A DNA stretch of 64,000 nt. Source: an uncultured Leptospirales bacterium (GTDB lineage Bacteria; Spirochaetota; UBA4802; UBA5550). Within the stretch, counting starts at the first letter, position 1; every line of letters begins with the position of its first letter. Shown here one piece after another: positions 1-64,000 of this stretch. Both the position numbers and the translations under genes were made by a program. The DNA lies in contig CAYMPH010000006.1 in NCBI GenBank assembly GCA_964392365.1, positions 3,198 through 67,197 of the forward strand, read 5' to 3'. The notes below the pieces were generated by a model. That model searched no databases. It saw nothing but the letters and a program-made list of their open reading frames with translations, and was not told the DNA's origin.

Positions 1-1618
1 GATTAACTCTTAGAAATTGTCCATTTTCATTTATAATAAAAACTCCATACGGTGCATTTTCAATATATAATCTGGAACGGGCTTCGCTTTCCCTGAGATC
101 CATTTCTGCGCGCTTCCGCTGTGCAATATCGCGAATAAATGACTGAAACGTTCTATCCGGCATCATCTTAGTTGTCATTTCAACAGGAATTTCAGAACCA
201 TCCCTGCATGTAAGAAGCCTCTCTGAATAAACAGTTAAGCCCTGATTAAGTTGATCAAATCTGAAAGGCGCACGCTTTCTTTCTTCTTTAGAAAAAAGGA
301 AAGTCATGTTTTTTCCAATCATTTCAGATCGGTTATAGCCAGTAAGTTTGCAAGAGTATTCATTAGGCTCAATAATTATGCCGTTCATATCTCCAATTAA
401 AATGGCGTCAGGCGCAAGATCAATCAGAGATTTAAATCTTTCTTCGCTTTCTATCAGTGCATTTTCCGCTTTCTTCCTGGCATCAATATCTTTTACTACA
501 CCAAAGACTGCAATTGCCCTGTTTTCCTGATCATCCCAGATAGATTTTGCTACAATATTTATCCATCTGAAATCTTTTTCATTTCTAAACGCTCTGCATT
601 CCACCTCGCTGGTTTGATTATTTTCAATTAAGGAATATAGTGTTCCGACTGCTTTGCTCCGGTCTTCTTCATGAAACATGGCGATAAGCGATTCAGTAGT
701 TATTTTATCTTCTCTTGAAAATCCGGTTAATGTAAAAAAAGTATCTGAAATATATTTCAATGAAATTTTTTTATCAGGTGCAATAGTAAATTCAAAAAAA
801 TAGTCCGATGCCAGCTCTGAAACCAGTTTATAACGCAGTTCACTTTCCGTCAGATTTTCTTCCGCTTTCTTTTGCTCTGAAATATCAGTAAACATTCCAA
901 ATGATCCTTTGAATGAACCATTAGAATATAAAATTGGAGTTGATGAAACTTTCATCCATAAAACAGATCCGTCTTTCCGGATAAAGCGTCTTTCATAAAA
1001 TCCTGATTTCCCTTTTTTACGTTCAGATAAAATATTATTATGATCAGGAATATCGTCCTTCAACATAAAATGAGTAAATTGCTTGCCTATAATTTCATTC
1101 ACTGAATACCCAAGCATATCTGCCATTTTTTTATTTACATACGAAATATCAGCATTTTCATCAATTGATAAGATTCCTTCATTAGCTGTTTCAACAATAA
1201 GTTTGTTAAATTCATCATTTTCTTTTATTTTATTATGTGCATCAAACAGCTCAAAAGCCATTTCAATAGATAACTGAAGAATATTATCACCGGTATTTTT
1301 TACAACAAACCCGTATGGTGTTATCTTTTTCAATTTATCAATATATTTTTTTTCAGTATGAGAGGTAAGAAATACAATAGGGATATTTTTCTGAGCTAAA
1401 ATCCTGCTGGCTGCTTCTATTCCATCAATCCCTTTGCCGAGATTAATGTCCATGAGAATGAGATTTATTGTATTATTGCTGCAGGCTATTTCAATAGCCT
1501 GTTTACCGGAATCAGCTATTATAACTTTATAACCAAGTTTTTCGAGAGTTTTTTCTCCAGATAACGCAACAATAGCCTCGTCTTCAACATAAAGAATGAT
1601 TTTTTTATCTGTGCTCAT
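1..1618 (-). CDS. Response regulator receiver domain fused to multiple PAS domains (3' end runs past window start)
   Basis: ATG at 1618 on the minus strand. The N-terminus reads MSTDKKIILYVEDEAIVALSGEKTLEKLGYKVIIADSGKQAIE, a CheY-like REC domain with the conserved D..D/K pattern, followed by PAS-like repeats. The frame stays open to position 1. Not in the ORF track because it is partial. Confidence 0.8.
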   Translation of the reverse strand, partial: MSTDKKIILYVEDEAIVALSGEKTLEKLGYKVIIADSGKQAIEIACSNNTINLILMDINLGKGIDGIEAASRILAQKNIPIVFLTSHTEKKYIDKLKKITPYGFVVKNTGDNILQLSIEMAFELFDAHNKIKENDEFNKLIVETANEGILSIDENADISYVNKKMADMLGYSVNEIIGKQFTHFMLKDDIPDHNNILSERKKGKSGFYERRFIRKDGSVLWMKVSSTPILYSNGSFKGSFGMFTDISEQKKAEENLTESELRYKLVSELASDYFFEFTIAPDKKISLKYISDTFFTLTGFSREDKITTESLIAMFHEEDRSKAVGTLYSLIENNQTSEVECRAFRNEKDFRWINIVAKSIWDDQENRAIAVFGVVKDIDARKKAENALIESEERFKSLIDLAPDAILIGDMNGIIIEPNEYSCKLTGYNRSEMIGKNMTFLFSKEERKRAPFRFDQLNQGLTVYSERLLTCRDGSEIPVEMTTKMMPDRTFQSFIRDIAQRKRAEMDLRESEARSRLYIENAPYGVFIINENGQFLRVN

Positions 1619-1694
1619 GGCACTCCTTATAATTAATCATTTAGTTCATATCAATTCTTTATTCTTATTTCTATTTTAATCAACTTGAATGCCA

Positions 1695-3299
1695 TTATAA
1701 TTCAAAACTCATTATATATTTTGTTCCTTTTAATCTTTCAATAATTATTTTACCCCGAAGCTGTTTTATAAGCAATCCGATTAATTTTAAGCCGAAACCT
1801 GAAGAGTTTTCGAAATCAACAACTTCATCCAAACCTGAACCATTATCATGGAATACAAGAGAAGCATGTTTGCAATTCCCTGCTGTCTCCTCATTTGGAA
1901 TATTAACAGCTATTAAGATTTCACAGTCATTTCTGCCTGCAAAAGCATGCTTCATTGCATTTGTTAAAAGTTCATTTATTATAATTCCAATCGGCGATAA
2001 TATATTAATATCAACAATAAAATCTTCTATATGAGTTTCAATCTTAACATTCTCTTTGTTGGGGAAAATTTCAATTATTTCAGTAATCAGAGGCAGGAGA
2101 TATTCTCTGATTGACATTTCTCTGAAATTGTCAGAACGGTACAGCTTGTCATATAAAACTGCCATACTCTGCATGCGGTTTTTTGCCTTAAACAAAATTT
2201 CAACTGATTCTTCATCATCTGCTGATTCAGCCTGCAGAGAGAGAAGTCCCATCATGGTGCTCATATTATTTTTAATACGGTGATGAACCTCGCGCAGAAG
2301 AAGTTCTTTTTCCTCAAGAAGCATTTGTATTTTTTCATCAGATAATCTTCGTTCAGTTACATCCTGAATCATGCCAACCCTTCTGATAATTTTTCCTGAT
2401 TCATTTCTTAAATGTTCAAATTTCTGATACACATAACGTATTTCTCCGGTTTGTTTACGAACTATACGGTGATTAATTGCAAAAGAATCAATATTCTGCT
2501 GTTTTGAATCCAAAAAGACTATATCCACATTTGATCTGTCATCAGGATGAATTAAATCAAAAAAAATTTCATTCGTTGGTTTGAATTCATCCGGTTTAAA
2601 ACCGAAAATTCTATAAACCTCATCTGACCAGATCATCTTTTTTGTAATCATATTAAAATCCCAGCTTCCAAGATGTGCCAATTCCTGAGATTTACTCAAG
2701 CGGGAATCACTCTCACGCAAAGTTTCGAGATACAGCCTTCTTTCTTCCTGGGCAGAAAGAACTTTTCCAATCATAACTGTTATCAAAGGATAAATAATTA
2801 TTACAGGCAGACCTATGTTTTTTAAAGTTAAAACAGCAATATTAAAAGGAAGAGTAAACGCGAGAAGAAGCATACCTATATTAACAATAATGCCAAAGAT
2901 TAGAAGCTGATTACTTTTTATGTTTGCTTTCTCATTTAAAGTACGGTAATAAAAAATTATTCCTGTAAGTGCAGAAAAAATAATTACTGAAACTCCCATT
3001 ACAGTGCCGATTCCACCCTGAAAAATACGAAAAGCTATAGCCGGTAAAATTGATATCCCGACTGCAACCGGACCAAAAAAAAATCCGCATAAACTTATTA
3101 CCACTGATCTTCCGTCAAAGATCAAACCCGGCTGAAGAACAACAGGGCGCAGCATTCCAATTACTGCTGCCGTACCGAAAATTACTCCCTGAAGAAAAAT
3201 TTCACGCTTCCTGTTTTTCCACTTCTGACCGATAAAACCTGAGATAATGCTTATTGCAACCAGTATGGCAAGATTATATATAAGCTCAATAAATATCAT
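1695..3299 (-). CDS. Sensor histidine kinase: N-terminal polytopic membrane domain, PAS, HisKA_2-type H-box, HATPase_c
   Basis: Several N-terminal hydrophobic helices. PAS region (WDFNMITKKMIWSDEVYRIFG). H-box EKELLLREVHHRIKNNMSTMMGLL is typical of the HisKA_2/HWE type. C-terminal ATPase G-boxes (HDNGSGL, GFGLKL). Confidence 0.85.
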   Translation of the reverse strand: MIFIELIYNLAILVAISIISGFIGQKWKNRKREIFLQGVIFGTAAVIGMLRPVVLQPGLIFDGRSVVISLCGFFFGPVAVGISILPAIAFRIFQGGIGTVMGVSVIIFSALTGIIFYYRTLNEKANIKSNQLLIFGIIVNIGMLLLAFTLPFNIAVLTLKNIGLPVIIIYPLITVMIGKVLSAQEERRLYLETLRESDSRLSKSQELAHLGSWDFNMITKKMIWSDEVYRIFGFKPDEFKPTNEIFFDLIHPDDRSNVDIVFLDSKQQNIDSFAINHRIVRKQTGEIRYVYQKFEHLRNESGKIIRRVGMIQDVTERRLSDEKIQMLLEEKELLLREVHHRIKNNMSTMMGLLSLQAESADDEESVEILFKAKNRMQSMAVLYDKLYRSDNFREMSIREYLLPLITEIIEIFPNKENVKIETHIEDFIVDINILSPIGIIINELLTNAMKHAFAGRNDCEILIAVNIPNEETAGNCKHASLVFHDNGSGLDEVVDFENSSGFGLKLIGLLIKQLRGKIIIERLKGTKYIMSFEL

Positions 3300-3317
3300 T
3301 TTTTTTAAATCCCGCCA

Positions 3318-3875
3318 TTACAAATATCTTCTGACTTTATTTTTATACTTATTATATTCTGTATGATTAATTTCAAGATGTTTTTCCTCTTTAAGAATCA
3401 TCAGATGGAACATAATCATTGTAATGACTGCAGGGATAATCAATAAAGGTGCAGGGAAACATACTGCCATACCAAGCAGAACAATATCGTATGAAAAAAA
3501 ATATGGATTCCTTGAAAATCTATACATTCCATTTTGTATCAGATCTGTTTTTTCTTTTTCATCAACTCCAATTCTCCAGGAATTTTTTAATGATAGAGAT
3601 GCGAGAGTGCTTAAAATCAAACCGGTTGAAATTAAAACTGCACCGATTATCATTAATAGTTCATGTGAGAAAAAAAAGAATAAATATCTGTTTATATCCG
3701 GCACAAATAAAAATATAAGGAAAAGAACAGAAGAAATTCCTGCGGAAAAAATTGAGCTGTTTACAAGAAGGCTGTTTGATTTTATTTTTTTACCGAGCTT
3801 TTTTGAAAGCAAATATGCTCTTGAGAAAAAAAATAAATAAAAAAGCAATATTAGCGATAATAAAATATACTTCAT
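3318..3875 (-). CDS. Membrane methyltransferase, isoprenylcysteine carboxyl / phospholipid (ICMT/PEMT) methyltransferase family
   Basis: Polytopic membrane protein. C-terminal signature RNPYFFSYDIVLLGMA...HLMILKEEKHLEINHTEYNKYKNKVRRYL resembles the ICMT/PEMT family (RHPxY...EE..L). The ORF track starts at GTG 3884. ATG 3875 is preferred because AGGGG lies 8 nt upstream. Confidence 0.6.
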   Translation of the reverse strand: MKYILLSLILLFYLFFFSRAYLLSKKLGKKIKSNSLLVNSSIFSAGISSVLFLIFLFVPDINRYLFFFFSHELLMIIGAVLISTGLILSTLASLSLKNSWRIGVDEKEKTDLIQNGMYRFSRNPYFFSYDIVLLGMAVCFPAPLLIIPAVITMIMFHLMILKEEKHLEINHTEYNKYKNKVRRYL

Positions 3876-4009
3876 GAGATGCACCCCTTATCATTACTCC
3901 CGTTATTTAATATATTATCCATTACAAAAGATTGAGCAGCAAATCTGGATAAATATACTAAAATTATTAATACTATTAAAGATAATAATATTTTGATAAA
4001 TTGTTTCAT
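3872..4009 (-). CDS. Small membrane peptide (45 aa), stop overlaps start of downstream methyltransferase (ATGA)
   Basis: Hand translation gives MKQFIKILLSLIVLIILVYLSRFAAQSFVMDNILNNGSNDKGCIS: one hydrophobic helix, and the TGA overlaps ATG 3875. Below the ORF-track length cutoff. Confidence 0.25.
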   Translation of the reverse strand: MKQFIKILLSLIVLIILVYLSRFAAQSFVMDNILNNGSNDKGCIS

Positions 4010-4040
4010 AATCAGCACCCGTATTATATTCTTTAAATTC

Positions 4041-4610
4041 TCATGCAGCTGAATTTTTATTCGGAGAACATTTCAAAAATTTTTTCTTCTCTTCAATTAT
4101 TTCCCACCATCCTGACTGCATAATTTTTTCTTTTGCTGATTCGCGCGATTGGTGGCCGTCTTCAATTATCAAGACTCCGGTCTTTTTAATTATCCTGTTT
4201 ATTTCTTTTAAAAAAACATTCGGATCTTTTACCATATGAAACATATCAATGGCAAAAATCAGATCAGCTGAATTGTCACTTATCCCGACTATTATGCCGT
4301 CTGTGTGAATTGCAGTTACATTATTCAGCGAATATTTTTTTTTAAGCTTTTCTACAGAAGCGATTGCAAGCTCGTGGATATCAACTGCATATACTGTTCC
4401 GGATTCTCCAGCTAATTCAGAAGCACGTTTAATGTATTGGCCCGGTCCGCATCCGTAATCAACAACTGTGTTACCGGTTTTTATTCCGAACTCATCCATA
4501 TATTTATCAACAGACTTGAACAAATAAAAAACCTTAAAAGTTAAATCCATCATTTTAAAAGCAATGTCCGGCATTCTGTTTAGATCATTTCCAAATAATA
4601 ATTTTTTCAT
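4041..4610 (-). CDS. Class I SAM-dependent methyltransferase
   Basis: Motif I VVDYGCGPGQY, with acidic post-I residue and motif II/III spacing typical of the Rossmann-fold methyltransferases. Confidence 0.8.
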   Translation of the reverse strand: MKKLLFGNDLNRMPDIAFKMMDLTFKVFYLFKSVDKYMDEFGIKTGNTVVDYGCGPGQYIKRASELAGESGTVYAVDIHELAIASVEKLKKKYSLNNVTAIHTDGIIVGISDNSADLIFAIDMFHMVKDPNVFLKEINRIIKKTGVLIIEDGHQSRESAKEKIMQSGWWEIIEEKKKFLKCSPNKNSAA

Positions 4611-4639
4611 AATGCAGCTCCTTTTATTAATTCACTCTA

Positions 4640-5185
4640 TTAAACTTTTAATAATCCTATAGCTTTAAGAAAACCCATTGTGCTCATTATTATAATTAAT
4701 AAACTGGCTATAATGGATAAAACAGTATAAAGTTTTTCCTGATTTTTATTCCACTTAACCACCATTATTGAAAACAACCCCACATAAATGATTGTTTCAG
4801 GAATTCCAAGCAGATGATACTGCACAGGAAGTTTTGTATACAGGTATCCCTCAAATGATCCTGGAGTCGGCCCTATTGTTGATAAAAAGGATAACCCGAA
4901 TATCAGTAATGCAAGTTTTGCTGTTCCATAATTTTCTTCAAATAAAACTTTTTTAAAAGGATATAATACTAATGCAATTATAACACCTCTGAATATTTGC
5001 AGTGCCGGCACGATTGCAACCCATGGAGAGTCAGTTGGATGCATAAGAAGAGATAGCGATTGAGAGGAGTAATGTTCCTTATAATTCATGAAATAGTATG
5101 CCAGAACACCTGCAATAAAATATGCAATCATATGTGATGATGCAATTTGCCATACGTATACTGCTAACGAATCTTTTTTCTCCAT
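4640..5185 (-). CDS. Polytopic membrane protein, unknown function
   Basis: 181 aa with 4-5 hydrophobic helices. Sits tightly between two methyltransferase genes (3- and 29-nt gaps). Confidence 0.6.
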   Translation of the reverse strand: MEKKDSLAVYVWQIASSHMIAYFIAGVLAYYFMNYKEHYSSQSLSLLMHPTDSPWVAIVPALQIFRGVIIALVLYPFKKVLFEENYGTAKLALLIFGLSFLSTIGPTPGSFEGYLYTKLPVQYHLLGIPETIIYVGLFSIMVVKWNKNQEKLYTVLSIIASLLIIIMSTMGFLKAIGLLKV

Positions 5186-5188
5186 AGT

Positions 5189-5878
5189 TTAAACCATCAA
5201 ATTTAATTTTCTTCCGTATATTATTCCAAAAACAAAGTATTTATAAAAAATATCAACATCCGTGAAACCTGCTTTTTCAAGCCAATCCAGATTTTTCTGA
5301 ACAGTTGCAGTTTTATCCAGTTTTAGTCTGTTATATGCTCCCTGCTTTCTTTCTTCTGATAATTGAGTTGATTCAATCTTCGAAAGCCAGTTATCCATAT
5401 TAAATTTTTCATTTTTTGCTGATGGACTTAAAAACTGATCCCCATTGATGAAAATTCCATCATCCTCTAAAATATTATAAATGTTTTTATATAATTTTTC
5501 TTTTTCATCATCAGATAAATGATGAATAGATAATGAAGAAACTGCGATATGAAATTTTTCTGTAAATTCATGTTCAACATAATCGCGGATTATATATTTA
5601 ATATTTTTATTTCCATGGAACCTTTTCTTCGCCATGCCGATCATTTCATCAGAAATATCAATCAGCGTGTATTCTGCATCCGGATATTTTAGCAATAAAA
5701 ACTGTGTCAGCAATCCGGTTCCGGCTCCAATATCCAGTATTTTAATTTTCCCGGTTTTAATATCAGCTAATTCAACTATGATTTTGTAAAAATCATCAAA
5801 GCATGGAATTAAAGCTTTACGTTCAGAATCATAAGACTGCGCTATTTTATTGAATTGTTCGATAATCTGATCTCTCAT
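5189..5878 (-). CDS. Class I SAM-dependent methyltransferase
   Basis: Motif I ILDIGAGTGLLTQFL, acidic residue at IDISDEM, motif II region IIRDYVEHEF. Confidence 0.8.
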   Translation of the reverse strand: MRDQIIEQFNKIAQSYDSERKALIPCFDDFYKIIVELADIKTGKIKILDIGAGTGLLTQFLLLKYPDAEYTLIDISDEMIGMAKKRFHGNKNIKYIIRDYVEHEFTEKFHIAVSSLSIHHLSDDEKEKLYKNIYNILEDDGIFINGDQFLSPSAKNEKFNMDNWLSKIESTQLSEERKQGAYNRLKLDKTATVQKNLDWLEKAGFTDVDIFYKYFVFGIIYGRKLNLMV

Positions 5879-5992
5879 ATTAATTCCCGGTTATTATAAT
5901 TTCCAATTAGATTGTTTTTCTGATTTTACAATAATACAATTGCATAAAGAAGTTATTGCTTTATTTATAAAAAGAATATTACAATAATAAAA

Positions 5993-6850
5993 CTATTTTT
6001 TTAAAAATTTGTCTGCCACTTCATTTTCAATGTCAATTATTGAAAACGGCTTTTCAAAATAAACCAGATTATTTTCTCTTAAAAAATCCGAATGCCCGGA
6101 AGATCCCGTTATAAAAATATATTTAGGCGCGAAGTTAATATTTAATTTATGAAGATTTTCATATAATTGAATTCCATTCATAACAGGCATATCAATATCG
6201 GAAATAATTACATTGTAATAGTTTTTATTTATCATATCATAGGCAATCTGCCCGTTTTCAGCTTCATGTACAACATAATTCTTTTTAAATATATTTATAA
6301 GGAATTTTCTAACAGCTTCGGAATCATCAATTATCAGAATTTTCCTATCCCAAATTTTATTAATTCCTGAGAAAAGTTTTAAATAATTTTTATTATCCGG
6401 AAATTTTCTGATTTCATTTTCAATATGAAGAAGATGCTCTTCAATTTTAGCCGCAATTTTTTTATATTTCGGGTCATATTTAAAAATTGTAGATATGCAA
6501 TAAATAAAAATATAATTCCATTCAGATCTTTCGCTTTCTATCAAGGAATTAATAAATATTTCTTCTGTTATGCTTTTATTGTTTATCAGTTCTCTGATCT
6601 TTATAAAAGGATTAACAAGCTTTTCCTTTAGAGCAGCATCAATTCTTATATCAGCATTTAATTTAATTTTATTTTCTTTGTAAAATTCATCAGCATTTAT
6701 GATAATATCTTTATGCCATATTTCATCTTTCTCTAAATCAATCAGCAGCTTATATAATGGAATATTATTAGAAAATATAACTGATGCAAGGCTGTAAATT
6801 TCAGCAGCTTCATTTTCCAAAATCAGAAGTAAATCAATAATATCTTTCAA
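5993..6850 (-). CDS. Response regulator with C-terminal receiver domain and uncharacterised N-terminal helical domain
   Basis: C-terminal REC: ILIIDDSEAVRKFL...VIISDIDMPVMNGIQL...KPF. N-terminal ~160 aa has no recognisable domain. Confidence 0.7.
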   Translation of the reverse strand: MKDIIDLLLILENEAAEIYSLASVIFSNNIPLYKLLIDLEKDEIWHKDIIINADEFYKENKIKLNADIRIDAALKEKLVNPFIKIRELINNKSITEEIFINSLIESERSEWNYIFIYCISTIFKYDPKYKKIAAKIEEHLLHIENEIRKFPDNKNYLKLFSGINKIWDRKILIIDDSEAVRKFLINIFKKNYVVHEAENGQIAYDMINKNYYNVIISDIDMPVMNGIQLYENLHKLNINFAPKYIFITGSSGHSDFLRENNLVYFEKPFSIIDIENEVADKFLKK

Positions 6851-6940
6851 TTTTATTACCTTTTTTCCTTTTTCATAAAGTAATAAATAGAATATTTAAA
6901 ATAATAACCACAAAATCACAAATTTACAAGTTGTTTTTTA

Positions 6941-7759
6941 TTATTTTGGTTTCATTTCGAAGCAGGAATACGAATGTTTAAATTCAGGAATTGAATCTAT
7001 TTCACCTGAGAGCGAAAGATTAATATATACAAGGTAATGAATTGCAAGATTCTGCGATTCAAATAAACAATCTATAATTCTAATGCCGCAGTCAGGTACA
7101 GTTTTAATCAGATCATAAAACTTTGCTTTCTGAAAAAATTTATCCATTCTTTTACGCACATCATAGAAATAATCCGGAATGTCAAAAAAAGGACGATGCT
7201 CATCATTACCCGGTCTGAAACTTTCAAAAATATATTCAGTTATATTTACCTTACCCATTTTCCTCGCTTCCATAAAATAATCCCTGTAGCCTGCAGGATC
7301 AAGGACCCATTGATCTATAAAAGTTAAAATTATTAAAATATAATGCCAGAGAGGTTTGCCGCTGTATTCCTCATTAATATCAACATCCTCAGGCCGTCTG
7401 AGTAAATCTTCAATATCCCATAAAAGATAATTAATATGGCTGAATATATTTTCAACTGATGTAAATCTGCCTGCGGATATTTCAGGAAAATTTCTATTTA
7501 TATCCTGAGAGGGTTTCTTTCTGTTTTTTAATACAGAGCTGGTTTTTAAATAATTATCGTATTCGCTTCTTTTAAATGGATCAGAAAGAGTGCTGTATGC
7601 ATTGTTCAGCAGTTTAAATTCAGTTTCAGACTCTGGTGAATTGTTATTCTTATCAGGGTGATATATGTGCGCAAGCTTTCTGAATGAGGATTTAATCTCA
7701 TCAATAGAAGCTGTTTCAGAAACATTCAGTATTTCATATAAACTGGAATAAGGAAACAT
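6941..7759 (-). CDS. J-domain (DnaJ-like) protein with uncharacterised C-terminal domain
   Basis: N-terminal J domain YEILNVSETASIDEIKSSFRKLAHIYHPDKN with the HPD motif. No Gly/Phe or zinc-finger region follows, so it is not a canonical DnaJ. Confidence 0.8.
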   Translation of the reverse strand: MFPYSSLYEILNVSETASIDEIKSSFRKLAHIYHPDKNNNSPESETEFKLLNNAYSTLSDPFKRSEYDNYLKTSSVLKNRKKPSQDINRNFPEISAGRFTSVENIFSHINYLLWDIEDLLRRPEDVDINEEYSGKPLWHYILIILTFIDQWVLDPAGYRDYFMEARKMGKVNITEYIFESFRPGNDEHRPFFDIPDYFYDVRKRMDKFFQKAKFYDLIKTVPDCGIRIIDCLFESQNLAIHYLVYINLSLSGEIDSIPEFKHSYSCFEMKPK

Positions 7760-7899
7760 ATAAAATATACCGGATATATTAATATCAGAATAAAAATTAA
7801 TATTATAAATATCAATAAATTATTACAAATAAAAAATACTTGATTCAAATTAAATCATTTAAATAATAAATTATTGCATAACTATGAAAGGAAATTAAA

Positions 7900-8151
7900 T
7901 TGTATTATCTTGCAGGTGATCCTACATTCCCTCCTCATTCAACTGAAGGATTCAGCGGATATTTTATTTCCGATAATTTTAATCATTATATGCCGGTTTG
8001 GAATAAACTGGAAAATGCTTTAAATTACTTGAAAAAAAATTCGCTGGAGAGTTTAAATTTCGGGGTTGTTCCTGGTTCTGATGAATTTATGAAAAGAAAA
8101 ATGGAAGAATATAAATTTAAAATAAAATTTATGGATTCTGATAATGCTTGA
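7900..8151 (+). CDS. Hypothetical small protein
   Basis: 83-aa ORF in an otherwise empty intergenic stretch. No recognisable motif. Confidence 0.35.
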   Translation: MYYLAGDPTFPPHSTEGFSGYFISDNFNHYMPVWNKLENALNYLKKNSLESLNFGVVPGSDEFMKRKMEEYKFKIKFMDSDNA

Positions 8152-8198
8152 TTTAAATAAATCAGCTTAATTTGAAATTATAATATATTGGTGAAAAA

Positions 8199-9683
8199 AT
8201 GAAAAACTCACAAGCCAAAAAAGTAATAATAATAGGCGGCGGGCCCGCAGGACTTGCTGCAGGATTGTATTGCAGAAAAGCAGGACTTGATCCTGTTGTT
8301 CTTGAAAAACATACATTGCCTGGCGGCCTTTGCACTAACTGGAAAAGAAACGGCTATTCAATTGATGGATGCGTGCATTTTATAATGGGATCAGGTGTAG
8401 GTTCGCCGTTTCATGAGATGTGGAAGGAACTCGGAGTTTTTGAAGAAATCAATCCGGAAAAAGATTTTGTTTACCACAATGATTTTTTTCATTTCAGATT
8501 TGCAGATGGAAAAGAAGTTACAATAAGCAGCGATCTTGAAAAAATTGAGAATGACCTTGGCAAACAGTTCCCTGAAGACATTAAACAGATTAAAGCATTT
8601 ACTGATGGAGTGAGAAGCCTTAGAGGTTTTACGCCTCCGCTTGATCTTTTAAAGGGCGGGAAAAATCTCTGGCACGCGTTTAAACAATCATTCAGGTATA
8701 TTTTTGCTATATATAAATGGAAAAATATCACGATTGAGCAGTTCTCTTCAAAATTCAAGTCGCGCGAATTGAGAGATGCTTTTGTCCGCCTCTGGTATCC
8801 CGATTACAACATGCTCTACATATTGCTGATCCTTGACTGGCTTAACCGCGGTCTTGCAGGCTACCCTATTGTCACTTCGCTTGGCTTCAGCAAGGTGCTT
8901 GAAAAAAAATTACTGGAGCGGGGCGGCGAAATCCGTTACAATTCGCGTGTTAAAAAAATCATTTTCGATAACGGCAGGGCTGCAGGAGTCATTCTTGATT
9001 CAAATGAAAATATCTTCGGCGACTATATAATCAATACCGCATCATCTCCGTGGTCTATGAACATGATGCTGCCGGGCATTAATATCGGGAAAACTGATTA
9101 CACAATCACTCCTCCTCTTGTGCACATTTCCTATGGAACATCCTACGACTTTTCCGGATATGAATCGTCCGCATGCGGTCTTCAGCTTGAACTCAATCCT
9201 CCGATCAAAATGGCAGGAGAAGACCGGGTTTTCCTGTTAATACATATTTACAATTTTACGCCGAATCTTGCGCCTGAAGGGAAAACTCTCGTAAAGATAA
9301 TGTTTCCATCAGATTATGAATACTGGAATAAACTGAAGCAGCTGGATGATTCTGCATATAAAGATGAAAAAGAAAAATGTTCTGCAGCAGTTCTAAATGC
9401 AATGGAACGCTACTTTCCCGGGTTCAGCAGAACAATTGATATGACTGACATTGCAACTCCGGTAACATTTTACCGTTATACAGAAAATCAGAACGGGTCA
9501 CTCATTGCATGGGGAGCAGTTCCTGCAACACCAATGATGCTTCCCAAAACAATTAAAGGTGTCAGCAATCTTGTACTTGCCGGTCACTGGGTTATGCCTG
9601 GCGGCGGAGTTCCACAGGCTGCAATGAGCGCAAGGCAGGCGGTGCAGCTGATCTGCATGAATGAAAAAATTTACTTGATATAA
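8199..9683 (+). CDS. NAD(P)/FAD-dependent oxidoreductase, phytoene-desaturase (CrtI)-like family
   Basis: N-terminal dinucleotide-binding fold KVIIIGGGPAGLAAGLYCRKAGLDPVVLEK. Length ~490 aa with C-terminal GxWxxPGGG-like LAGHWVMPGGGV. Confidence 0.75.
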   Translation: MKNSQAKKVIIIGGGPAGLAAGLYCRKAGLDPVVLEKHTLPGGLCTNWKRNGYSIDGCVHFIMGSGVGSPFHEMWKELGVFEEINPEKDFVYHNDFFHFRFADGKEVTISSDLEKIENDLGKQFPEDIKQIKAFTDGVRSLRGFTPPLDLLKGGKNLWHAFKQSFRYIFAIYKWKNITIEQFSSKFKSRELRDAFVRLWYPDYNMLYILLILDWLNRGLAGYPIVTSLGFSKVLEKKLLERGGEIRYNSRVKKIIFDNGRAAGVILDSNENIFGDYIINTASSPWSMNMMLPGINIGKTDYTITPPLVHISYGTSYDFSGYESSACGLQLELNPPIKMAGEDRVFLLIHIYNFTPNLAPEGKTLVKIMFPSDYEYWNKLKQLDDSAYKDEKEKCSAAVLNAMERYFPGFSRTIDMTDIATPVTFYRYTENQNGSLIAWGAVPATPMMLPKTIKGVSNLVLAGHWVMPGGGVPQAAMSARQAVQLICMNEKIYLI

Positions 9684-9701
9684 CATCCGGAATAAAATTG
9701 T

Positions 9702-10508
9702 GTGCTCTACATGCTTGAAATAAATAATCATGAAGGCGCCATAGACTGCCACGGAATCACAGGTCATTCAATTCTGCGTATGCATGTACATTTTTACTTG
9801 CTTGATGATCTTTTAATAGACACAGGTACATCGCTTCTCGGAAAAGACAGCATTCCATTTTTATCAAAACAGAGTATACATCAGGCTGCATTAACGCATA
9901 TTCATGAAGATCATTCAGGCATTGCATCATGGGTCAAAAAAAAATTTAATGCGCCTGTTTATCTGAATGAAAAAGATCACAAAGAAGCTGCATCTCCTTT
10001 ATACCTTCCTTTTTACAGAAGAATTGCATGGGGAGCCAGAAAAGCATTTCAGGCAGATATTTTCCCTGCACACCTTGAAACAAAAAACTATAAACTTGAT
10101 ATTATAGCAGCTCCAGGCCATTATCCGAATCATGTGGTTTTTCTTGAAAAAAATAAAGGATGGATTTTCACAGGAGATATATATATCGGCCCTAAGCAAA
10201 ATGTTTCTTTCTCAACAGAAAATACTCTTGATACAATAAAAACATTAAAACATCTGCTTATTTTAGACTGGGATACAATATTCTGCGCACACGCAGGAAT
10301 TAAAACCGGCGGAAAAGAAAAAATGAAGATCAAGCTTGATTTTTTTGAATCAATCCGCTCTCAGGTTGAAGATTTATATAATAAAGGAATTCCATTAAAA
10401 GAAATAAACAAACGACTGTTCCCTAAAAAAGATCTCTGGGAAATATTTTCACTTGGGGAATGGTCATCTTATAGAATGATCAGCACTGCTCTTCCCCTAA
10501 ATAAGTAA
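9702..10508 (+). CDS. MBL-fold metallo-hydrolase
   Basis: HxHxDH motif (THIHEDHSG) plus downstream His/Asp ligands (APGHYPNH, CAHAG). Confidence 0.75.
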   Translation: MLYMLEINNHEGAIDCHGITGHSILRMHVHFYLLDDLLIDTGTSLLGKDSIPFLSKQSIHQAALTHIHEDHSGIASWVKKKFNAPVYLNEKDHKEAASPLYLPFYRRIAWGARKAFQADIFPAHLETKNYKLDIIAAPGHYPNHVVFLEKNKGWIFTGDIYIGPKQNVSFSTENTLDTIKTLKHLLILDWDTIFCAHAGIKTGGKEKMKIKLDFFESIRSQVEDLYNKGIPLKEINKRLFPKKDLWEIFSLGEWSSYRMISTALPLNK

Positions 10509-10569
10509 GCTGAAAACTATATTAATTTACATTTTAATTATCGCATCAATTCATTACTGATTTTATTAA

Positions 10570-11052
10570 TTAATTCAAATTCCTCTTCATCTTCTTCCTG
10601 TAAATAATATACATAACAAGACCTGGAACAATAAGAACTGTCATTCCAATAATTGAACCCGTCAATGTGTTATATAAACCAAGACCATATCTTGGAGTTT
10701 CACTGAAAAAAAGCGGCATATCAGGTTTTGCATCCGGTCCCATAACAAATCCCATTGGATGAGTTATAAAATCTACAACCCAGTGACTGAAAACAAGCAG
10801 ACCAATTACAATTCCTGATCTTTTATCTTTATAAAATAAAAAACCTATTATTCCAAACAAAATAGACCAGACAACTGCCATAAAAAGTCCATGAGACCAT
10901 GGAGCAAACTTCATATCTTCTATTCCGGTAATATAAAAAATACCAAAGATAATATCTATTACTTCTGCAGAAATCATTAGTATTCCAACCGGAACAAGTG
11001 GAGCAAACTGTTTTGCTGCGAGTCCCGGGCCCATGTGTTCTAAACCAGCCAT
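10570..11052 (-). CDS. Membrane-bound metal-dependent hydrolase-like protein (YdjM/DUF457-like)
   Basis: 160 aa with 4 hydrophobic helices and an SHWVVDFITH motif that fits the H..D..H pattern I associate with the YdjM family. That family assignment is from memory. Confidence 0.45.
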   Translation of the reverse strand: MAGLEHMGPGLAAKQFAPLVPVGILMISAEVIDIIFGIFYITGIEDMKFAPWSHGLFMAVVWSILFGIIGFLFYKDKRSGIVIGLLVFSHWVVDFITHPMGFVMGPDAKPDMPLFFSETPRYGLGLYNTLTGSIIGMTVLIVPGLVMYIIYRKKMKRNLN

Positions 11053-11084
11053 TATAATTCTCCTGCTTTTTTACTTTTGAATAA

Positions 11085-12014
11085 TTATTTTATTTCATCT
11101 ACCCATTTAAGAATAATATTTTTTGATAAAATTACTGTTTTTTTTCCATGAGTACCATTCTTGATAATTTCATATTTTTTATTCTTTGATTGCCAGACAG
11201 AGAATATCTCATCACAACCTGATTTATCAACAATATTGTCATCATTACCATAGATCAATAAAAGCGGATAATCAGCTTTTTTGGCATATTCCGGCATTTT
11301 ATCCATTGTTGCTTTTGATTTAAACATATAATACATGCTGAAATATTTTACAAGTAGCGTATCATTATTTCTCGCTTCAGCTTCTTTACGGTCTTCTGGA
11401 TTTTCTATTAATTCCGGATCACCTGACATATTTACAATAGGCGTATGAGATGCAAAAATCATATAAGCTGCATATTTTGCATAATCAGAAAACTTGGGAG
11501 TCATTCCTTTTGAGACTTTCATTTTATATGGAGGATTCACAAGAATTATACCATTAATTCCTGATACTGATTCTGCAATATCAAGCGCAATCGCACAAGA
11601 CATGCTGTGCCCGTATAAAATGACTTTATGATCTTTTGGATAATTTTTTAAATCTTTGGAAATAATTTCTATATAATCATCAATGAAGTCTTTGAAATTT
11701 TCAATATCGCCGCGGGTCCCTTCCGAATAACCTGTTCCGCGCGGATGAATTACAACAACCCTGTTTTTTTCCGCGTTTAATAAATCAATAATATCTTTTT
11801 CATTTTTATGGTTTATTCCTGTTATTCCTGTAATAATATATATTGATGTTTTTGCTTTTATTTGAGGATCTTTCTGATAAATAAATATTTTCAACCCGTC
11901 TCTGACACTATGAAACTTACCTTCTTCATTTTCAGGTTTTACAGGTCTGTCGAAATTTTTCATACTAGCGCAGGAAGTTAATAGAATAAGGAACAAAGAC
12001 AATAAATATTTCAT
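11085..12014 (-). CDS. Alpha/beta-hydrolase lipoprotein
   Basis: Lipoprotein signal MKYLLSLFLILLTSCAS. Nucleophile elbow GHSMS. GGGAGA Shine-Dalgarno 9 nt upstream of ATG 12014. The track's upstream start at 12080 is rejected. Confidence 0.75.
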   Translation of the reverse strand: MKYLLSLFLILLTSCASMKNFDRPVKPENEEGKFHSVRDGLKIFIYQKDPQIKAKTSIYIITGITGINHKNEKDIIDLLNAEKNRVVVIHPRGTGYSEGTRGDIENFKDFIDDYIEIISKDLKNYPKDHKVILYGHSMSCAIALDIAESVSGINGIILVNPPYKMKVSKGMTPKFSDYAKYAAYMIFASHTPIVNMSGDPELIENPEDRKEAEARNNDTLLVKYFSMYYMFKSKATMDKMPEYAKKADYPLLLIYGNDDNIVDKSGCDEIFSVWQSKNKKYEIIKNGTHGKKTVILSKNIILKWVDEIK

Positions 12015-12040
12015 AGTAATATCTCCCGGTAATTTCTTTT

Positions 12041-12466
12041 TTAATACTCTAATACACCTGTATGCATTGTCATTTTCCATTCATCTTTAACTTTTGAATA
12101 TACCTTACATACTCTTCCTTTCCAGTGATTTTCTGTTCCCTTATTATCTATCCAAAGAGTATCAATATCAACAACTGCAAAAGCTCCATCTTTTTCATTT
12201 GATATTACAATTTTTTTAATTTCACGTTTATTATGAATCAATTTATGCGTTTCAAATAATTTTTGCCAGCTATTCATCCATCTAACTTTATTAAATTTAC
12301 CAAGAACTAACTCCCATTCCAGCGGATCATGTGATTTTGGTGTTTTTGGCCATGGCCAAACCATGTCCTGGTGAAAAAGAGAAATCAATAAATTTACATT
12401 TTGTGTATCCCAAGCTTTTGTTTCTCGATTTACTATTTCAATTATTTCATTTTCTTCTTTATTCAT
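12041..12466 (-). CDS. NTF2/SnoaL-like (DUF4440-like) small protein
   Basis: 141 aa. The pattern EIIEIVNRETKAWDTQNVNLLISLFHQDMVW resembles the SnoaL/NTF2-like fold. Weak. Confidence 0.45.
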   Translation of the reverse strand: MNKEENEIIEIVNRETKAWDTQNVNLLISLFHQDMVWPWPKTPKSHDPLEWELVLGKFNKVRWMNSWQKLFETHKLIHNKREIKKIVISNEKDGAFAVVDIDTLWIDNKGTENHWKGRVCKVYSKVKDEWKMTMHTGVLEY

Positions 12467-12588
12467 AAATAGACTTCCTAAAAATGAATAACATTTTTTT
12501 ATGTATCTGATAAATTAAAGAAAAATCTTGACTGATCAATACAAATTTTTTTTAATAATTATTAATATCAAGGAGAAAATAATAAATA

Positions 12589-13395
12589 ATGTTAAAAGAT
12601 AAAAACCGCGTTGAAAAATCATACGCATTAATCACCGGAGCATCGAGCGGAATTGGTGAAGCATATGCACTCAGTCTTGCAGAAAAAGGATACAGTCTGA
12701 TATTAACAGCAAGAAGAAAAGACCGTTTGAATAAAATTGCAGCTGATCTCAAAAAGATTTACAAAACTGAAACTATTATAATTCAGGCTGATTTATCAAC
12801 TGAAAAAGGAATAGAAACTGTTTTAAAAAAAATCAGATCAATTACAAAGATTGAATTTCTCGTTCACGCAGCCGGATTCGGAACACGGGGAGATTTTGCA
12901 GATATTGCTGAATCGAAAATCAGAGGAATGGCTATGCTTCATAATCTTGCTGCTATCACTCTTGCAAGAGAAGTCATTCCATCAATGATAAAAAGGAATA
13001 AAGGTTTTCTCATTTTTGTTTCATCTCTGGGAGCTTTTTTTACAACTAAAGAATATGTTATGTATTCAGCTACAAAGGCATTCCTGAATATGTTCGTTCT
13101 TGGTCTTGAAACAGAGGTTAAAAAAACCGGAGTAATCGTTCAGGCGCTTTGTCCCGGGCTTACTAAAACAGAATTTCTTTCAACACCGGAATATTCAGAT
13201 TTTAATTATCAGCAGATTCCTGAATTCGCCTGGATGACTGCTCAACAGGTTGTTGAAGATTCTCTGAAAAATTTAAAGAAAAACAAGCCTGTTTATATTC
13301 CAGGAAGAATGAACAGGCTTTTTGTCTCAATACTGGAATCACCAGTTCTCGGAACTTTTATAAAATATATTTTAGGGAAAGCCGCGAACTGGTAA
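12589..13395 (+). CDS. SDR-family oxidoreductase (short-chain dehydrogenase)
   Basis: TGASSGIG cofactor motif. Catalytic S...YxxxK (SS...YSATK). Confidence 0.85.
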   Translation: MLKDKNRVEKSYALITGASSGIGEAYALSLAEKGYSLILTARRKDRLNKIAADLKKIYKTETIIIQADLSTEKGIETVLKKIRSITKIEFLVHAAGFGTRGDFADIAESKIRGMAMLHNLAAITLAREVIPSMIKRNKGFLIFVSSLGAFFTTKEYVMYSATKAFLNMFVLGLETEVKKTGVIVQALCPGLTKTEFLSTPEYSDFNYQQIPEFAWMTAQQVVEDSLKNLKKNKPVYIPGRMNRLFVSILESPVLGTFIKYILGKAANW

Positions 13396-13405
13396 AAACC
13401 GGCAA

Positions 13406-14521
13406 TTAAGCCGGTTTAAAACCCCATTGAGTAATATTATATTTTGGAAATGGCGCGAACAGCATATTTTCAATAATGCCATATCCTGTTTCTTTTCCGC
13501 ATTTTACTTCACATACTGTATCGTCAAGACCGTGAACATCGTTTGCCACATCCGGATTTTTAATATCCCACTTTTCGCCGTCTTCCCAGTAAGGTCCCAT
13601 CCATGTTCCATGCCTGAAACCCTTATACCCTACGTATGCTCCACCCCTGAGATACATTGTGATAATTTCTTTCATTTCAATTTCTTTTGTTGATCCGTCG
13701 CTCAGAAAAAATTTCATTGATCCGGCTTTCATTCTCTGGCTGTTTTCAAAATAAACAAAATTATGATCAACTTTTATAATCTTTATTGTTTCTTTTGTAT
13801 CACCGAGCTTGCGTACAATTTCTCCTGTGAGGAGCTGTATAGATCCATCTCCTCTTTCAATTAAATAGCAGTTCAATGCCCAATCATCAAACTGAATAAC
13901 AAGCCAGTTTATCATCATTGCTGTAAAAAGCGCAATGTCAGGTGCCTGAACCCCGGTTTCAGATGCACCGACACCCATCCTGATTCCCCATGAGTGGTCT
14001 CTCTGTGCGCAAAAATTTTTTTCATCAACATCATATTTCTTTCCACCCGCTTTGATCCACCCGGTTGCTTTACCGAGCTGTGCGTATCTGCAGGTGTGCA
14101 TATAAACGTGACCCTTGTTTTTACCATATTGAGGATTTTCTTCGCCGGGCTGAAATTTCCCCAGGAAGTCGAGTTCAAATGAAATGCCATATTTATTTTC
14201 TTCAAGTTTTACATGTATTTTTTTATAAGGCTCGATTACATTATATGAAAGAGGACCTACTGAAATTTCATCAATTTTAGGACGAAGCTCCCTGGACATT
14301 CTCATATTGTACTGGTCTGTATTTTTAATATTCACGCACGCAAAACTATCCATAACATTTCTGTTCGGATAAACACCAAAACCCGTAGCAAGAACTATTT
14401 CGCCTTTTGTGTCATGAACATTCATCCAGAGCTTTTCTGTCCACGCCCTGTCTGTAATTGCAGGAGAATCAAATGACTGTACTGCCTGATGACAGGTGAA
14501 TTCATCATATTTCGTAAGCAT
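13406..14521 (-). CDS. Conserved hypothetical protein (371 aa)
   Basis: Long ORF with protein-like composition and no recognisable motif. A hydratase/lipocalin-like fold is speculative. Confidence 0.55.
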   Translation of the reverse strand: MLTKYDEFTCHQAVQSFDSPAITDRAWTEKLWMNVHDTKGEIVLATGFGVYPNRNVMDSFACVNIKNTDQYNMRMSRELRPKIDEISVGPLSYNVIEPYKKIHVKLEENKYGISFELDFLGKFQPGEENPQYGKNKGHVYMHTCRYAQLGKATGWIKAGGKKYDVDEKNFCAQRDHSWGIRMGVGASETGVQAPDIALFTAMMINWLVIQFDDWALNCYLIERGDGSIQLLTGEIVRKLGDTKETIKIIKVDHNFVYFENSQRMKAGSMKFFLSDGSTKEIEMKEIITMYLRGGAYVGYKGFRHGTWMGPYWEDGEKWDIKNPDVANDVHGLDDTVCEVKCGKETGYGIIENMLFAPFPKYNITQWGFKPA

Positions 14522-14689
14522 AGCAACCTCGATTTTTTAAATTTACTAAATTTAATTGATGAAAAATATTTATGAAAGAGTTTGATATTACTCAAAGCCA
14601 TATTAAAATAAATCAAGCTTTTTAATTTTGAAACACTGTTATTCATGACTGCGCCGGAATGAAAAAGAAGTAAAAAAAATCTCCTGCTA

Positions 14690-15076
14690 TTATTTCAATA
14701 AAATGCAAAATGAATAGATAATATAAAATAAAACAGCAGCCCAAAACATAATAATAATGACTGCAAAAAACCATTTTTTCTTTAATTTAACAGGCTCCTT
14801 TTCAGCCTTTGCTCTTGATTGAATAATAATTTCTTCCGGAATTAATTTTATTGATAAAGCAATTAGAAGAGGAACAATTATCAGATCATCCAGATATCCT
14901 AAAACAGGAATAAAATCAGGTATCAGATCGATTGGACTTAAAGTATAGGCTAATGCAAAAAGAATAATAAACTTAGGAAGAAATTTCAGATCAGGATGCT
15001 GATATGCATAATAAATCATCAGTATTTCTTTTTTTAAAATATCTGTTTTTTGTTTTATTCTTCTGAATGTTTTCAT
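14690..15076 (-). CDS. DUF1232 (YkvA-like) membrane protein
   Basis: Signature LSPIDLIPDFIPVLGYLDDLIIV is characteristic of DUF1232. Confidence 0.65.
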   Translation of the reverse strand: MKTFRRIKQKTDILKKEILMIYYAYQHPDLKFLPKFIILFALAYTLSPIDLIPDFIPVLGYLDDLIIVPLLIALSIKLIPEEIIIQSRAKAEKEPVKLKKKWFFAVIIIMFWAAVLFYIIYSFCILLK

Positions 15077-15211
15077 ATTTTATAAACCTTACTATATTAA
15101 TAAATTATTTGAAAACACAAAAATCATGTTAATAATAAAAAAAATTTTTCTTTACATGGAATTTAAAAAAATTCTTATAAAGATATAAAATATTAATAAA
15201 CAGGTGAAATT

Positions 15212-15787
15212 ATGAAAGTAACAGCATTTAATGGAAGCGCCAGAAAAGATGGGAATACTGCAATTTTAATTAATATCGCTCTTGATGAAATTAAAAAAGA
15301 AGGAATTGAAACTGAGCTGATTCAATTGGCAGGAACAAAAATCCGCGGATGTACTGCATGCTATAAATGCAAAACAAATCTTGATAGAAGATGTGCTGTT
15401 AAAAATGATGAGCTAAATGACTGGATTGTTAAAATTGAAAAATCCGATGGAATTATTTTCGGATCTCCAACATATTTCACTAATGTCACTTCTGAAATGA
15501 GCTCCCTGATCAATAGATCCGGCCTTGTTGCCCGTGCCAATGATGATATGTTTAAATACAAAGCAGCTGCAGCTGTTGTAGCTGTAAGGCGCGGCGGAGC
15601 GATTCATACCTACGATTCAATAAATCATTATTTTCTTGCAAATCATATGATTGTCCCGGGAACGAATTACTGGAACATTGGAATCGGGAAGGATCCTGGA
15701 GATGTTCTCAAAGATGAGGAAGGCATTCTCACAATGCAGAATCTTGGTAAAAATATGGCCTGGCTTATTAAAAAACTTCATGCATAA
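15212..15787 (+). CDS. NADPH-dependent FMN reductase / iron-sulfur flavoprotein family
   Basis: Flavodoxin-like N-terminus MKVTAFNGSARKDGNT. Compact Cys cluster CTACYKCKTNLDRRC as in Isf-type proteins. Confidence 0.8.
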   Translation: MKVTAFNGSARKDGNTAILINIALDEIKKEGIETELIQLAGTKIRGCTACYKCKTNLDRRCAVKNDELNDWIVKIEKSDGIIFGSPTYFTNVTSEMSSLINRSGLVARANDDMFKYKAAAAVVAVRRGGAIHTYDSINHYFLANHMIVPGTNYWNIGIGKDPGDVLKDEEGILTMQNLGKNMAWLIKKLHA

Positions 15788-15795
15788 AAGTATAA

Positions 15796-16209
15796 GGTGA
15801 TAATATAGATATTTTATTAATTACAGCATCAGTAATTCTGCTTGCAGCAGTAATTTTATTTCTGTATCAGCATTCTGCTCAGGCAAAACAAATCGATTCT
15901 GTAAATGAAAAAAATCCATTCCAGAATTTTGATAAATTTTCTGATTATAAAAAAATTCCATGCGTAATTTGCGGAACTATTCTGCTAAAAGGAGAAAGGC
16001 TTAAATCCAAGGAATTCAAAGGCGAGAAAGACAGCATAATTAATATAATGGGATGCTATGCCTGTTATGGGGAAAAAGCATCAAAGAAAAGAATTTGCCC
16101 GATCTGCAGACAGGAAATGCCTTTAAAAGGATATCTAATCGGGCGGATGACAACTAAAGACAATGGGAAAAAACACCTGAGTGTTTCAGGATGCAATAAA
16201 TGTTTTTAA
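15796..16209 (+). CDS. Cysteine-rich membrane-anchored protein with four CxxC pairs; no canonical start codon in frame (alternative: 16048..16209 from ATG)
   Basis: The frame is open from the stop at 15793-15795 to TAA 16207. It encodes a TM helix (ILLITASVILLAAVILFLY) and then CVIC...CYAC...CPIC...CNKC. The first ATG is at 16048. The upstream in-frame codons are only ATA/ATT/TTA. Confidence 0.3.
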   Translation, partial: GDNIDILLITASVILLAAVILFLYQHSAQAKQIDSVNEKNPFQNFDKFSDYKKIPCVICGTILLKGERLKSKEFKGEKDSIINIMGCYACYGEKASKKRICPICRQEMPLKGYLIGRMTTKDNGKKHLSVSGCNKCF

Positions 16210-16214
16210 AATTT

Positions 16215-16943
16215 CTATTTCGCAGACTCAATTCTTTTCAGATTTGCTTTTATTGTTTCATTTGCTGAATCCAGAGATAAAGCTTTTTTATAATATTCCG
16301 CTGCTTCACTTTTTTTCCCATTTTTTTCATAACTCAGGCCTATATTATTTATTATTTCAGGCGAATCGCTATTTATGGCCAGAGCAACAGAAAATGCAGT
16401 ATTTGCTTCACCGTATTTCTGAAGATTCATAAGCGCAATTCCAAGAGCATTATAGGAAATATATAATTCAGGATTCACCGAGTTGGCTTTTTCAAAAAAT
16501 TCTTTTGCCTTGGTGAAATTTTTCGAACTCAAGCTTGCCATGCCGAGAACATAATACAGCATCCCGTCTTTTACAGAAGCAAGTCCTCTGTTTGCAGTTG
16601 CTTCAGCATCGCCGAATTTTTTAAATTCAATTAACATAAGTGACTGATCAATATATGCAGTTGGATTTTTTTTATCAATTTCCATACATTTTCTAAAATG
16701 CGCAGATGCGTTTTTTTCATTGCCCATTTTCCAGTAATTATGTGCTGCAAGTAAACGCAGATTATAGTTTGGCGAACCCGCCTTAAAATCATCAGCTCCG
16801 ACAAGATCTTTTGCAACTATTGCAAGCGAATCAGCATATTTTTTATCCTGATATAGTTTTAATGCTTCATCATATGAAGCAAATAACGCTGAAGAAATAA
16901 AAATAATAAATATGGTGATTAGCTTTTTCATTATTATATCCAA
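16215..16943 (-). CDS. Secreted TPR-repeat protein
   Basis: Signal peptide MKKLITIFIIFISSALFA. Repeated 34-aa TPR-like units (AxxYxKALxLDP pattern). Confidence 0.8.
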   Translation of the reverse strand: MDIIMKKLITIFIIFISSALFASYDEALKLYQDKKYADSLAIVAKDLVGADDFKAGSPNYNLRLLAAHNYWKMGNEKNASAHFRKCMEIDKKNPTAYIDQSLMLIEFKKFGDAEATANRGLASVKDGMLYYVLGMASLSSKNFTKAKEFFEKANSVNPELYISYNALGIALMNLQKYGEANTAFSVALAINSDSPEIINNIGLSYEKNGKKSEAAEYYKKALSLDSANETIKANLKRIESAK

Positions 16944-16961
16944 AGATAGATGTTTTATTAA

Positions 16962-17066
16962 GATCCCTCACCCTCAACGGGGGAGGACAGGTGGGGGTGT
17001 AATACTGTAAACTTAGACATTTAGTAGAAATCACCCTCCCCTAACCCCTCCCATCAAGGGAGGGGA
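16962..17066. repeat. GC-rich tandem hairpin element in AT-rich intergenic DNA; G-quadruplex motif on minus strand
   Basis: Hairpin A at 16966-16986: CCTCACCC-TCAAC-GGGGGAGG, 7 of 8 bp. Hairpin B at 17045-17065: CCCCTCCC-ATCAA-GGGAGGGG, a perfect 8-bp GC stem. The minus strand reads GGGAGGGGTTAGGGGAGGG, four G-tracts. Confidence 0.6.
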
Positions 17067-17094
17067 TTAATAATTCCTATGACAAATTTCTTGT

Positions 17095-19806
17095 TTATCT
17101 GCACGCTGCCTGAGCTGCAGCAAGCCTTGCAATTGGAACTCTGAATGGTGAACAGCTGACATAATTGAGACCAACCATATGGCAGAATTCAACTGAGCTT
17201 GGTTCTCCACCATGTTCGCCGCAGATCCCTATTTTCAGATCTTTTTTAACAGAGCGTCCTTTCTCTACAGCCATTTTTATAAGCTGGCCAACGCCGTCTC
17301 TATCAAGAACTCTGAAAGGATCGTTAGCAAGAATTTTTTTATCTACATAAAATGGAAGGAAAGAGCCGGAATCGTCCCTGCTGTAACCGAAAGTCATCTG
17401 TGTCAGGTCGTTTGTTCCGAAAGAGAAAAATTCCGCTTCTTTTGCAATCTCATCTGCAGTAACTGCAGCTCTTGGAACTTCAATCATTGTACCAACATGA
17501 TATTCAATTTTAATTCCGGTTTCCTTCATTACCAGTTCCGCTGTTCTGACTATTATTTCTTTCTGCATTGAAAGCTCTTTAACTGTACCAACAAGCGGTA
17601 CCATTACCTCAGGTTTGGCATCAACACCTTCTTTCTTAAGCTGGCATGCTGCTTCAAAAATTGCTCTTGCCTGCATTTCTGTTATTTCCGGAAAAGTTAT
17701 TCCAAGTCTGCATCCTCTGTGGCCAAGCATCGGGTTGAATTCATGAAGAGCTTCAACTTTAGCTTTAATTCTTTCAACGGTAATTCCAAGTTCCTGAGAC
17801 ATTTCTTTCTGGTTAGCTTCCTCATGTGGAAGGAATTCATGCAGCGGAGGATCAAGCAGCCTGATAGTAACCCCGTAGCCTTCCATTGCCTTGAGTATTC
17901 CGTAGAAATCGTCTCTTTGAATAGGAAGAAGTTTTTTCAATGCTTTCTGTCTTTCTTCAAGTGTATCAGCAAGGATCATTTCCCTCATAGCCTTGATTCT
18001 ATCACCTTCGAAGAACATATGTTCTGTTCTGCAAAGACCAATTCCCTGAGCTCCGAAGTTTCTTGCAATCTGAGCATCTTTCGGGGTGTCTGCATTTGTT
18101 CGCACTGCAAGCTTTTTAACTTCATCAGACCATTTCATTAATGTTTCAAAATCACCAGAAAGCACTGCTTCCATGGTTTTAACCTGACCCATCATCACCT
18201 CACCTGTTGATCCGTTTAGTGAAATGTAGTCGCCTTCTTTTAAAACTATATCTTTAACTTTTATTTCCCGTTTTGAGTATGATATTTCCAGTTCGCCGCA
18301 TCCGGAAACGCAGCATTTTCCCATGCCTCTTGCTACAACAGCTGCGTGAGAAGTCATTCCGCCTCTTTGAGTAAGTATTCCCTGTGCTGCAGACATTCCT
18401 TTCAAATCTTCAGGAGATGTTTCTATACGGACAAGAATTACTTTCTCGCCTCTGTTAGTCCACTCATCTGCATCATCTGCGTTAAATACTATTTTTCCTG
18501 TAGCAGCTCCCGGTGAAGCAGGAAGGCCCTTGGCAATAACTTTCTTTTCTGCTGATGGATCGAATGTAGGGTGAAGAAGCTGATCAAGAGCATTTGGGTC
18601 AACTCTGAGAATAGCTTTCTTTTTATCGATCAATCCTTCTTTTACCATTTCAACTGCGATTCTAACTGCAGCTGCAGCAGTTCTTTTACCGTTTCTTGTC
18701 TGCAGCATCCAGAGTTTTTTGTTCTGAATTGTAAATTCTATATCCTGCATATCTGTGTAATGCTTTTCAAGATTCTTGTAAATTTTAACAAGATCGCCAT
18801 ATGCTTCAGGCATATATTCTTCAAGTGACTGGAACTTTGATTTTCTATCAGATTCAGATACTGAATTGCTTACAGCCCATTTTTTTGAACCTGCAATTGT
18901 TACCTGCTGAGGAGTTCTTATTCCTGCTACAACATCCTCACCCTGAGCATTAACTAAATACTCGCCGTAAAAGGCGTTTTCACCTGTTGCAGGATCTCTT
19001 GTAAATGCAACACCTGTTGCGCAATCATCTCCCATGTTTCCGAAAACCATTGCCTGGACATTTACTGCAGTTCCCCAGCTGTCATCAACCTGATTCATTT
19101 TTCTGTAGAGTATTGCTCTATCATTCTGCCATGATCCGAAAACGGCTCCAACAGCGCCCCAAAGCTGCTGTTTAGGATCTGATGGAAAATCTATATTAAG
19201 AGTTTTTTTAATTATTGCTTTAAATCTTTTTACCAGTTCTTTTAAATCTTCAACAGTGAGTTCAAGGTCAAGCTTAACGCCTTTCTCATGTTTAAGCTCT
19301 TCCATTATTTTTTCAAACGGATCTATTTCATTTTTATCTTCAGGTTTAAGACCAAGAACAACATCTCCGTACATCTGAACAAAACGTCTATAGGAATCCC
19401 ATCCGAATCTTTCATTCCCGGATTTTGCTATAATACCCTTAATGGTGTCATCGTTTAGTCCAAGATTTAAAATTGTATCCATCATCCCGGGCATTGAAGC
19501 TCTTGCGCCTGAACGAACTGAAAGAAGAAGAGGGTTTGACGGGTCGCCGAATTTTGCGCCCATGGTTTCTTCAACCTGCTTCATTGCCTTGTTTACTTCC
19601 GCTTCAAGAGCATCAGGAAATTTTCTTCCGTTTTCGTAAAATTCCGTACATACTTCTGTGGTTATAGTGAATCCTGCTGGAACCGGTATTCCAAGATTTG
19701 ACATTTCAGCTAAATTTGCGCCCTTTCCCCCGAGGAGATTCTTCATATCAGCTTTGCCGTCTGATTTTCCTGCTCCGAAAGAATAAACTCTTTTAAGATT
19801 TGCCAT
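17095..19806 (-). CDS. ppdK: Pyruvate, phosphate dikinase
   Basis: N-terminus [51 protein letters not shown] is diagnostic of PPDK. Phospho-His region [19 protein letters not shown]. 903 aa. GGAGAA Shine-Dalgarno site. Confidence 0.97.
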
Positions 19807-19871
19807 AATAGTTCTCCATAAAGTTTAATTAAATATCAGTTTCTGCTTTAATGATGAAAAATATTTTGTTA

Positions 19872-19905
19872 TCAAAAAATAAAAAGCTCTCACCACAGCT
19901 GGTGA
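19872..19905 (-). terminator. Rho-independent terminator candidate downstream of the rhomboid gene
   Basis: TCACCA-CAGC-TGGTGA hairpin (19890-19905), followed on the minus strand by GAGCTTTTTATTTTTTG. Confidence 0.45.
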
Positions 19906-20013
19906 TAACGGCTTAATTTGATTATATGTAAATGCTTTTAGGCTATTTTAATATTGTAAAGATATTTTTGTAAAGATTTAGAATAAAAAATCGGCTGGAA
20001 TATGTCACATCAC

Positions 20014-20976
20014 TCAAATATATTTTTTTAATTCTCTGAGAAAACATGATTCAAATGTTTCACATTTTTTACAATAAGCATCACCAAGATCAAAATCTTT
20101 TTCTACGCACAATCCGTCTTTGCTTTCATTCATTATCTGCAGATATTTTATTTTTTGAATTTCAGCGTCATTAAGTGAATCATACCCTGTAGTTTTTATT
20201 TTATTCAGGATACTTATTAGCGCATCTCTTGAATCTGTGTTATCAGATAAAAAACTGGTTTCCTTTAAAATAGCCGATTTTTGAAATTTCGCCCTGAACT
20301 TTTTTGTTTTAAATTCAATTCCATGCCATCGGATATAAACGAAATAAAAAATACCGAATAGTAAACCGCCTAAATGGCCAACATGTGATACTCCGCCTGC
20401 ACCGCCGGAGGAAACAAGAGAATATAATTCCAGAGCCCCATAAAGAACGACCAGATATTTTGCTTTAATTGGAATAAAGAAGAATAACAGAATTTCAGCT
20501 TCAGGGAAAAGCATTCCAAAAGCAAGAAGCATTCCGAATACAGCTCCAGAAGCTCCTATAGTTGGAATTGCATATGAATTTGTAAGAATAAAAGTATTTA
20601 TCAGGAAAATAGTTAACCCGGCTCCGATGCCTGTAAAAAAATAATAGAAAAGAAATTTTTTACTGCCCCAGGTCTGTTCAATCGGTATTCCAAATATAAG
20701 AAGAGCATACATATTTAAAAATAAATGCATGAAGTTCCCGTGAAGAAACATGTATGTTACAAACTGCCAGATATAAAGCTTTTCTACTACAACCGCAGGT
20801 ATTAGGCCTAAATAAAAAGTCATTATGGGTGTCTGGTTTGAAAATGTGCCTTCAGATCCTGTTAAAAAATATTGGAGCTGATTCCCTTCAGCCATTATCT
20901 GAAGAAGATATATTGCTGCATTTATAATAATAATTCTAATTACCCAGCTTTTTGTGCCTGTCTCGAAACCGTTCAT
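20014..20976 (-). CDS. Rhomboid-family intramembrane serine protease with C-terminal cytoplasmic extension
   Basis: Catalytic GASGAVFG (GxSG) and downstream HLGGLLFG histidine helix. Multiple TM helices. C-terminal ~100 aa Cys-containing tail. Confidence 0.85.
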   Translation of the reverse strand: MNGFETGTKSWVIRIIIINAAIYLLQIMAEGNQLQYFLTGSEGTFSNQTPIMTFYLGLIPAVVVEKLYIWQFVTYMFLHGNFMHLFLNMYALLIFGIPIEQTWGSKKFLFYYFFTGIGAGLTIFLINTFILTNSYAIPTIGASGAVFGMLLAFGMLFPEAEILLFFFIPIKAKYLVVLYGALELYSLVSSGGAGGVSHVGHLGGLLFGIFYFVYIRWHGIEFKTKKFRAKFQKSAILKETSFLSDNTDSRDALISILNKIKTTGYDSLNDAEIQKIKYLQIMNESKDGLCVEKDFDLGDAYCKKCETFESCFLRELKKYI

Positions 20977-21440
20977 ATATACCGTTCTTTTTATATTACA
21001 AAATTTATTTCTATATCTTAAAGTCTTTTCATTAAAAAACAGTAATCCTTTGTTTTATTCAGTATTGTTTAAATTTATCTATTGTAAGATAAATATAATT
21101 GATACTTTGTTACATAAAGATTTATTTAATAAATAATCGTAAAGACTTTTTTTATAAATTGCTATAAAATTGAATTACCTGTTTATTATATTTTTTTTAA
21201 AAAAAGTTTTTATTTTAAAATAATTTAATTGTTGCTATGTTTTATACTAGGCAAAAAATATAACTATATCAGTTAACAGAATAATTTGAAAATTTGTTCT
21301 TCACAAATACGCGGGAAGTCAGGCACTTCAATATAAGCTGATAAAGATCCTAACACGCCGCTTATTGCAGAATGCTTTTTCTATTTTATATGTGAATTAC
21401 TATTTCTATAAGTATTGAATATATTATTACATTTATTGAT

Positions 21441-23057
21441 ATGGGATGGATAAGATTGAATGATAATGATATAAAAAAACTGCAGGATAAAATTTCTTTC
21501 CTCGAAAACAGAATAAAAAATCTGGAACAGGAAAAAAAATTATCCGGCAGTTACGACGCGCTTCTCATGGAATCAGAAAATCTTTTTAAATCTGTTGTGG
21601 ATAACTCTCACGATGGAATTTTTCTTGCAAACAGCTCCTTTCAGATTGTCTACGCGAATAAAGAACTCTGCGGAATACTGCAATACCCTCATAATCAAAT
21701 CATCAGCCGGAATTTTACAGACTTCATAGATATAAAAGATTCAGAAACCGTTTTGAATTCGCTTAAAGAACTTTTAAAAAGTGATCAGCCTGCTCATCTC
21801 ATATTTAAAATCGTCAGGAAAGAAGGAGAACTTAGAAATATAAAACTGAATTCCTCACTGATTAAAAATGCTCAGGGAAATATTCTGATAATAGGACAGA
21901 TGCTGGATGTAACAGAAACAGAAACACTGGAGGAGGAATTTCTTAAAATCAAGAAACTCGAATCTGTCGGCCTTTTCGCAGGCGGCATAGCTCACGATTT
22001 TAATAATATACTGAATGCAATTCTTGGAAATATCTCACTAGCAAAATTAAGTTTTGAAGATAAAAACGAATTATTCATTCTGCTTGAAGGAGCAGAAAAA
22101 GCATCTGTTCGAGCAAAAAATCTGACCAATCAGCTGCTCACTTTTTCTAAAGGCGGAGCTCCGATTAAAAAATCAATGAAAATTGAAAATCTTCTGCACG
22201 AGGCTGTAAACCTTGCTCTTTCAGGTTCAAATCTGAAATGCAATTATATAATTGATGATGAACTCTGGCCGGTTGAAGTAGATGAAGGGCAGCTTCACCA
22301 GGTTATAAGCAATATTGTTCTTAATGCAAAACAGGCAATGCCTTATGGCGGCAATATTGAATTAGTTGCAGACAATATTTCCATGGAACGGCTTACCAAC
22401 CTGCCATTTTTAAAAAAAGGAAAGTATGTTAAAATATCCATAAGAGATAATGGACTTGGTATTCCTGATGAAATAATGAATAAAATTTTTGATCCTTATT
22501 TCACTACCAAAACCATAGGACAGGGACTTGGCTTAACAAGTGTTTATTCAATAATTAAAAAACATGACGGCCATATAACTGCAGAATCGATTCAGGGAAA
22601 GGGAACAATTTTTTCAATTTTTCTTCCGGCATCAGAAACATATGATGAGCTTGACGAAGTAGATCTGATTTCAATTGATGATGACCAGAAGGGAACTGTT
22701 CTTTTAATGGATGATGAGGAAAGTATTTTATCAGTTACATCACGCATGCTTGAAAAGATAGGGTTTTCTGTAGTTACAGCAAAAAATGGCAAGGAAGCGA
22801 TTACAATTTGTCAAAAAAATAAAGCTGCCAACCAATGTTTTGATTTTGCAATTTTTGACTTAACAATTCCTGGAGGAATCGGCGGTAAAGAAGTATTGCA
22901 GGATATACTTAAAATTTATCCTGAAATAAAAGTAATTGTAAGCAGCGGCTATTCAAATGATCCGGTTATGGCTAATTTCAAAGAATACGGCTTTAAAGAA
23001 GTAATTGCCAAACCGTATACAATTAATGATTTAAAAAGAATTATTAAAAATATATAG
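21441..23057 (+). CDS. Hybrid sensor histidine kinase (coiled-coil, PAS, HisKA, HATPase_c, C-terminal REC)
   Basis: H-box GIAHDFNNILNAILGN. N/G boxes (NAKQAM, RDNGLGIPDE, GQGLGL). C-terminal receiver VLLMDDEESIL...FDLTIPGG...KPY. Confidence 0.85.
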   Translation: MGWIRLNDNDIKKLQDKISFLENRIKNLEQEKKLSGSYDALLMESENLFKSVVDNSHDGIFLANSSFQIVYANKELCGILQYPHNQIISRNFTDFIDIKDSETVLNSLKELLKSDQPAHLIFKIVRKEGELRNIKLNSSLIKNAQGNILIIGQMLDVTETETLEEEFLKIKKLESVGLFAGGIAHDFNNILNAILGNISLAKLSFEDKNELFILLEGAEKASVRAKNLTNQLLTFSKGGAPIKKSMKIENLLHEAVNLALSGSNLKCNYIIDDELWPVEVDEGQLHQVISNIVLNAKQAMPYGGNIELVADNISMERLTNLPFLKKGKYVKISIRDNGLGIPDEIMNKIFDPYFTTKTIGQGLGLTSVYSIIKKHDGHITAESIQGKGTIFSIFLPASETYDELDEVDLISIDDDQKGTVLLMDDEESILSVTSRMLEKIGFSVVTAKNGKEAITICQKNKAANQCFDFAIFDLTIPGGIGGKEVLQDILKIYPEIKVIVSSGYSNDPVMANFKEYGFKEVIAKPYTINDLKRIIKNI

Positions 23058-23114
23058 ATTTATTTTGTCATTTATATATATTTAATATCACTTAATCAAT
23101 AGGATAAGAATAAA

Positions 23115-23318
23115 ATGAATGAGAAAAAAAAGGGTCTTCAAGAGGATATTGCTGAAATTGAAATGCTGAAAAGTGAAAGCCTGACTGCATTATCTCTATA
23201 CAATCATATTCTTCATTTTTATCTGGAAGAAGGCGATAAAGGGCTCGATTATATTAACAAAATGTGGAATATAGCCATAGATGAAAGCAATAAAATTAAG
23301 CGAAATAACCTTGACTGA
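23115..23318 (+). CDS. Hypothetical small protein
   Basis: 67-aa ORF. No motif. Confidence 0.3.
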   Translation: MNEKKKGLQEDIAEIEMLKSESLTALSLYNHILHFYLEEGDKGLDYINKMWNIAIDESNKIKRNNLD

Positions 23319-23413
23319 ATTTATGTGGCAAATTATTGTCGATCTATATTAGAGTATGTAAATTAGTTTATAATAACTTTTAGAGTCTATACTAATATAA
23401 AAGGATATATTTT

Positions 23414-23764
23414 ATGAACACTTCTGATTCTCTATATACTATTAATAGTATACCTGAAGAAAATAAAATTGTAATTAGCGGTGAATTGAAATTGCAAACT
23501 GTAGCTAAATACAATGAGATTATTGAAATTCTGCTGGATTCCTGCATAACACTCAAAGACCCGGTAATTCTCGACATCAGGAATCTTACAATTTTAAACA
23601 GTTCTGGAATTGCTTCATTCGGTCTTTTTATTATTAAAATGAGAGATATTAATAAAAAACTTATAATACATGCTTCAAAACATATTCACTGGCAGGTTTT
23701 CAGCTTAGAGGATTTTAAAGAATTAGATTCAAATCTAGAAATTGAATTTTTTGAAATGCATTAA
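23414..23764 (+). CDS. STAS-domain protein (anti-sigma-factor antagonist-like)
   Basis: Pattern ISGELKLQTVAKYNEII...VILDIRNLTILNSSGIASF resembles SpoIIAA/STAS. The conserved Ser is in NSSGIA context. Confidence 0.5.
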   Translation: MNTSDSLYTINSIPEENKIVISGELKLQTVAKYNEIIEILLDSCITLKDPVILDIRNLTILNSSGIASFGLFIIKMRDINKKLIIHASKHIHWQVFSLEDFKELDSNLEIEFFEMH

Positions 23765-23802
23765 TTTAGTACAGGGAATCATAAACATTACCTTTAAAAA
23801 AC

Positions 23803-23841
23803 AAAAGGATTGCTTTAAAAGCAATCCTTAATTTTTTATTT
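23803..23841. terminator. Bidirectional rho-independent terminator between convergent genes
   Basis: Near-perfect palindrome AAGGATTGCTTT-AAAAGCAATCCTT, flanked by T-runs on both strands (AATTTTTTATTT on + ; TTGTTTTTTAAAGG on -). Confidence 0.6.
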
Positions 23842-23859
23842 GGAGGTTAATATGTTTAA

Positions 23860-24303
23860 TTACTTCAATATTTTCTTAATCATTTTCATCATTACTTCAA
23901 TATCTTCTTCTGTGCCATTATCGAGAAGCTTTTTGAAAGCAAAAAGTTCCGGACCATAGCTCTGGGAATCAGTTTCAACATATTTCTGACCAATACCATA
24001 CAAAAGCCAATCCATAGATATTTTATGCTTTATAGAAATGCTTCTAATAAATTTAAAAGAAGGATTTTGTGAGCCGCATTCAACTTTTGCTACATATCTC
24101 CTGTCGATGCCAGCAGTTTCACCAAATTCTCTTTGTGTCATTTTAAGTTCTTTACGAACTTCACGCATTTTCAAACGTATATTTTTAAAGAAATCCTTTT
24201 CAGATTCTTCATCTAATATATCATGTGAAAGCACAGGATGACTTTTATACCTTTCAGTATATTTTCTTATTTGGGGTTCTGTATTCATTTTGCCTCTTTT
24301 CAT
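23860..24303 (-). CDS. XRE-family helix-turn-helix transcriptional regulator
   Basis: C-terminal HTH LKMTQREFGETAGIDRRYVAKVECGSQNPSFKFI is typical of HTH_XRE/Cro-C1. Confidence 0.8.
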   Translation of the reverse strand: MKRGKMNTEPQIRKYTERYKSHPVLSHDILDEESEKDFFKNIRLKMREVRKELKMTQREFGETAGIDRRYVAKVECGSQNPSFKFIRSISIKHKISMDWLLYGIGQKYVETDSQSYGPELFAFKKLLDNGTEEDIEVMMKMIKKILK

Positions 24304-24561
24304 TAAAGTTCTCTAATGCTAATTGTAGTAATAATATAAATAAAAATATCTTTTCTGTCAATAATAAAAAGACTCTTTATTGAAAAAAGAGCTTTTTTAT
24401 TAAAACATGTAAAACAATTGTTTTATGCATAGTTATTTATATTTTTTTAAAATTAAAGCCTACATATATTAATTTTTTAATCAGCTTTGTTTTACTTGAC
24501 ATTTTATGAAATGAAGTGGTTTATTTAAAATATAAAATATTATATCAAAAAGGCTTTAACA

Positions 24562-26280
24562 ATGAAAAAAAAATATTCAATATCACTATTGCTTTCAACA
24601 GTACTTTTTATTTTTTTATATCAGAATGCCATATCGCAGGATGATTATAAAAAGCTTGCCAAGCTCCATAAAATAAGCCCGTCAGGTGAAATTATAATAA
24701 CATCTCCAAACGCTGCTCAAATGATGAATATGGGGGATAAGGTTTTTATTATTATTGATAACAGACCTGTAATAATGAAAATTACATTCCCGATGATGAC
24801 TGTAGCCAAATGCAGACTCGAACCAGGATATGAAGGTTATTTCGGCAGACTTTACAAAGGCTTAATGGTTTATAAATACCAGCAGGGTATAGAAAACAAA
24901 GTACTTTCAGATAAAGACAGCAAAAAAGAGGCCGAGGGAACATCAACTCTCCAGATCACTGCAAGCCACCCTGCAAAAATATATTATTTAAACCAGGATG
25001 ACTGGGAAAAAATATTGAAAACATTCATGGAATCATTCGGAAAACAGATGCCCGAATCAAGCGTTGTAAAAGACGAAACGCGCAAAGCTATAATGAACCA
25101 TAATCCAGGAGGATTTCAGATATCTCTTTCAGACATAGCATATGCAATTGGAAATGCAAATATAGCATCTCCAAGCTCCATTGATAAACTTTCTGACGGT
25201 GATTATTATGTGTGGGTTGTAGGAAATAATATCGTTGCCAATCAGATTGTAACATTGAAAAAAAATCAGACTGAAAAAGTGTATTTTGATTTAAACAGCA
25301 AAAGCATAATGGTTGATTCAAATCCGCAGGGTTCGCAGATATATATCGATGACGTTCCTCAAAATCTGACCACGCCATCCAAGGTACCAATACCATCGAA
25401 CAAAAATAGTTTTAAATTAAGCGTTAAGCATGACGGATATTATGACAACAGCCAGTTTGTTTCCATTCAGGATAACCCGGATCAGAAATTTAATTTCAAC
25501 ATGGTTATAGCTGCAAATGCCTATATCAATGTTACATCTTATCCGAGTGGCGCTTATGTTTATGCAAATGATAAATATATGGGAACATCACCAATTACGC
25601 TTAAAGTGAATCCTAATGCAAGTATTGCTGTCTCTGTCAGAAAAGACGGATATCAGGCAAGAACCCAGTATATATCTGCTGGAAACAATGAAACTAAAAG
25701 GATCAGTTTTAATCTTCCTGCTGTTCAGGCATCAGATTATTCTTCCGGTTCAGGATTTACACAGAAAAACACAACCATCACACTGGATTATACAATGGGT
25801 TATTTTGACAGAACCGCGGGGTTTGGCGTTCCTAAAGATTATTTTAATAAAATGTTCACTTATGGGGAAAATAATTTCTATGGAGCTGAATTAAATTTAA
25901 TCTACGGCAAATGGCTCGGGTATTATATGGGACTTTCTCTGGCCGGCTCCCCAGCAAAAGGAGTATCGAGCTACAGCGTAAATCAGTTTGTTCTTGATTT
26001 CGCCTTCGGTATAGGTTTTCTTCCGCGAATCTGGAGATTCTATCTTTTTGTTGGAATAGGAGTAAGCTACAATATTGCATTTGCTCCTCTTGATATGGGA
26101 TTCGGCCTTGAATACAAGGGACAGCTTGGATTTATGATAACAGAGAATATAGGCATAAATTTAGGATTCAGAAGAAATTTTGCATATTATTTCCTCGGAG
26201 ACAGTTCATCTGCTTCATCGAACTATTCTGTCATGTCAAATCTTGGAGGTACTTATATTTCAATCGGCTTGAGTTTCTGA
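24562..26280 (+). CDS. Secreted PEGA-domain protein with C-terminal beta-barrel-like region (outer-membrane protein candidate)
   Basis: Signal peptide. Two PEGA-like units (SNPQGSQIYIDDVPQNLTTP; SYPSGAYVYANDKYMGTSPITL). C-terminal alternating hydrophobic pattern ending in ...ISIGLSF. Confidence 0.65.
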   Translation: MKKKYSISLLLSTVLFIFLYQNAISQDDYKKLAKLHKISPSGEIIITSPNAAQMMNMGDKVFIIIDNRPVIMKITFPMMTVAKCRLEPGYEGYFGRLYKGLMVYKYQQGIENKVLSDKDSKKEAEGTSTLQITASHPAKIYYLNQDDWEKILKTFMESFGKQMPESSVVKDETRKAIMNHNPGGFQISLSDIAYAIGNANIASPSSIDKLSDGDYYVWVVGNNIVANQIVTLKKNQTEKVYFDLNSKSIMVDSNPQGSQIYIDDVPQNLTTPSKVPIPSNKNSFKLSVKHDGYYDNSQFVSIQDNPDQKFNFNMVIAANAYINVTSYPSGAYVYANDKYMGTSPITLKVNPNASIAVSVRKDGYQARTQYISAGNNETKRISFNLPAVQASDYSSGSGFTQKNTTITLDYTMGYFDRTAGFGVPKDYFNKMFTYGENNFYGAELNLIYGKWLGYYMGLSLAGSPAKGVSSYSVNQFVLDFAFGIGFLPRIWRFYLFVGIGVSYNIAFAPLDMGFGLEYKGQLGFMITENIGINLGFRRNFAYYFLGDSSSASSNYSVMSNLGGTYISIGLSF

Positions 26281-26297
26281 TAAATTTAAATAGGACG

Positions 26298-27050
26298 GTG
26301 AATTTAATAATGAAAAAATTTCTGATTCTATATCTTATTATTCTTGTAATGGCATCTGTTTCCTGCAAAAAGAAAACAAGTACTGAAATTCTAGATGAAG
26401 AATATAAGCTTGCCCAGAATGCTTCAGTAAATACTGAAATTAAAAATTTAAAAGAATCTCTTCAAAATGCAAAGGACGATTCTGAAAGAGCTAAAATACA
26501 CACAAATATAGCTGCTATTGAATCTGAAAAAGGCGATTCTTTATCATCTATTAAATCATCTCAGGAAGCAATAAAATTCAAACCGAATGATTATATGTCT
26601 CACTATCTTCTCGGAAAAGCTTATATTGAATCCGGCAGGATAAATGATGCTATCTTTGAACTGCAGACTGCGATAGACCTTAACGCTAAACATGCTTTGT
26701 CTCATTTCGAGCTTGGCAACGCTTATTATAAAAAGAAGCAGAATGCCCAGGCTGCTGCAGAATACAGTCTCGCGGTTTCAATCGATAACAATCTTTTCAT
26801 GGCTCATAATAATCTCGGGGTTATTTACAGTTTTATGGGAAGAGCTGCAGAAGCAGAAATGGAACTGAAAAAAGTAATTCAGCTGAATCCGGAATTTGCA
26901 ACTGCATATAAAAATCTCGGAATTCTTTACGATACCAAGCTTGGAAGAAAACAGGAAGCTTCATCAAATTACAAAAAATATCTCGAAATGATGCCGAATG
27001 CTCCGGATAGAAAATATGTAAAAACCTGGATTTCGGTAATAGGCGGCTGA
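26298..27050 (+). CDS. TPR-repeat lipoprotein
   Basis: Lipobox LVMASVSC. Several TPR units. Likely true start MKKFLIL at 26310. Confidence 0.8.
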   Translation: MNLIMKKFLILYLIILVMASVSCKKKTSTEILDEEYKLAQNASVNTEIKNLKESLQNAKDDSERAKIHTNIAAIESEKGDSLSSIKSSQEAIKFKPNDYMSHYLLGKAYIESGRINDAIFELQTAIDLNAKHALSHFELGNAYYKKKQNAQAAAEYSLAVSIDNNLFMAHNNLGVIYSFMGRAAEAEMELKKVIQLNPEFATAYKNLGILYDTKLGRKQEASSNYKKYLEMMPNAPDRKYVKTWISVIGG

Positions 27051-27051
27051 T

Positions 27052-28545
27052 ATGAAAAAAATATATATTCTTTTACTCATAATAATAACTGGAACTGTTT
27101 TATATACACAGGAAGCGAAGATAAGAATTGCTGTTTCCCCTTTTGACGATTCAGTTACAGCTCTTTCTGAATCTGAAAAAGCCGGAGCAACAGCAGCAGG
27201 ATTGATTGAAACAACATACCTTGGAATAGACAGATTTCAGACAAGGGAAGCTAACGCCATAAAGGATTATCTTACTTTAATGGAAAAAGCTCAGGTTGGA
27301 CTTCTCGATGAAAACGCAATGAAAGGCGATTCGGAAAAACTTAAAATTGATTATTTAACTGTTGGTACTGTTTCAAAATTCGGTGATGTCTATGAAGTAG
27401 ATGCACGGACAGTAAAAATTGATGATTGGACAATAGTTCATTCCTTTGGAACAACCTCAAAAAATGTTGATTTAGCAGTTAAGGATATAAGCTGGACTAT
27501 ATCTGAGAAATTTAACAGAAAATATATTACTGAAAGAGAAAAAACCTCAGAGGAAAAACCCACAGTTTCAGTTTCAAATTTTGTAAATGATAATATTGCA
27601 TCTCAAAAAGCAGGATACAGTTCCGCATTTGCAGAAATTCTAAACAGCCTTCTCGGATCTTTCACACTCATATCAACAGTGGAAAGAAAATATTCTTCTG
27701 CATTGCTTGATGAGAAAACACTTGAAATGGTCGGTGTTGTTGAAAATGAAAAAGGCGACAGTGAATTCAGCGTCAAGGGAATATCTTATAATCTCACAGG
27801 AAGCATCAAGGTATTTAAAGATGTAATCTGCATCAATTACAAACTTTATAATACTGCAGACAGCAGACTTGTTTTTATGGGAATTAAAGAAATAGCTTCA
27901 CCGAGAGGACTCAGACCTGCTGCAAACAGTATAGCAAACATGATTGAAGATGCTTTAAATAACAGGATAGGAACTCTTGAGATTGAAAGCGAACCTGTTG
28001 ACGCTGAAATTTTTATTGATAACAATTATGTCGGAAAAACTCCGCTTGTTATATCCGCAAATAAAGGCACGCGCAAATTAACTGCGAAACTCAAAGGGCA
28101 TGAAAACTATATGGCTGATATTGAAATCAAACCAATGGAAATCATTAAGCATAAAATAAAAATGGATATATTGAGCATGGAGCTTATCAAACAGGCTTTT
28201 AATCTTGAAAGTGCCCAGAATTGGGCAGGAGCTCTTGCAGCATATGATCAATTTATAGAAAAATACGGCAACAATGAAGAAGTAAATAATATCTATTACA
28301 GAAAAGGCCATCTTGAATTAGTACAGTTAAAAAACTACACCGGAGCTTTAAATACATTTACAGCTCTAGTAAACAGATATCCTGAAGCAATGGTTAGAGC
28401 TGAAGGATATTTCGGTATTGCAAGAACTCAGCTTGCAATGGGAAACAGAGAAAAATCCAAAGAAGCTTTAAACTATCTTCTTGAAAAATACGGAGATACA
28501 CCTGCAGCAGAAGAAGCTCTTGTGCTAAAGAACCAGTTCAAGTAA
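27052..28545 (+). CDS. Secreted protein with PEGA domain and C-terminal TPR-like region
   Basis: Signal peptide. PEGA unit IESEPVDAEIFIDNNYVGKTPLVI. C-terminal helical repeats. Its ATG lies 1 nt after the upstream stop. Confidence 0.65.
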   Translation: MKKIYILLLIIITGTVLYTQEAKIRIAVSPFDDSVTALSESEKAGATAAGLIETTYLGIDRFQTREANAIKDYLTLMEKAQVGLLDENAMKGDSEKLKIDYLTVGTVSKFGDVYEVDARTVKIDDWTIVHSFGTTSKNVDLAVKDISWTISEKFNRKYITEREKTSEEKPTVSVSNFVNDNIASQKAGYSSAFAEILNSLLGSFTLISTVERKYSSALLDEKTLEMVGVVENEKGDSEFSVKGISYNLTGSIKVFKDVICINYKLYNTADSRLVFMGIKEIASPRGLRPAANSIANMIEDALNNRIGTLEIESEPVDAEIFIDNNYVGKTPLVISANKGTRKLTAKLKGHENYMADIEIKPMEIIKHKIKMDILSMELIKQAFNLESAQNWAGALAAYDQFIEKYGNNEEVNNIYYRKGHLELVQLKNYTGALNTFTALVNRYPEAMVRAEGYFGIARTQLAMGNREKSKEALNYLLEKYGDTPAAEEALVLKNQFK

Positions 28546-28602
28546 CTAAAAATTACTTGAAATATAGCAGTCTTTTGATGACTATGCCGTTAATCAGAAT
28601 AT

Positions 28603-28633
28603 GGGCGCTGTAAATTCAGCGCCCTGTTTATTA
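28603..28633 (+). terminator. Rho-independent terminator abutting the next gene start
   Basis: GGGCGCT-GTAAATTC-AGCGCCC, a 7-bp GC stem, followed by TGTTTATTA that runs into ATG 28633. Confidence 0.55.
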
Positions 28634-30219
28634 TGGCCATGAACAATAAAAAAATAACAATTTACGATACAACTTTAAGAGACGGTGCTCAAACTGTCGG
28701 TATATCCTTTTCGCTAAATGATAAACTGCGGATTGCAAACGCACTCGATAAGCTTAAGATAGATTATATCGAAGGCGGCTGGCCTGGTTCAAATCCAAAA
28801 GATGATTTATTCTTTTCTGATATCCGCAAAGAAAACATAACTCATTCAAAAATTGCTGCATTCGGTTCAACAAAGCGATATAAAACAAAATTTGAAGAAG
28901 ACACATTTCTTCAGGCTCTTGCTGCATCCGGAGCTGATGTAATTACAATTGTTGCAAAATCCTGGGACTTCCACGTGACTAAAGCCCTGGGTATAACTCT
29001 TGAAGAAAACCTCACGCTGATATCTGAAACGGTAACTTTTCTAAAAGATAAAGGATATGAAGTTTTCCTGGATGCAGAACATTTTTTTGACGGTTACAAG
29101 TCAAATAAGGATTATGCATTGCATACTCTTGTCACAGCAAAAAATGCCGGAGCGGATATGGTTGTGCTTTGCGATACAAACGGCGGCACTCTTCCACATG
29201 AAGCAGAGGAATTTACAGCAAAAATTTTTACAGATATAAAAATGCCTATAGGAGTGCATTTTCATAATGATACAGGCGTGGCAGTGGCAAATTCACTTTC
29301 AGCTGTTCGTGCTGGCGCAGTTTCAGTTCAGGGAACAATGAATGGCCTTGGAGAAAGATGCGGCAATTGCGATATTACAGCTGTAATCCCGAACCTTTCG
29401 CTTAAAATGGGTTATAAATTCAGTTCCGCAGAGGTAATTGAAAAACTCACTGAAACGAGCAGATTTGTAAGTGAAACTGCAAACATGGCGCATAATGAAC
29501 ATGCTCCGTTTGTTGGAGATAATGCATTTGCGCATAAAGGCGGGATTCACGTTTCTGCACTTCAAAAAGATACAAAAACCTATGAGCATATAGTTCCTGA
29601 ATCTGTAGGAAATAAAAGAAAAGTTTTAATTTCTGAACTTTCCGGCAAAAGCAATATTGAATTTAAAGCCAGAGAATTGGGAATAGATATAAAAAATACA
29701 GTAACACTTTCAAAGGAAGTTTTACATAAGATAAAGACACTCGAGGACCAGGGCTTTCAGTTTGAAGCAGCAGAAGGTTCTTTTGAACTTATTCTCAGAC
29801 AGGCTTCTGGGGAATATGTTCCTTTTTTCAAACTTAAAGGTTTCAGAGTTATTACAGAAATGGATGAAACCAAGCAGCTCTTCTGCGAGGCAACAATCAA
29901 GGTTGAAGTTGCCGGAATAGAAGAACATACTGCAGCTGATGGTGCAGGACCGGTGGAAGCCCTTGATAATGCATTGCGTAAAGCTCTGATAAAATTCTTC
30001 CCTGAGATCAGAAACATTCATCTTGCAGATTATAAAGTTCGTGTTCTTGACGAAAAGAAGGGAACAGGTTCTTCAGTAAGAGTACTTATTGAACAGAAAA
30101 TGGATGGAAAACACTGGGGTACTGTTGGTGTTTCCAAAAATATAATTGAAGCTTCATGGCACGCTCTTGTTGATGGTATTGAATATATGCTTTTCAAGAA
30201 AAAAACTGAATGGAAATAA
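28633..30219 (+). CDS. cimA: Citramalate synthase / 2-isopropylmalate synthase family (CimA-like, long form with C-terminal regulatory domain)
   Basis: N-terminal ITIYDTTLRDGAQTVGISFSLNDKLRIANALDKLKIDYIEGGWPGSNPKD, the HMGL-like TIM barrel of the LeuA/CimA family. 528 aa with LeuA-dimer-like C-terminus. The CimA-versus-LeuA call rests on the N-terminal pattern and is not certain. Confidence 0.8.
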   Translation: MAMNNKKITIYDTTLRDGAQTVGISFSLNDKLRIANALDKLKIDYIEGGWPGSNPKDDLFFSDIRKENITHSKIAAFGSTKRYKTKFEEDTFLQALAASGADVITIVAKSWDFHVTKALGITLEENLTLISETVTFLKDKGYEVFLDAEHFFDGYKSNKDYALHTLVTAKNAGADMVVLCDTNGGTLPHEAEEFTAKIFTDIKMPIGVHFHNDTGVAVANSLSAVRAGAVSVQGTMNGLGERCGNCDITAVIPNLSLKMGYKFSSAEVIEKLTETSRFVSETANMAHNEHAPFVGDNAFAHKGGIHVSALQKDTKTYEHIVPESVGNKRKVLISELSGKSNIEFKARELGIDIKNTVTLSKEVLHKIKTLEDQGFQFEAAEGSFELILRQASGEYVPFFKLKGFRVITEMDETKQLFCEATIKVEVAGIEEHTAADGAGPVEALDNALRKALIKFFPEIRNIHLADYKVRVLDEKKGTGSSVRVLIEQKMDGKHWGTVGVSKNIIEASWHALVDGIEYMLFKKKTEWK

Positions 30220-31025
30220 ATCCGGAAAGTCCAATTGGAATTTTTGATTCCGGTGTAGGCGGATTAACTGTATGCAAAGCAGTTCACGATCTTCTGCCTG
30301 CAGAAAACATTATCTATTTTGGAGATACAGCCCGTTTCCCATATGGGACACGCTCTAGCGAAACAATTATTAAATACTCAACTGAAATAACAGAATATCT
30401 TATTTCAAGAGGAGTTAAGATGATTGTAATCGCATGCAATACATCCTCAGCAGCAGCACTTGAGCATCTGAAAAATTCTTATGATATTCCGATAATCGGA
30501 GTAATAGATGCGGGGGCAAAAGCCGCAGTTCAGAAGCTGAAAGGCGATATAATCGGAGTTATAGGAACAAGGGCAACTGTGCAGAGCGGTTCATATGTCA
30601 GAGCAATAAAAAAAATTATGCCGGATATAAAGGTAGTACAGCAGCAGGCCACACTGTTCGTTTCAATAACAGAAGAAGGAATGACAGATACTGATATAGC
30701 AAAACTTACAGCCAGAGAATATATACAGGAAATGTATAATTCCGGAGTTAGAACACTTATTTTAGGCTGCACTCATTTTCCTTTGCTGAAAAAATCTATC
30801 AGCGAAGTTTTCCCGGATATTGAACTTGTTGACACAGGAATAGAAATAGCATATGAAGTCCAGAATATACTTAAAGAAAAAAATCTTGAAAATAGTAAAG
30901 GCATCGGCCATAAAGGAAATATTGAACTATATGCTTCTGATTTAACTGAAACACTTCAGAGACTGAAAGAAGCTTTCTTCGGAAATCATGGAATTGGTTT
31001 TAATAAATTTATAATGAACGGTTGA
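30210..31025 (+). CDS. murI: Glutamate racemase
   Basis: IGIFDSGVGGLTV and CNTSS...GCTHFP motifs. 271 aa. Overlaps the upstream gene by 10 nt. Confidence 0.9.
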   Translation: MEINPESPIGIFDSGVGGLTVCKAVHDLLPAENIIYFGDTARFPYGTRSSETIIKYSTEITEYLISRGVKMIVIACNTSSAAALEHLKNSYDIPIIGVIDAGAKAAVQKLKGDIIGVIGTRATVQSGSYVRAIKKIMPDIKVVQQQATLFVSITEEGMTDTDIAKLTAREYIQEMYNSGVRTLILGCTHFPLLKKSISEVFPDIELVDTGIEIAYEVQNILKEKNLENSKGIGHKGNIELYASDLTETLQRLKEAFFGNHGIGFNKFIMNG

Positions 31026-32095
31026 TTATGAAAAAAATACTGGCAGTATCCTCTCTAATCTTAATATTAACAATTTACGCTTCAGCTCAGAATAAAAACT
31101 GGGAACACTACGATATGGTTATTGCTATTGTAAATGAAACAGCAATTGTTGAAAGTGAAATCATGAACAAGCTGAATCAGAATGCTAAACTTAATAATGG
31201 CGTAATAAATGATGCAACAAAAAGTAAAATGATTGATCAATTCATTGAAAATGCCTTTGTATCGGAAGTCGCAAATACCCAGTCAATTATTGTGACAAAT
31301 AAAAAAGTTCTCGATTATGTTCAGAGACTCATGAAAGATTTTTTCAGCAAGAATATAGCGGATAAGAAGGAACTTGAAAATACAGTTCGTGACATCAGCG
31401 ATAGAATAGAAAAAAAAATAGATGAAGATCCTGTAAGTAAAAATGAAAAACTTGATAAGCTGACATCAGATTTTATCATGTTTATTGAAGATCAGAAAAA
31501 AATAAGTTTTGGAGAATTTTTTGAGGATATACGCACTCAGATGAAAAGAGAGCAGGTTATGTCAATTGCCATTGGAGTTACACCTCCATCAAAAGAGGAA
31601 ACTAAAAGATGGTTTATAAATAACAGCGATAAACTTGGAGACGAATTCACTTTAAAGCACATACTTATAAGACCCGGGGATAACTCACTTGCAGAACAGA
31701 AAATCACAAATAAAAAACTTGCTGATATCCGGGCAAGGATTATGGCTGGCGAATCTTTTGAAAAACTCGCATCCCAGTATTCACAGGATCCTGTAAGTGC
31801 CCAGAAAGGCGGAGACCTAGGCACGGTTTTACTTCAGGACCTTGACCCTTATTTTGCAAATTATGCAAATCAGCTATATAGAAAAGGTGAATTATCAAAT
31901 GTTGTTTCATCTTCTTTCGGATATCATCTGATTAAACTCGTTGATAGGAAACCAGTTTCCTATGAAAAAGTTGAAAAACTGATTATGTTTAAATTATATA
32001 ATGAAAGCATGCTTGAGCAATTTAACAAATGGGTAAATAAAAGAAGAATTGAATCCGATATTAAAATATATATGCCTAAGTATGTAAAAGGATAA
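31022..32095 (+). CDS. Peptidyl-prolyl cis-trans isomerase, SurA/PpiC (parvulin) family
   Basis: Signal peptide. Parvulin domain FTLKHILIRPGD...FEKLASQYSQDPVSAQKGGDLGTV...SSFGYHLIKL. 4-nt overlap with murI. Confidence 0.75.
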   Translation: MIMKKILAVSSLILILTIYASAQNKNWEHYDMVIAIVNETAIVESEIMNKLNQNAKLNNGVINDATKSKMIDQFIENAFVSEVANTQSIIVTNKKVLDYVQRLMKDFFSKNIADKKELENTVRDISDRIEKKIDEDPVSKNEKLDKLTSDFIMFIEDQKKISFGEFFEDIRTQMKREQVMSIAIGVTPPSKEETKRWFINNSDKLGDEFTLKHILIRPGDNSLAEQKITNKKLADIRARIMAGESFEKLASQYSQDPVSAQKGGDLGTVLLQDLDPYFANYANQLYRKGELSNVVSSSFGYHLIKLVDRKPVSYEKVEKLIMFKLYNESMLEQFNKWVNKRRIESDIKIYMPKYVKG

Positions 32096-32102
32096 CTTCA
32101 GA

Positions 32103-33605
32103 TTGAGTGAAATAAATTCAGATATTCTGATATTTGCTGATGCGCATCCAGAAGGATCAGATATTACTCATTTATATCTCAATGACTCTTTCATACCTGA
32201 TATTCTTTTCAATAAACTTAAAACATCAAAACTTATAAATAGAATTTACTTTTCTGTTCCAGCTTCTATATCTGAAAAATTCTCTCAATTTGAAAATGTT
32301 ATAATCAGAAACGGGAATGATGGAGTAGATTTCTGGAAGGATGTTTTTTCAAAAACTAATTCCTGTAATATAGTTAAACTATATGCTGATTCCCCTTTTA
32401 TTGATATTACAATTATTGAAGAAATGATTGCAATTCATCTGGAATATCTTGCAGAATTCACCTACTCAGACAATCTTCCTGAAGGTTTAGCCTGTGAAAT
32501 TTTTTCAAGTGATTTAATAAATCTTCTGCCGGAAACAAATGAAAAAACGCTTCAACTTGGAAAAATAATCAAATCAAACATAAATCAGTTCGATGTTGAA
32601 CTTTATTATAAAGAGCCCGATATAAGAGATAAAAGAATTTCATTCCGCTGTACAAATAAGCGCGATAAAATAATTCTTGAGAATATTTTTTCACTTTCAG
32701 AATCAATTCCTGCTTATTCTGAAATTAAAGAACTTATTGAGAAAAACCCTGATATTTTATATACAGGTCCTTCATATCTTGAAATAGAAATTACAGGGAA
32801 CTGTGATCTTGATTGTATTTTCTGTTACAGAAAAACTCTGAAAAAAAATCATTCGGATATGTCTTTAGCATCATTTAAAAAAATAATTTCAGAAATGGAA
32901 ATTTTTAAACTGCCCTATACAATCTGTTTTGGCGGTTCCGGAGAGCCTCTTTATAATCCTGATTTTTATAAAATTGCAGAAATTGCTTTGGAAAATTCTT
33001 TTGTAGAAAGAATAATTGTTGAAACAAACGGAATAAAAGCTGATTCAAATTATCTCTCTTTTCTTGAGGAAAAAGGTGCAGGGAAAATTACTACAATAGT
33101 AAATTTCAATGGACTTAATAAAGACAGTTATTCAGCAATTCATAGAAACGACTTTTTCGAAATTGTGTTTAAAAATATTATTACATTAAATAATTCTGAA
33201 AAAATATCCCCGAATATATATACGCAAATTATGAAAATTAATGAGACTAAACCGATTATAGATAAATATTACGACTTGCTTGAAAAAAATAAAGTGAAAA
33301 TAATTCTTCAGAAACAAAACATATATTCCGGTTCTATTGATGACAGAAGATATTCTGATCTTTCACCCGTTGATAGAGTTCCCTGCTGGCATCTGCAAAG
33401 AGATATGTATATTATTTCAGATGGTTCAGTATGTTTCTGCAAACAGGATGTTGACGGAAAATCAGCAAGGGGTAATATAAATTCAGAATCCGTTTCTGAT
33501 TTATGGGAAAAAGGAAAAAATGCATTTATTTCTGATTATTCAGGGAAATTTTCAGAAAAACCGGATTGCAAATCATGCGATGAATGGTACACCTTTAACT
33601 ATTAA
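32103..33605 (+). CDS. Radical SAM / SPASM-domain enzyme with uncharacterised ~220-aa N-terminal domain
   Basis: CxxxCxxC radical-SAM cluster motif EITGNCDLDCIFCYRK. C-terminal Cys-rich SPASM/twitch region CWHLQRDMYIISDGSVCFCKQD...CKSCDEW. TTG start. Confidence 0.8.
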   Translation: MSEINSDILIFADAHPEGSDITHLYLNDSFIPDILFNKLKTSKLINRIYFSVPASISEKFSQFENVIIRNGNDGVDFWKDVFSKTNSCNIVKLYADSPFIDITIIEEMIAIHLEYLAEFTYSDNLPEGLACEIFSSDLINLLPETNEKTLQLGKIIKSNINQFDVELYYKEPDIRDKRISFRCTNKRDKIILENIFSLSESIPAYSEIKELIEKNPDILYTGPSYLEIEITGNCDLDCIFCYRKTLKKNHSDMSLASFKKIISEMEIFKLPYTICFGGSGEPLYNPDFYKIAEIALENSFVERIIVETNGIKADSNYLSFLEEKGAGKITTIVNFNGLNKDSYSAIHRNDFFEIVFKNIITLNNSEKISPNIYTQIMKINETKPIIDKYYDLLEKNKVKIILQKQNIYSGSIDDRRYSDLSPVDRVPCWHLQRDMYIISDGSVCFCKQDVDGKSARGNINSESVSDLWEKGKNAFISDYSGKFSEKPDCKSCDEWYTFNY

Positions 33606-33629
33606 TTACTATTATTTTTAATAAAACAA

Positions 33630-34373
33630 ATGAAAATAAAAGCTACAGCTATAATCCAGGCAAGAATGAGCTCTGAAAGACTTCCTGGTAAATCTTTACT
33701 CCCTCTTGCAGGCAAACCTTTAATTTGGCATATAATAGAAAGAGCAAAACAAATTGAAAATATTACTGCGGTTGTTCTTGCTACAGGTGAATCTAAAATA
33801 AATGATCCTCTGGAATTGATTGCTGCTGAATGCGGAATTTCAGTATTCAGAGGTTCCGAAAACAATGTTCTTGAAAGATATAAACTTGCTTCTGATAAAC
33901 ACGGTTCAGATTATATAGTTCGAATAACAGGCGATAACCCTTTCACTGATCCGACATATGCTTCAATGGCACTTGAAATTGCAGTTGAATCCGGTGCGGA
34001 TCTTTCATCCTTAATAAATATTCCAATTGGTACTGCAGTAGAAATTATTAAAAAATCAGCTCTGGATGAAGCTTTTTCCATGAGTCACGAAGGGTATCAT
34101 TTTGAGCATGTAACCCCATACATTAAAGAGCATCCTGAACTTTTCAATATTGAAAGACATCCTGCTTCGTTTGAGAATCCATTTGAAAATCTCCGCTTAA
34201 CAGTTGATACGAAAGAAGATTACTCCCTTGCTTCTAAAATTTATGAAGCTCTATATAAAGGGAAAAACTTTCCTCTTGAAACTGTTATCAGCTTCCTTGA
34301 AAAAAATCCTGAACTTGTAAAAATAAACACCGGAATAAAACAACGCGGAATGACACACTCAACTTATGAGTAA
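33630..34373 (+). CDS. Cytidylyltransferase, SpsF/PseF (acylneuraminate cytidylyltransferase-like) family
   Basis: N-terminal AIIQARMSSERLPGKSLLPLAGKPLIWHIIERAK matches the CMP-sugar synthetase / SpsF signature (ARxxSxRLPGK). Confidence 0.8.
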   Translation: MKIKATAIIQARMSSERLPGKSLLPLAGKPLIWHIIERAKQIENITAVVLATGESKINDPLELIAAECGISVFRGSENNVLERYKLASDKHGSDYIVRITGDNPFTDPTYASMALEIAVESGADLSSLINIPIGTAVEIIKKSALDEAFSMSHEGYHFEHVTPYIKEHPELFNIERHPASFENPFENLRLTVDTKEDYSLASKIYEALYKGKNFPLETVISFLEKNPELVKINTGIKQRGMTHSTYE

Positions 34374-35277
34374 AGTAATATCGATAATTACAGACTGGAG
34401 CGCTTCTATCGGCTCAGGCCATATTCAGAGAATGATGTCACTCGCCCGTTTAATTAATTCAAAAAAAGACTTTAAAGCATATATTATAAATCAGAAAAAA
34501 TTTATAGAAGACTACAGAAAATTTGATGATATCATTCTCAATGATATTCATCCTGATACTTTTTTTATAATAAGGGATATGCGCGATTCTGTTCAGGATC
34601 AGATTGAAAAATTAAAAAAATTTGCGCCGGTTCTTGCAATTGATGATCTCGGTAAAGGATCAGACCACGCTGATTTTAAAATCAGCATTCTTCCGGATCC
34701 TCAAACAAATAAACATGATATAGATAAATTTTTATACGGTTACAATTTTTCTGAATCAATAAAGTCACTGCAATCAAAACCAATTTATAATAAAGATATT
34801 GATATTGCATTTTATACCGGTTATAAACGTGATCATAATTATGTCTCATCAATTATAAAACTTTTCCCTCATAATTCAACAGCTGCTGTTCTTTCAGGTA
34901 AAGAATCATTTCTGTTTCAAGATGGAGAAAGAAAAGAATTCACCCTGGAATTTTCAGAAGCACTTCTGAGATCAAAGATTTTAATTTCACATTTCGGCCT
35001 TACCATTTATGAAGGATTTGCGTGCAGAACTGTTCCAATGACAATTCATCCAACGCAATATCACGGGACTCTCACGAAAATAGTACAAAAAGAAATGGGG
35101 ATAATTGATCTGGGATTATTCGAAACTCTTGATAAAAACAGTGCAGCAGAAATTATTAAAAGAACTCTTGCGGATATTAAGGCTGAACCGGTTTCTCCAT
35201 CACAGGTTTTAAACAGGATCATAAATTCTGAAAATAATATCTATAATTTTATATTAAATATTACAAAAACAATATAA
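34366..35277 (+). CDS. PseG/SpsG-like UDP-sugar hydrolase / glycosyltransferase-28-like protein
   Basis: N-terminal IITDWSASIGSGHIQRMMSLARLI resembles the PseG/SpsG GxGHxxR motif. Overlaps the upstream gene by 8 nt. Confidence 0.55.
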   Translation: MSKVISIITDWSASIGSGHIQRMMSLARLINSKKDFKAYIINQKKFIEDYRKFDDIILNDIHPDTFFIIRDMRDSVQDQIEKLKKFAPVLAIDDLGKGSDHADFKISILPDPQTNKHDIDKFLYGYNFSESIKSLQSKPIYNKDIDIAFYTGYKRDHNYVSSIIKLFPHNSTAAVLSGKESFLFQDGERKEFTLEFSEALLRSKILISHFGLTIYEGFACRTVPMTIHPTQYHGTLTKIVQKEMGIIDLGLFETLDKNSAAEIIKRTLADIKAEPVSPSQVLNRIINSENNIYNFILNITKTI

Positions 35278-35326
35278 TCAATTGATAACAAATCCTGCTT
35301 GTATAATAAAATTATCTGATTTTTTT

Positions 35327-35905
35327 CTAAAAATAGAAACTTACATCAAAAGCACCGCCAAGAACAACTCCTGATAGAGTATCAGAAAAAAGTGGGATTG
35401 CAAAAATTCTTAGACCTGTAACCATATAAGTTTTTCCGGAATAAAATCCTAATCCAAAAAGCGAACTGACAATAGGCCCTGCAGAAAAAAATGGCATGCC
35501 TCTTGAATTAAAGCTCGAATGATAATCAGGTCCGTAGTTTAAACTTACTCCAAGCCCGGGACCGCCTACAAAATATAATTTTTCAGAAATCTTAGTTCTG
35601 AATTCAAAAGTTAATTGCGGTTCAAACTGAAGCAGACTGAATGCAGCTGCAAAAAGAATTGGCCGGAAAACTGGAAAATTAAGAACAAAAGAAAAATCAT
35701 TTGATGGACTGAATCTTGTATTCAGCATTATATCCGCTATCGGGCCTCCAGGGACTCCGCCTGTTGCTACACACATTCTAACATTATCATATCTTCCGCC
35801 TGCTGTTACATTTATTCCAATAGATACCGGTTTAAACTCCTGAGCAGAAAGAACGGCTGGAATTATCATTAAAAGCAGTATTATAAGAGCGAATTTTTTT
35901 TTCAT
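35327..35905 (-). CDS. Small outer-membrane beta-barrel protein candidate
   Basis: Signal peptide MKKKFALIILLLMIIPAVLSAQE. Alternating hydrophobic pattern. C-terminal ...DVSFYF. Confidence 0.5.
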   Translation of the reverse strand: MKKKFALIILLLMIIPAVLSAQEFKPVSIGINVTAGGRYDNVRMCVATGGVPGGPIADIMLNTRFSPSNDFSFVLNFPVFRPILFAAAFSLLQFEPQLTFEFRTKISEKLYFVGGPGLGVSLNYGPDYHSSFNSRGMPFFSAGPIVSSLFGLGFYSGKTYMVTGLRIFAIPLFSDTLSGVVLGGAFDVSFYF

Positions 35906-35918
35906 GTAAACCTCTATT

Positions 35919-36107
35919 TTATAATCTATCTTCAGCCTGACTCCTGAGAGCGATGATTAATTGCTCGTCATGAATGTATCCAAGACCAATTAAAATTTCG
36001 CCAAGAAGACCACCGTCTTTTACCTGCTTTTTCAAGGCTAAATCAAGCTGCCATTCAGAAATAGAACCGCCTTTTACAAGATATTCACCTAACTTCAAAT
36101 TTTCCAT
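35919..36107 (-). CDS. Standalone T2SSE_N / MshEN-like domain protein (62 aa)
   Basis: LGEYLVKGGSISEWQLDLALKKQ...LGEILIGLGYIHDEQLIIAL resembles the tandem 24-aa motifs of the GspE N-terminal (MshEN) domain, which binds c-di-GMP in some members. Confidence 0.4.
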   Translation of the reverse strand: MENLKLGEYLVKGGSISEWQLDLALKKQVKDGGLLGEILIGLGYIHDEQLIIALRSQAEDRL

Positions 36108-36190
36108 AAATAGCTTTCCATTATGAATTATACTTAATTTATTTTAAATATAGATTATTAGCGGGGTTATTGCAATAACTTTTTATTATT

Positions 36191-36898
36191 TTATTTTGCT
36201 GCAGTTGATGAAGAAAGCTTTCTGCGTTTATTTTCAAGCTTTTTCAGGTGAGTGTTTATTATTTTTTCAAAATTTAGAGAACCGTTATTTATTGAAAATC
36301 TTTCAGATTCCATAAAACTGAGATCCGTTGTAATTTTAATTTTGCCGGCTTCTTTAGAATATTTCTGCGCTTCTTTCCAGAAAGGCAGAGCTTCCTTATA
36401 ATATTTTTCAGCAATATCCATGCTTTCATTGATTTCTTTCGCAAAAACCGGATCATAAAATTTTACTTCTATTCTATCATATTTCGAAGCTATTGTCATA
36501 TGGCTTCTCATTATCAAAAGATTAATATGCATAAACATGAGATTTCTATATTTGTGATATTCTTTATCCGAGTTAATTTTAACAAGTGCTTTTGAAGGGA
36601 ATCTGAAATTGCTTTTTAGTGCAGCCTGCAAATAAGAAATATTTTTTCTTAATGTGTTCTCATTATAATATTGTTTAAGCCCGTAAAGTACATAAAAATC
36701 TTCAACAAAATGAGGAACTGTATCATTATGAAGCCTGTTACGCACAATATAATCTGAGAATGGAAGGTACTGACTTTCATCCTTCTCATTATTAAAATAC
36801 TGATACTGGTAATCCTCAGCAGATATCAATACCGGGAAAATAAGAAGCATCAGTAATATAAATATTTTTTCCAGTATATTATTATCAGCAAGTTTCAT
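36191..36898 (-). CDS. Secreted hypothetical protein
   Basis: Signal-peptide-like N-terminus. 235 aa. No motif. Confidence 0.5.
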   Translation of the reverse strand: MKLADNNILEKIFILLMLLIFPVLISAEDYQYQYFNNEKDESQYLPFSDYIVRNRLHNDTVPHFVEDFYVLYGLKQYYNENTLRKNISYLQAALKSNFRFPSKALVKINSDKEYHKYRNLMFMHINLLIMRSHMTIASKYDRIEVKFYDPVFAKEINESMDIAEKYYKEALPFWKEAQKYSKEAGKIKITTDLSFMESERFSINNGSLNFEKIINTHLKKLENKRRKLSSSTAAK

Positions 36899-37060
36899 TT
36901 TTTATTCGTTCCAGAGAAATTATTATATTTATTATCGGCATAAAACCGCTTTTTTTACAGGAAAACATGAATCTTCAGCATATATATTTAATTTTGCTTG
37001 TATGTTTTAATTTTTCTTATTATATTCTTAAGATTGAATTATATAAAAAAGAGATAAACT

Positions 37061-39232
37061 ATGACAAAAAAAATTGAACTTCAGCTTGCAGGTATGTCAT
37101 GCGCTGCCTGCGCACTTAGAATAGAAAAAGGCCTCAATAAAACAATAGGTGTAAATTCAGCTAATGTAAATTTTGCTGCAGAAAAAGCTTATCTTGATAT
37201 AAATCCGGAAAGTATTAATATTGAAAAGATAATTGAAACAGTACATAATCTTGGTTACGAAGCAATTGCTCAAAATGAAGTTAAAAAAAACAAACTTGAT
37301 GAAATAAAAAAACTTAAAATACTGATACTCATCTCATCTGTATTATCATTTCCTCTTGTTTTTGGTATGTTTCTCCAGCTTGTAAATATCAATATTCATA
37401 TTCTTCATGATCCTCTATTCCAGCTTTTTCTTTCAGCTCCTGTTCAATTTATTGTTGGCTGGAGATTTTATAAAAATTCATACCACAGTTTAAAATCATT
37501 GAGCCCTGGAATGGATGTTCTTGTTTCGATAGGAACTTTATCTGCTTTTTCATTCAGTGTATATAACGGTTTTTTTTCTCCGGTTTATTCAGACAGAATG
37601 AATCTATATTTTGAAGCTTCTTCAGTAATTATAACATTAGTACTGCTCGGAAAATATCTTGAAGAGTCAGCAAAAGGACGGACTTCCGAGGCTATTAAAA
37701 AACTTATGGTTCTCCAGCCCGATAAAGCAGTAATTATAAAAAATGGCGTGGAAACATTAACATCGATAGAAAATGTTCTGCCTGGAGATATTGTTCTGAT
37801 TAAACCAGGAGAAAGAATTCCTGCTGATGGTATAATTATTGAGGGAGAATCTTCTGTTGATGAAAGCATGATAACCGGTGAAAGCATGCCTGTTGATAAA
37901 TCAACAGGTAATCCTGTTTCAGCAGGAACAATTAATCTTTACGGTACATTTAAATTCACTGCGGAAAAAATAGGGAAAAATACTTTTCTCTCTCATATAA
38001 TTGAAACTGTAGAAAAAGCTCAGGGACTTAAACCTGCTATTCAAAAACTTGCAGATAAAATTGCAGGTGTTTTTGTACCTTCAGTTCTTGCAATTGCTGC
38101 AGTAACATTCTCTGTATGGTATTTCGGTTTTGGTAATTTCACGGGAGGATTAATGGCAGCTGTTGCAGTGCTTGTTATAGCGTGTCCATGCGCTTTAGGC
38201 CTTGCAACTCCAACAGCAATCATGGTTGGTACAGGCAAAGGTGCAGAGAACGGGATCCTGATTAAAAATCCTGACAGTCTTGAACTCGCTCATAAAATAA
38301 ATACTATTGTTCTTGATAAAACAGGTACTCTTACACAAGGCAAACCTGTGGTAACAGATATAATTTCATCAGAAAATTTTAATGACAGCGAACTTGCAAT
38401 TTTTGCCGGTTCAGCAGAAAAAAATTCAGAGCATCCGGTTGCAGCAGCTATTTCTGATTATGCGTTTTTAAATTTCGGAGAACTTCTGCCTGTACAGGAA
38501 TTTCAGGCAGTTCCGGGAAAGGGTGTAGAGGCTGTTATATCCGGCAAAAAAATTTCAATCGGCACTTCCAAATTTATGGATGAAAAAAAAATATCTTATT
38601 CATCATTTATTGAAAAAAAAGATTCCCTTGAAAAAACCGGTAAAACTGTAATGATCACTGCAGTTAATAATGAAACTGCAGGTTTAATTGCTGTTGCTGA
38701 TACGCTGAAAACAACCTCTGCGGAAGCAGTAAAACAGCTTAAAAAAATAGGCCTGGATGTAATTATGATTACAGGCGATAATCTCAGAACAGCACAGTAT
38801 ATAGCAAATCTTGCAGGCATTGAAAAAGTAATTGCTGAAGTTTTACCTGATGGAAAATCAGTTGAAATTATCAAATTAAGAAATGAAGGGAGAATTGTTG
38901 CTATGGTAGGCGATGGCATAAATGATTCCCCTGCTCTTGTATCAGCGGATATAGGCATTGCAATTGGCACTGGTACAGATATTGCTATTGAATCATCTGA
39001 TATCACGCTAATTAAAGGCGATCTTCTTTCAGTTGTAACTGCAATTAAGCTTTCAAGGAAAACCATGACTAAGATTAAACAGAATCTTTTCTGGGCGTTT
39101 TTTTATAATGTAATAGGAATTCCTATAGCAGCGCTTGGCTTGCTTAATCCTGTGTTTGCAGGAGCTGCAATGGCCCTAAGCTCAGTTTCAGTTGTTTCAA
39201 ACTCACTTGCTCTAAAAAGATTCAAAGCTTGA
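37061..39232 (+). CDS. copA: Copper-translocating P1B-type ATPase
   Basis: HMA domain GMSCAACALRIE. CPC motif IACPCALGLATP. DKTGTLT phosphorylation site. GDGINDSPAL hinge. Confidence 0.95.
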   Translation: MTKKIELQLAGMSCAACALRIEKGLNKTIGVNSANVNFAAEKAYLDINPESINIEKIIETVHNLGYEAIAQNEVKKNKLDEIKKLKILILISSVLSFPLVFGMFLQLVNINIHILHDPLFQLFLSAPVQFIVGWRFYKNSYHSLKSLSPGMDVLVSIGTLSAFSFSVYNGFFSPVYSDRMNLYFEASSVIITLVLLGKYLEESAKGRTSEAIKKLMVLQPDKAVIIKNGVETLTSIENVLPGDIVLIKPGERIPADGIIIEGESSVDESMITGESMPVDKSTGNPVSAGTINLYGTFKFTAEKIGKNTFLSHIIETVEKAQGLKPAIQKLADKIAGVFVPSVLAIAAVTFSVWYFGFGNFTGGLMAAVAVLVIACPCALGLATPTAIMVGTGKGAENGILIKNPDSLELAHKINTIVLDKTGTLTQGKPVVTDIISSENFNDSELAIFAGSAEKNSEHPVAAAISDYAFLNFGELLPVQEFQAVPGKGVEAVISGKKISIGTSKFMDEKKISYSSFIEKKDSLEKTGKTVMITAVNNETAGLIAVADTLKTTSAEAVKQLKKIGLDVIMITGDNLRTAQYIANLAGIEKVIAEVLPDGKSVEIIKLRNEGRIVAMVGDGINDSPALVSADIGIAIGTGTDIAIESSDITLIKGDLLSVVTAIKLSRKTMTKIKQNLFWAFFYNVIGIPIAALGLLNPVFAGAAMALSSVSVVSNSLALKRFKA

Positions 39233-39363
39233 AAAAATCAAAAAAAATTCTTGCATCTTCTTTACAAATAATCGATATTGAATATATAAGAAAAAACTTA
39301 TATTTTTGTATTAATTATTTCGTGAACTGCTAAATTTATAATTCAAACTGGAAAATATAAAAA

Positions 39364-40359
39364 ATGAAATATAAAATAAAAAAATTTCAAAGCCGTATTA
39401 ATGGCAAATTAAATGAAAAGCTGCAGATTTTTAAGAAAAAATCCGGCAAAAAATGGGAATATTTTTTACAAAAAGGTCATGAAAGAATGACAATAATGTT
39501 CATTCCTCATAATGAAAAAAAAATATTTAATTTTCAGATTTCAAAATTTACTATCTCATTTTTTGTATTGCTTTTCATGATAGTTCTCGTTACATCTTCA
39601 TACGCTCTTATCCGGAATAATGCTATAAAAAGAGAAGAAAAAAGACTTCTTCTTACATATCATGACATAAGAGCCCAGCTTCTTATTTTCGAAAATCTTA
39701 CAGTAAGCATAAAAGATCAGATCAGCGACATTAAACCCGAAATTGAAGATATTTACGAATATACTGCAGGCAGCAAAGAAAAAGAAAAAATCTGGTCTTT
39801 GCAGGATTACGACAAGGAAACACTTGATGAACTCAGAAAAATAAAGAATCTTCTGCCAGATGAAATATTTATGATTAAGGATATTCAGAAAGATATTATC
39901 TGTACTACAAATACTGTAAAAACTGTTAAAAATTTTATCGATGTTAGAAGTAAAGTAGTAAAAGATACACCATCTATAATTCCAAATGACGGACACATTA
40001 CTTCATTATTCGGATGGAGACGTTCTCCTTTCGGATATGGACGTGATTTTCATACAGGAATTGATATCGCTGCATCAAACGGAACGCCAATAAGAGCAAC
40101 TGCTCCTGGTGTTGTTGCATCAGTAGGCTGGACAGGCGGTTATGGATTCTCTGTAAGAATAAAACATAAATACGGCTTTGAAACAATATATGCACACTGC
40201 AGCAAAACAGCAGTTGAAAATGGGGCAACAATTACAAAAGGCCAGGTCATTGGATATGTCGGACAAACCGGAAATGCGACCGGAAACCACTGCCATTACG
40301 AAATCCGGCTTGGTAATTTACCAATAAATCCTTATCCTTATATGAGCAGAATCTGGTAA
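39364..40359 (+). CDS. M23-family metallopeptidase (LytM-like)
   Basis: HTGIDIAASNGTPIRATAPGVV...GNHCHYEIR, which is HxxxD...HxH. One N-terminal TM helix. Confidence 0.9.
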   Translation: MKYKIKKFQSRINGKLNEKLQIFKKKSGKKWEYFLQKGHERMTIMFIPHNEKKIFNFQISKFTISFFVLLFMIVLVTSSYALIRNNAIKREEKRLLLTYHDIRAQLLIFENLTVSIKDQISDIKPEIEDIYEYTAGSKEKEKIWSLQDYDKETLDELRKIKNLLPDEIFMIKDIQKDIICTTNTVKTVKNFIDVRSKVVKDTPSIIPNDGHITSLFGWRRSPFGYGRDFHTGIDIAASNGTPIRATAPGVVASVGWTGGYGFSVRIKHKYGFETIYAHCSKTAVENGATITKGQVIGYVGQTGNATGNHCHYEIRLGNLPINPYPYMSRIW

Positions 40360-40569
40360 TATCATTTATATAAGTTTTTATTTGTGAATATGCGGTTGAA
40401 TTTCTTCTGAAAAAAGAGAATCATTTTCACCCTTATATTTAACATAATCCTGATTGATTTATTTCTAAAAAAATACTGTAATATTAATTTTAAAACTCTT
40501 TTTTTTGATTGTATTCTATGAATACACCTTCCAATCTTATTAGCTAAAACAATTTCAAAATAAAAAATT

Positions 40570-43500
40570 ATGCTTAAATATTCCTGGATATATTTCCTGA
40601 CATTACCGCTTTCTGCGGCGGCAATAATCGCTTTGAGCGCACCTGATGAAAAACCTTATCGGGAAAAAGTTCTTGATTATATAAACACGCACAAGCTGAC
40701 CGAAGAAACTAAAATAATAGACCCTGAAAAATCCTCTGAAATATCAACAGGGGCTCTTGCTTTCCAGAATACGGCTCAATCATTCGGATATAAGAACGGA
40801 GACTGGCAGAAATATATTAATTATCCTGAATATGGAAAACTTTCCGAAGAACAGAAAAAAACTATTCTAATTGATTCGGATGAGGACTTCCAGCTGTTAT
40901 CCTACGGCAATATGAAACTGAATCTAAAATATGGAGGTTCTGTTTTTACAGATGAAAAATATAAGCAGTATGATACTGACGCACCTGTTTCAAGACTGAT
41001 ACAGCCGGGATTTCTGCCGGAACAGCAGATGCAGGTACACATGGAAGGGAAAATCGGCAAAAGACTTACAGTATTTATAGATCATGACAGCACAAAAAAG
41101 GATAACAAATATGTTATACAGTACAAGGCTATACGTGATGATGAACTTATACGTGAAATCAATGCAGGCGATATTGATATTAAATTCAACCACTCAAAAT
41201 ATGCAGTTTACGACAATACTACATCAAAAGGAATGGGTATTGATGTAACACTGAAAAAAAACAATCTCCAGATCAAGGCATTCGGAAGTATTTCAAAAGG
41301 CCAGACTGAAATTGAATATTTTAGAGGAAATTCTTCACCAGGAAGCAACAAGCTTGCAGAATATAATTATATCAAAAAAATGTTTTATCAGCTTGAGCCT
41401 TTCAAACGATATGATGCGCGAACAACACCACCTATACTTGATCCTGAATTTAATACTTCAGTAACAATAACATCCAATCCGTCAAGCCCGGATACATATT
41501 CATTAACACAGGTGAATATAGATCCGAACAGCTTTGAACTTTATATGGACCCGCAGAATCAATATGCGAATCTTAATTCAATACAATTATCAAAAGTTGA
41601 CACCCAGGGTCATTATACAAAATTAATGCAGGGAGCTGAATATTCAATAAATTTCACAACTGGAGTAATTACATTTATAAGAGATATCCCGTCAAATGCA
41701 AAAATCTTTGCTGTTTACACTTTTGGCGGTGGATCAACAGCAACAACAGACGCTTCAGCTTATCCGCCATTAGATATTGATCATCCTGGTGGCCAGTTTT
41801 CCGGTAAAATTTTTGTTTTTATTAAATATGGTTATTCAATTAATGAAAAAACAACTACAACCAATTATTCAACCAAAGACCCGGGAATGACTGTAATACA
41901 AGACAATAAAGTTCACCTTGATGTTTATGAAATCCGATCATTTTATCAGATTGGAGACAGGCAGCTTTTAACAGACAACTTCAGCCTGAAATTTTATAAT
42001 GAAAATCAGAGTATGGATCAGACATCGCAAACAAAACTGGGTAAGTATACAATTGATTATTCAAAAGGTTTAATTCAATTTACTCTAAGAGAACCTTTTA
42101 AAACAGTATTGCCATCAAATTTTTTACAGTATATTTATGCTGAAAATCAGTCAACTTCAGCATATCAGTATTCCAGATATAATATTAAAATTGATTATTA
42201 CAAGGAAGCCAGAAGCTTCCAGCTGAAACATTTTAATCTGCTGCCGAACAGCGTCCGTGTAAAGGTTAATGATATTGAGATCGCCCAGGGTTTATATATG
42301 GTTGATCATGTTTCAGGATTTTTAATGTTTCTTGATCCGAATAATCCTGTAATAGGACCTGAAACTAAAATAGAAATTAAATATGAATACATGCCGTTTT
42401 TATCTCAAAGCCAGTCTTTTATCGGAGGTGTGCGTGTTGATTATAAGGTTTTAGATGCTATTAATTTCGGAGGAAGCATTCTGTATTCAAATTCTTCCGG
42501 AATAACAAGCATTCCAATGATAGGTAATACACCGAATCAGCTTTTTTTATTCGAAGGTGATGTTTCTCTGGATCTGAATGAAAGGAAAATGGCAGGTGTT
42601 GTAAATGCAATAGCAGGAACAAATTATAGAACAGTTCCTGTAGAATTTAAGGCATACGGAGAATATGCCCGAAGCTACACCACATTCAATACTTTCGGCA
42701 AAGCATTAATCGATAACCTTGAAACTGCAAATGAAATAATATCTATTTCAACTTCAGAAAAAGAATGGCAGCTCGCATCAATGCCTTTCGCTTATACAAA
42801 TCTGGACAGAGCAATGCTTAATTATTATTTTTACAGAGATCCTCTGAATCCTGGAACTTTATTCGGGCCTGGATATTCTGCAATTCCTGTAGATTACAGA
42901 ATAAAATCAGGACCTTATAATGTTGCAACAGGACATGTACCTTTCAATATTACTCCGGAAGCATCGCAGAGATCTCTTGTTTTTGATATGAATTTCTCAT
43001 ATGAGGGCGGAGCTGAAACTGTTGTTTCTGTGGCTTCAAGAAAACTTTCCACTACAGCTGTTGATTTTTCAGGACTTCAATATGTAGAAGTATCATATAT
43101 GTATCAGGGATCAGCAGATATTTCTATCAATTTTGATCTTGGAAAAATAAATGAAGATTCAGACAGTAACGGAATTCTCGGGACTGAAGATTTAAATAGA
43201 AACGGAATACTCGATTCTGATCCTTCTTTGAATTATTATGAAGATGTAGGATATGATTTCTATGGATATAAATTCAACAGCAATGCTACAGCAAGAGTAG
43301 GTTCAGGACCAAGACTTTCAACATCAACCATGGGTGATGGAGTTTTAAACAGTGAAGACCTGAATGGAAACGGGGTTCTTGATACTATTGAAAGTGTTTA
43401 TACAATTCCAAGCTCAACAATATCTTCTTCAACACAATGGAAAACAATTGTAATACCTGTGGATTTTTCCAATTCCGAATCAAATAAAGCAATAATGAAA

Positions 43501-46248
43501 CAAGTTGAATCTCTACGGCTTTATATTAAAAAAATAAGCGGCGGAAATACAGGAAAACTTTACATAGACAACATAAAATTTGTAGCTTTGAAATGGAGCA
43601 ATATTCAGAAAGCTGCTGGTGACACTTTAAATGTTTCTATTGTAAATAATATTTCTGATGTTGAATACAGTGCCAATTCATTTATTTTATCTAACCCGGA
43701 AGTTTACAAGCAGCTTTATGGAGAAAAAAATGCACAGGATCTTGTTAAACAGACTGAAAGTTCTCTGCAGCTTATTTATAATATTATAAGCAATCCAATC
43801 CCTATTCAGACGAGTGTTTCAGTCACTCAAAGATTTCAAAATACTATGGATTTGCGATTTTATAATACTCTAAATTTATGGCTGAATATCCGGCCTACAT
43901 CCTCTCCTGGAGATCAGATTGGAATTATTATAGGCTCTTCTGACAGCGATTATATTGAATATAAATTCAATATGAATAATGATGGAGCCTGGCGAGAAAT
44001 TAAAATGAAACTAAAAAACGGATCATCCGGTTCTGTCGCAGGAACAGTAACAGGCTTTCCGGATATGAAACGGATAATTTTCATAAAAGCAGTTGTATAT
44101 AATTCGGCAGCAGGACACAGCGGGAAACTGTGGATAGATAATATCTATGCATCGGAGCCCGACGTTCTTGAAGATGGAGCTCACTGGGTTGAAACTGAAC
44201 TAAAAATAACCAAGCCTCTGTTTATAACTAAAGACGGCACACCCGTGTTTTCAGATTTTGCTATTAAATATACTACCAAAGGTTATGGAGCAAATTTTAA
44301 TACTATTGGCAAAAAGGATTCCGATATTTCAGAACTATACCATGAGCTGACATCATCTGTAAAAATTCTTCCAAATTGGAACACCCAGTTTGCCATGTAT
44401 ATTGAAGATTCTTCCACCGACAGTCTGAATGAAAAGGTTATTGATTCGAAAAGAGGAACAAGAAAATACAACAGCATTTTTGTTGCTTCAGATTATACAT
44501 CAAATATAAATGCAGTTCCTACAGTAAAAGTTTCATATAAAAATGATAACTATAACCAGAGTGTAAATGAACGTATCAACAGCACTCTTGTAAATAAAAT
44601 AGCAACAAGCTCAATTCATACTCCGCTTATTACTATAATTGAAAAAATTGATAACTTTTTATGGGGAAAACTTAATGCAGTTCTTAACATGAATATGCTG
44701 TTTAAAGAAGATACAATAACCAGAGACACAACATTTCTTCCTTCAAATGTTTCCGAGAAACGCCAGAAATCCTCTGCAGTATTAAATCTAGATTACCAGA
44801 ATAAAATATTCTACATTCAGCCAAATTTTTCTACAGCCTCTGAAGAAGTTGTCAATGGAGTTTCATTGCTGTCTTTAAACAATACAGAAATAACAGGAAA
44901 TGTTAACGGTAGTTTTCATTTCCCATTTGCATATGAAGGAAACGATTTTAGATTCGTTGAAAAAAGCATGCTAACAGGTTTTGTAATAGGAATTAATCAG
45001 TCACAATATTTTTCCCCGTCATATAAGATGGATATTAATTATCTTGAAAACAGATTCAGAGATTTCAATTTTACAACATCACCCGAACCGGATTTTAAAA
45101 GAGTAAAAGATGCAAGAAGCTATATGTCAACGCAGATTGCTTTACCAATTAATTTATATAAAATTCCTGAAACAAAATTCATAAAAAATTTCTCATTCAA
45201 TTATCTTCGTTCTGTTTATTTATATGAAACGGATATACCATATGAAGGAGAAAAAACAGCCCAGGGAAATGAACAATACGGAATATCAAGAGCTTTAAGT
45301 ACAATAGCCGGGGCTGCTCTCAATATATTCCAATACTGGCCTGGATATTTTTTTACAGGCAGAAATAATTCAGCAGCAGGTAGGGATTATATCACCGGAA
45401 CAATTAATAATCACACATCCGGAACACAATATACCGGATACAACAATAATCTCAGGCTTATAGATAATTTTTCATTTAATTTCACACTTGATTTTGATAA
45501 AATAGCTGTTGTTTCTTCGCTTTCTTTGAATCAGGTCGCAGAAAGATTAAACATATTCGGTATTTCCCAGCAGGTTATAACATTCAGATATGGAATTAAT
45601 TTCACTTTTGATTTCATGAAACTTTTTACATCCGGCGAATTTTTCAGACCTAATCAGGTCGGGAAACCGTATCACGGTCTTGTTTTCGACATCGGTTATG
45701 CCATTTCCGACAACATGCTCATTACTACAAATATTGAGGAATTGGTTCATTCACCATTGATCGGCTTTTCGATAAAATGGGGCAGGGCTAATGTCGGAAT
45801 AAAAACAGGGGTTGATTATAAGGAAAGATATTTCAAGGAGTTTATTGTTGATGATGGAGGACCGGATTCTATCTATGCGAAAAATATTCCAGGAAATTCA
45901 GTATTTAAAAATACAGATATGGGTTTTAAATTATCTTTTATTTTTGAAACTGATGTTAACTGGCTCTATAATTTCTTTGCCAGTTTTTATAAACTGACTG
46001 CTTCACCTATTTTTACTTTTGAATATATCATGGGTATAAACAGATATGATTACAGCATGAGCGTTTCACCCCAGCCATACGATTCATACTTATTCAATAT
46101 GAAACTGACGCTGGATCTTCATAAAAATATCCAGGGAGGAATTCAAAGCAGATTCGCGCTTGAACAATACAGAAGCTGGCTTACAACCGGAATCAGCAGA
46201 GAAGTTTTCTCTTATGAAATTGCATTGAATTTCACTCTACTTTTTTAA
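40570..46248 (+). CDS. Giant (1892 aa) secreted outer-membrane protein; SprA-like (T9SS translocon-like) candidate with EF-hand-like Ca-binding loops
   Basis: Signal peptide. Huge beta-rich sequence ending ...EIALNFTLLF (OMP-like C-terminal Phe). Internal loops DLNRNGILDSD and DLNGNGVLDTIE match the EF-hand D-x-N-x-N-G-x-[ILV]-D consensus. The SprA assignment is by size, architecture and lineage only. Confidence 0.4.
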   Translation: MLKYSWIYFLTLPLSAAAIIALSAPDEKPYREKVLDYINTHKLTEETKIIDPEKSSEISTGALAFQNTAQSFGYKNGDWQKYINYPEYGKLSEEQKKTILIDSDEDFQLLSYGNMKLNLKYGGSVFTDEKYKQYDTDAPVSRLIQPGFLPEQQMQVHMEGKIGKRLTVFIDHDSTKKDNKYVIQYKAIRDDELIREINAGDIDIKFNHSKYAVYDNTTSKGMGIDVTLKKNNLQIKAFGSISKGQTEIEYFRGNSSPGSNKLAEYNYIKKMFYQLEPFKRYDARTTPPILDPEFNTSVTITSNPSSPDTYSLTQVNIDPNSFELYMDPQNQYANLNSIQLSKVDTQGHYTKLMQGAEYSINFTTGVITFIRDIPSNAKIFAVYTFGGGSTATTDASAYPPLDIDHPGGQFSGKIFVFIKYGYSINEKTTTTNYSTKDPGMTVIQDNKVHLDVYEIRSFYQIGDRQLLTDNFSLKFYNENQSMDQTSQTKLGKYTIDYSKGLIQFTLREPFKTVLPSNFLQYIYAENQSTSAYQYSRYNIKIDYYKEARSFQLKHFNLLPNSVRVKVNDIEIAQGLYMVDHVSGFLMFLDPNNPVIGPETKIEIKYEYMPFLSQSQSFIGGVRVDYKVLDAINFGGSILYSNSSGITSIPMIGNTPNQLFLFEGDVSLDLNERKMAGVVNAIAGTNYRTVPVEFKAYGEYARSYTTFNTFGKALIDNLETANEIISISTSEKEWQLASMPFAYTNLDRAMLNYYFYRDPLNPGTLFGPGYSAIPVDYRIKSGPYNVATGHVPFNITPEASQRSLVFDMNFSYEGGAETVVSVASRKLSTTAVDFSGLQYVEVSYMYQGSADISINFDLGKINEDSDSNGILGTEDLNRNGILDSDPSLNYYEDVGYDFYGYKFNSNATARVGSGPRLSTSTMGDGVLNSEDLNGNGVLDTIESVYTIPSSTISSSTQWKTIVIPVDFSNSESNKAIMKQVESLRLYIKKISGGNTGKLYIDNIKFVALKWSNIQKAAGDTLNVSIVNNISDVEYSANSFILSNPEVYKQLYGEKNAQDLVKQTESSLQLIYNIISNPIPIQTSVSVTQRFQNTMDLRFYNTLNLWLNIRPTSSPGDQIGIIIGSSDSDYIEYKFNMNNDGAWREIKMKLKNGSSGSVAGTVTGFPDMKRIIFIKAVVYNSAAGHSGKLWIDNIYASEPDVLEDGAHWVETELKITKPLFITKDGTPVFSDFAIKYTTKGYGANFNTIGKKDSDISELYHELTSSVKILPNWNTQFAMYIEDSSTDSLNEKVIDSKRGTRKYNSIFVASDYTSNINAVPTVKVSYKNDNYNQSVNERINSTLVNKIATSSIHTPLITIIEKIDNFLWGKLNAVLNMNMLFKEDTITRDTTFLPSNVSEKRQKSSAVLNLDYQNKIFYIQPNFSTASEEVVNGVSLLSLNNTEITGNVNGSFHFPFAYEGNDFRFVEKSMLTGFVIGINQSQYFSPSYKMDINYLENRFRDFNFTTSPEPDFKRVKDARSYMSTQIALPINLYKIPETKFIKNFSFNYLRSVYLYETDIPYEGEKTAQGNEQYGISRALSTIAGAALNIFQYWPGYFFTGRNNSAAGRDYITGTINNHTSGTQYTGYNNNLRLIDNFSFNFTLDFDKIAVVSSLSLNQVAERLNIFGISQQVITFRYGINFTFDFMKLFTSGEFFRPNQVGKPYHGLVFDIGYAISDNMLITTNIEELVHSPLIGFSIKWGRANVGIKTGVDYKERYFKEFIVDDGGPDSIYAKNIPGNSVFKNTDMGFKLSFIFETDVNWLYNFFASFYKLTASPIFTFEYIMGINRYDYSMSVSPQPYDSYLFNMKLTLDLHKNIQGGIQSRFALEQYRSWLTTGISREVFSYEIALNFTLLF

Positions 46249-46253
46249 AAAAA

Positions 46254-47342
46254 CTAATCTTTTAAATCACCACTGAAAAAATCAATCAGACTGTTTTTAA
46301 AACTTCTGTATATTTTTTTAATATCTGTCATTGCAATCCCGTCTCTTCTATTTTTTATTACTTCAAGTGTTGTGGAATAAATAACTTTCCAGAGAAGGTC
46401 CCTGTCAGGACAGTATTTGAAATAATCTATATTAACCTGATACGCGCCTTTATATTTCCTGGCACCACCCTGTATTGTAATTTCTTTGATAATATCATTC
46501 AGATTTATTTTGTTGCTTCTTGCTCTGAATGAAGCATCTATTGTAAGTCCGCTTTTCCCTTCAATTGCAGCAAACACAATTGCTGCAGTGTACATTCCTT
46601 CTTTCAGAAGGAAATCAGCTGCAATAGCGATTGAATCACGAACCGATTCATCAACAAATCCAATTCCGGAAATTGCCCAATCTTTATAAATTATTTTATT
46701 TTTCCCGGCAATGTTAATATTTTTCACAGCTTCTTTACTTAATGGAACACCGGAAATTCTGCTTACAAGATCCGGATCTGAATATTTTGACAGATAATCA
46801 AGCGCTTTAAAATCTTTAACTGTTGCATACTGATAAATATCAGTATCCGACTGAATCCCGCAAACAAGTGCACTTGTTATAATTTTCATTTTCCCGGATT
46901 CAATTTTTAAATCAAGCAACTCTAACAACTCGGCAAGAATAGTACTTGTTGATCCTGAATCTTCATCAATTAATCTGTAATCTGCGAGAAAATTTTCTTT
47001 AAGCTTTTCGTGGTGATCTATATGAAAAGCGCATGGAATTTTTTTTGATAAAATATCAATATATGCATCCTGAAAATCAAGGACAGCATACGCATCAAAT
47101 TTTTCTATATGCGGGATTTTATTTATATAAAGCGGGATTCTAAATAATTTTACAAATTCAACATTCTGCTGTAGAGAAATTTTCTTCTCTGTAAAAATTT
47201 CACTGCCTTTCCCGAATGATGTTAATAATGTTTTCAAAATAAATGCTGAAGCTAAAGAATCGGGATCAGGCGAACCCTTTATATATATAAGAATGTTTTT
47301 ATATTTATTTACAGCTGAAATAAAATGTTCTACCGGATCCAA
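46254..47342 (-). CDS. DHH-family phosphoesterase (NrnA-like oligoribonuclease/pAp phosphatase)
   Basis: GSPDPDSLASAF, FHIDHHEK (DHH) and C-terminal GGARKYKGAY (DHHA1 GGGH-like). Confidence 0.8.
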   Translation of the reverse strand: MDPVEHFISAVNKYKNILIYIKGSPDPDSLASAFILKTLLTSFGKGSEIFTEKKISLQQNVEFVKLFRIPLYINKIPHIEKFDAYAVLDFQDAYIDILSKKIPCAFHIDHHEKLKENFLADYRLIDEDSGSTSTILAELLELLDLKIESGKMKIITSALVCGIQSDTDIYQYATVKDFKALDYLSKYSDPDLVSRISGVPLSKEAVKNINIAGKNKIIYKDWAISGIGFVDESVRDSIAIAADFLLKEGMYTAAIVFAAIEGKSGLTIDASFRARSNKINLNDIIKEITIQGGARKYKGAYQVNIDYFKYCPDRDLLWKVIYSTTLEVIKNRRDGIAMTDIKKIYRSFKNSLIDFFSGDLKD

Positions 47343-47351
47343 AATAAAACC

Positions 47352-49505
47352 TTATATTTTAAAAATAATCAGGCTCACATCGTTCGTCTGTTTCTTATCT
47401 TTTATAAAGTCGCTTAAATCCTGATATATTCTCCTGGAAATAATTGAAGCATTTTCATCCTTATTTTTTTTAATAATATTTTTAACTTTATCTAATGAAT
47501 AACTTTCTCCATTAGGATTTATCGCGCTTAGAAAACCATTTGAAAATAAAAGGCCAATGCTTCCCTGGGCAACCTTTACCACATGAGATTCATATTTAAA
47601 ATCTTTATCTACGCCTATTGGAATGCCTTTCGTTGTATAGGAATTAAACTCATTTGCAGCTGCATTAAATATAATAAGAGGGTTATATCCTGCGTTTGAA
47701 TAATTTATTTCACCATTTGTGGAATATGTCATAAGGAAAGTTGGTGCATATTTTTTTGTAAGGCGCGATGTTGTGAGAACCCAGTTTAATACACTTAGTA
47801 TTTTATCAGGAGTCTCAACCTTTCTGGGCCGTGAATGAAATGCAGAAAAAAGTTCAAGAGAAATAATTGCAGATTCAACACCATAATATGCAGAATCCGA
47901 AATAATAATGGCTATTTTATCAAGGCCAATTTTTATACTGTCGTAATAATCTCCGCCATAAGATGAATTATTCATATAGAAAGAACTAATTTTTATTCCT
48001 TCAATACTGTTCAATTCTCTTGGTAGAATTTTTTTCTTAATTCCACCAACAACCATTTTATCATGCTCCACAACCTGGTTAAGCCTTAACTCTTCAAGTA
48101 AAAGACCATTTTCCAGCAGTCGCTGAAACTGAATTCTATAAATTTCAAGAGTTGAAATAAATGTTTTAGAATAAATTTTTTCATCAGGGAGAGAGCCAAA
48201 AATCAGAAATCCAATAAGACCTGATGTTTTATGAAAAAATGGCATCGCTATTTCAATATTATATTTCTGGTAGAATTTTAATAATTCGTCTTTATCTACT
48301 GAATATACAATATCTGTATAAATCATAAATTTATCAAGAACGCGTGAATTAACATTTAAATTTTCAACAATAACATTATTTATTTCAATCGGGGTTTTAT
48401 CTATTTCCGGACCTATTCCATGAACATACCTGAATTTGCCGTCATTTGAATTTGAAAGGAATAAATAAGCGCCGCTAATTTCAAACATGTTTCTGAACTC
48501 ATCAATAGACTTATTGTAAAATTCATCCCAAAGCGGTCCATGTTTATCTGCAACAGTAAGCTGACTGATTGATTTGAAAAATAATTCAAAGTTTCTATCT
48601 AAATTTATATATTCTCTTCTGAATAAATTTTCAATTCTCGGTTTAACAAATCTGTAAAAAATCACCATATAAAGAAAAGAAAGAATTGTTATACTTGATA
48701 ATACTGTATTTGGATTTGTAAATAAATCATTCCTGTAAAAAATGCATAAAAAAGTTGGAACAAACAGAAGGATAAAAATTAAAACCCAGAAAATCAATTT
48801 AATATTGAAAATTTTAAAGTCTATTATACGAATATCATATGTGGAATAATTCATAATAAGCAATATAAATATAAAAGGAAACGTAAATCCGACAATTCTT
48901 AACATTGTAGTGTTATAAACAATCGGCATAATAAAAATAAAAGTCAGTATCAGCAAAACAAACAAAATAAGCCCATACGACATTAATTTCAGTTCCTGAC
49001 TTAAAACTTTAGATTCAATCTGAAATTTTGATTTATACAAAATTAAAAAAAGAGAACCAGCCATATAAATAGAAAAAACAACAATATAAAGCGGATAGAA
49101 ACTGCTAAATTGAAAATCAATGTATCCATTTAAAGTTGCGGAGTTTATAATAAGATCAGATGAAACTGTAAGTATGGAAATTGCAATTCCAGGGATAGAT
49201 GCAATTAGAACAAATTTTAAATTAGGCTTCAGCTTATTATCCGGATATATTTGAAAAAAATGAAAAAAGAATTCAGCAAGAAGAATAATGATTGAGAAAT
49301 AGATTTTTGCGCTTACTGAAATTGGTATAAGCTGCAGATCAATAAGCATAATAAACTGAATAAGGAAAATTATTGATGCAATAAAAGAAATCAGAGAAAA
49401 GATCCGGTTTAATGTAAAACTGCCTCTTCTGATCAAGCTGGAAACGGCCAAACCCTGAGCTATAAAAAATGCAATAGCTGAAATTACAATTTCTGTTTGA
49501 AGCAC
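47352..49505 (-). CDS. Membrane sensor with C-terminal PP2C-type (SpoIIE/RsbU-like) serine phosphatase domain
   Basis: About 10 N-terminal TM helices. C-terminal SYGGDYYD...DSAYYGVES...LLFSNGF motifs are typical of the SpoIIE/PP2C domain. Confidence 0.8.
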   Translation of the reverse strand: MLQTEIVISAIAFFIAQGLAVSSLIRRGSFTLNRIFSLISFIASIIFLIQFIMLIDLQLIPISVSAKIYFSIIILLAEFFFHFFQIYPDNKLKPNLKFVLIASIPGIAISILTVSSDLIINSATLNGYIDFQFSSFYPLYIVVFSIYMAGSLFLILYKSKFQIESKVLSQELKLMSYGLILFVLLILTFIFIMPIVYNTTMLRIVGFTFPFIFILLIMNYSTYDIRIIDFKIFNIKLIFWVLIFILLFVPTFLCIFYRNDLFTNPNTVLSSITILSFLYMVIFYRFVKPRIENLFRREYINLDRNFELFFKSISQLTVADKHGPLWDEFYNKSIDEFRNMFEISGAYLFLSNSNDGKFRYVHGIGPEIDKTPIEINNVIVENLNVNSRVLDKFMIYTDIVYSVDKDELLKFYQKYNIEIAMPFFHKTSGLIGFLIFGSLPDEKIYSKTFISTLEIYRIQFQRLLENGLLLEELRLNQVVEHDKMVVGGIKKKILPRELNSIEGIKISSFYMNNSSYGGDYYDSIKIGLDKIAIIISDSAYYGVESAIISLELFSAFHSRPRKVETPDKILSVLNWVLTTSRLTKKYAPTFLMTYSTNGEINYSNAGYNPLIIFNAAANEFNSYTTKGIPIGVDKDFKYESHVVKVAQGSIGLLFSNGFLSAINPNGESYSLDKVKNIIKKNKDENASIISRRIYQDLSDFIKDKKQTNDVSLIIFKI

Positions 49506-49651
49506 TTGGTATCACCGCTTCCTAATTTATTATTTTAAACTATTAAGAATAAAATTATTACTTTTAATAATGCCTATACCTGAATTGATAAAATTAAAAT
49601 ATTTTAAAGTATATATGTATCAGTAGAATTAATTCAAGAAAAAAATTTTTA

Positions 49652-50329
49652 CTATAAAAAATTAAGAAGTTCAATTCCAGCCTTAATCATTGGCTCTGGT
49701 TTATCTTTTCCAAACCATAAAAAATCAACTCCGGCATTATTAGCACAATTATAATCTGATTCGGAATCTCCAATAAAAAAAGCTTCGCCTTTTTCAAGAT
49801 TAAAATATTCAAGGCATTTATATATCATTTCAGGGTCCGGTTTTGATCTGGCATTCAGGGTTGATATTTTAAAATGAAAGTATCTGAATAAATCAAAATG
49901 ATGAAAAAGGGTATCTATTGAGCGTCCGCGATTGGTTGCAACTGCCAGATAATACTTATCTTTTAGCAGCAATAGTATTTCATCAAAATTAAAATTTGGT
50001 ATAATTTCTGATATAAATGGTTCATATGGAACAGTTAATGTTAACTCGAACATTTTTTCTGCTTTATATTTATCTTGTATAAACATATCTATTAGCTGTT
50101 TTACAGACATATACTCAACTTCATTAATCATCTGTTCCGGAATTCTTTCATAACCGGCTAAATCAAGACATTTATTAAAATATGCTCTATTTGCCGCTGC
50201 TGATTCAAAAAGCACTCCATCACAGTCGAATATTATTAACTTTTTATTTTTTATATCTATCATTTTGCTTTTGTTAATGTTTCTGATAACTTTCAACAAT
50301 AGCGGCTTATTAATGCATATTCCTGTCAA
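49652..50329 (-). CDS. HAD-superfamily hydrolase (phosphatase)
   Basis: Motif I LIIFDCDGVLF. Motif II/III (VATNRG; FIGDSESD). Confidence 0.8.
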   Translation of the reverse strand: MTGICINKPLLLKVIRNINKSKMIDIKNKKLIIFDCDGVLFESAAANRAYFNKCLDLAGYERIPEQMINEVEYMSVKQLIDMFIQDKYKAEKMFELTLTVPYEPFISEIIPNFNFDEILLLLKDKYYLAVATNRGRSIDTLFHHFDLFRYFHFKISTLNARSKPDPEMIYKCLEYFNLEKGEAFFIGDSESDYNCANNAGVDFLWFGKDKPEPMIKAGIELLNFL

Positions 50330-50584
50330 TCATTAAGTTTTTCTAAACGTTTTTTGCCAACCTATCAACAATTTATGGATTATAGTTCAAACTAATTCTT
50401 ATTAAATTACTTTTTCGAAATTTTGTGAAATCAGCAATTATTATATTTCATTTATATGCTAATTTTAGGTATAATTCTTTTTAGCTGTTATACCGAAAAT
50501 ATTAATAAGCTGAATTCTTAATTAGCTTATAAAAAATATTCAAAAACTTTAATAAATTAGAATATAATATTTTCAGAGGTTATC

Positions 50585-51247
50585 ATGCAAATAAAAATTA
50601 CTAAAATTCTCCTCTTGATTTTTTTAGCAACAGCTGCATTTTCACAACAGCAAAAAGTTGAGAAACCTGCAGATACACAAAACCTGGATTCACAAACTGC
50701 TGAAGCAAACACTACTATACCTGTGCAGTCAAAATACAGTAACAACTTTAAAATCGGATATATAGCTTTTAATAAAAGGATAGATCTGGCAGGTAGAGGT
50801 GAAATAATTGAATTCGAATTTCTTATTAAAAACAATTTAGACGATCCGCAGGAATTATACATTTGGACAATAGCAACTTGTGAAAAGATTGAAAAAACAA
50901 GATCAAGTTACGAGTCCCCAATAGAAGAAAAAGATAGATTATCAAATTTCTGCCCATTTCCGGATAATCTTAAATCATTTGAATATACTGAAAAAAGCAA
51001 AGGAACTGAAGACATAACAAAAGGTAAAGTATCATACATTAAATATCCTAAAGAACCTAAAAACGGAGTAAATCCGGATACAGGAAAACCTTATCTTCTG
51101 AAAGATAAGTTATTAGTAATAACAAAGCATCTTAGTAAATACAGAAATAACTATACTTATTTCAATAATTTCACTCTTCTTATTTTTGATAAAGACGGGA
51201 AGCTGGTTTTCAGACAGCTTTATGAATTAAAAGGCTGGAGAAGATAA
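50585..51247 (+). CDS. Secreted hypothetical protein
   Basis: Signal peptide ILLLIFLATAAFSQQ. 220 aa. No motif. Confidence 0.5.
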   Translation: MQIKITKILLLIFLATAAFSQQQKVEKPADTQNLDSQTAEANTTIPVQSKYSNNFKIGYIAFNKRIDLAGRGEIIEFEFLIKNNLDDPQELYIWTIATCEKIEKTRSSYESPIEEKDRLSNFCPFPDNLKSFEYTEKSKGTEDITKGKVSYIKYPKEPKNGVNPDTGKPYLLKDKLLVITKHLSKYRNNYTYFNNFTLLIFDKDGKLVFRQLYELKGWRR

Positions 51248-51250
51248 TTT

Positions 51251-53203
51251 CTATTTTCCTGATAAAGCTTTTTCAACAGTCTGATATTCAGCTTTAGCAT
51301 TCCAGAAAATAAATCCGCTTTGCCCTGATTCCAATGCACCCTTAACCTGAGCATTGATGTAATCAGGGCCCCATGTCGGAGACATCATCTTAAAAGCCTG
51401 CAGATACGGTCTAAGATCTACTCTGTTATTTACAAGTATTACTGCACGTTTTCCCCCATCAAGAACAATCCTGTATGGATGCTCTTCTCTGCCTACAGCC
51501 CGGTAAAATTTATTTCCGAAATGTGACGGATATACCATTGGAGAAATTGCATTAACAATATACGAAAATTCCTCAATATCCTGTCCTATCAGATTTCCGA
51601 AATGATACCATGAATTAAAACCGTATAAATCTACTGATACAGGAATTTTTAAAGACTTTCTGGCTTTGATAAGAAAATCTGACAGGATTTCTGATTTATA
51701 CATTTCCGGATCTTTTTTAAAAGAAAACTGACAAAGTTGAGTAGGACCATCTGAAGGAAATCTTATATAATCATATTGTATTTCATCAAATCCAAGATCC
51801 TCGAGTTCTTTAGCGAGGTCTATATTATATTGCTGAACAAAATCTGAATGAGGATCAACCCAGTATTCGCCTGGTGTTCCCTTCCAGGCTGTTCCGGTTG
51901 CTATATTTTTTATTGCATATTTGCTGTTATAAGCTAAATAAATTTTTTCATCTTTAAAAGTAACAATACGGGCAATTGTATAAATTCCATTGGATTTTAA
52001 TTTTTTAATTACCTCTGCAACTTCAAGAGGTTTTCTAACTGCGCCTATTTCTTTAGCAATGCTGTTTTTTACCGGAAAATATATATTCCCGAAATCATCT
52101 TTCATATCTATTACAACTGCATTTAGTTTTGCTGTTTTTATTGAATCAATAATTGCGTTTAAGTTTCTTTTCACAGCTGGAACGCTCGCGTATAATGCCT
52201 TAATATCTGACCATTTCTCTTTATTTTTCTTGGGGATATTATGATAATTAAAATATAAAACAGGCAGGCTTTCTGTTTCAGAAACTATAACAGATTTAAA
52301 TTCATACTTGAAATTACTTATATATTTATCTGGATTAAATTCAGAAATAATTTTATTCCCTTCAATCAAATATACAGTCGGTCCGGCGCTAATTAGAGTT
52401 TGATTTTTTATTGAAGAAATATGATCAGTATGATACAATGAATCTTTCTGCTTCGGTATATTTACATGCTTCCAAAAACCATTTGAATAATAATATAATC
52501 CCTTACCAAAAGCTGTTCCGGCATATAAATATTTTTTATCAGCAGAATATTCTAAAGACTGAATCTGTTCTGTAAAAAAAATATCTTCCGAATATGGCTC
52601 CTGCGGAAGACCGTTATTAAATTTTATTGCAACGCTATTGTTAAGCCTGAAAACGCCGTTGATTGATGTTCCTGCAATTATTTCATCACCATTAACAGCA
52701 AGTGCCGTTACATAATTCTTTGTGCCAAATGCTGTATTATTTACTTTGTTCCATGTGGTGCCGCCGTCTTTACTTGTGTAAATAGTATGCTTGGTTGATA
52801 GAGCAATATTCAGCGGGTTATTTTTATCAAAAGCAAGAGCGGAAATTTTTCTGTATCCTGCATCATTACCGGACTGCGTTCTTCTTTTAAAATCCGGAGA
52901 CGAAATATTCTGCCAGGAATCATTTTTTGTATCGAGCTTGAATATTCCGGATCTGAAAGTTGTAAGATAATATTCTCCGGAATTTATATATAGCTTCAGA
53001 GGATTAACGTTTTCCGGAAGGCCTTTCACGAATGAACTGAAATATGATCCGCCATTTGTTGAAATATAAACAGCAGTATCAGTTACTGCAAAAACTTTTG
53101 AATCAGATGAATACAAATTTGATGAACATCCGGATAATATAAAAACAACTGCAAGTACCGGAATTTTAAATAAGATTAAACTTCTTTTCAAACATTTCCT
53201 CAT
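51251..53203 (-). CDS. Lipoprotein with N-terminal BNR/sialidase-like beta-propeller and C-terminal putative glycoside-hydrolase TIM-barrel (DUF4015-like)
   Basis: Lipobox ILSGCSS. Asp-box SKDGGTTW. C-terminal AVVIDMKDDFG...WVDP...EIQYDYIRFP pattern resembles COG1306/DUF4015. Confidence 0.6.
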   Translation of the reverse strand: MRKCLKRSLILFKIPVLAVVFILSGCSSNLYSSDSKVFAVTDTAVYISTNGGSYFSSFVKGLPENVNPLKLYINSGEYYLTTFRSGIFKLDTKNDSWQNISSPDFKRRTQSGNDAGYRKISALAFDKNNPLNIALSTKHTIYTSKDGGTTWNKVNNTAFGTKNYVTALAVNGDEIIAGTSINGVFRLNNSVAIKFNNGLPQEPYSEDIFFTEQIQSLEYSADKKYLYAGTAFGKGLYYYSNGFWKHVNIPKQKDSLYHTDHISSIKNQTLISAGPTVYLIEGNKIISEFNPDKYISNFKYEFKSVIVSETESLPVLYFNYHNIPKKNKEKWSDIKALYASVPAVKRNLNAIIDSIKTAKLNAVVIDMKDDFGNIYFPVKNSIAKEIGAVRKPLEVAEVIKKLKSNGIYTIARIVTFKDEKIYLAYNSKYAIKNIATGTAWKGTPGEYWVDPHSDFVQQYNIDLAKELEDLGFDEIQYDYIRFPSDGPTQLCQFSFKKDPEMYKSEILSDFLIKARKSLKIPVSVDLYGFNSWYHFGNLIGQDIEEFSYIVNAISPMVYPSHFGNKFYRAVGREEHPYRIVLDGGKRAVILVNNRVDLRPYLQAFKMMSPTWGPDYINAQVKGALESGQSGFIFWNAKAEYQTVEKALSGK

Positions 53204-54851
53204 TTAAAATAATATAAGAATATCCCTGTTCAGTAAGAAAAAGCTGTCTGTTATGGGAAAATTTTTCTTCAACGGAATTTGAAGTTACTACAGTGTAAAA
53301 GTATGCCCGGTTGTCTTCTTTTTTCGGCCTGAGTATCCTTCCGAGTCTTTGAGCTTCCTCCTGTCTTGAACCAAATGTTCCTGAAATCTGAATCGCAACA
53401 TTTGCATCCGGAAGATCAATTGAAAAATTTGCAACCTTTGAAACGATTAAAGTTTTTATTTCACTTAAACGGAATTTCTGATAGAGCGTTTCCCTTTCTG
53501 CAACAGGCGTAGCTCCTGTTATAAGGGGATAATTAAACCTTTTTGCATATTCCTTAAGCTGAGTTATATACTGGCCAATAATAAGTATATTAGCGCCTTC
53601 GTGATTGGTAATAATTTTTTTTACTGCATCCATTTTTCTTTCATTTTCAGATGCTATTCTAAATTTGTCCCTGTCTTTAGATATAGAATAATGCATTCTC
53701 AATTCATCAGGAAGATCAACCCGGACTTCTGTACATAGAGCCTGCGCAATCCACTGTGATTTTTCCAGAACTTTCCACGGCATATCATATTTCTTTGGAC
53801 CGATCAAACTGAATACATCTGATTCCATTCCATCTTCCCTGATAAGAGTAGCTGTGAGTCCGAGTCTTCTTTTTGACTGAATTTCTGAAGTCATTCTGAA
53901 GACAGGAGCCGGAAGAAGATGCACTTCATCGTAAATAATAAGTCCCCAGTTTTTTTTGCCGAAAATATCAAAATGCAAAAAAGGGCCATTCTTGTCTTTT
54001 CTATAAGTTAAAATATTATATGTAGCAATAGTTATAGACTTTACTTCTTTTATCTCTCCAGAAAACTCTCCAAGTAATTCAGGATCAATATCAGTTTTGT
54101 TTTTAATTTCCTCTTTCCACTGCCTTAGAGCTACCGTATTTGTAACGAGAATAAGGGTTTCTGTTTTAAGCATAGCCATTATTCCTATACCAATTATTGT
54201 CTTACCTGCACCGCAGGGCAGAACAACAATTCCGCTGCCGCCATCCGGTCCTCCGCCTCTGTAAAATGCATTCATTGAACTCTGCTGATAATCTCTAATT
54301 ACAAAATTCTCTTCATGTGCTAATTTATCTTTGAGGTTTATTTCACATGGATCGCCTTTTTCGTAACCGGCAAGATCCTCAACAGGAAATCCGATTTTTA
54401 TAAGAGCCTGTTTTATATGACCTCTATAATTTGCTTTTATTTTGATATTGTTGCCATCAAGTCTTGTATCAATATAAACATTAACTTTTTTATCGTTTAC
54501 TATTTCATTGAGAAGAATTGAATCTTTTGATGTAAGAATTATTTCACCATTAACCATAACAAGCTTTAACAGCCCGTATCTCTGCATCTGTTCCTTAATA
54601 GTTGTCCTGACTATTTCAGGTATCTCATAACGCGAAAATTTAAGAAGTACGTCAATAATATGCTGAAATTTAAGACCTGAAGAAGCAGCATTCCATAATG
54701 ATAATGGACTTATTCTATATGAATGAATATGCTCAGGGCTTTTTTCAAGCTCTGCAAATGGTGCTATTGAATCTCTTGCTGTTTCAAATTCAGGATTATC
54801 CACTTCAAGTAAAAGTGTATTATCACTCTGAACAATTAAAGGTTTTGTCAT
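53166..54851 (-). CDS. XPB/Rad25 (ERCC3)-family SF2 DNA helicase
   Basis: Walker A VLPCGAGKT. DEVH box IIYDEVHLL. Characteristic RED motif (LIREDG). N-terminal damage-recognition-like domain. 561 aa, like mycobacterial XPB. Its 3' end overlaps the start of the upstream gene by 38 nt. Confidence 0.85.
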   Translation of the reverse strand: MTKPLIVQSDNTLLLEVDNPEFETARDSIAPFAELEKSPEHIHSYRISPLSLWNAASSGLKFQHIIDVLLKFSRYEIPEIVRTTIKEQMQRYGLLKLVMVNGEIILTSKDSILLNEIVNDKKVNVYIDTRLDGNNIKIKANYRGHIKQALIKIGFPVEDLAGYEKGDPCEINLKDKLAHEENFVIRDYQQSSMNAFYRGGGPDGGSGIVVLPCGAGKTIIGIGIMAMLKTETLILVTNTVALRQWKEEIKNKTDIDPELLGEFSGEIKEVKSITIATYNILTYRKDKNGPFLHFDIFGKKNWGLIIYDEVHLLPAPVFRMTSEIQSKRRLGLTATLIREDGMESDVFSLIGPKKYDMPWKVLEKSQWIAQALCTEVRVDLPDELRMHYSISKDRDKFRIASENERKMDAVKKIITNHEGANILIIGQYITQLKEYAKRFNYPLITGATPVAERETLYQKFRLSEIKTLIVSKVANFSIDLPDANVAIQISGTFGSRQEEAQRLGRILRPKKEDNRAYFYTVVTSNSVEEKFSHNRQLFLTEQGYSYIILNEEMFEKKFNLI

Positions 54852-54936
54852 TAATTAAGCCCGCCGGTTGGATTTGTTGGCAAAAAGTAATAATAATGAT
54901 TCTTTTGTCAACCATAAAATTTGACAGCGAGTTCAT

Positions 54937-55722
54937 TTAATTTGAAAAAGCATAACCGGCAGAAAGGATGAAACTTAAGGAGTGATTTATAAAATCTTTT
55001 ATATCAGGTGCATATGCGATACCGGTTTGTGAATTGGTAAAACTTAAAGGCGCTGCAAGAGACATTACATTCATTGTCCAATCAAAACCAACTGAAACAA
55101 AAAGTCCTCCTGCAAAATAAGCAGTAAAATTTGCCTCTCCTCCCATTGAAAAACCGCCTGCATAAACTTCGGTTGAATATGAGGTTTTATTTAATGCATA
55201 AGCAACTGTTGCCGGAGTTAATCCGCCAAATGAATATCCGAAGTATGGTGTAAAAGTAATATCCCAGGATTTTCTGTTTGTTACATGAGCAGATAATCCG
55301 GCATATATTGAGATATCCCTGTATGCAATCTGGCTCCAGTTCTGATAATTAGGTCCGAAAAGAGTTCGTTGAATATTCAGTGTGCCTTTTAATTTTGTTT
55401 TTATACCAAGATGATCAATCGGCATATATTCAAAAATAAATCCTGCTGAAAAAGCTATATCCGAAAGCCATACCAGCTTTGAAGTTCCAGATGAGGTGAA
55501 TGTATAGACTGTATTATCAATGAACTTGTTCTCAGCAGTAATTGTATCGCCAATGATTCCGCCCATTGAAAAAAAAGCTCCAAGCAGCATCTGCCCTTTA
55601 TGAGCTCCAATTGGCTCTTTATCAAGATCAGCAAATTTTGATGCAGCTACTGCACTTGTGTAAATTGCTAAAAATAAAAAAAATGCAGTAGATCTGGTAA
55701 TTATTTTTTTAAATACACTCAT
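54937..55722 (-). CDS. Outer-membrane beta-barrel protein candidate
   Basis: Signal peptide. Amphipathic beta-strand pattern. 261 aa. Confidence 0.5.
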   Translation of the reverse strand: MSVFKKIITRSTAFFLFLAIYTSAVAASKFADLDKEPIGAHKGQMLLGAFFSMGGIIGDTITAENKFIDNTVYTFTSSGTSKLVWLSDIAFSAGFIFEYMPIDHLGIKTKLKGTLNIQRTLFGPNYQNWSQIAYRDISIYAGLSAHVTNRKSWDITFTPYFGYSFGGLTPATVAYALNKTSYSTEVYAGGFSMGGEANFTAYFAGGLFVSVGFDWTMNVMSLAAPLSFTNSQTGIAYAPDIKDFINHSLSFILSAGYAFSN

Positions 55723-55757
55723 AAAAGTATATTAAACTTGAACTGAATTAATGTCAA

Positions 55758-56297
55758 TTATTTAACTGATTTTATATGATATCTTAATTCACCGATTCTT
55801 TCTTTAACTGGAATTGATATATCAAAAGCTGTTTTATATATTTCAAAAACCGGGCTGATTACTTCATATTTATCTTTAATAAGTATTTTTTTAAAACTTT
55901 CCCAGTGATAAAATAAATTTTCAGGATTTCCTTTTAGCTTCATTGATGCATATTCCCCAGCAGCTAAATTCATTTTTTCTATATTTAATCCTTCAAATTT
56001 TGTGATATCGAGACCTTTAACAGAAATAATTCCAAGCTGCCAATCATTATTGGTTAAAAATCTTCCAACGGAATATTCTCCAATATTTCTTTTTTTTGTT
56101 AAATCTATCCATTTTATTATCAAATCAACTGCATCATCAAATTTTCCGCCTTTCCAGTGATATGTAATATAGTAAAAATTTCCGCCTTCCCAATTTATTA
56201 TTTCATAAGGTTTACCTTTATTTTCAATAATTACCGGAACAGAGCAGGATAAAAATCCTAGCATAATAGAAATGATGAAAATTGATACTTTTTTCAT
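55758..56297 (-). CDS. Lipoprotein, unknown function
   Basis: Lipobox MLGFLSCS. AAGGAG Shine-Dalgarno 5 nt upstream of ATG 56297. The track's longer start at 56360 is rejected. Confidence 0.55.
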   Translation of the reverse strand: MKKVSIFIISIMLGFLSCSVPVIIENKGKPYEIINWEGGNFYYITYHWKGGKFDDAVDLIIKWIDLTKKRNIGEYSVGRFLTNNDWQLGIISVKGLDITKFEGLNIEKMNLAAGEYASMKLKGNPENLFYHWESFKKILIKDKYEVISPVFEIYKTAFDISIPVKERIGELRYHIKSVK

Positions 56298-56496
56298 GAT
56301 ATTCTCCTTATATAACTTGATGAATTTATTAAATATATCATTTTTATCAGATTTATTCAATGTATTATTATTGTTTTATTTTATTTTTAAAAATATTTAC
56401 CTATTGATTATCTGCCAATAATTTTCTTATTGCATAAATCATTTCATTTTAAACAAATATACCAACAGCAAGTCATACAATAATTCTGGAGGCCCA

Positions 56497-57741
56497 ATGA
56501 AATATCTTGTTATAGGTTCAGGCGGAAGAGAGCACGCAATTGCATGGAGACTTATGAATGATGGAAGCGCTCATGAAGTTTATGTAGCTCCGGGAAATGG
56601 CGGCATAGAAGATAAATTTAGAATTAATATAAAAGCGGATAATTTTAAGGCAGTTGAAGAAGCCTGTTTATTAAAAAAAATAGATTGTGTTGTTGTTGGA
56701 CCTGAAATTCCTCTGGCTGCCGGAATAGTTGATTTTTTATATTCAAAAAAAATTCCGGCTTTCGGACCAAGCGCATCAGCTTCAATGATTGAAGGCAGCA
56801 AGCTTTTTGCCAAACATATTATGGAAAAATATAATATACCAACTGCCTCTCACCGAGATTTTATAGGGAAAGATTCAATTTTAAAATACATAGAAACAGT
56901 TAAAGATTATCCGATTGTAATCAAGCTTGACGGCCTTGCTGCAGGTAAAGGTGTTGCAATCCCGGAAACTAAAGCTGAAGCAATAGAATTTATTAATCAA
57001 AATGTTGTTGAAGATATGAAAATTTTTGTAGAGGAATTCATTGATGGAGTGGAAGCGTCAATTCTGGGCATTTCAGATGGAAATGATATTCTGCCTTTTA
57101 TTCCTGCTCAGGATCACAAAAGGATATATGAAGGCGATAAAGGCCCGAATACAGGCGGTATGGGAGCTTACGCGCCTGCTCAGATAGTAACAGATGAAAT
57201 GCTGAAACAGATTAAAAAGAATGTTCTCCAGCCTGCAATTGACGGTATGAAAAATGAAGGCATTCCATTCAAGGGAATTCTTTATGCAGGTCTTATGATA
57301 TCAAAAAACAAACTCTGGGTTCTTGAATTTAATGCCCGTTTCGGCGATCCGGAAACCCAGGTAATTCTGCCCCTTCTTGATGTTAAACTTGGTGATCTGA
57401 TTAATGCATCAATTTCCGGCGGACTCTCCAAAGAGAAAATTGCCTTTAAAAATGAACATGCAATATCTGTAGTAATGTCTTCCGGCGGATATCCGGGAGA
57501 TTACAAAAAGAATATTGAAATAAGAGGTCTTGAGGATGTTTCCAAAGATGTAATAGTTTTCCACGCAGGTACAGAAAAAAATAATGGGAAAATTGTTACT
57601 GCAGGCGGCAGGGTACTGAATCTTACTGCTATAGGTAAAACACTTGAAAATGCAAAAGACAAGGTATATTCTCAAATAGAAAAAATAAAATTCGATAAAG
57701 CATTTTATAGAAGAGATATTGGACATAGAGCCTTTGAATAA
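56497..57741 (+). CDS. purD: Phosphoribosylamine--glycine ligase
   Basis: MKYLVIGSGGREHAIAWRL N-terminus and ATP-grasp core. 414 aa. CTGGAGG Shine-Dalgarno site. Confidence 0.95.
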   Translation: MKYLVIGSGGREHAIAWRLMNDGSAHEVYVAPGNGGIEDKFRINIKADNFKAVEEACLLKKIDCVVVGPEIPLAAGIVDFLYSKKIPAFGPSASASMIEGSKLFAKHIMEKYNIPTASHRDFIGKDSILKYIETVKDYPIVIKLDGLAAGKGVAIPETKAEAIEFINQNVVEDMKIFVEEFIDGVEASILGISDGNDILPFIPAQDHKRIYEGDKGPNTGGMGAYAPAQIVTDEMLKQIKKNVLQPAIDGMKNEGIPFKGILYAGLMISKNKLWVLEFNARFGDPETQVILPLLDVKLGDLINASISGGLSKEKIAFKNEHAISVVMSSGGYPGDYKKNIEIRGLEDVSKDVIVFHAGTEKNNGKIVTAGGRVLNLTAIGKTLENAKDKVYSQIEKIKFDKAFYRRDIGHRAFE

Positions 57742-57799
57742 ATTCTAATATAAATCAATCATTTAAACGATAATTAAAAGAAAACAATAAACGGTAAAT

Positions 57800-58351
57800 A
57801 TGAAAAAATCACTTCTTTTAATTATCCTTTGTACAGTAATATCATCTGCAATAATGATATTCGCTTCAACTATATCATATAATAAAGACGGCTCAATAAC
57901 TCAAACCGATTCAAATGGAAATAAAACTATAATTAATATGGATGGTAAAACACCTGAAGGTGAAATTATTCCAGATGAATTAAAGAAAATTAAAATCGGA
58001 AATACTGAATTGGAAGTAATATATTCAGGAGCAATGTCTGATATGCCTTTATCATTTTATAAAAATGACGGTTATATAAAGAAATTTTATGCATCGCTTA
58101 TAAATAAATCAACAGCAAGATTAACAGAAGCAAATATTAATGGAAAAAATATAAAAATAATAATTTCAAACTGCCGCATAGGGAAAACCGGATTATGCGG
58201 AAGAACTAATCGGACTGATGTAAAACTTACTGTTTATAAAAACAATGAAATTCTTGATGAGATTGTTTTAAGTCACGGGAATATACTCGGGAAAAACAAT
58301 TATTCAATAGCAGCAAAAGTCTGTGTAGACAGAATATTCAGTAAATTATAA
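57800..58351 (+). CDS. Secreted hypothetical protein
   Basis: Signal peptide. 183 aa. No motif. Confidence 0.45.
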   Translation: MKKSLLLIILCTVISSAIMIFASTISYNKDGSITQTDSNGNKTIINMDGKTPEGEIIPDELKKIKIGNTELEVIYSGAMSDMPLSFYKNDGYIKKFYASLINKSTARLTEANINGKNIKIIISNCRIGKTGLCGRTNRTDVKLTVYKNNEILDEIVLSHGNILGKNNYSIAAKVCVDRIFSKL

Positions 58352-58363
58352 TAAAAATATTAT

Positions 58364-60205
58364 TCAGCGATTAAGAGCTTTATTGATTGCTTCAATAACA
58401 TCTTTTTCGCTGTATACATCTCTCAGGCAAAGTGGTGAATAAAAAGAATTTCCTTTTGGAAACACTGCAAGAAATGGAATAGATCTGCTTCCAAGAAGTT
58501 CCAGAAGTTTTTCCGCATCAGGACTTTTTCTTGTAATATCAGCAGTAAGAACTTCAATATTATTTTCATTTAAAATTTTACTTACACCGCTTGTATTAAG
58601 AGAAAGCTTCTCAACAAGGGAACAGTTAGGACACCAGTCTGCTGTCCATTTCACAATAGTTACTTTTTTATTTTTATTGCTGTATAGTTTTTCAACTGAA
58701 AATTCATTTTTTATAATTTCAACATTTTCTATTTTAAATAAATATTCGAACGAAAGTAAATATCCTCCGGAAATAATTATAATCAAAAGTGCTATAGAAA
58801 CAATTCTTTTTTTTCTGATATTAATCACAGAACCGAATTTTCCATATTGCCATAAACCCATTGCTGTCACAGCCAGAAATAATACCATCGGCAATAATGA
58901 CTCTTTATCAAAAATCGTTAGAAGATATACCACAGTAAATATTAAAAGAAAACCCATTAAAATTTCAAATACTCTGAGCCAATTTCCAGGTTTAGGTATA
59001 AATTTTATAAGCCTGGGATTTATTGTAAGAGCAAGATACGGAATAGACATTCCAATTCCAACGCTTATAAATATCATAAATATTATTACCGGGGGCTGAG
59101 AAAATGCCCAGGAAAGAGTACCGCCAAGAAAAGGTCCGCTGCAGGGTGTTGCAAGCAGTGTTGCTAAAAGTCCTTTAATATAAGCATCAGCAAATTGATT
59201 ACTTTGCTTTTTTGAAAGATTTCCGGCAAAATTCGGTGTATTTATTGTAAAAACTCCGAACATTGAAAGTGCCATTGCAAAAACAAGAAGTGTCATTACA
59301 ATAAGAAATATTCTATGCTGAAATAATCCTCCCCAGTTATACCCGAAAAAAGCTGCAAGTGCTGCAAGAGCAGTAAAACTGGTAATAATACCTGCAGAAA
59401 AAAGCAAACCGAGCAAAATTAAATCTTTTCTACTTTTTCCTGCACTTTGAACAAATCCCAAAATCTTCAGACTGACAACAGGAAGAACGCATGGCATAAA
59501 ATTCAAGATAAGACCGGCCAGGAGTCCGAATAGTATTGCCTGTAAAAGTCCAGTTACATTTGAACTTGTAAATTCAGGTTTAAAACTCTCCCGGTCAAAA
59601 ATTTTTGATATGTCATTATTTTCAAGTGATTCATTTTTTACTGATTTATTAGTTAATAGAGGTTCCGATGATTTTTCATATTGCTTGATTAATTCATCAG
59701 AAATTACAGTTCCTGTTTCACCGGGTTTAATGACTTTTATTAAATATTCAAATTTAATATTTTTCGGAATGCATGCTGAATCAGTACAAAGGAGTGCATC
59801 TATTTTTAAACTGTGCTTTTTAAAATCACCAGGAACAGACTTTTTATCAGCTATTATAGGAATAAATATTTTTGTTTCATTTGAATACCCCCAGGTAAAT
59901 TCCTTTTCTCCCGGAGTATAAAATTTTTCCGGCTGGAGATATCTAGCATTTTTAAAATTTATTTCTTCTGTTGATTTGATAATAACTTCAGTAGCTTTGC
60001 CGATACCGGGACCCTTTGGATTTCCATAGATATGACTTCCGGAAGGAATTTCGATTTGTAATGTCAGGAATGATTCTTTGCCAGCTTCAATTTCAAAAGA
60101 TTGAGGAATAGGATAAACTTTATATTCATTATATTTTTTTCCAGCACAACCAGCTGTAAAAGATATAGCCAGTAAAAGAAAAAAAATATGTACAGTTCTG
60201 AGCAT
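58364..60205 (-). CDS. dsbD: Thiol:disulfide interchange protein DsbD-like (CcdA-type membrane core plus C-terminal thioredoxin domain)
   Basis: Signal peptide. Membrane-core Cys pair (NFMPCVLPVV and LLATPCSGPF). C-terminal thioredoxin CxxC (WTADWCPNC). Confidence 0.85.
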   Translation of the reverse strand: MLRTVHIFFLLLAISFTAGCAGKKYNEYKVYPIPQSFEIEAGKESFLTLQIEIPSGSHIYGNPKGPGIGKATEVIIKSTEEINFKNARYLQPEKFYTPGEKEFTWGYSNETKIFIPIIADKKSVPGDFKKHSLKIDALLCTDSACIPKNIKFEYLIKVIKPGETGTVISDELIKQYEKSSEPLLTNKSVKNESLENNDISKIFDRESFKPEFTSSNVTGLLQAILFGLLAGLILNFMPCVLPVVSLKILGFVQSAGKSRKDLILLGLLFSAGIITSFTALAALAAFFGYNWGGLFQHRIFLIVMTLLVFAMALSMFGVFTINTPNFAGNLSKKQSNQFADAYIKGLLATLLATPCSGPFLGGTLSWAFSQPPVIIFMIFISVGIGMSIPYLALTINPRLIKFIPKPGNWLRVFEILMGFLLIFTVVYLLTIFDKESLLPMVLFLAVTAMGLWQYGKFGSVINIRKKRIVSIALLIIIISGGYLLSFEYLFKIENVEIIKNEFSVEKLYSNKNKKVTIVKWTADWCPNCSLVEKLSLNTSGVSKILNENNIEVLTADITRKSPDAEKLLELLGSRSIPFLAVFPKGNSFYSPLCLRDVYSEKDVIEAINKALNR

Positions 60206-60208
60206 CAG

Positions 60209-60382
60209 CTACCTTTTCTTTTTTTTATCCAGAAGCGGGCATCCGACAATATTATCTCCGTTTAAAACTCTATGCTCAATTTCATAATTATATTTGCATA
60301 AAACTGAATCCGCCCTATGGTCAATATGAAATTCACATTTTTTACACTGATCTACGGTCATAACGTTCATTGGATTCTCCAT
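60209..60382 (-). CDS. Small Cys-rich (zinc-ribbon-like) protein, 57 aa, immediately upstream of dsbD
   Basis: Hand translation: MENPMNVMTVDQCKKCEFHIDHRADSVLCKYNYEIEHRVLNGDNIVGCPLLDKKKKR. CxxC...C...C spacing. Below the ORF-track cutoff. Confidence 0.3.
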   Translation of the reverse strand: MENPMNVMTVDQCKKCEFHIDHRADSVLCKYNYEIEHRVLNGDNIVGCPLLDKKKKR

Positions 60383-60480
60383 ATTTTAAAAATATCAAAG
60401 AGACATAATAAAAATTATTGTAATTATGTAAAGAATAAATCATTTCTTAATTTTCTTCACCTATATAAAATATAAATCAA

Positions 60481-61290
60481 TTATTTTATTGCATATACTT
60501 CAATAGTATCTGAAAATTTAAAAATCTTTGAAAAAATAATATAAATACTTTTAAAAATCGGGAACAGAATTGACTTACTGTTAAAAACTCTTTCCGGATG
60601 AAATCCGGCAGCATTAATTTGAATTTTTTTAAATCCAACCTTTTTTAGAATTTTCTTTACTGATTCAGGTGAAAAATCAACTCTGTGATCTTCCGGATGT
60701 TTTTCAACCCACTCCTCCCGATTAAAATAAAACAATGGCCCGAAAATGGATGGCACTGCCATAGCAAAAACTCCCCCATTTTCAAGAATTGAAAAAATTT
60801 TATTCAATACCTGCACAGGATCATAATTGTGTTCTATAAAATACCAGGATGTTATAACATCAAATTTATCAGATATTTTAATATTATTGAAAGAACTCAT
60901 AATTGTTTCTATACCGAAATTTGAAATACAGTATTGAGAGGCAAAAGGTGAGATTTCAATTCCAAGAGTTTTTTTATAGCCTGCATCAGACGCACATTTC
61001 AGAAAAAATCCTAATGCAGAACCAATATCAAGAATAGAATTATTATTGCCGTTTGAGATTTGTTTTATCTGTTCAATGCGATTTTTTGATATTGAATAAA
61101 TATGATCAAAATCCTCTTCATAGGTTTTGCCATATTGTTTTTTATAATCAGAAGTAAAATATGAATCTGTATAGTCGATGAGTTTGTGTTTTGTGTTATA
61201 TCCGCAACCGCAGAAACTGCATTTATTTAAACCGCTGCTTAAGAGAATTTTTCTCTCCGATCCGCAAAGCGGGCAGAGATTATTTATCAT
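60481..61290 (-). CDS. SAM-dependent methyltransferase with N-terminal zinc-ribbon
   Basis: N-terminal CPLCGS...CSFCGC zinc ribbon. Motif I LDIGSALGFF. Methyltransferase type 11/12-like. Confidence 0.8.
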   Translation of the reverse strand: MINNLCPLCGSERKILLSSGLNKCSFCGCGYNTKHKLIDYTDSYFTSDYKKQYGKTYEEDFDHIYSISKNRIEQIKQISNGNNNSILDIGSALGFFLKCASDAGYKKTLGIEISPFASQYCISNFGIETIMSSFNNIKISDKFDVITSWYFIEHNYDPVQVLNKIFSILENGGVFAMAVPSIFGPLFYFNREEWVEKHPEDHRVDFSPESVKKILKKVGFKKIQINAAGFHPERVFNSKSILFPIFKSIYIIFSKIFKFSDTIEVYAIK

Positions 61291-61769
61291 TCCGATTTTT
61301 TCTTCTTAGCAGGTTCTACAACAACATTTAAACCTTTTAATTTTGCACCATCGAATGAATGGTAAACAATTTCAGCATATTGCTCTGAAACTTCAAAAAA
61401 TGAATAGGTTGCATGAATATCAATTTTACCAATCTGTTTCCCGTCTATTCCGGATTTTTTTACAATTTCTCTGATTAAATCCCCGGTTGAGATTCTGTGA
61501 TTTTTCCCTACATTAATAAAAAGTCTGGCTCTTCCATCTTTAATATCTTCAAAAACCACCTTGCCTGCAACTTTTTTCTCAAATATTTTTTCCAGGTTAA
61601 GTTTTGAAATATCACCAACGTATTCTTTCAGCAAGGCAGCTGCGAGTCTTTTTGTGCCGCCAAATAAGGGGAGTTGTTTTCTCATTTCTTTGAGAAGTTT
61701 TTCATAATCACCTAAATATTCTGTTTGAGCGATCTGAATTATTTTCTCTACTTTTTTTCCCTGACTCAT
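61287..61769 (-). CDS. Standalone DbpA-type RNA-binding-domain protein
   Basis: C-terminal RLFINVGKNHRISTGDLIREIV...IGKIDIHATYSFFEVSEQYAEIV...KLKGLNVVVEP matches the DbpA/YxiN C-terminal RRM-like domain pattern. ATG 61769 has GAGGA 9 nt upstream; the track's TTG at 61790 is rejected. Stop overlaps the methyltransferase start (ATGA). Confidence 0.65.
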   Translation of the reverse strand: MSQGKKVEKIIQIAQTEYLGDYEKLLKEMRKQLPLFGGTKRLAAALLKEYVGDISKLNLEKIFEKKVAGKVVFEDIKDGRARLFINVGKNHRISTGDLIREIVKKSGIDGKQIGKIDIHATYSFFEVSEQYAEIVYHSFDGAKLKGLNVVVEPAKKKKSE

Positions 61770-61854
61770 TTGAAATCCTCTGTGAAACAAATTTCCGATA
61801 TTTAAATTGACAGTGCAAAACTAACAACGGATTAAATATATGGCAAGTATTTTT

Positions 61855-62514
61855 CTATATATCCTCTTTGCATCTATATCCTACATTACGAACAGTTTCA
61901 ATTACTGAATTGAATTCATCCCCGAGTTTACCCCGGAGTCGTCTGATATGAACATCAACTGTCCTTGTTCCTCCAATATACTCAAGACCCCAGATTCTGC
62001 TGAGTAAATCCTTTCTTGAAAACACAACACCCCTGTTTTCAAAAAAAAGTCTCAGTAATTCAAATTCCTTGTATGTTAATTCAAGTTTTTCTTCATTAAA
62101 ATAAACTGAATATTCCTTTAGATTTATTTTTAAATTTCTAATGGAAATTTCTTCATTATCTGATTGTCTGTTTCCAGCCAGTTTTTTTAATCTGGCTTGA
62201 AGTTCACCTTTTCTGAAAGGGTACACAACAAAATCATTAAAAAACCAGTCGAATTTAATTTCTTCAATCTTATTTACTTTAATAATAAGCAGAACCGGTA
62301 CATCGTGGAACTTCTTTCTTAGCTTTGAAAGAAAAAATTGCGCTGAATCAGGAGTAGTAAAAAGGTCTGTATCAACCAATAGGCAATGCGAATCTTCACT
62401 TTTTGCTGATTCAAAAGATTTATAATTCTGCACTTCCGCTTCAGGAATATTTGCCTTAACGTCCTGAAGAACTTCACCGCTTTCAGTAATTATGCTGATA
62501 GATATTGATTTCAT
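61855..62514 (-). CDS. OmpR/PhoB-family transcriptional regulator with degenerate (atypical) receiver domain
   Basis: C-terminal winged helix LTYKEFELLRLFFENRGVVFSRKDLLSRIWG...TRTVDVHIRRLRGKL. The N-terminal REC-like fold lacks the DD pair and the conserved Thr and Lys positions. Confidence 0.75.
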   Translation of the reverse strand: MKSISISIITESGEVLQDVKANIPEAEVQNYKSFESAKSEDSHCLLVDTDLFTTPDSAQFFLSKLRKKFHDVPVLLIIKVNKIEEIKFDWFFNDFVVYPFRKGELQARLKKLAGNRQSDNEEISIRNLKINLKEYSVYFNEEKLELTYKEFELLRLFFENRGVVFSRKDLLSRIWGLEYIGGTRTVDVHIRRLRGKLGDEFNSVIETVRNVGYRCKEDI

Positions 62515-62521
62515 ATATTTT

Positions 62522-64000
62522 TTATTTCAATCCAGTTGAAATTATCCCCTTTGAAGCATCTACAGTTACAACTGTTCCGCCTTTTAAAATACCAGTGGCG
62601 TTCATTGCGTTAGAAATAACCGGTATATCAAGTGCAAGCCCTACAATCACTGCTTTTGAATTTTCGCTATCTTCCTCAGTTACAATAGCTGATGCATTTT
62701 TTATTGCGTGAAGAATTATATCCGTAGTTTTCGAAAAAACAAGAATATCCCCTGCTTTAAAATCCAGTATATCATTATCGCCTTCTGCAATCACACAAAT
62801 TTTTCCAGTTGAAGTTAATTTGTTTAATCCATTTCCTTCCAGCAAAACATCTCCAACAATATGCACCCTGAGAGTATTTGTTGCACCGCTGATTCCTGCA
62901 GGAAAGCCGCCTGTTATTACAACAAGATCACCGTTTTTAATCAGATCGGTTTCTTCGGCTTTTAATATTGACTGATCAAATATTTCTTCAGTAGTATATT
63001 TTTCTTCAGTAAGAACCGGGAAAACTCCCCATGAAAGTGAAAGCTGGTTATATACTTTCGGAAGAACAGTCATGGCAATTATAGGGCATGCAGGTCTGTA
63101 TTTTGATACCATCCGGGCAGTATGACCTGATTTTGTCAGAGATAGTATAGCAGCAGCTCCAAGAGTATGTGCTGTTTCGCATGTTGCCTGACTAATCGCA
63201 TTTGTAATATTTCTTGAAACAGTGATATGTGAATTATTAAATCTTTTCACATAATCAATGTCAGATTCAGTTTTTGCGGCAATTTTAGCCATTACCTTAA
63301 CTGTTTCAACAGGATATTTTCCGACTGATGTTTCGCCTGAAAGCATGAGTGCGCTTGTTCCATCATAAATCGCATTTGCCACATCTGTGATTTCCGCTCT
63401 GGTTGGACTTGGATTGCGTATCATTGAATCGAGCATTTGCGTTGCAGTAATTGCAGGTATCCCGGCGATTCCGCATTTTTTTATTATATCTTTTTGAATT
63501 GATGGAAGTTCCTCAAAAGGAATCTCAACACCCATATCACCTCTTGCAACCATTACGCCATCGCTGAGATGAACTATATCATCTATATTTCTGACCCCAT
63601 CTCTGTTTTCAATCTTTGAGATAATTTTAATAAAACTCCCGCCGGAATCATCAAGAAACTTCTTTATATCTTTTACATCATTCTGGTTTCTGACAAAAGA
63701 AGCTGCAATAAAATCAATATCATTATCAACAGCAAACTTCAAATCAAGCTTATCCCTTTCGCTGATAAACGGAATGGTGATTGTAACTCCTGGAACATTT
63801 ATTCCTTTATTATCACCAATTGGACCGCCTGTAATAACAATACATTCAATAATTTTATCAGTTTTCGATATTACTTTCAGCTCTACCAGTCCATCTGCAA
63901 TTAAAATTCTGGATCCCTTTTCAACATCAGCAGGAAGCCCCTGATATGAAACAGAAGCTATTTTTTCTGTTCCAACGACTTCATCGATAGTAAGGCTGAA
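62522..64000 (-). CDS. pyk: Pyruvate kinase with C-terminal PEP-utilizer-like extension (5' end beyond window)
   Basis: Core motifs FIAASFVR, MVARGDMGVEIP, MLSGETSVGKYP. The frame is open to 64000 and encodes the B-domain (VITGGPIGDNKGINVPGV). The track's start at 63742 is an internal TTG. Confidence 0.9.
   Translation of the reverse strand, partial: FSLTIDEVVGTEKIASVSYQGLPADVEKGSRILIADGLVELKVISKTDKIIECIVITGGPIGDNKGINVPGVTITIPFISERDKLDLKFAVDNDIDFIAASFVRNQNDVKDIKKFLDDSGGSFIKIISKIENRDGVRNIDDIVHLSDGVMVARGDMGVEIPFEELPSIQKDIIKKCGIAGIPAITATQMLDSMIRNPSPTRAEITDVANAIYDGTSALMLSGETSVGKYPVETVKVMAKIAAKTESDIDYVKRFNNSHITVSRNITNAISQATCETAHTLGAAAILSLTKSGHTARMVSKYRPACPIIAMTVLPKVYNQLSLSWGVFPVLTEEKYTTEEIFDQSILKAEETDLIKNGDLVVITGGFPAGISGATNTLRVHIVGDVLLEGNGLNKLTSTGKICVIAEGDNDILDFKAGDILVFSKTTDIILHAIKNASAIVTEEDSENSKAVIVGLALDIPVISNAMNATGILKGGTVVTVDASKGIISTGLK

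Follow-up and report, generated by a model that had tools for sequence, protein, structure and literature searches.

The 100 nucleotides at positions 16966-17065 of the DNA analyzed here (one stretch of 64 kb, referred to below as the window) are most likely a two-armed copy of a dispersed intergenic DNA repeat of the BoxC/PIT/intrastrand-triplex-motif kind, and not a ppdK-made device. Repeats of this kind have been known for approximately 30 years, mainly from proteobacteria and cyanobacteria, and have been reported as unlinked to phages; we know of no function or means of spread for them. The kind itself is thus already known, whereas the present variant, its breadth of approximately 13 phyla, its presence on phage contigs and its conserved loop appear to be undescribed in the literature searched.

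Organization of the element downstream of ppdK

The element is intergenic and occupies the spacer between ppdK (17095-19806, minus strand; Pfam domains PPDK_N, PEP-utilizers and PEP-utilizers_C; stop codon TAA at 17097-17095) and a downstream, co-directional TPR-repeat gene (16215-16931, minus strand; ATG at 16931), within a window of approximately 33% GC. Arm B begins 29 nt past the ppdK stop, and 34 nt separate arm A from the TPR start codon, such that the spacer reads in the ppdK sense as TAA-29 nt-CCCCTCCC TTGAT GGGAGGGG TTA GGGGAGGG TGA-31 nt-CACCCCCACC TGT CCTCCCCC GTTGA GGGTGAGG-34 nt-ATG.

An initial annotation of this DNA had described tandem hairpins after ppdK with GC-only stems of 8 bp. 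The hairpins were confirmed within 16966-17065, where they lie 58 nt apart. Hairpin B (17045-17065, minus strand, ppdK sense) has the form CCCCTCCC-TTGAT-GGGAGGGG with eight of eight pairs formed, and hairpin A (16966-16986), in the ppdK-sense reading, has the form CCTCCCCC-GTTGA-GGGTGAGG with seven of eight pairs and one C.T mismatch. The stems are indeed 8 nt in length, but they are not GC-only because each holds one A-T pair, in addition to the mismatch in hairpin A. The hairpins are real and non-random; the hairpin B pattern is expected by chance 0.03 times per window.

Two properties were absent from that annotation, namely a third G-block accompanying each hairpin and the relation of arms A and B as inverted copies of one another. 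A second G-block follows each hairpin after 3 nt and mirrors the G-arm of that hairpin, so that each arm is a three-block unit. Arm B (17031-17065, minus strand) is composed, all on the minus strand, of a C-block CCCCTCCC (17065-17058), loop 1 TTGAT (17057-17053), G-block 1 GGGAGGGG (17052-17045), loop 2 TTA (17044-17042), the mirror G-block 2 GGGGAGGG (17041-17034) and a trailing TGA (17033-17031). An AT-rich, variable inter-arm spacer of 31 nt (17000-17030) separates it from arm A (16966-16999, plus strand), which is composed, all on the plus strand, of a C-block CCTCACCC (16966-16973), a loop TCAAC (16974-16978), G-block 1 GGGGGAGG (16979-16986), loop 2 ACA (16987-16989), the mirror G-block 2 GGTGGGGG (16990-16997) and a trailing TG (16998-16999). 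When the 64 kb were scanned with our own three-block purine-motif triplex pattern (8-nt blocks, allowing at most one Watson-Crick and at most one Hoogsteen mismatch), exactly two units were returned, arms A and B, on opposite strands; arm B has no Watson-Crick and no Hoogsteen mismatch, and arm A has one and none, respectively. The same scan of 20 block-shuffles of the window returned zero units.

Copies of the element in genomes and phage contigs

The three blocks of arm B constitute a 24-base core, CCCCTCCC-N5-GGGAGGGG-N3-GGGGAGGG, that recurs widely outside of the window. Extended by the trailing TGA to 27 bases, the core was matched in at least 120 stretches of species-representative genomes, and a regular expression for the 24-base core detected 127 units within the 120 genome stretches listed. 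The matches listed originate from approximately 13 phyla, mostly from MAGs with closed genomes included, and comprise Thermodesulfobacteriota/Desulfobacterota, Nitrospirota, Nitrospinota, Planctomycetota (including a closed Ca. Brocadia genome), Spirochaetota, Chlamydiota, Omnitrophota, four Patescibacteria classes, Chloroflexota, Actinomycetota, Zixibacteria, Alphaproteobacteria and Gammaproteobacteria. Four single MAGs hold at least eight, eight, six and five copies. Also among the matches listed, arm B shares 35-37 nt at 100% identity with copies at 24 loci from other phyla, loop 1 reads T[TC]GA[TCG] in 104 of the 127 units, and loop 2 is TTA in 39 of them. Orthologous conservation of the copies in anammox genomes was considered and rejected, as those copies belong to a larger composite repeat and not to one locus.

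At least 31 copies, with that of the window included, carry a second arm, CACCCCCACC-NNN-CCTCCCCC-ATCAA-GGGGGAGG, after a spacer; this second arm lay outside of the pattern used in the search. Arm A is a degenerate copy of this second arm type. Therefore, the second arm being common to so many copies, the 100-nt element of the window is one slightly decayed two-armed copy. Within the 31 two-armed copies the spacer ranges from 4 to 49 nt and its sequence is not conserved, even within lineages; among the matches listed, the two-armed elements are 75-118 nt long and are found at unrelated loci in approximately 13 phyla. One copy (L226) has a much longer spacer, resulting in an element of 170 nt. 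HGW-Spirochaetae-5, a relative from the Spirochaetota whose rhomboid protein is 54% identical to that of the window, has a complete two-armed copy at another locus.

On phage contigs in IMG/VR, the 24-base core had 32 exact matches in 23 stretches. Several of these contigs are multi-copy, and some of the copies form convergent pairs, as in the window. With hairpin B alone as the pattern, approximately half of the phage-contig matches listed, judged by eye, carry a G-rich third block. The phage-contig copies adjoin capsid/major head, sheath, tube, tail, portal and baseplate genes. When the consensus element was compared by BLAST with records of phages and plasmids, almost no match resulted, with low-complexity masking being the probable cause.

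The suggestion that the hairpins belong to a dispersed family was thus borne out: the family is multi-copy in other genomes and widely conserved, and the motif is neither unique nor confined to this genome. Among the observations counted against reading it as a repeat are that only one locus is present in the 64 kb of the source genome and that the near-identity of loop 1 across phyla exceeds what a purely structural model needs.

A multi-copy family scattered over intergenic sites, whose inverted doublets fold into a single long hairpin, could also consist of mobile non-autonomous elements (REP/REPIN-RAYT or MITE type), in which the inverted arms serve as ends for a trans-acting transposase. 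The conserved loop 1, the phage-contig copies and the near-identical copies in distant phyla are consistent with this possibility, as are those loops that read CTTGAT, which we take to resemble the nick or target sites of HUH nucleases (CTTGAT in pC194/phiX; TTGAT in ISDra2). The element is also similar to REP, BIME and REPIN sequences in being a short, GC-rich, dispersed extragenic palindrome that often occurs as an inverted doublet forming a long hairpin. However, a GTAG/GTGG head was not found in the flanks of both arms and the 127 family units listed, and the search for a target-site duplication gave a best flank repeat with a mean of 1.43 nt versus 1.28 +/- 0.28 nt with permuted flanks; the TTAAT present on both sides of the window element is at chance level. 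No transposase or RAYT family recurs among the 1209 ORFs neighboring the 120 loci listed; the recurring neighbors that were tested are ordinary cellular genes without a common function (two-component signaling proteins, fumarase, acyl-CoA dehydrogenase). An inter-arm spacer that varies even within lineages likewise argues against a mobile unit with two ends, as does the lack of mobility genes near TMECO, the counterpart discussed below (PMC4666352). REP sequences are moreover species-specific, whereas the core of the window element is common to many phyla and has a third mirror block. The REP-type repeat proposed in the initial annotation was accordingly right in kind, in that the element is dispersed, intergenic, palindromic and multi-copy elsewhere, but it is not REP proper, as it has no GTAG head and no RAYT was seen nearby, and we regard transposase-driven mobility of this type as unlikely.

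Relationship to BoxC/PIT elements and archaeal repeats

BoxC, the PIT (potential intrastrand triplex) element and TMECO are one and the same repeat (Holder 2015, PMC4666352), with earlier BoxC/PIT papers given there as Hoyne et al. 2000 and Hoyne & Maher 2002. The TMECO consensus is CCCTCNCCC-N3-6-GGGNGAGGG-N3-GGGNGAGGG; K-12 has 23 copies, all of them intergenic and without strand bias, with TTA or CCG as loop 2, and five inverted pairs each join both arm types (PMC4666352). Reported solely in 262 proteobacterial genomes, TMECO has no mobility genes nearby and no link to transposases, phages or plasmids, and TMECO loci are more rearranged between strains than control spacers (PMC4666352). As single-stranded DNA it forms a stable triplex in vitro, while double-stranded DNA stays duplex, and in vivo DMS footprinting was negative (PMC4666352).

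The window element agrees with TMECO in the order of its parts (C-block, a loop 1 of 3-6 nt, complementary G-block, a 3-nt loop 2 and mirror G-block), in TTA being the commonest loop 2, and in having T or A as the base that faces the A-T pair. Both are strictly intergenic, without strand bias and without a linked mobility gene; both are found either alone or with two different arm types paired in inverted orientation across a short spacer, in many cases directly past a stop codon; and the host loci of both are unusually variable among close relatives. Read directly, the hrpB-mrcB spacer of K-12 consists of the stop codon, 12 nt, a three-block arm, 14 nt and an inverted three-block arm, which is the same layout as that of the element after ppdK.

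The two differ in block length, with blocks of 8 nt in the window variant (CCCCTCCC/GGGAGGGG/GGGGAGGG and CCTCCCCC/GGGGGAGG/GGTGGGGG) and of 9 nt in TMECO (CCCTCNCCC/GGGNGAGGG), and in distribution, with the window variant spread over approximately 13 phyla and phage contigs and TMECO being proteobacterial and not on phages or plasmids. Unlike TMECO, the window variant also conserves loop 1 and the trailing TGA. The TMECO pattern did not match either strand of the window, whereas the E. coli control was matched on both strands; this lack of a consensus match indicates that the element is a sister variant and not BoxC itself. In those parts of the PMC4666352 supplements that were available, the string CCCCTCCC does not occur, and later work on BoxC/PIT/TMECO elements was not found in the literature searched.

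A further relative is the rPQS repeat of the archaeal Methanomicrobiaceae, for which an equilibrium between hairpin, antiparallel triplex and G-quadruplex (G4) was described in vitro, with a switch to the G4 after annealing in K+ (Chashchina 2021, PMC8044849). Like rPQS, the window element combines a G-tail, a G-arm and a C-arm, is intergenic without strand bias, and has a central loop of 3-5 nt and a single A or T between its G-runs. In rPQS, however, the blocks run in the reverse order (G-tail, G-arm, loop, C-arm), the repeat is archaeal and restricted to one family, and four good G-tracts are always present, which arm A lacks.

The third block follows a mirror rule

The relation of the third block to its hairpin was determined where the tails had been left free by the search pattern, namely in hairpins of the second arm type, within 259 phage-contig hairpin flanks. 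Among these unforced tails, 39 are mirror repeats versus 0 direct repeats, with one tail fitting both, and the position facing the A-T pair holds T in 25 tails, A in 12 and C in 2. In the window, the third block is a mirror in both arms, again with 0 Hoogsteen mismatches. This mirror rule is a requirement of an antiparallel purine-motif triplex; neither an alternative Watson-Crick partner nor a G4 requires it.

Folding and quadruplex potential

The initial annotation had pointed to a G4-capable tract overlapping the 3' arm of hairpin B, and this tract, GGGAGGGGTTAGGGGAGGG, was located at 17052-17034 in the ppdK sense (17034-17052, minus strand), where it covers both G-blocks of arm B together with loop 2. 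It is the sole (G3+N1-7)x4 motif in the 64 kb, has a G4Hunter score of 2.63 and has a favorable 1-3-1 loop geometry. These features, and the behavior of the archaeal sister repeat in K+ (PMC8044849), could be taken to suggest a functional switch, in DNA or RNA, in which the hairpin and the G-tracts of arm B are competing folds that control ppdK or the gene downstream of it. Against this, arm A (GGGGGAGGACAGGTGGGGG) has two G3+ runs only and no four-tract G4, and both arm A and the second arm type, with their two G3+ tracts, are nevertheless equally conserved. The tails obey the mirror rule even where no G4 results, a canonical G4 is lacking from the ppdK spacer of the two close relatives compared below (L001 and L002), and the family has no strand bias. 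In RNA, the predicted energy of the G4 (-16.7 kcal/mol in isolation, ViennaRNA) is surpassed by those of hairpin B (-17.4), an alternative hairpin (-20.6) and the full fold (-51.3), and the G4 never enters the minimum-energy fold with the C-block present. A functional competition between hairpin and G4 is therefore unsupported, arm A being without a G4 and the predicted hairpins winning whenever the C-arm is present. The G4 is incidental, and a regulatory switch built on it is very improbable.

The ppdK spacer is predicted to fold as RNA into one long imperfect hairpin (-56 kcal/mol, z = -2.85), a consequence of the inverted relation of arms A and B. Under DNA parameters, pairing between the two tails is predicted as well, giving a three-stem fold. 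A fold this strong and significant, with arms conserved around a variable center, might be expected of a structured regulatory RNA such as a cis-regulator, a riboswitch-like element or a small RNA gene, which the initial annotation had also considered. Rfam covariance models run over 16000-18000 with E-values up to 10, however, produced chance-level matches only, and 12 family loci had no match at the Rfam gathering threshold. Copies between co-directional genes are oriented at random, with 14 sense and 18 antisense according to crude ORF calls, the neighboring genes have no common function, and conservation follows the mirror (triplex) rule and not Watson-Crick covariation. A regulatory RNA is thus unsupported and, among the readings weighed here, hardly credible.

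Several other candidate identities were examined and rejected. A promoter, with TTGAC of the loop as the -35 and TGATAAT as the -10 element, would have a spacing of 18-19 nt and a poor -10 element, and the GC-rich copies do not conserve it. A Shine-Dalgarno/anti-Shine-Dalgarno or STAB-SD function (GGGGAGG(G)UGAU against the 16S 3' end) does not agree with the T-tails GGTGGGGG and GGGGTGGG being common, nor with the lack of a sense-strand bias. A three-frame stop module is present in only approximately 56 of the 127 copies listed, by a hand count from the loop 2 tallies. The sequence has no R''/R' core sites of an integron attC, and the neighbors are not DGR targets, as a DGR hairpin would require.

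Proposed behavior of the element and its implications

As double-stranded DNA, the element would be inert. Where a strand is exposed in replication, repair or transcription, each arm would be expected to fold into its GC hairpin, upon which the mirror block may dock to give a triplex of the antiparallel purine-motif kind, built from G.G-C and A/T.A-T triads; a G4 made of the two G-blocks would be an alternative in arm B alone. To judge from TMECO, these structures may obstruct polymerases and make rearrangement nearby more frequent. The present analysis shows the organization of the element, its membership of the family, the distribution, the mirror rule and the turnover of the ppdK spacer; triplex and G4 folding in vitro and the link with instability were described in the literature for sister sequences, from which they would extend to the window element by analogy.

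How copies spread may only be inferred from their distribution. An identity of 35 nt over approximately 13 phyla, a fixed pairing of two arms and an occurrence in phage genomes are, in combination, hard to explain by structure-driven convergence alone. It is conceivable, and we put it forward tentatively, that the two-armed element is a single homologous unit that has spread horizontally, also by phages, over at least 12 phyla and is kept near-invariant, loop included, by a conserved protein or mobilization machinery recognizing the folded arm; this is a speculative reading that we hold to be rather doubtful. The recognizing factor would be, for example, a protein of replication or repair, or an HUH-type nuclease specific to hairpins or triplexes. 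If this were true, the BoxC/PIT class would gain its missing mechanism of spread and function. The questions of what recognizes or copies the elements, and of whether the elements drive local genome turnover, are testable.

Turnover of the ppdK spacer and the 3' end of ppdK

The best named matches to ppdK are from uncultured Spirochaetota. Two close relatives share the gene at 99% amino-acid identity (L001) and at 97% amino-acid and 87% nucleotide identity (L002); the TPR gene call in L001 is 238 aa. The flanks of L001 align with the window at 88.6-89.8% up to both edges of the spacer, with zero alignment inside, and the alignment of L002 with the window reaches the ppdK edge, with none inside of the spacer. 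In a small sample of approximately 17 kb of synteny, the alignment of the window with L001 is continuous through several other spacers and breaks exactly at 16945-17091, and that with L002 behaves likewise. The spacers of L001 and L002 contain two triplex-type units as well, of different sequences and in the opposite, back-to-back arrangement compared with the window. The L001-type unit had 0 matches in phage contigs, so it is outside of the widespread variant. Rearrangement driven by folding, as proposed above, would fit this wholesale replacement of the ppdK spacer among relatives at 87-90% nucleotide identity.

In the more distant relatives with conserved ppdK-TPR synteny (L003-L009), there is no triplex unit and instead always a strong plain hairpin 10-25 nt past the stop. 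All relatives with this synteny carry a strong stem-loop at 10-35 nt past the ppdK stop, though of unrelated sequence, which makes it plausible that the element also serves, probably, as the 3' hairpin of ppdK. In the ppdK transcript, very stable hairpins would replace the plain 3' hairpin of the distant relatives, a structure that the position seems to demand, and could act as a barrier to 3' exonucleases and as a partial transcription barrier. Newbury et al. are said to have reported in 1987 that REPs stabilize upstream mRNA 3' ends. The stabilization of the ppdK mRNA 3' end put forward in the initial annotation is hence plausible as a secondary role, given the hairpin in every relative, but this role does not define the sequence.

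A stronger form of the same proposal holds that the element is a ppdK-specific intrinsic terminator or 3'-end stabilizer that evolved in place and has an otherwise arbitrary sequence. The recurrence of a stem-loop with unrelated sequence in every synteny-keeping relative would suit it, as would the strength of the spacer fold and the flagging of arm B by a terminator scan, with the weak T-rich tail TGATTTCTAC. Similar to an intrinsic terminator, the element is a stable GC-rich hairpin shortly past a stop codon. However, the tails past the hairpins read TTAGGGG.. / TGATTTCTAC and GATCTTAATA, and neither hairpin is followed by a proper U-tract, as had been noted initially; the ordinary terminators of the window are AT-rich stems with T-runs (e.g., 23805-23829). 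The two inverted units, the additional G-blocks and a sequence common to hundreds of unrelated loci are also unlike an intrinsic terminator. The same 35-nt arm and the two-armed element are found at unrelated loci by ordinary genes, and the sequence is therefore neither arbitrary nor ppdK-specific. According to work cited in PMC4666352, sister PIT elements have neither promoter nor terminator activity in E. coli, and RNA does not form purine-motif triplexes; both points also weaken the 3'-end role that we infer for the repeat. A terminator or stabilizer evolved in place is consequently quite improbable, and it plausibly survives only as a secondary, co-opted role of the repeat. For annotation purposes, the GC island after ppdK should be labeled neither as a terminator, nor as a riboswitch, nor as a G4 regulator.

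Phages provide a parallel case that supports a co-opted 3'-hairpin role, with related phages filling the spacer after the tail sheath gene with assorted palindromes. In phages related to L175, the sheath-tube spacer contains a type-1 arm, a type-2 arm, GTAG-headed REP-like palindromes, another palindrome or nothing, and together with the ppdK spacer it forms a natural series of filled, differently filled and empty sites.

Units in the ppdK-TPR spacer of the closest relatives

In the two closest relatives, L001 and L002, the spacer between ppdK and the TPR gene has two different triplex-type units (L001, 7379-7467; L002, 2991-3079), which are arranged back-to-back rather than tails-inward. The first unit type is TCCCCCCT-5-AGGGGGGA-4-AGGGGGGT on the antisense strand, for which no exact match was found in the phage contigs searched; the second is CTCCCYCT-5-AGGGGGAG-13-GAGGGGGT on the sense strand.

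Hairpins and repeats in phages and bacteria

The spacer between the tail-sheath and tail-tube genes of related phages (stretches L417-L424, with a sheath identity of 66-70%) was found to hold differing contents at one site: a type-1 arm in L417, a type-2 arm in L422 and L423, two GTAG-headed REP-like palindromes in L419, another palindrome (TGTCATTGCGAG..GGCAATC) in L421 and L424, a small hairpin in L418, and nothing in L420. In all of them, a conserved AAACAAGGAGG ribosome-binding region lies just downstream of this site.

A 283-kb jumbo-phage contig (IMGVR_UViG_3300042013_000067; stretches L049, L071, L079, L102 and L117) carries at least six plain extended hairpins with a sequence near CATAAAG-CCCCTCCC-N5-GGGAGGGG-CTTTATG and without the mirror G-block. 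These hairpins are a separate repeated family that has the 8-bp core in common with the window element.

In six genome stretches from anammox bacteria (Brocadiales; L203, L237, L240, L251, L282 and L297), the two-armed element was seen inside a larger composite repeat, flanked by a small hairpin module (..AATTAGGCCTTCGGCAACT..) on the left side and by ..TTTGAAATTCCT.. on the right. These composite repeats are at times arrayed with other G/C-run hairpins, an arrangement resembling a BIME-type mosaic. The Thermodesulfobacteriota copies (L216, L270, L294, L189, L214, L232, L191 and L276) have an extra hairpin, CCTCTCCCC-loop-GGGGAGAGG, approximately 10 nt upstream of the arm, and a conserved downstream sequence, ..TTCTCAACGC..CACTATA.., is common to the same set.

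Additional features of the window and of ppdK homologs

The minus strand has a sigma-70-like site at 16933-16961 (TTAATA-17-TATAAT), which stops 2 nt short of the TPR gene ATG (16931); use of this site would yield a leaderless or almost leaderless TPR mRNA. The sole other strong GC hairpin within the window lies at 28603-28624; it is GC-rich, has a perfect stem of 8 bp and reads GGGCGCTG-TAAATT-CAGCGCCC. The normal terminator form in the source genome is illustrated at 23805-23829, where an AT-rich stem flanked on each side by a T-run makes up an ordinary bidirectional terminator.

Some ppdK homologs were observed to have a C-terminal tail of approximately 100 residues that is rich in Lys, Ala and Pro and bears a likeness to histone H1 (Pfam PF07382); the tail was seen at the ppdK 3' end of the more distant relatives L006 and L007 and in the proteins P0050, P0104, P0105, P0107, P0109 and P0117.

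The window segment 7845-9665 is not present in the syntenic relative L001. Within it is an ORF resembling FAD amine oxidases and phytoene desaturases (8199-9683), and the 2-kb bin 8001-10000, which covers most of the L001-absent segment, has a higher GC content (0.395).

Follow-up and report, generated by a model that had tools for sequence, protein, structure and literature searches.

The largest open reading frame in the 64-kb stretch of spirochaetal DNA analysed here (the window) encodes a 1,892-aa protein that is a distant but genuine homolog of SprA and has the SprA fold; it is, however, not the canonical SprA of a type IX secretion system (T9SS). It belongs to the SprA/Sov superfamily, from whose known members it has diverged strongly, and on balance it probably forms the protein-conducting pore of an export route that is reduced or coupled differently. 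The route is regarded in this way because the protein lacks the SkpA/SprE-binding N-terminus, its host belongs to the spirochaetes, which are not known to use the T9SS, and neither canonical partners nor type-A cargo were found nearby. The gene occupies 40570..46248 of the + strand, stop codon included, and begins with ATG; the second-largest open reading frame encodes 903 aa, and a preliminary description of this DNA was correct in naming it the largest gene. Its designation as a giant outer-membrane barrel gene of the SprA superfamily is based on the translated open reading frame, at least 146 full-length homologs, the SprA fold, and hhalign alignment to canonical SprA.

Relation to SprA

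The preliminary description had proposed an SprA-like protein, to be checked with the SprA model TIGR04189. This search returned a significant match in three stretches (E 1.3e-26); however, the score of 92.3 bits is below the curated equivalog cutoff of 200. When the protein was scanned in pieces against NCBIfam, residues ~490-740 were the only stretch to match TIGR04189 alone (profile 523-789, E 1.3e-24). The Pfam family SprA_N (PF14349), which is carried by FCPU426 and canonical SprA relatives, had no match at E <= 1 in the query or in three family members. Foldseek searches with both AF2 halves of the protein gave F. johnsoniae SprA as the best match (E 2e-43 and 1e-30, with the next best at ~1e-7), and the top structures for each half were chain A of 8GL8, 8GL6, 6H3I and 6H3J, indicating that the predicted structure has the SprA fold. 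Profile alignment by hhalign to canonical SprA was colinear over 1,425 columns, with query residues 100-1721 corresponding to SprA 301-2155 (99.9% probability, E 3.8e-39); the colinear lengths against canonical SprA ranged from 1,046 to 1,425 columns. Furthermore, graded intermediates link the query with bona fide SprA end to end, at up to E 3e-230. Altogether, these data confirm the SprA-like assignment.

The same data bear on the alternative offered in the preliminary description, a novel giant barrel or adhesin, for which the likeness to SprA would be superficial and the product of generic barrel similarity or compositional bias. This explanation is effectively refuted by an alignment (E 4e-39) whose 1,425 colinear columns include the non-barrel inserts, by the chain of intermediates that reaches bona fide SprA, and by a Foldseek margin of more than 20 orders of magnitude in two independent halves. 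TonB-dependent transporters and other large outer-membrane barrels (BauA, SusC, BtuB, MtrB) have 22-26 strands, not ~36, and matched with Foldseek E-values of 1e-4 or worse, compared to 1e-30 for SprA; unlike the TonB-dependent transporters, the query has neither a plug domain nor a TonB box.

Similar to canonical SprA, the query is encoded by a very large chromosomal gene that is mostly single-copy; homology extends along nearly the whole length, the two halves have the same fold as those of SprA, beta-sandwich inserts break the barrel strands at equivalent positions, and SprA has an acidic block where the query has calcium loops. Dissimilar from canonical SprA, the query shows 10-15% identity to it in the structural alignment and ends in Phe, which the canonical sequences examined do not. 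The size was said to fit SprA, but does so only approximately: canonical SprA (2,398-2,505 aa) is longer by ~500-600 aa.

Barrel architecture and calcium-type loops

The protein begins with MLKYSWIYFLTLPLSAAAIIALSA, in which a Lys is followed by a hydrophobic stretch without Cys, and therefore no lipobox is present. Residues 1-24 (40570..40641, +; K3, hydrophobic core, no Cys) show the low conservation that is usual in signal peptides, and residues 5-23 form a helix in the AF2 model; the Lys and the predicted hydrophobic helix fit a putative Sec signal peptide, in line with the signal peptide of the preliminary description. At the other end, the OMP-type C-terminal Phe that had been pointed out is invariant (F1892; 42/42 and 104/104 family members), and the terminal ...NFTLLF has the form of a BAM-type C-terminal beta-signal, which is accompanied by the hydrophobic N-terminus. 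These features suggest that the protein resides in the outer membrane. The beta-rich character claimed for it agrees with the DSSP assignment of the AF2 models, in which numerous strands of 13-25 residues are predicted.

The predicted barrel strands are arranged in three blocks that are separated by inserted domains. The first block, residues 107-263 (40888..41358, +), contributes ~9 long strands by AF2 DSSP and is the most conserved part of the protein (conservation 0.69; consensus ...TVYIDHDS...EINAGEIDIKF...), and it aligns in hhalign with the 'IEAGNVSL' motif region of canonical SprA. Residues 264-599 (41359..42366, +) form a beta-sandwich insert of Ig/fn3-like type, as indicated by the NCBIfam piece scan, by weak DUF2460/phage-tail-like matches of the 1,892-aa protein in profile scans, and by fn3 Pfam matches in its FCPU426 relatives; the end of this insert, with the strands that follow it, makes up the ~490-740 stretch that matches TIGR04189. 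A second block of ~5 long strands, found by DSSP in both half-models, follows at residues 600-706 (42367..42687, +). Two beta-jelly-roll inserts, one of them CBM11-like, lie at residues ~780-1180 (42907..44109, +; approximate boundaries). SprA and Sov have an extracellular cap and a lateral opening for the docking of PorV or Plug, and these jelly rolls are of the cap type; they presumably form the barrel cap. The C-terminal block, residues 1183-1892 (44116..46245, +), supplies ~26 long strands and terminates in the beta-signal ...EIALNFTLLF. Outside the inserts, 36-41 long strands were counted by hand on the DSSP strings of two overlapping AF2 half-models; the SprA/Sov translocon is a single transmembrane barrel of 36 strands.

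Four DxDxDG-type, calcium-binding-like loops are located in the first jelly roll, at residues 860-942 (43147..43395, +). The preliminary description had quoted two near-perfect EF-hand loops, residues 874-885 (DLNRNGILDSDP) and 930-941 (DLNGNGVLDTIE), which are 56 residues apart. Both are real and conserved, but each is preceded by an overlapping extra loop (863-874, DSDSNGILGTED; 919-930, STMGDGVLNSED), giving four loops in two back-to-back pairs (863-874/874-885 and 919-930/930-941) with an E-D junction common to both members. The strict motif D-x-[DN]-x-[DN]-G-x-[LIVM]-[DN] was found twice versus 0.0037 expected, and two occurrences were reached in 0 of 20,000 composition-preserving shuffles. 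Ligand positions D874, N876, N878, D882, D930 and G935 are invariant, N934 is kept in 41/42 members, and the loop block is also preserved in the outgroup consensus. Loop 4 (D-L-N-G-N-G-V-L-D-T-I-E) has the full ligand pattern of a 12-residue EF-hand loop at positions 1, 3, 5, 7, 9 and 12; loop 2 has no acidic residue at position 12, in loop 1 of this protein ligand position 9 is a Gly, and loop 3 departs from the pattern at positions 1 and 3. In the apo AF2 model the loop region is coil (pLDDT 54-70), and DSSP assigned coil and short strands, with no flanking helices, to residues 856-945; the loops are therefore of the DxDxDG type and not helix-loop-helix EF-hands, which usually occur in pairs. 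DxDxDG calcium loops (EF-hand-like) occur in dockerins, thrombospondin type-3 repeats and many beta-sandwich domains. As in such loops, loop 4 follows D-x-N-x-N-G-x-x-D-x-x-E, and the loops are in tandem with acidic residues common to neighbours, as in calcium 'wires'; judged from these residues, they may bind calcium. The block aligns with an acidic but degenerate scaffold in canonical SprA, where the four intact DxDxDG loops of the query are replaced by a degenerate, expanded segment.

Homology with SprA points to protein conduction through a channel as the most likely function of the protein. In the mechanism that we propose, the protein would be exported by Sec, and BAM would insert into the outer membrane a giant barrel of roughly 36 strands built from residues 107-263, 600-706 and 1183-1892 of the chain. 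The inserted beta-sandwich domains (the Ig/fn3-like module and the two jelly rolls, one CBM11-like) would close one end of this barrel and be stiffened by the four DxDxDG calcium loops, and folded periplasmic substrates would pass into the water-filled lumen at its periplasmic end and be released at the cell surface.

Between the signal-peptide-like segment and the first barrel block lies a short periplasmic N-terminal region, residues 26-106 (40645..40887, +), as delimited by conservation, pLDDT and the start of the hhalign alignment. Its one conserved motif is Y74..G77-D-W79: the mean top-residue frequency is 0.56 at residues 74-90 but 0.27-0.28 at residues 26-73 and 91-106, compared to 0.53-0.69 elsewhere in the protein, and AF2 pLDDT is mostly low (30-50) across the region. 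It stands where canonical SprA has an N-terminal region of ~300 residues, the alignable part starting at query ~100 and SprA ~301, and a long conserved SkpA/SprE-binding N-terminus is thus not found. In canonical SprA, this long extension folds inside SkpA, contacts SprE and is essential for transport (PMC10994853); the query replaces the segment that is essential in F. johnsoniae with ~80 residues that, apart from one short motif, are poorly conserved. Profile scans detected no OmpH/Skp gene in the window.

Export partners, cargo and neighbouring genes

Pfam and NCBIfam searches of the 64-kb window revealed no T9SS core gene (GldK/L/M/N or PorK/L/M/N, PorV, PorU, SprE/PorW, SprT/PorT), and no T9SS genes were present among the conserved neighbours of 81 related loci. 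Type-A C-terminal domains (CTDs) were sought by motif and phmmer in six frames of 1.78 Mb from 81 related genomes, a sample of syntenic housekeeping DNA; there were no motif matches, and the best phmmer E-value was 0.14, while positive control loci gave five matches. In an NCBIfam scan of 102 C-termini, neither TIGR04183 (type-A) nor TIGR04131 (type-B) was among the best 25 families, and hence at most 2 of the 102 members can match either of these sorting-domain families. A PorW/SprE line in the latter scan proved to be generic TPR cross-matching.

It could be that the query is instead a divergent SprA of a complete canonical T9SS, with PorV, a GldK/L/M/N-type motor/ring, SprE/SprT and CTD cargo encoded elsewhere in the genome, in keeping with the type IX-like secretion capacity put forward in the preliminary description. 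The end-to-end SprA homology and the SprA fold agree with this explanation, as does the neighbourhood, since sprA normally lies apart from the other T9SS genes and their lack in the window is to be expected. Moreover, more distant SprA-like relatives adjoin canonical type-A CTD proteins, and a PorV/PorQ-family protein is annotated in the spirochaete Brachyspira (bioRxiv 10.1101/2025.01.03.631275). However, the query is under the TIGR04189 equivalog cutoff, has no SprA_N match, and is missing the conserved SkpA-binding N-terminus needed for canonical transport; the type-A CTD search was negative where its controls were positive, no T9SS family was detected in the window, and published accounts restrict the T9SS to Bacteroidota or the FCB group. 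A complete canonical system is thus considered unlikely, and the reduced or differently coupled pore is preferred.

The gene directly upstream encodes a membrane-anchored M23 (LytM) metallopeptidase (39364..40359, +; PF01551, E 1.9e-32) with intact HxxxD and HxH motifs (H-T-G-I-D and H-C-H). In 60 of 62 occurrences the M23 gene has this position and orientation, with a median gap of 71 bp, and no terminator-like site was detected in the 210-bp gap of the window; it is possible that the two genes are co-transcribed and that the peptidase acts with the barrel, e.g., in local peptidoglycan remodelling. The linkage is missing in a Leptospiraceae-like subclade and in the more distant tier-2 relatives described below, which indicates that M23 is not a general functional partner. 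On the other side, a DHH-family protein (46254-47342, -; in 58-60 of the loci) and a SpoIIE/PP2C-domain protein (47352-49505, -; in 53-55 of the loci), both assigned by Pfam, are convergent neighbours in fixed order, and their conservation may reflect vertical synteny only.

These neighbours also raise the question of whether the SprA-fold barrel was repurposed for a non-secretory role, either as an uptake or glycan-binding channel for large substrates with a CBM11-like cap, or as an envelope element that coordinates cell wall and outer membrane with the M23 peptidase. The CBM11-like jelly-roll inserts would suit such a role, as would the tight linkage to what appears from its motifs to be an active peptidoglycan endopeptidase, kept where other neighbours change, the ZapA and STAS regulator genes adjoining tier-2 relatives, and the failure to detect cargo or T9SS partners in the sampled sequence. 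Against this, all superfamily members characterised so far export proteins, CTD cargo adjoins relatives in other phyla, a CBM-like fold in an SprA cap does not by itself imply sugar binding, and the M23 linkage is not universal. A non-secretory role is therefore judged rather improbable, and protein export remains the favoured function.

Distribution of the family

The at least 146 full-length homologs share 41-51% identity. Every named close homolog belongs to Spirochaetota (uncultured, Leptospirales-affiliated MAGs), as does each of the 80 GTDB loci retrieved, and a spiro-SPASM gene is present in the window; the host is a spirochaete and not a member of the Bacteroidota/FCB superphylum, to which the lineage had initially been thought to fit. 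This separates the query from canonical SprA, as does the lack of T9SS partners and CTD cargo in the sampled sequence. At least 127 spirochaetal species-level genomes carry the family, for the most part as a single copy; closed spirochaetal chromosomes with the gene include OY760686.1, OW818666.1 and CAVSFD010000002.1. An exhaustive search retrieved 1,335 representative relatives, some of them from uncultured Hydrogenedentota, Elusimicrobia, Aerophobetes and FCPU426. Outside the canonical SprA group, all named relatives that were sampled have the annotation 'hypothetical'.

The literature regards the T9SS and SprA as a speciality of Bacteroidota/FCB, and a conserved family of SprA homologs is now found in spirochaetes. 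The presence of such homologs across spirochaetes and other phyla implies that this barrel, the largest known from a single chain, predates the T9SS in which it was discovered and has a wider distribution. Since the TIGR04189 and PF14349 cutoffs miss the spirochaetal branch, genome surveys under-count SprA-like translocons. More tentatively, and as a possibility rather than an expectation, a distinct, shorter calcium-loop branch in Spirochaetota (with Hydrogenedentota, Elusimicrobia and others), devoid of canonical SkpA/SprE coupling and type-A CTD cargo, could constitute an unrecognised spirochaete outer-membrane protein-export route, perhaps coordinated with a dedicated M23 hydrolase, and SprA-type translocons would then not be limited to the FCB T9SS. 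If the spirochaetal branch, which lacks the N-terminal coupling element essential in F. johnsoniae, still exports proteins, it would show which T9SS parts are dispensable for SprA-type transport, and would add a new outer-membrane export route in a phylum whose surface-protein export is poorly understood.

More distant relatives fall into 'short SprA-like' giants of Leptospiraceae and 'Spirochaetia' MAGs and Ca. Hydrogenedentota (tier 2), and those of FCPU426, Ca. Aerophobetes, Elusimicrobia and further lineages (tier 3). Both tiers resemble the query in size (1,550-2,200 aa), C-terminal Phe, calcium-loop block and CBM11/fn3-type inserts, and tier 2 aligns with it over the full length. Unlike the query, some tier-3 members have Pfam SprA_N and adjoining canonical type-A CTD cargo, and these members thus probably belong to T9SS-like systems. 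Tier 2 differs from the query in having an upstream STAS gene instead of the M23 peptidase, and its members also adjoin the division protein ZapA.

The giant open reading frame and its calcium-type loops

ORF calling and translation demonstrated that positions 40570-46248 (+) encode a real ORF with an ATG start and 1,892 aa. As the preliminary description stated, no other gene in the window is as large, the second-largest ORF encoding only 903 aa. The N-terminus of the giant protein (MLKYSWIYFLTLPLSAAAIIALSA...) carries a basic residue and a hydrophobic core with no cysteine, and the structure model predicts a helix there, consistent with the signal peptide that had been proposed. The C-terminus reads ...NFTLLF, and the outer-membrane-type final Phe noted earlier was invariant in alignments of 42 and 104 relatives. 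In the protein database, the cluster representative P0001, from a 212,802-bp NCBI contig, is 100% identical to the giant protein.

Two EF-hand-like calcium loops had also been described, and both are present, at residues 874-885 and 930-941. The strict DxDxDG-type motif occurs twice in the protein against 0.0037 occurrences expected, none of 20,000 shuffles yielded two, and the ligand positions are invariant or almost so throughout the aligned family. Furthermore, an overlapping extra loop precedes each of them (863-874 and 919-930), and the block therefore comprises four loops in two pairs rather than two loops. No flanking helices surround the loops in the structure model; thus, they are DxDxDG calcium-type loops, and a helix-loop-helix EF-hand identity was ruled out. 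With these refinements, the earlier observation on the ORF was confirmed. Most plausibly, the candidate calcium loops would stiffen the cap after the chain has arrived at the calcium-rich exterior.

Homology to canonical SprA

[quoted passage not shown] No Pfam family, SprA_N included, matched the giant protein, and PDB sequence searches with the single sequence or a 42-sequence profile did not reach SprA. Profile-profile comparison of the family with canonical SprA of Chlorobiales and Bacteroidetes returned 99.9% probability and E 2.8e-37 over 1,046 columns, and a greedier setting returned E 3.8e-39 over 1,425 colinear columns, joining query residues 100-1721 to SprA 301-2155. TIGR04189 was matched by 22 of 24 sampled outgroup proteins (best E 3.3e-230), and the outgroup alignment matched end to end both the spirochaetal family (E 1e-233) and canonical SprA (86-2057 to 244-2466; E 1.6e-98). 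Taken together, the profile-profile alignment and the intermediate outgroup establish that the giant protein truly belongs to the SprA/Sov superfamily, although it has diverged very far, and the SprA-like call was upheld; an unrelated barrel is scarcely credible beside the long colinear alignment.

Canonical SprA has 2,398-2,505 aa, and the giant protein is 500-600 aa shorter, with the clearest loss at the N-terminus, since it aligns only from SprA residue ~301 on. The ~80 residues before its first strand are modeled with low confidence and mostly show a mean top-residue frequency of 0.27-0.28, compared to 0.53-0.69 elsewhere, apart from a short conserved motif at residues 74-90 (0.56). In F. 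johnsoniae, the extended, highly conserved N-terminus of SprA folds within the SkpA trimer and touches SprE, and its deletion abolishes type 9 transport (PMC10994853). The spirochaetal branch is therefore of interest, as it lacks a part that the model system cannot do without. Overall, the giant protein is a SprA-superfamily member of SprA fold, a predicted giant barrel that, to judge from its SprA homology, would act as an outer-membrane protein-conducting channel.

Host range and gene neighbourhood

An FCB-group lineage had been assumed for the protein, and this was incorrect. A word-indexed protein search returned 146 matches; among the 120 listed, nearly all were full length (1,842-1,930 aa) with 41-51% identity, and every named source was an uncultured Spirochaetota, Spirochaetes or Leptospirales MAG, the named matches being annotated 'hypothetical protein'. 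A GTDB scan of one genome per species found 127 relatives, and all 80 of the loci kept are spirochaetal, the closest (93% identity) from an 'uncultured Leptospirales bacterium'; a spirochaete-specific spiro-SPASM radical-SAM gene also lies within the window. An exhaustive HMMER search with the N-terminal 830 residues against 1.84 billion representatives yielded 1,335 relatives, of which 451 reached E <= 1e-30. Tier 1 of these is the spirochaetal family; tier 2 consists of full-length proteins of 1,940-2,075 aa whose sources are Ca. Hydrogenedentota and MAGs labelled Leptospiraceae or 'Spirochaetia'; and tier 3 holds distant proteins (1,550-2,200 aa), including those of FCPU426, Ca. Aerophobetes and Elusimicrobia. 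Each named member examined, whether spirochaetal or from Hydrogenedentota, Aerophobetes, Elusimicrobia or FCPU426, carries a hypothetical annotation, and no cultured hosts were found among family members. In reviews and primary papers alike, the T9SS is treated as restricted to Bacteroidota or FCB, and the full-text literature yielded no account of spirochaetal SprA homologs or of proteins called 'SprA-like' in non-FCB bacteria; the spirochaetal branch extends the range over which the largest single-chain barrel known occurs.

In the precomputed annotation, nine members (P0016, P0025, P0035, P0037, P0039, P0042, P0043, P0045 and P0049) carry PF27067.1, for which the local Pfam copy returned no such family; this entry may have been added to Pfam very recently and cover the giant-protein family.

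To examine synteny, ORFs from the window and the 80 related loci were clustered. An M23 peptidase lies directly upstream of the giant gene on the same strand in 60 of 62 occurrences (median gap 71 bp), a convergent DHH-family gene follows in 58 of 59 (median gap 4 bp), and a SpoIIE/PP2C-domain gene comes next in 53 loci. The M23-giant pair is kept even where other neighbours differ, and the M23 gene is missing in a Leptospiraceae-like subclade, which has aconitase and IMPDH neighbours, and in tier 2. The window's M23 (LytM) peptidase (39364-40359) has a single N-terminal hydrophobic segment as membrane anchor and intact HxxxD and HxH zinc motifs, and the 210-bp gap to the giant gene holds no terminator-like site; the enzyme might open the peptidoglycan to make room for a periplasmic assembly. 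The outer flanks are housekeeping genes (MlaD, RadA-like, enoyl-CoA hydratase, IspE-like kinase, PRPP synthetase and two-component systems), and this, with the stable synteny, indicates that the giant gene is a vertically inherited core gene outside any island. Altogether, the gene is conserved across a large group of uncultured spirochaetes, mostly in one copy for each genome, together with its calcium-type loop block and a persistent M23 neighbour.

Two copies that share their flanking synteny but only 63% identity occur in the MAG MFD04716.bin.2.40 (L033 10001-15641 and L080 4464-10064); either the bin may mix two related organisms, or the copies may be true paralogues whose context was duplicated as well. 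At a further locus (L079 9926-15525), the gene is read as two adjacent ORFs (752 and 1,132 aa) by frameshift, pseudogene formation or assembly error. Partner switching pairs STAS proteins with PP2C phosphatases. A small STAS-domain gene (L082 4051-4389, L086 9608-9943 and L088 9585-9989) lies directly upstream, on the same strand, of each of three independent tier-2 SprA-like genes (Hydrogenedentota, 'Spirochaetia' and sulfidic-cave MAG hosts), two of which have a convergent ZapA downstream, and in the window family a SpoIIE/PP2C phosphatase (47352-49505), two genes downstream, takes the place of this arrangement. The barrel may be under partner-switching control, unless the pattern is a coincidence, given how many STAS/PP2C modules these genomes have.

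Export partners, cargo and other window genes

None of the 46 annotated window ORFs encodes Por_Secre_tail, PorV, PorP/SprF, GldK/L/M/N, PorU, PorT or Skp, and a PorW/SprE line in an NCBIfam scan of 102 C-termini was dismissed as generic TPR matching. Among more distant relatives, an unannotated 2,053-aa SprA-like gene on a 986-kb contig (L084) is followed just downstream by at least four secreted-type proteins (17039-26162, minus strand) ending in near-identical or canonical type-A sorting domains of textbook form (…NYPNPFNP…VFNIRGQKVATL…SGVYFYKL…KMLLLK). In an Aerophobetes-like lineage (L083 10001-22630), a 1,567-aa SprA-like gene precedes a same-strand 2,555-aa surface-type multi-Ig/fn3 protein with a FlgD-Ig-like C-terminal domain, possibly a dedicated pore and cargo pair. 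Some members of this wider non-canonical clade thus look like T9SS-type exporters, and L083 and L084 served as control loci for a cargo search.

The search, with these domains as seeds, plus a motif, covered the window and all 80 spirochaetal loci in six-frame translation (1.78 Mb, 7,238 segments) and gave no motif match and no significant phmmer match (best E 0.14); the control loci gave five matches, one of them not a seed. As most of the DNA sampled comes from one and the same syntenic region, this result speaks no more than moderately against abundant type-A cargo. A complete canonical T9SS encoded elsewhere in the genome would accord with the exporter-like relatives, but is rather unlikely given that the giant protein, unlike canonical SprA, falls short of the HMM cutoff and lacks SprA_N, the conserved N-terminal coupling element and an FCB host. 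A barrel repurposed for a non-secretory role would account for the failure to see cargo in the sampled loci and fits poorly with those same relatives; it is slightly less probable again. Since the canonical hallmarks are absent and no partners or cargo were seen in the window or sampled loci, an export route of SprA type that is reduced, or coupled in a different way, is favoured, by a modest preference.

Five further window ORFs of 192-261 aa (35327-36898, 50585-51247 and 54937-56360) matched no Pfam or NCBIfam family; signal-like N-termini are present in two, at 50585-51247 and 55758-56360. At 24562-28545, a 250-aa TPR protein is encoded between PEGA-domain proteins of 572 and 497 aa on the same strand, the 497-aa one having TPRs at its C-terminus; all three have signal-like N-termini and possibly form an envelope or surface complex. 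Finally, at 31022-35277, the gene for a secreted parvulin-type PPIase precedes those for the spiro-SPASM radical-SAM protein, whose N-terminal region is cytidylyltransferase-like, for a CMP-sugar-type cytidylyltransferase and for a protein with weak PseG likeness; the cassette is specific to spirochaetes, and its product is probably a nonulosonic-acid-like sugar.
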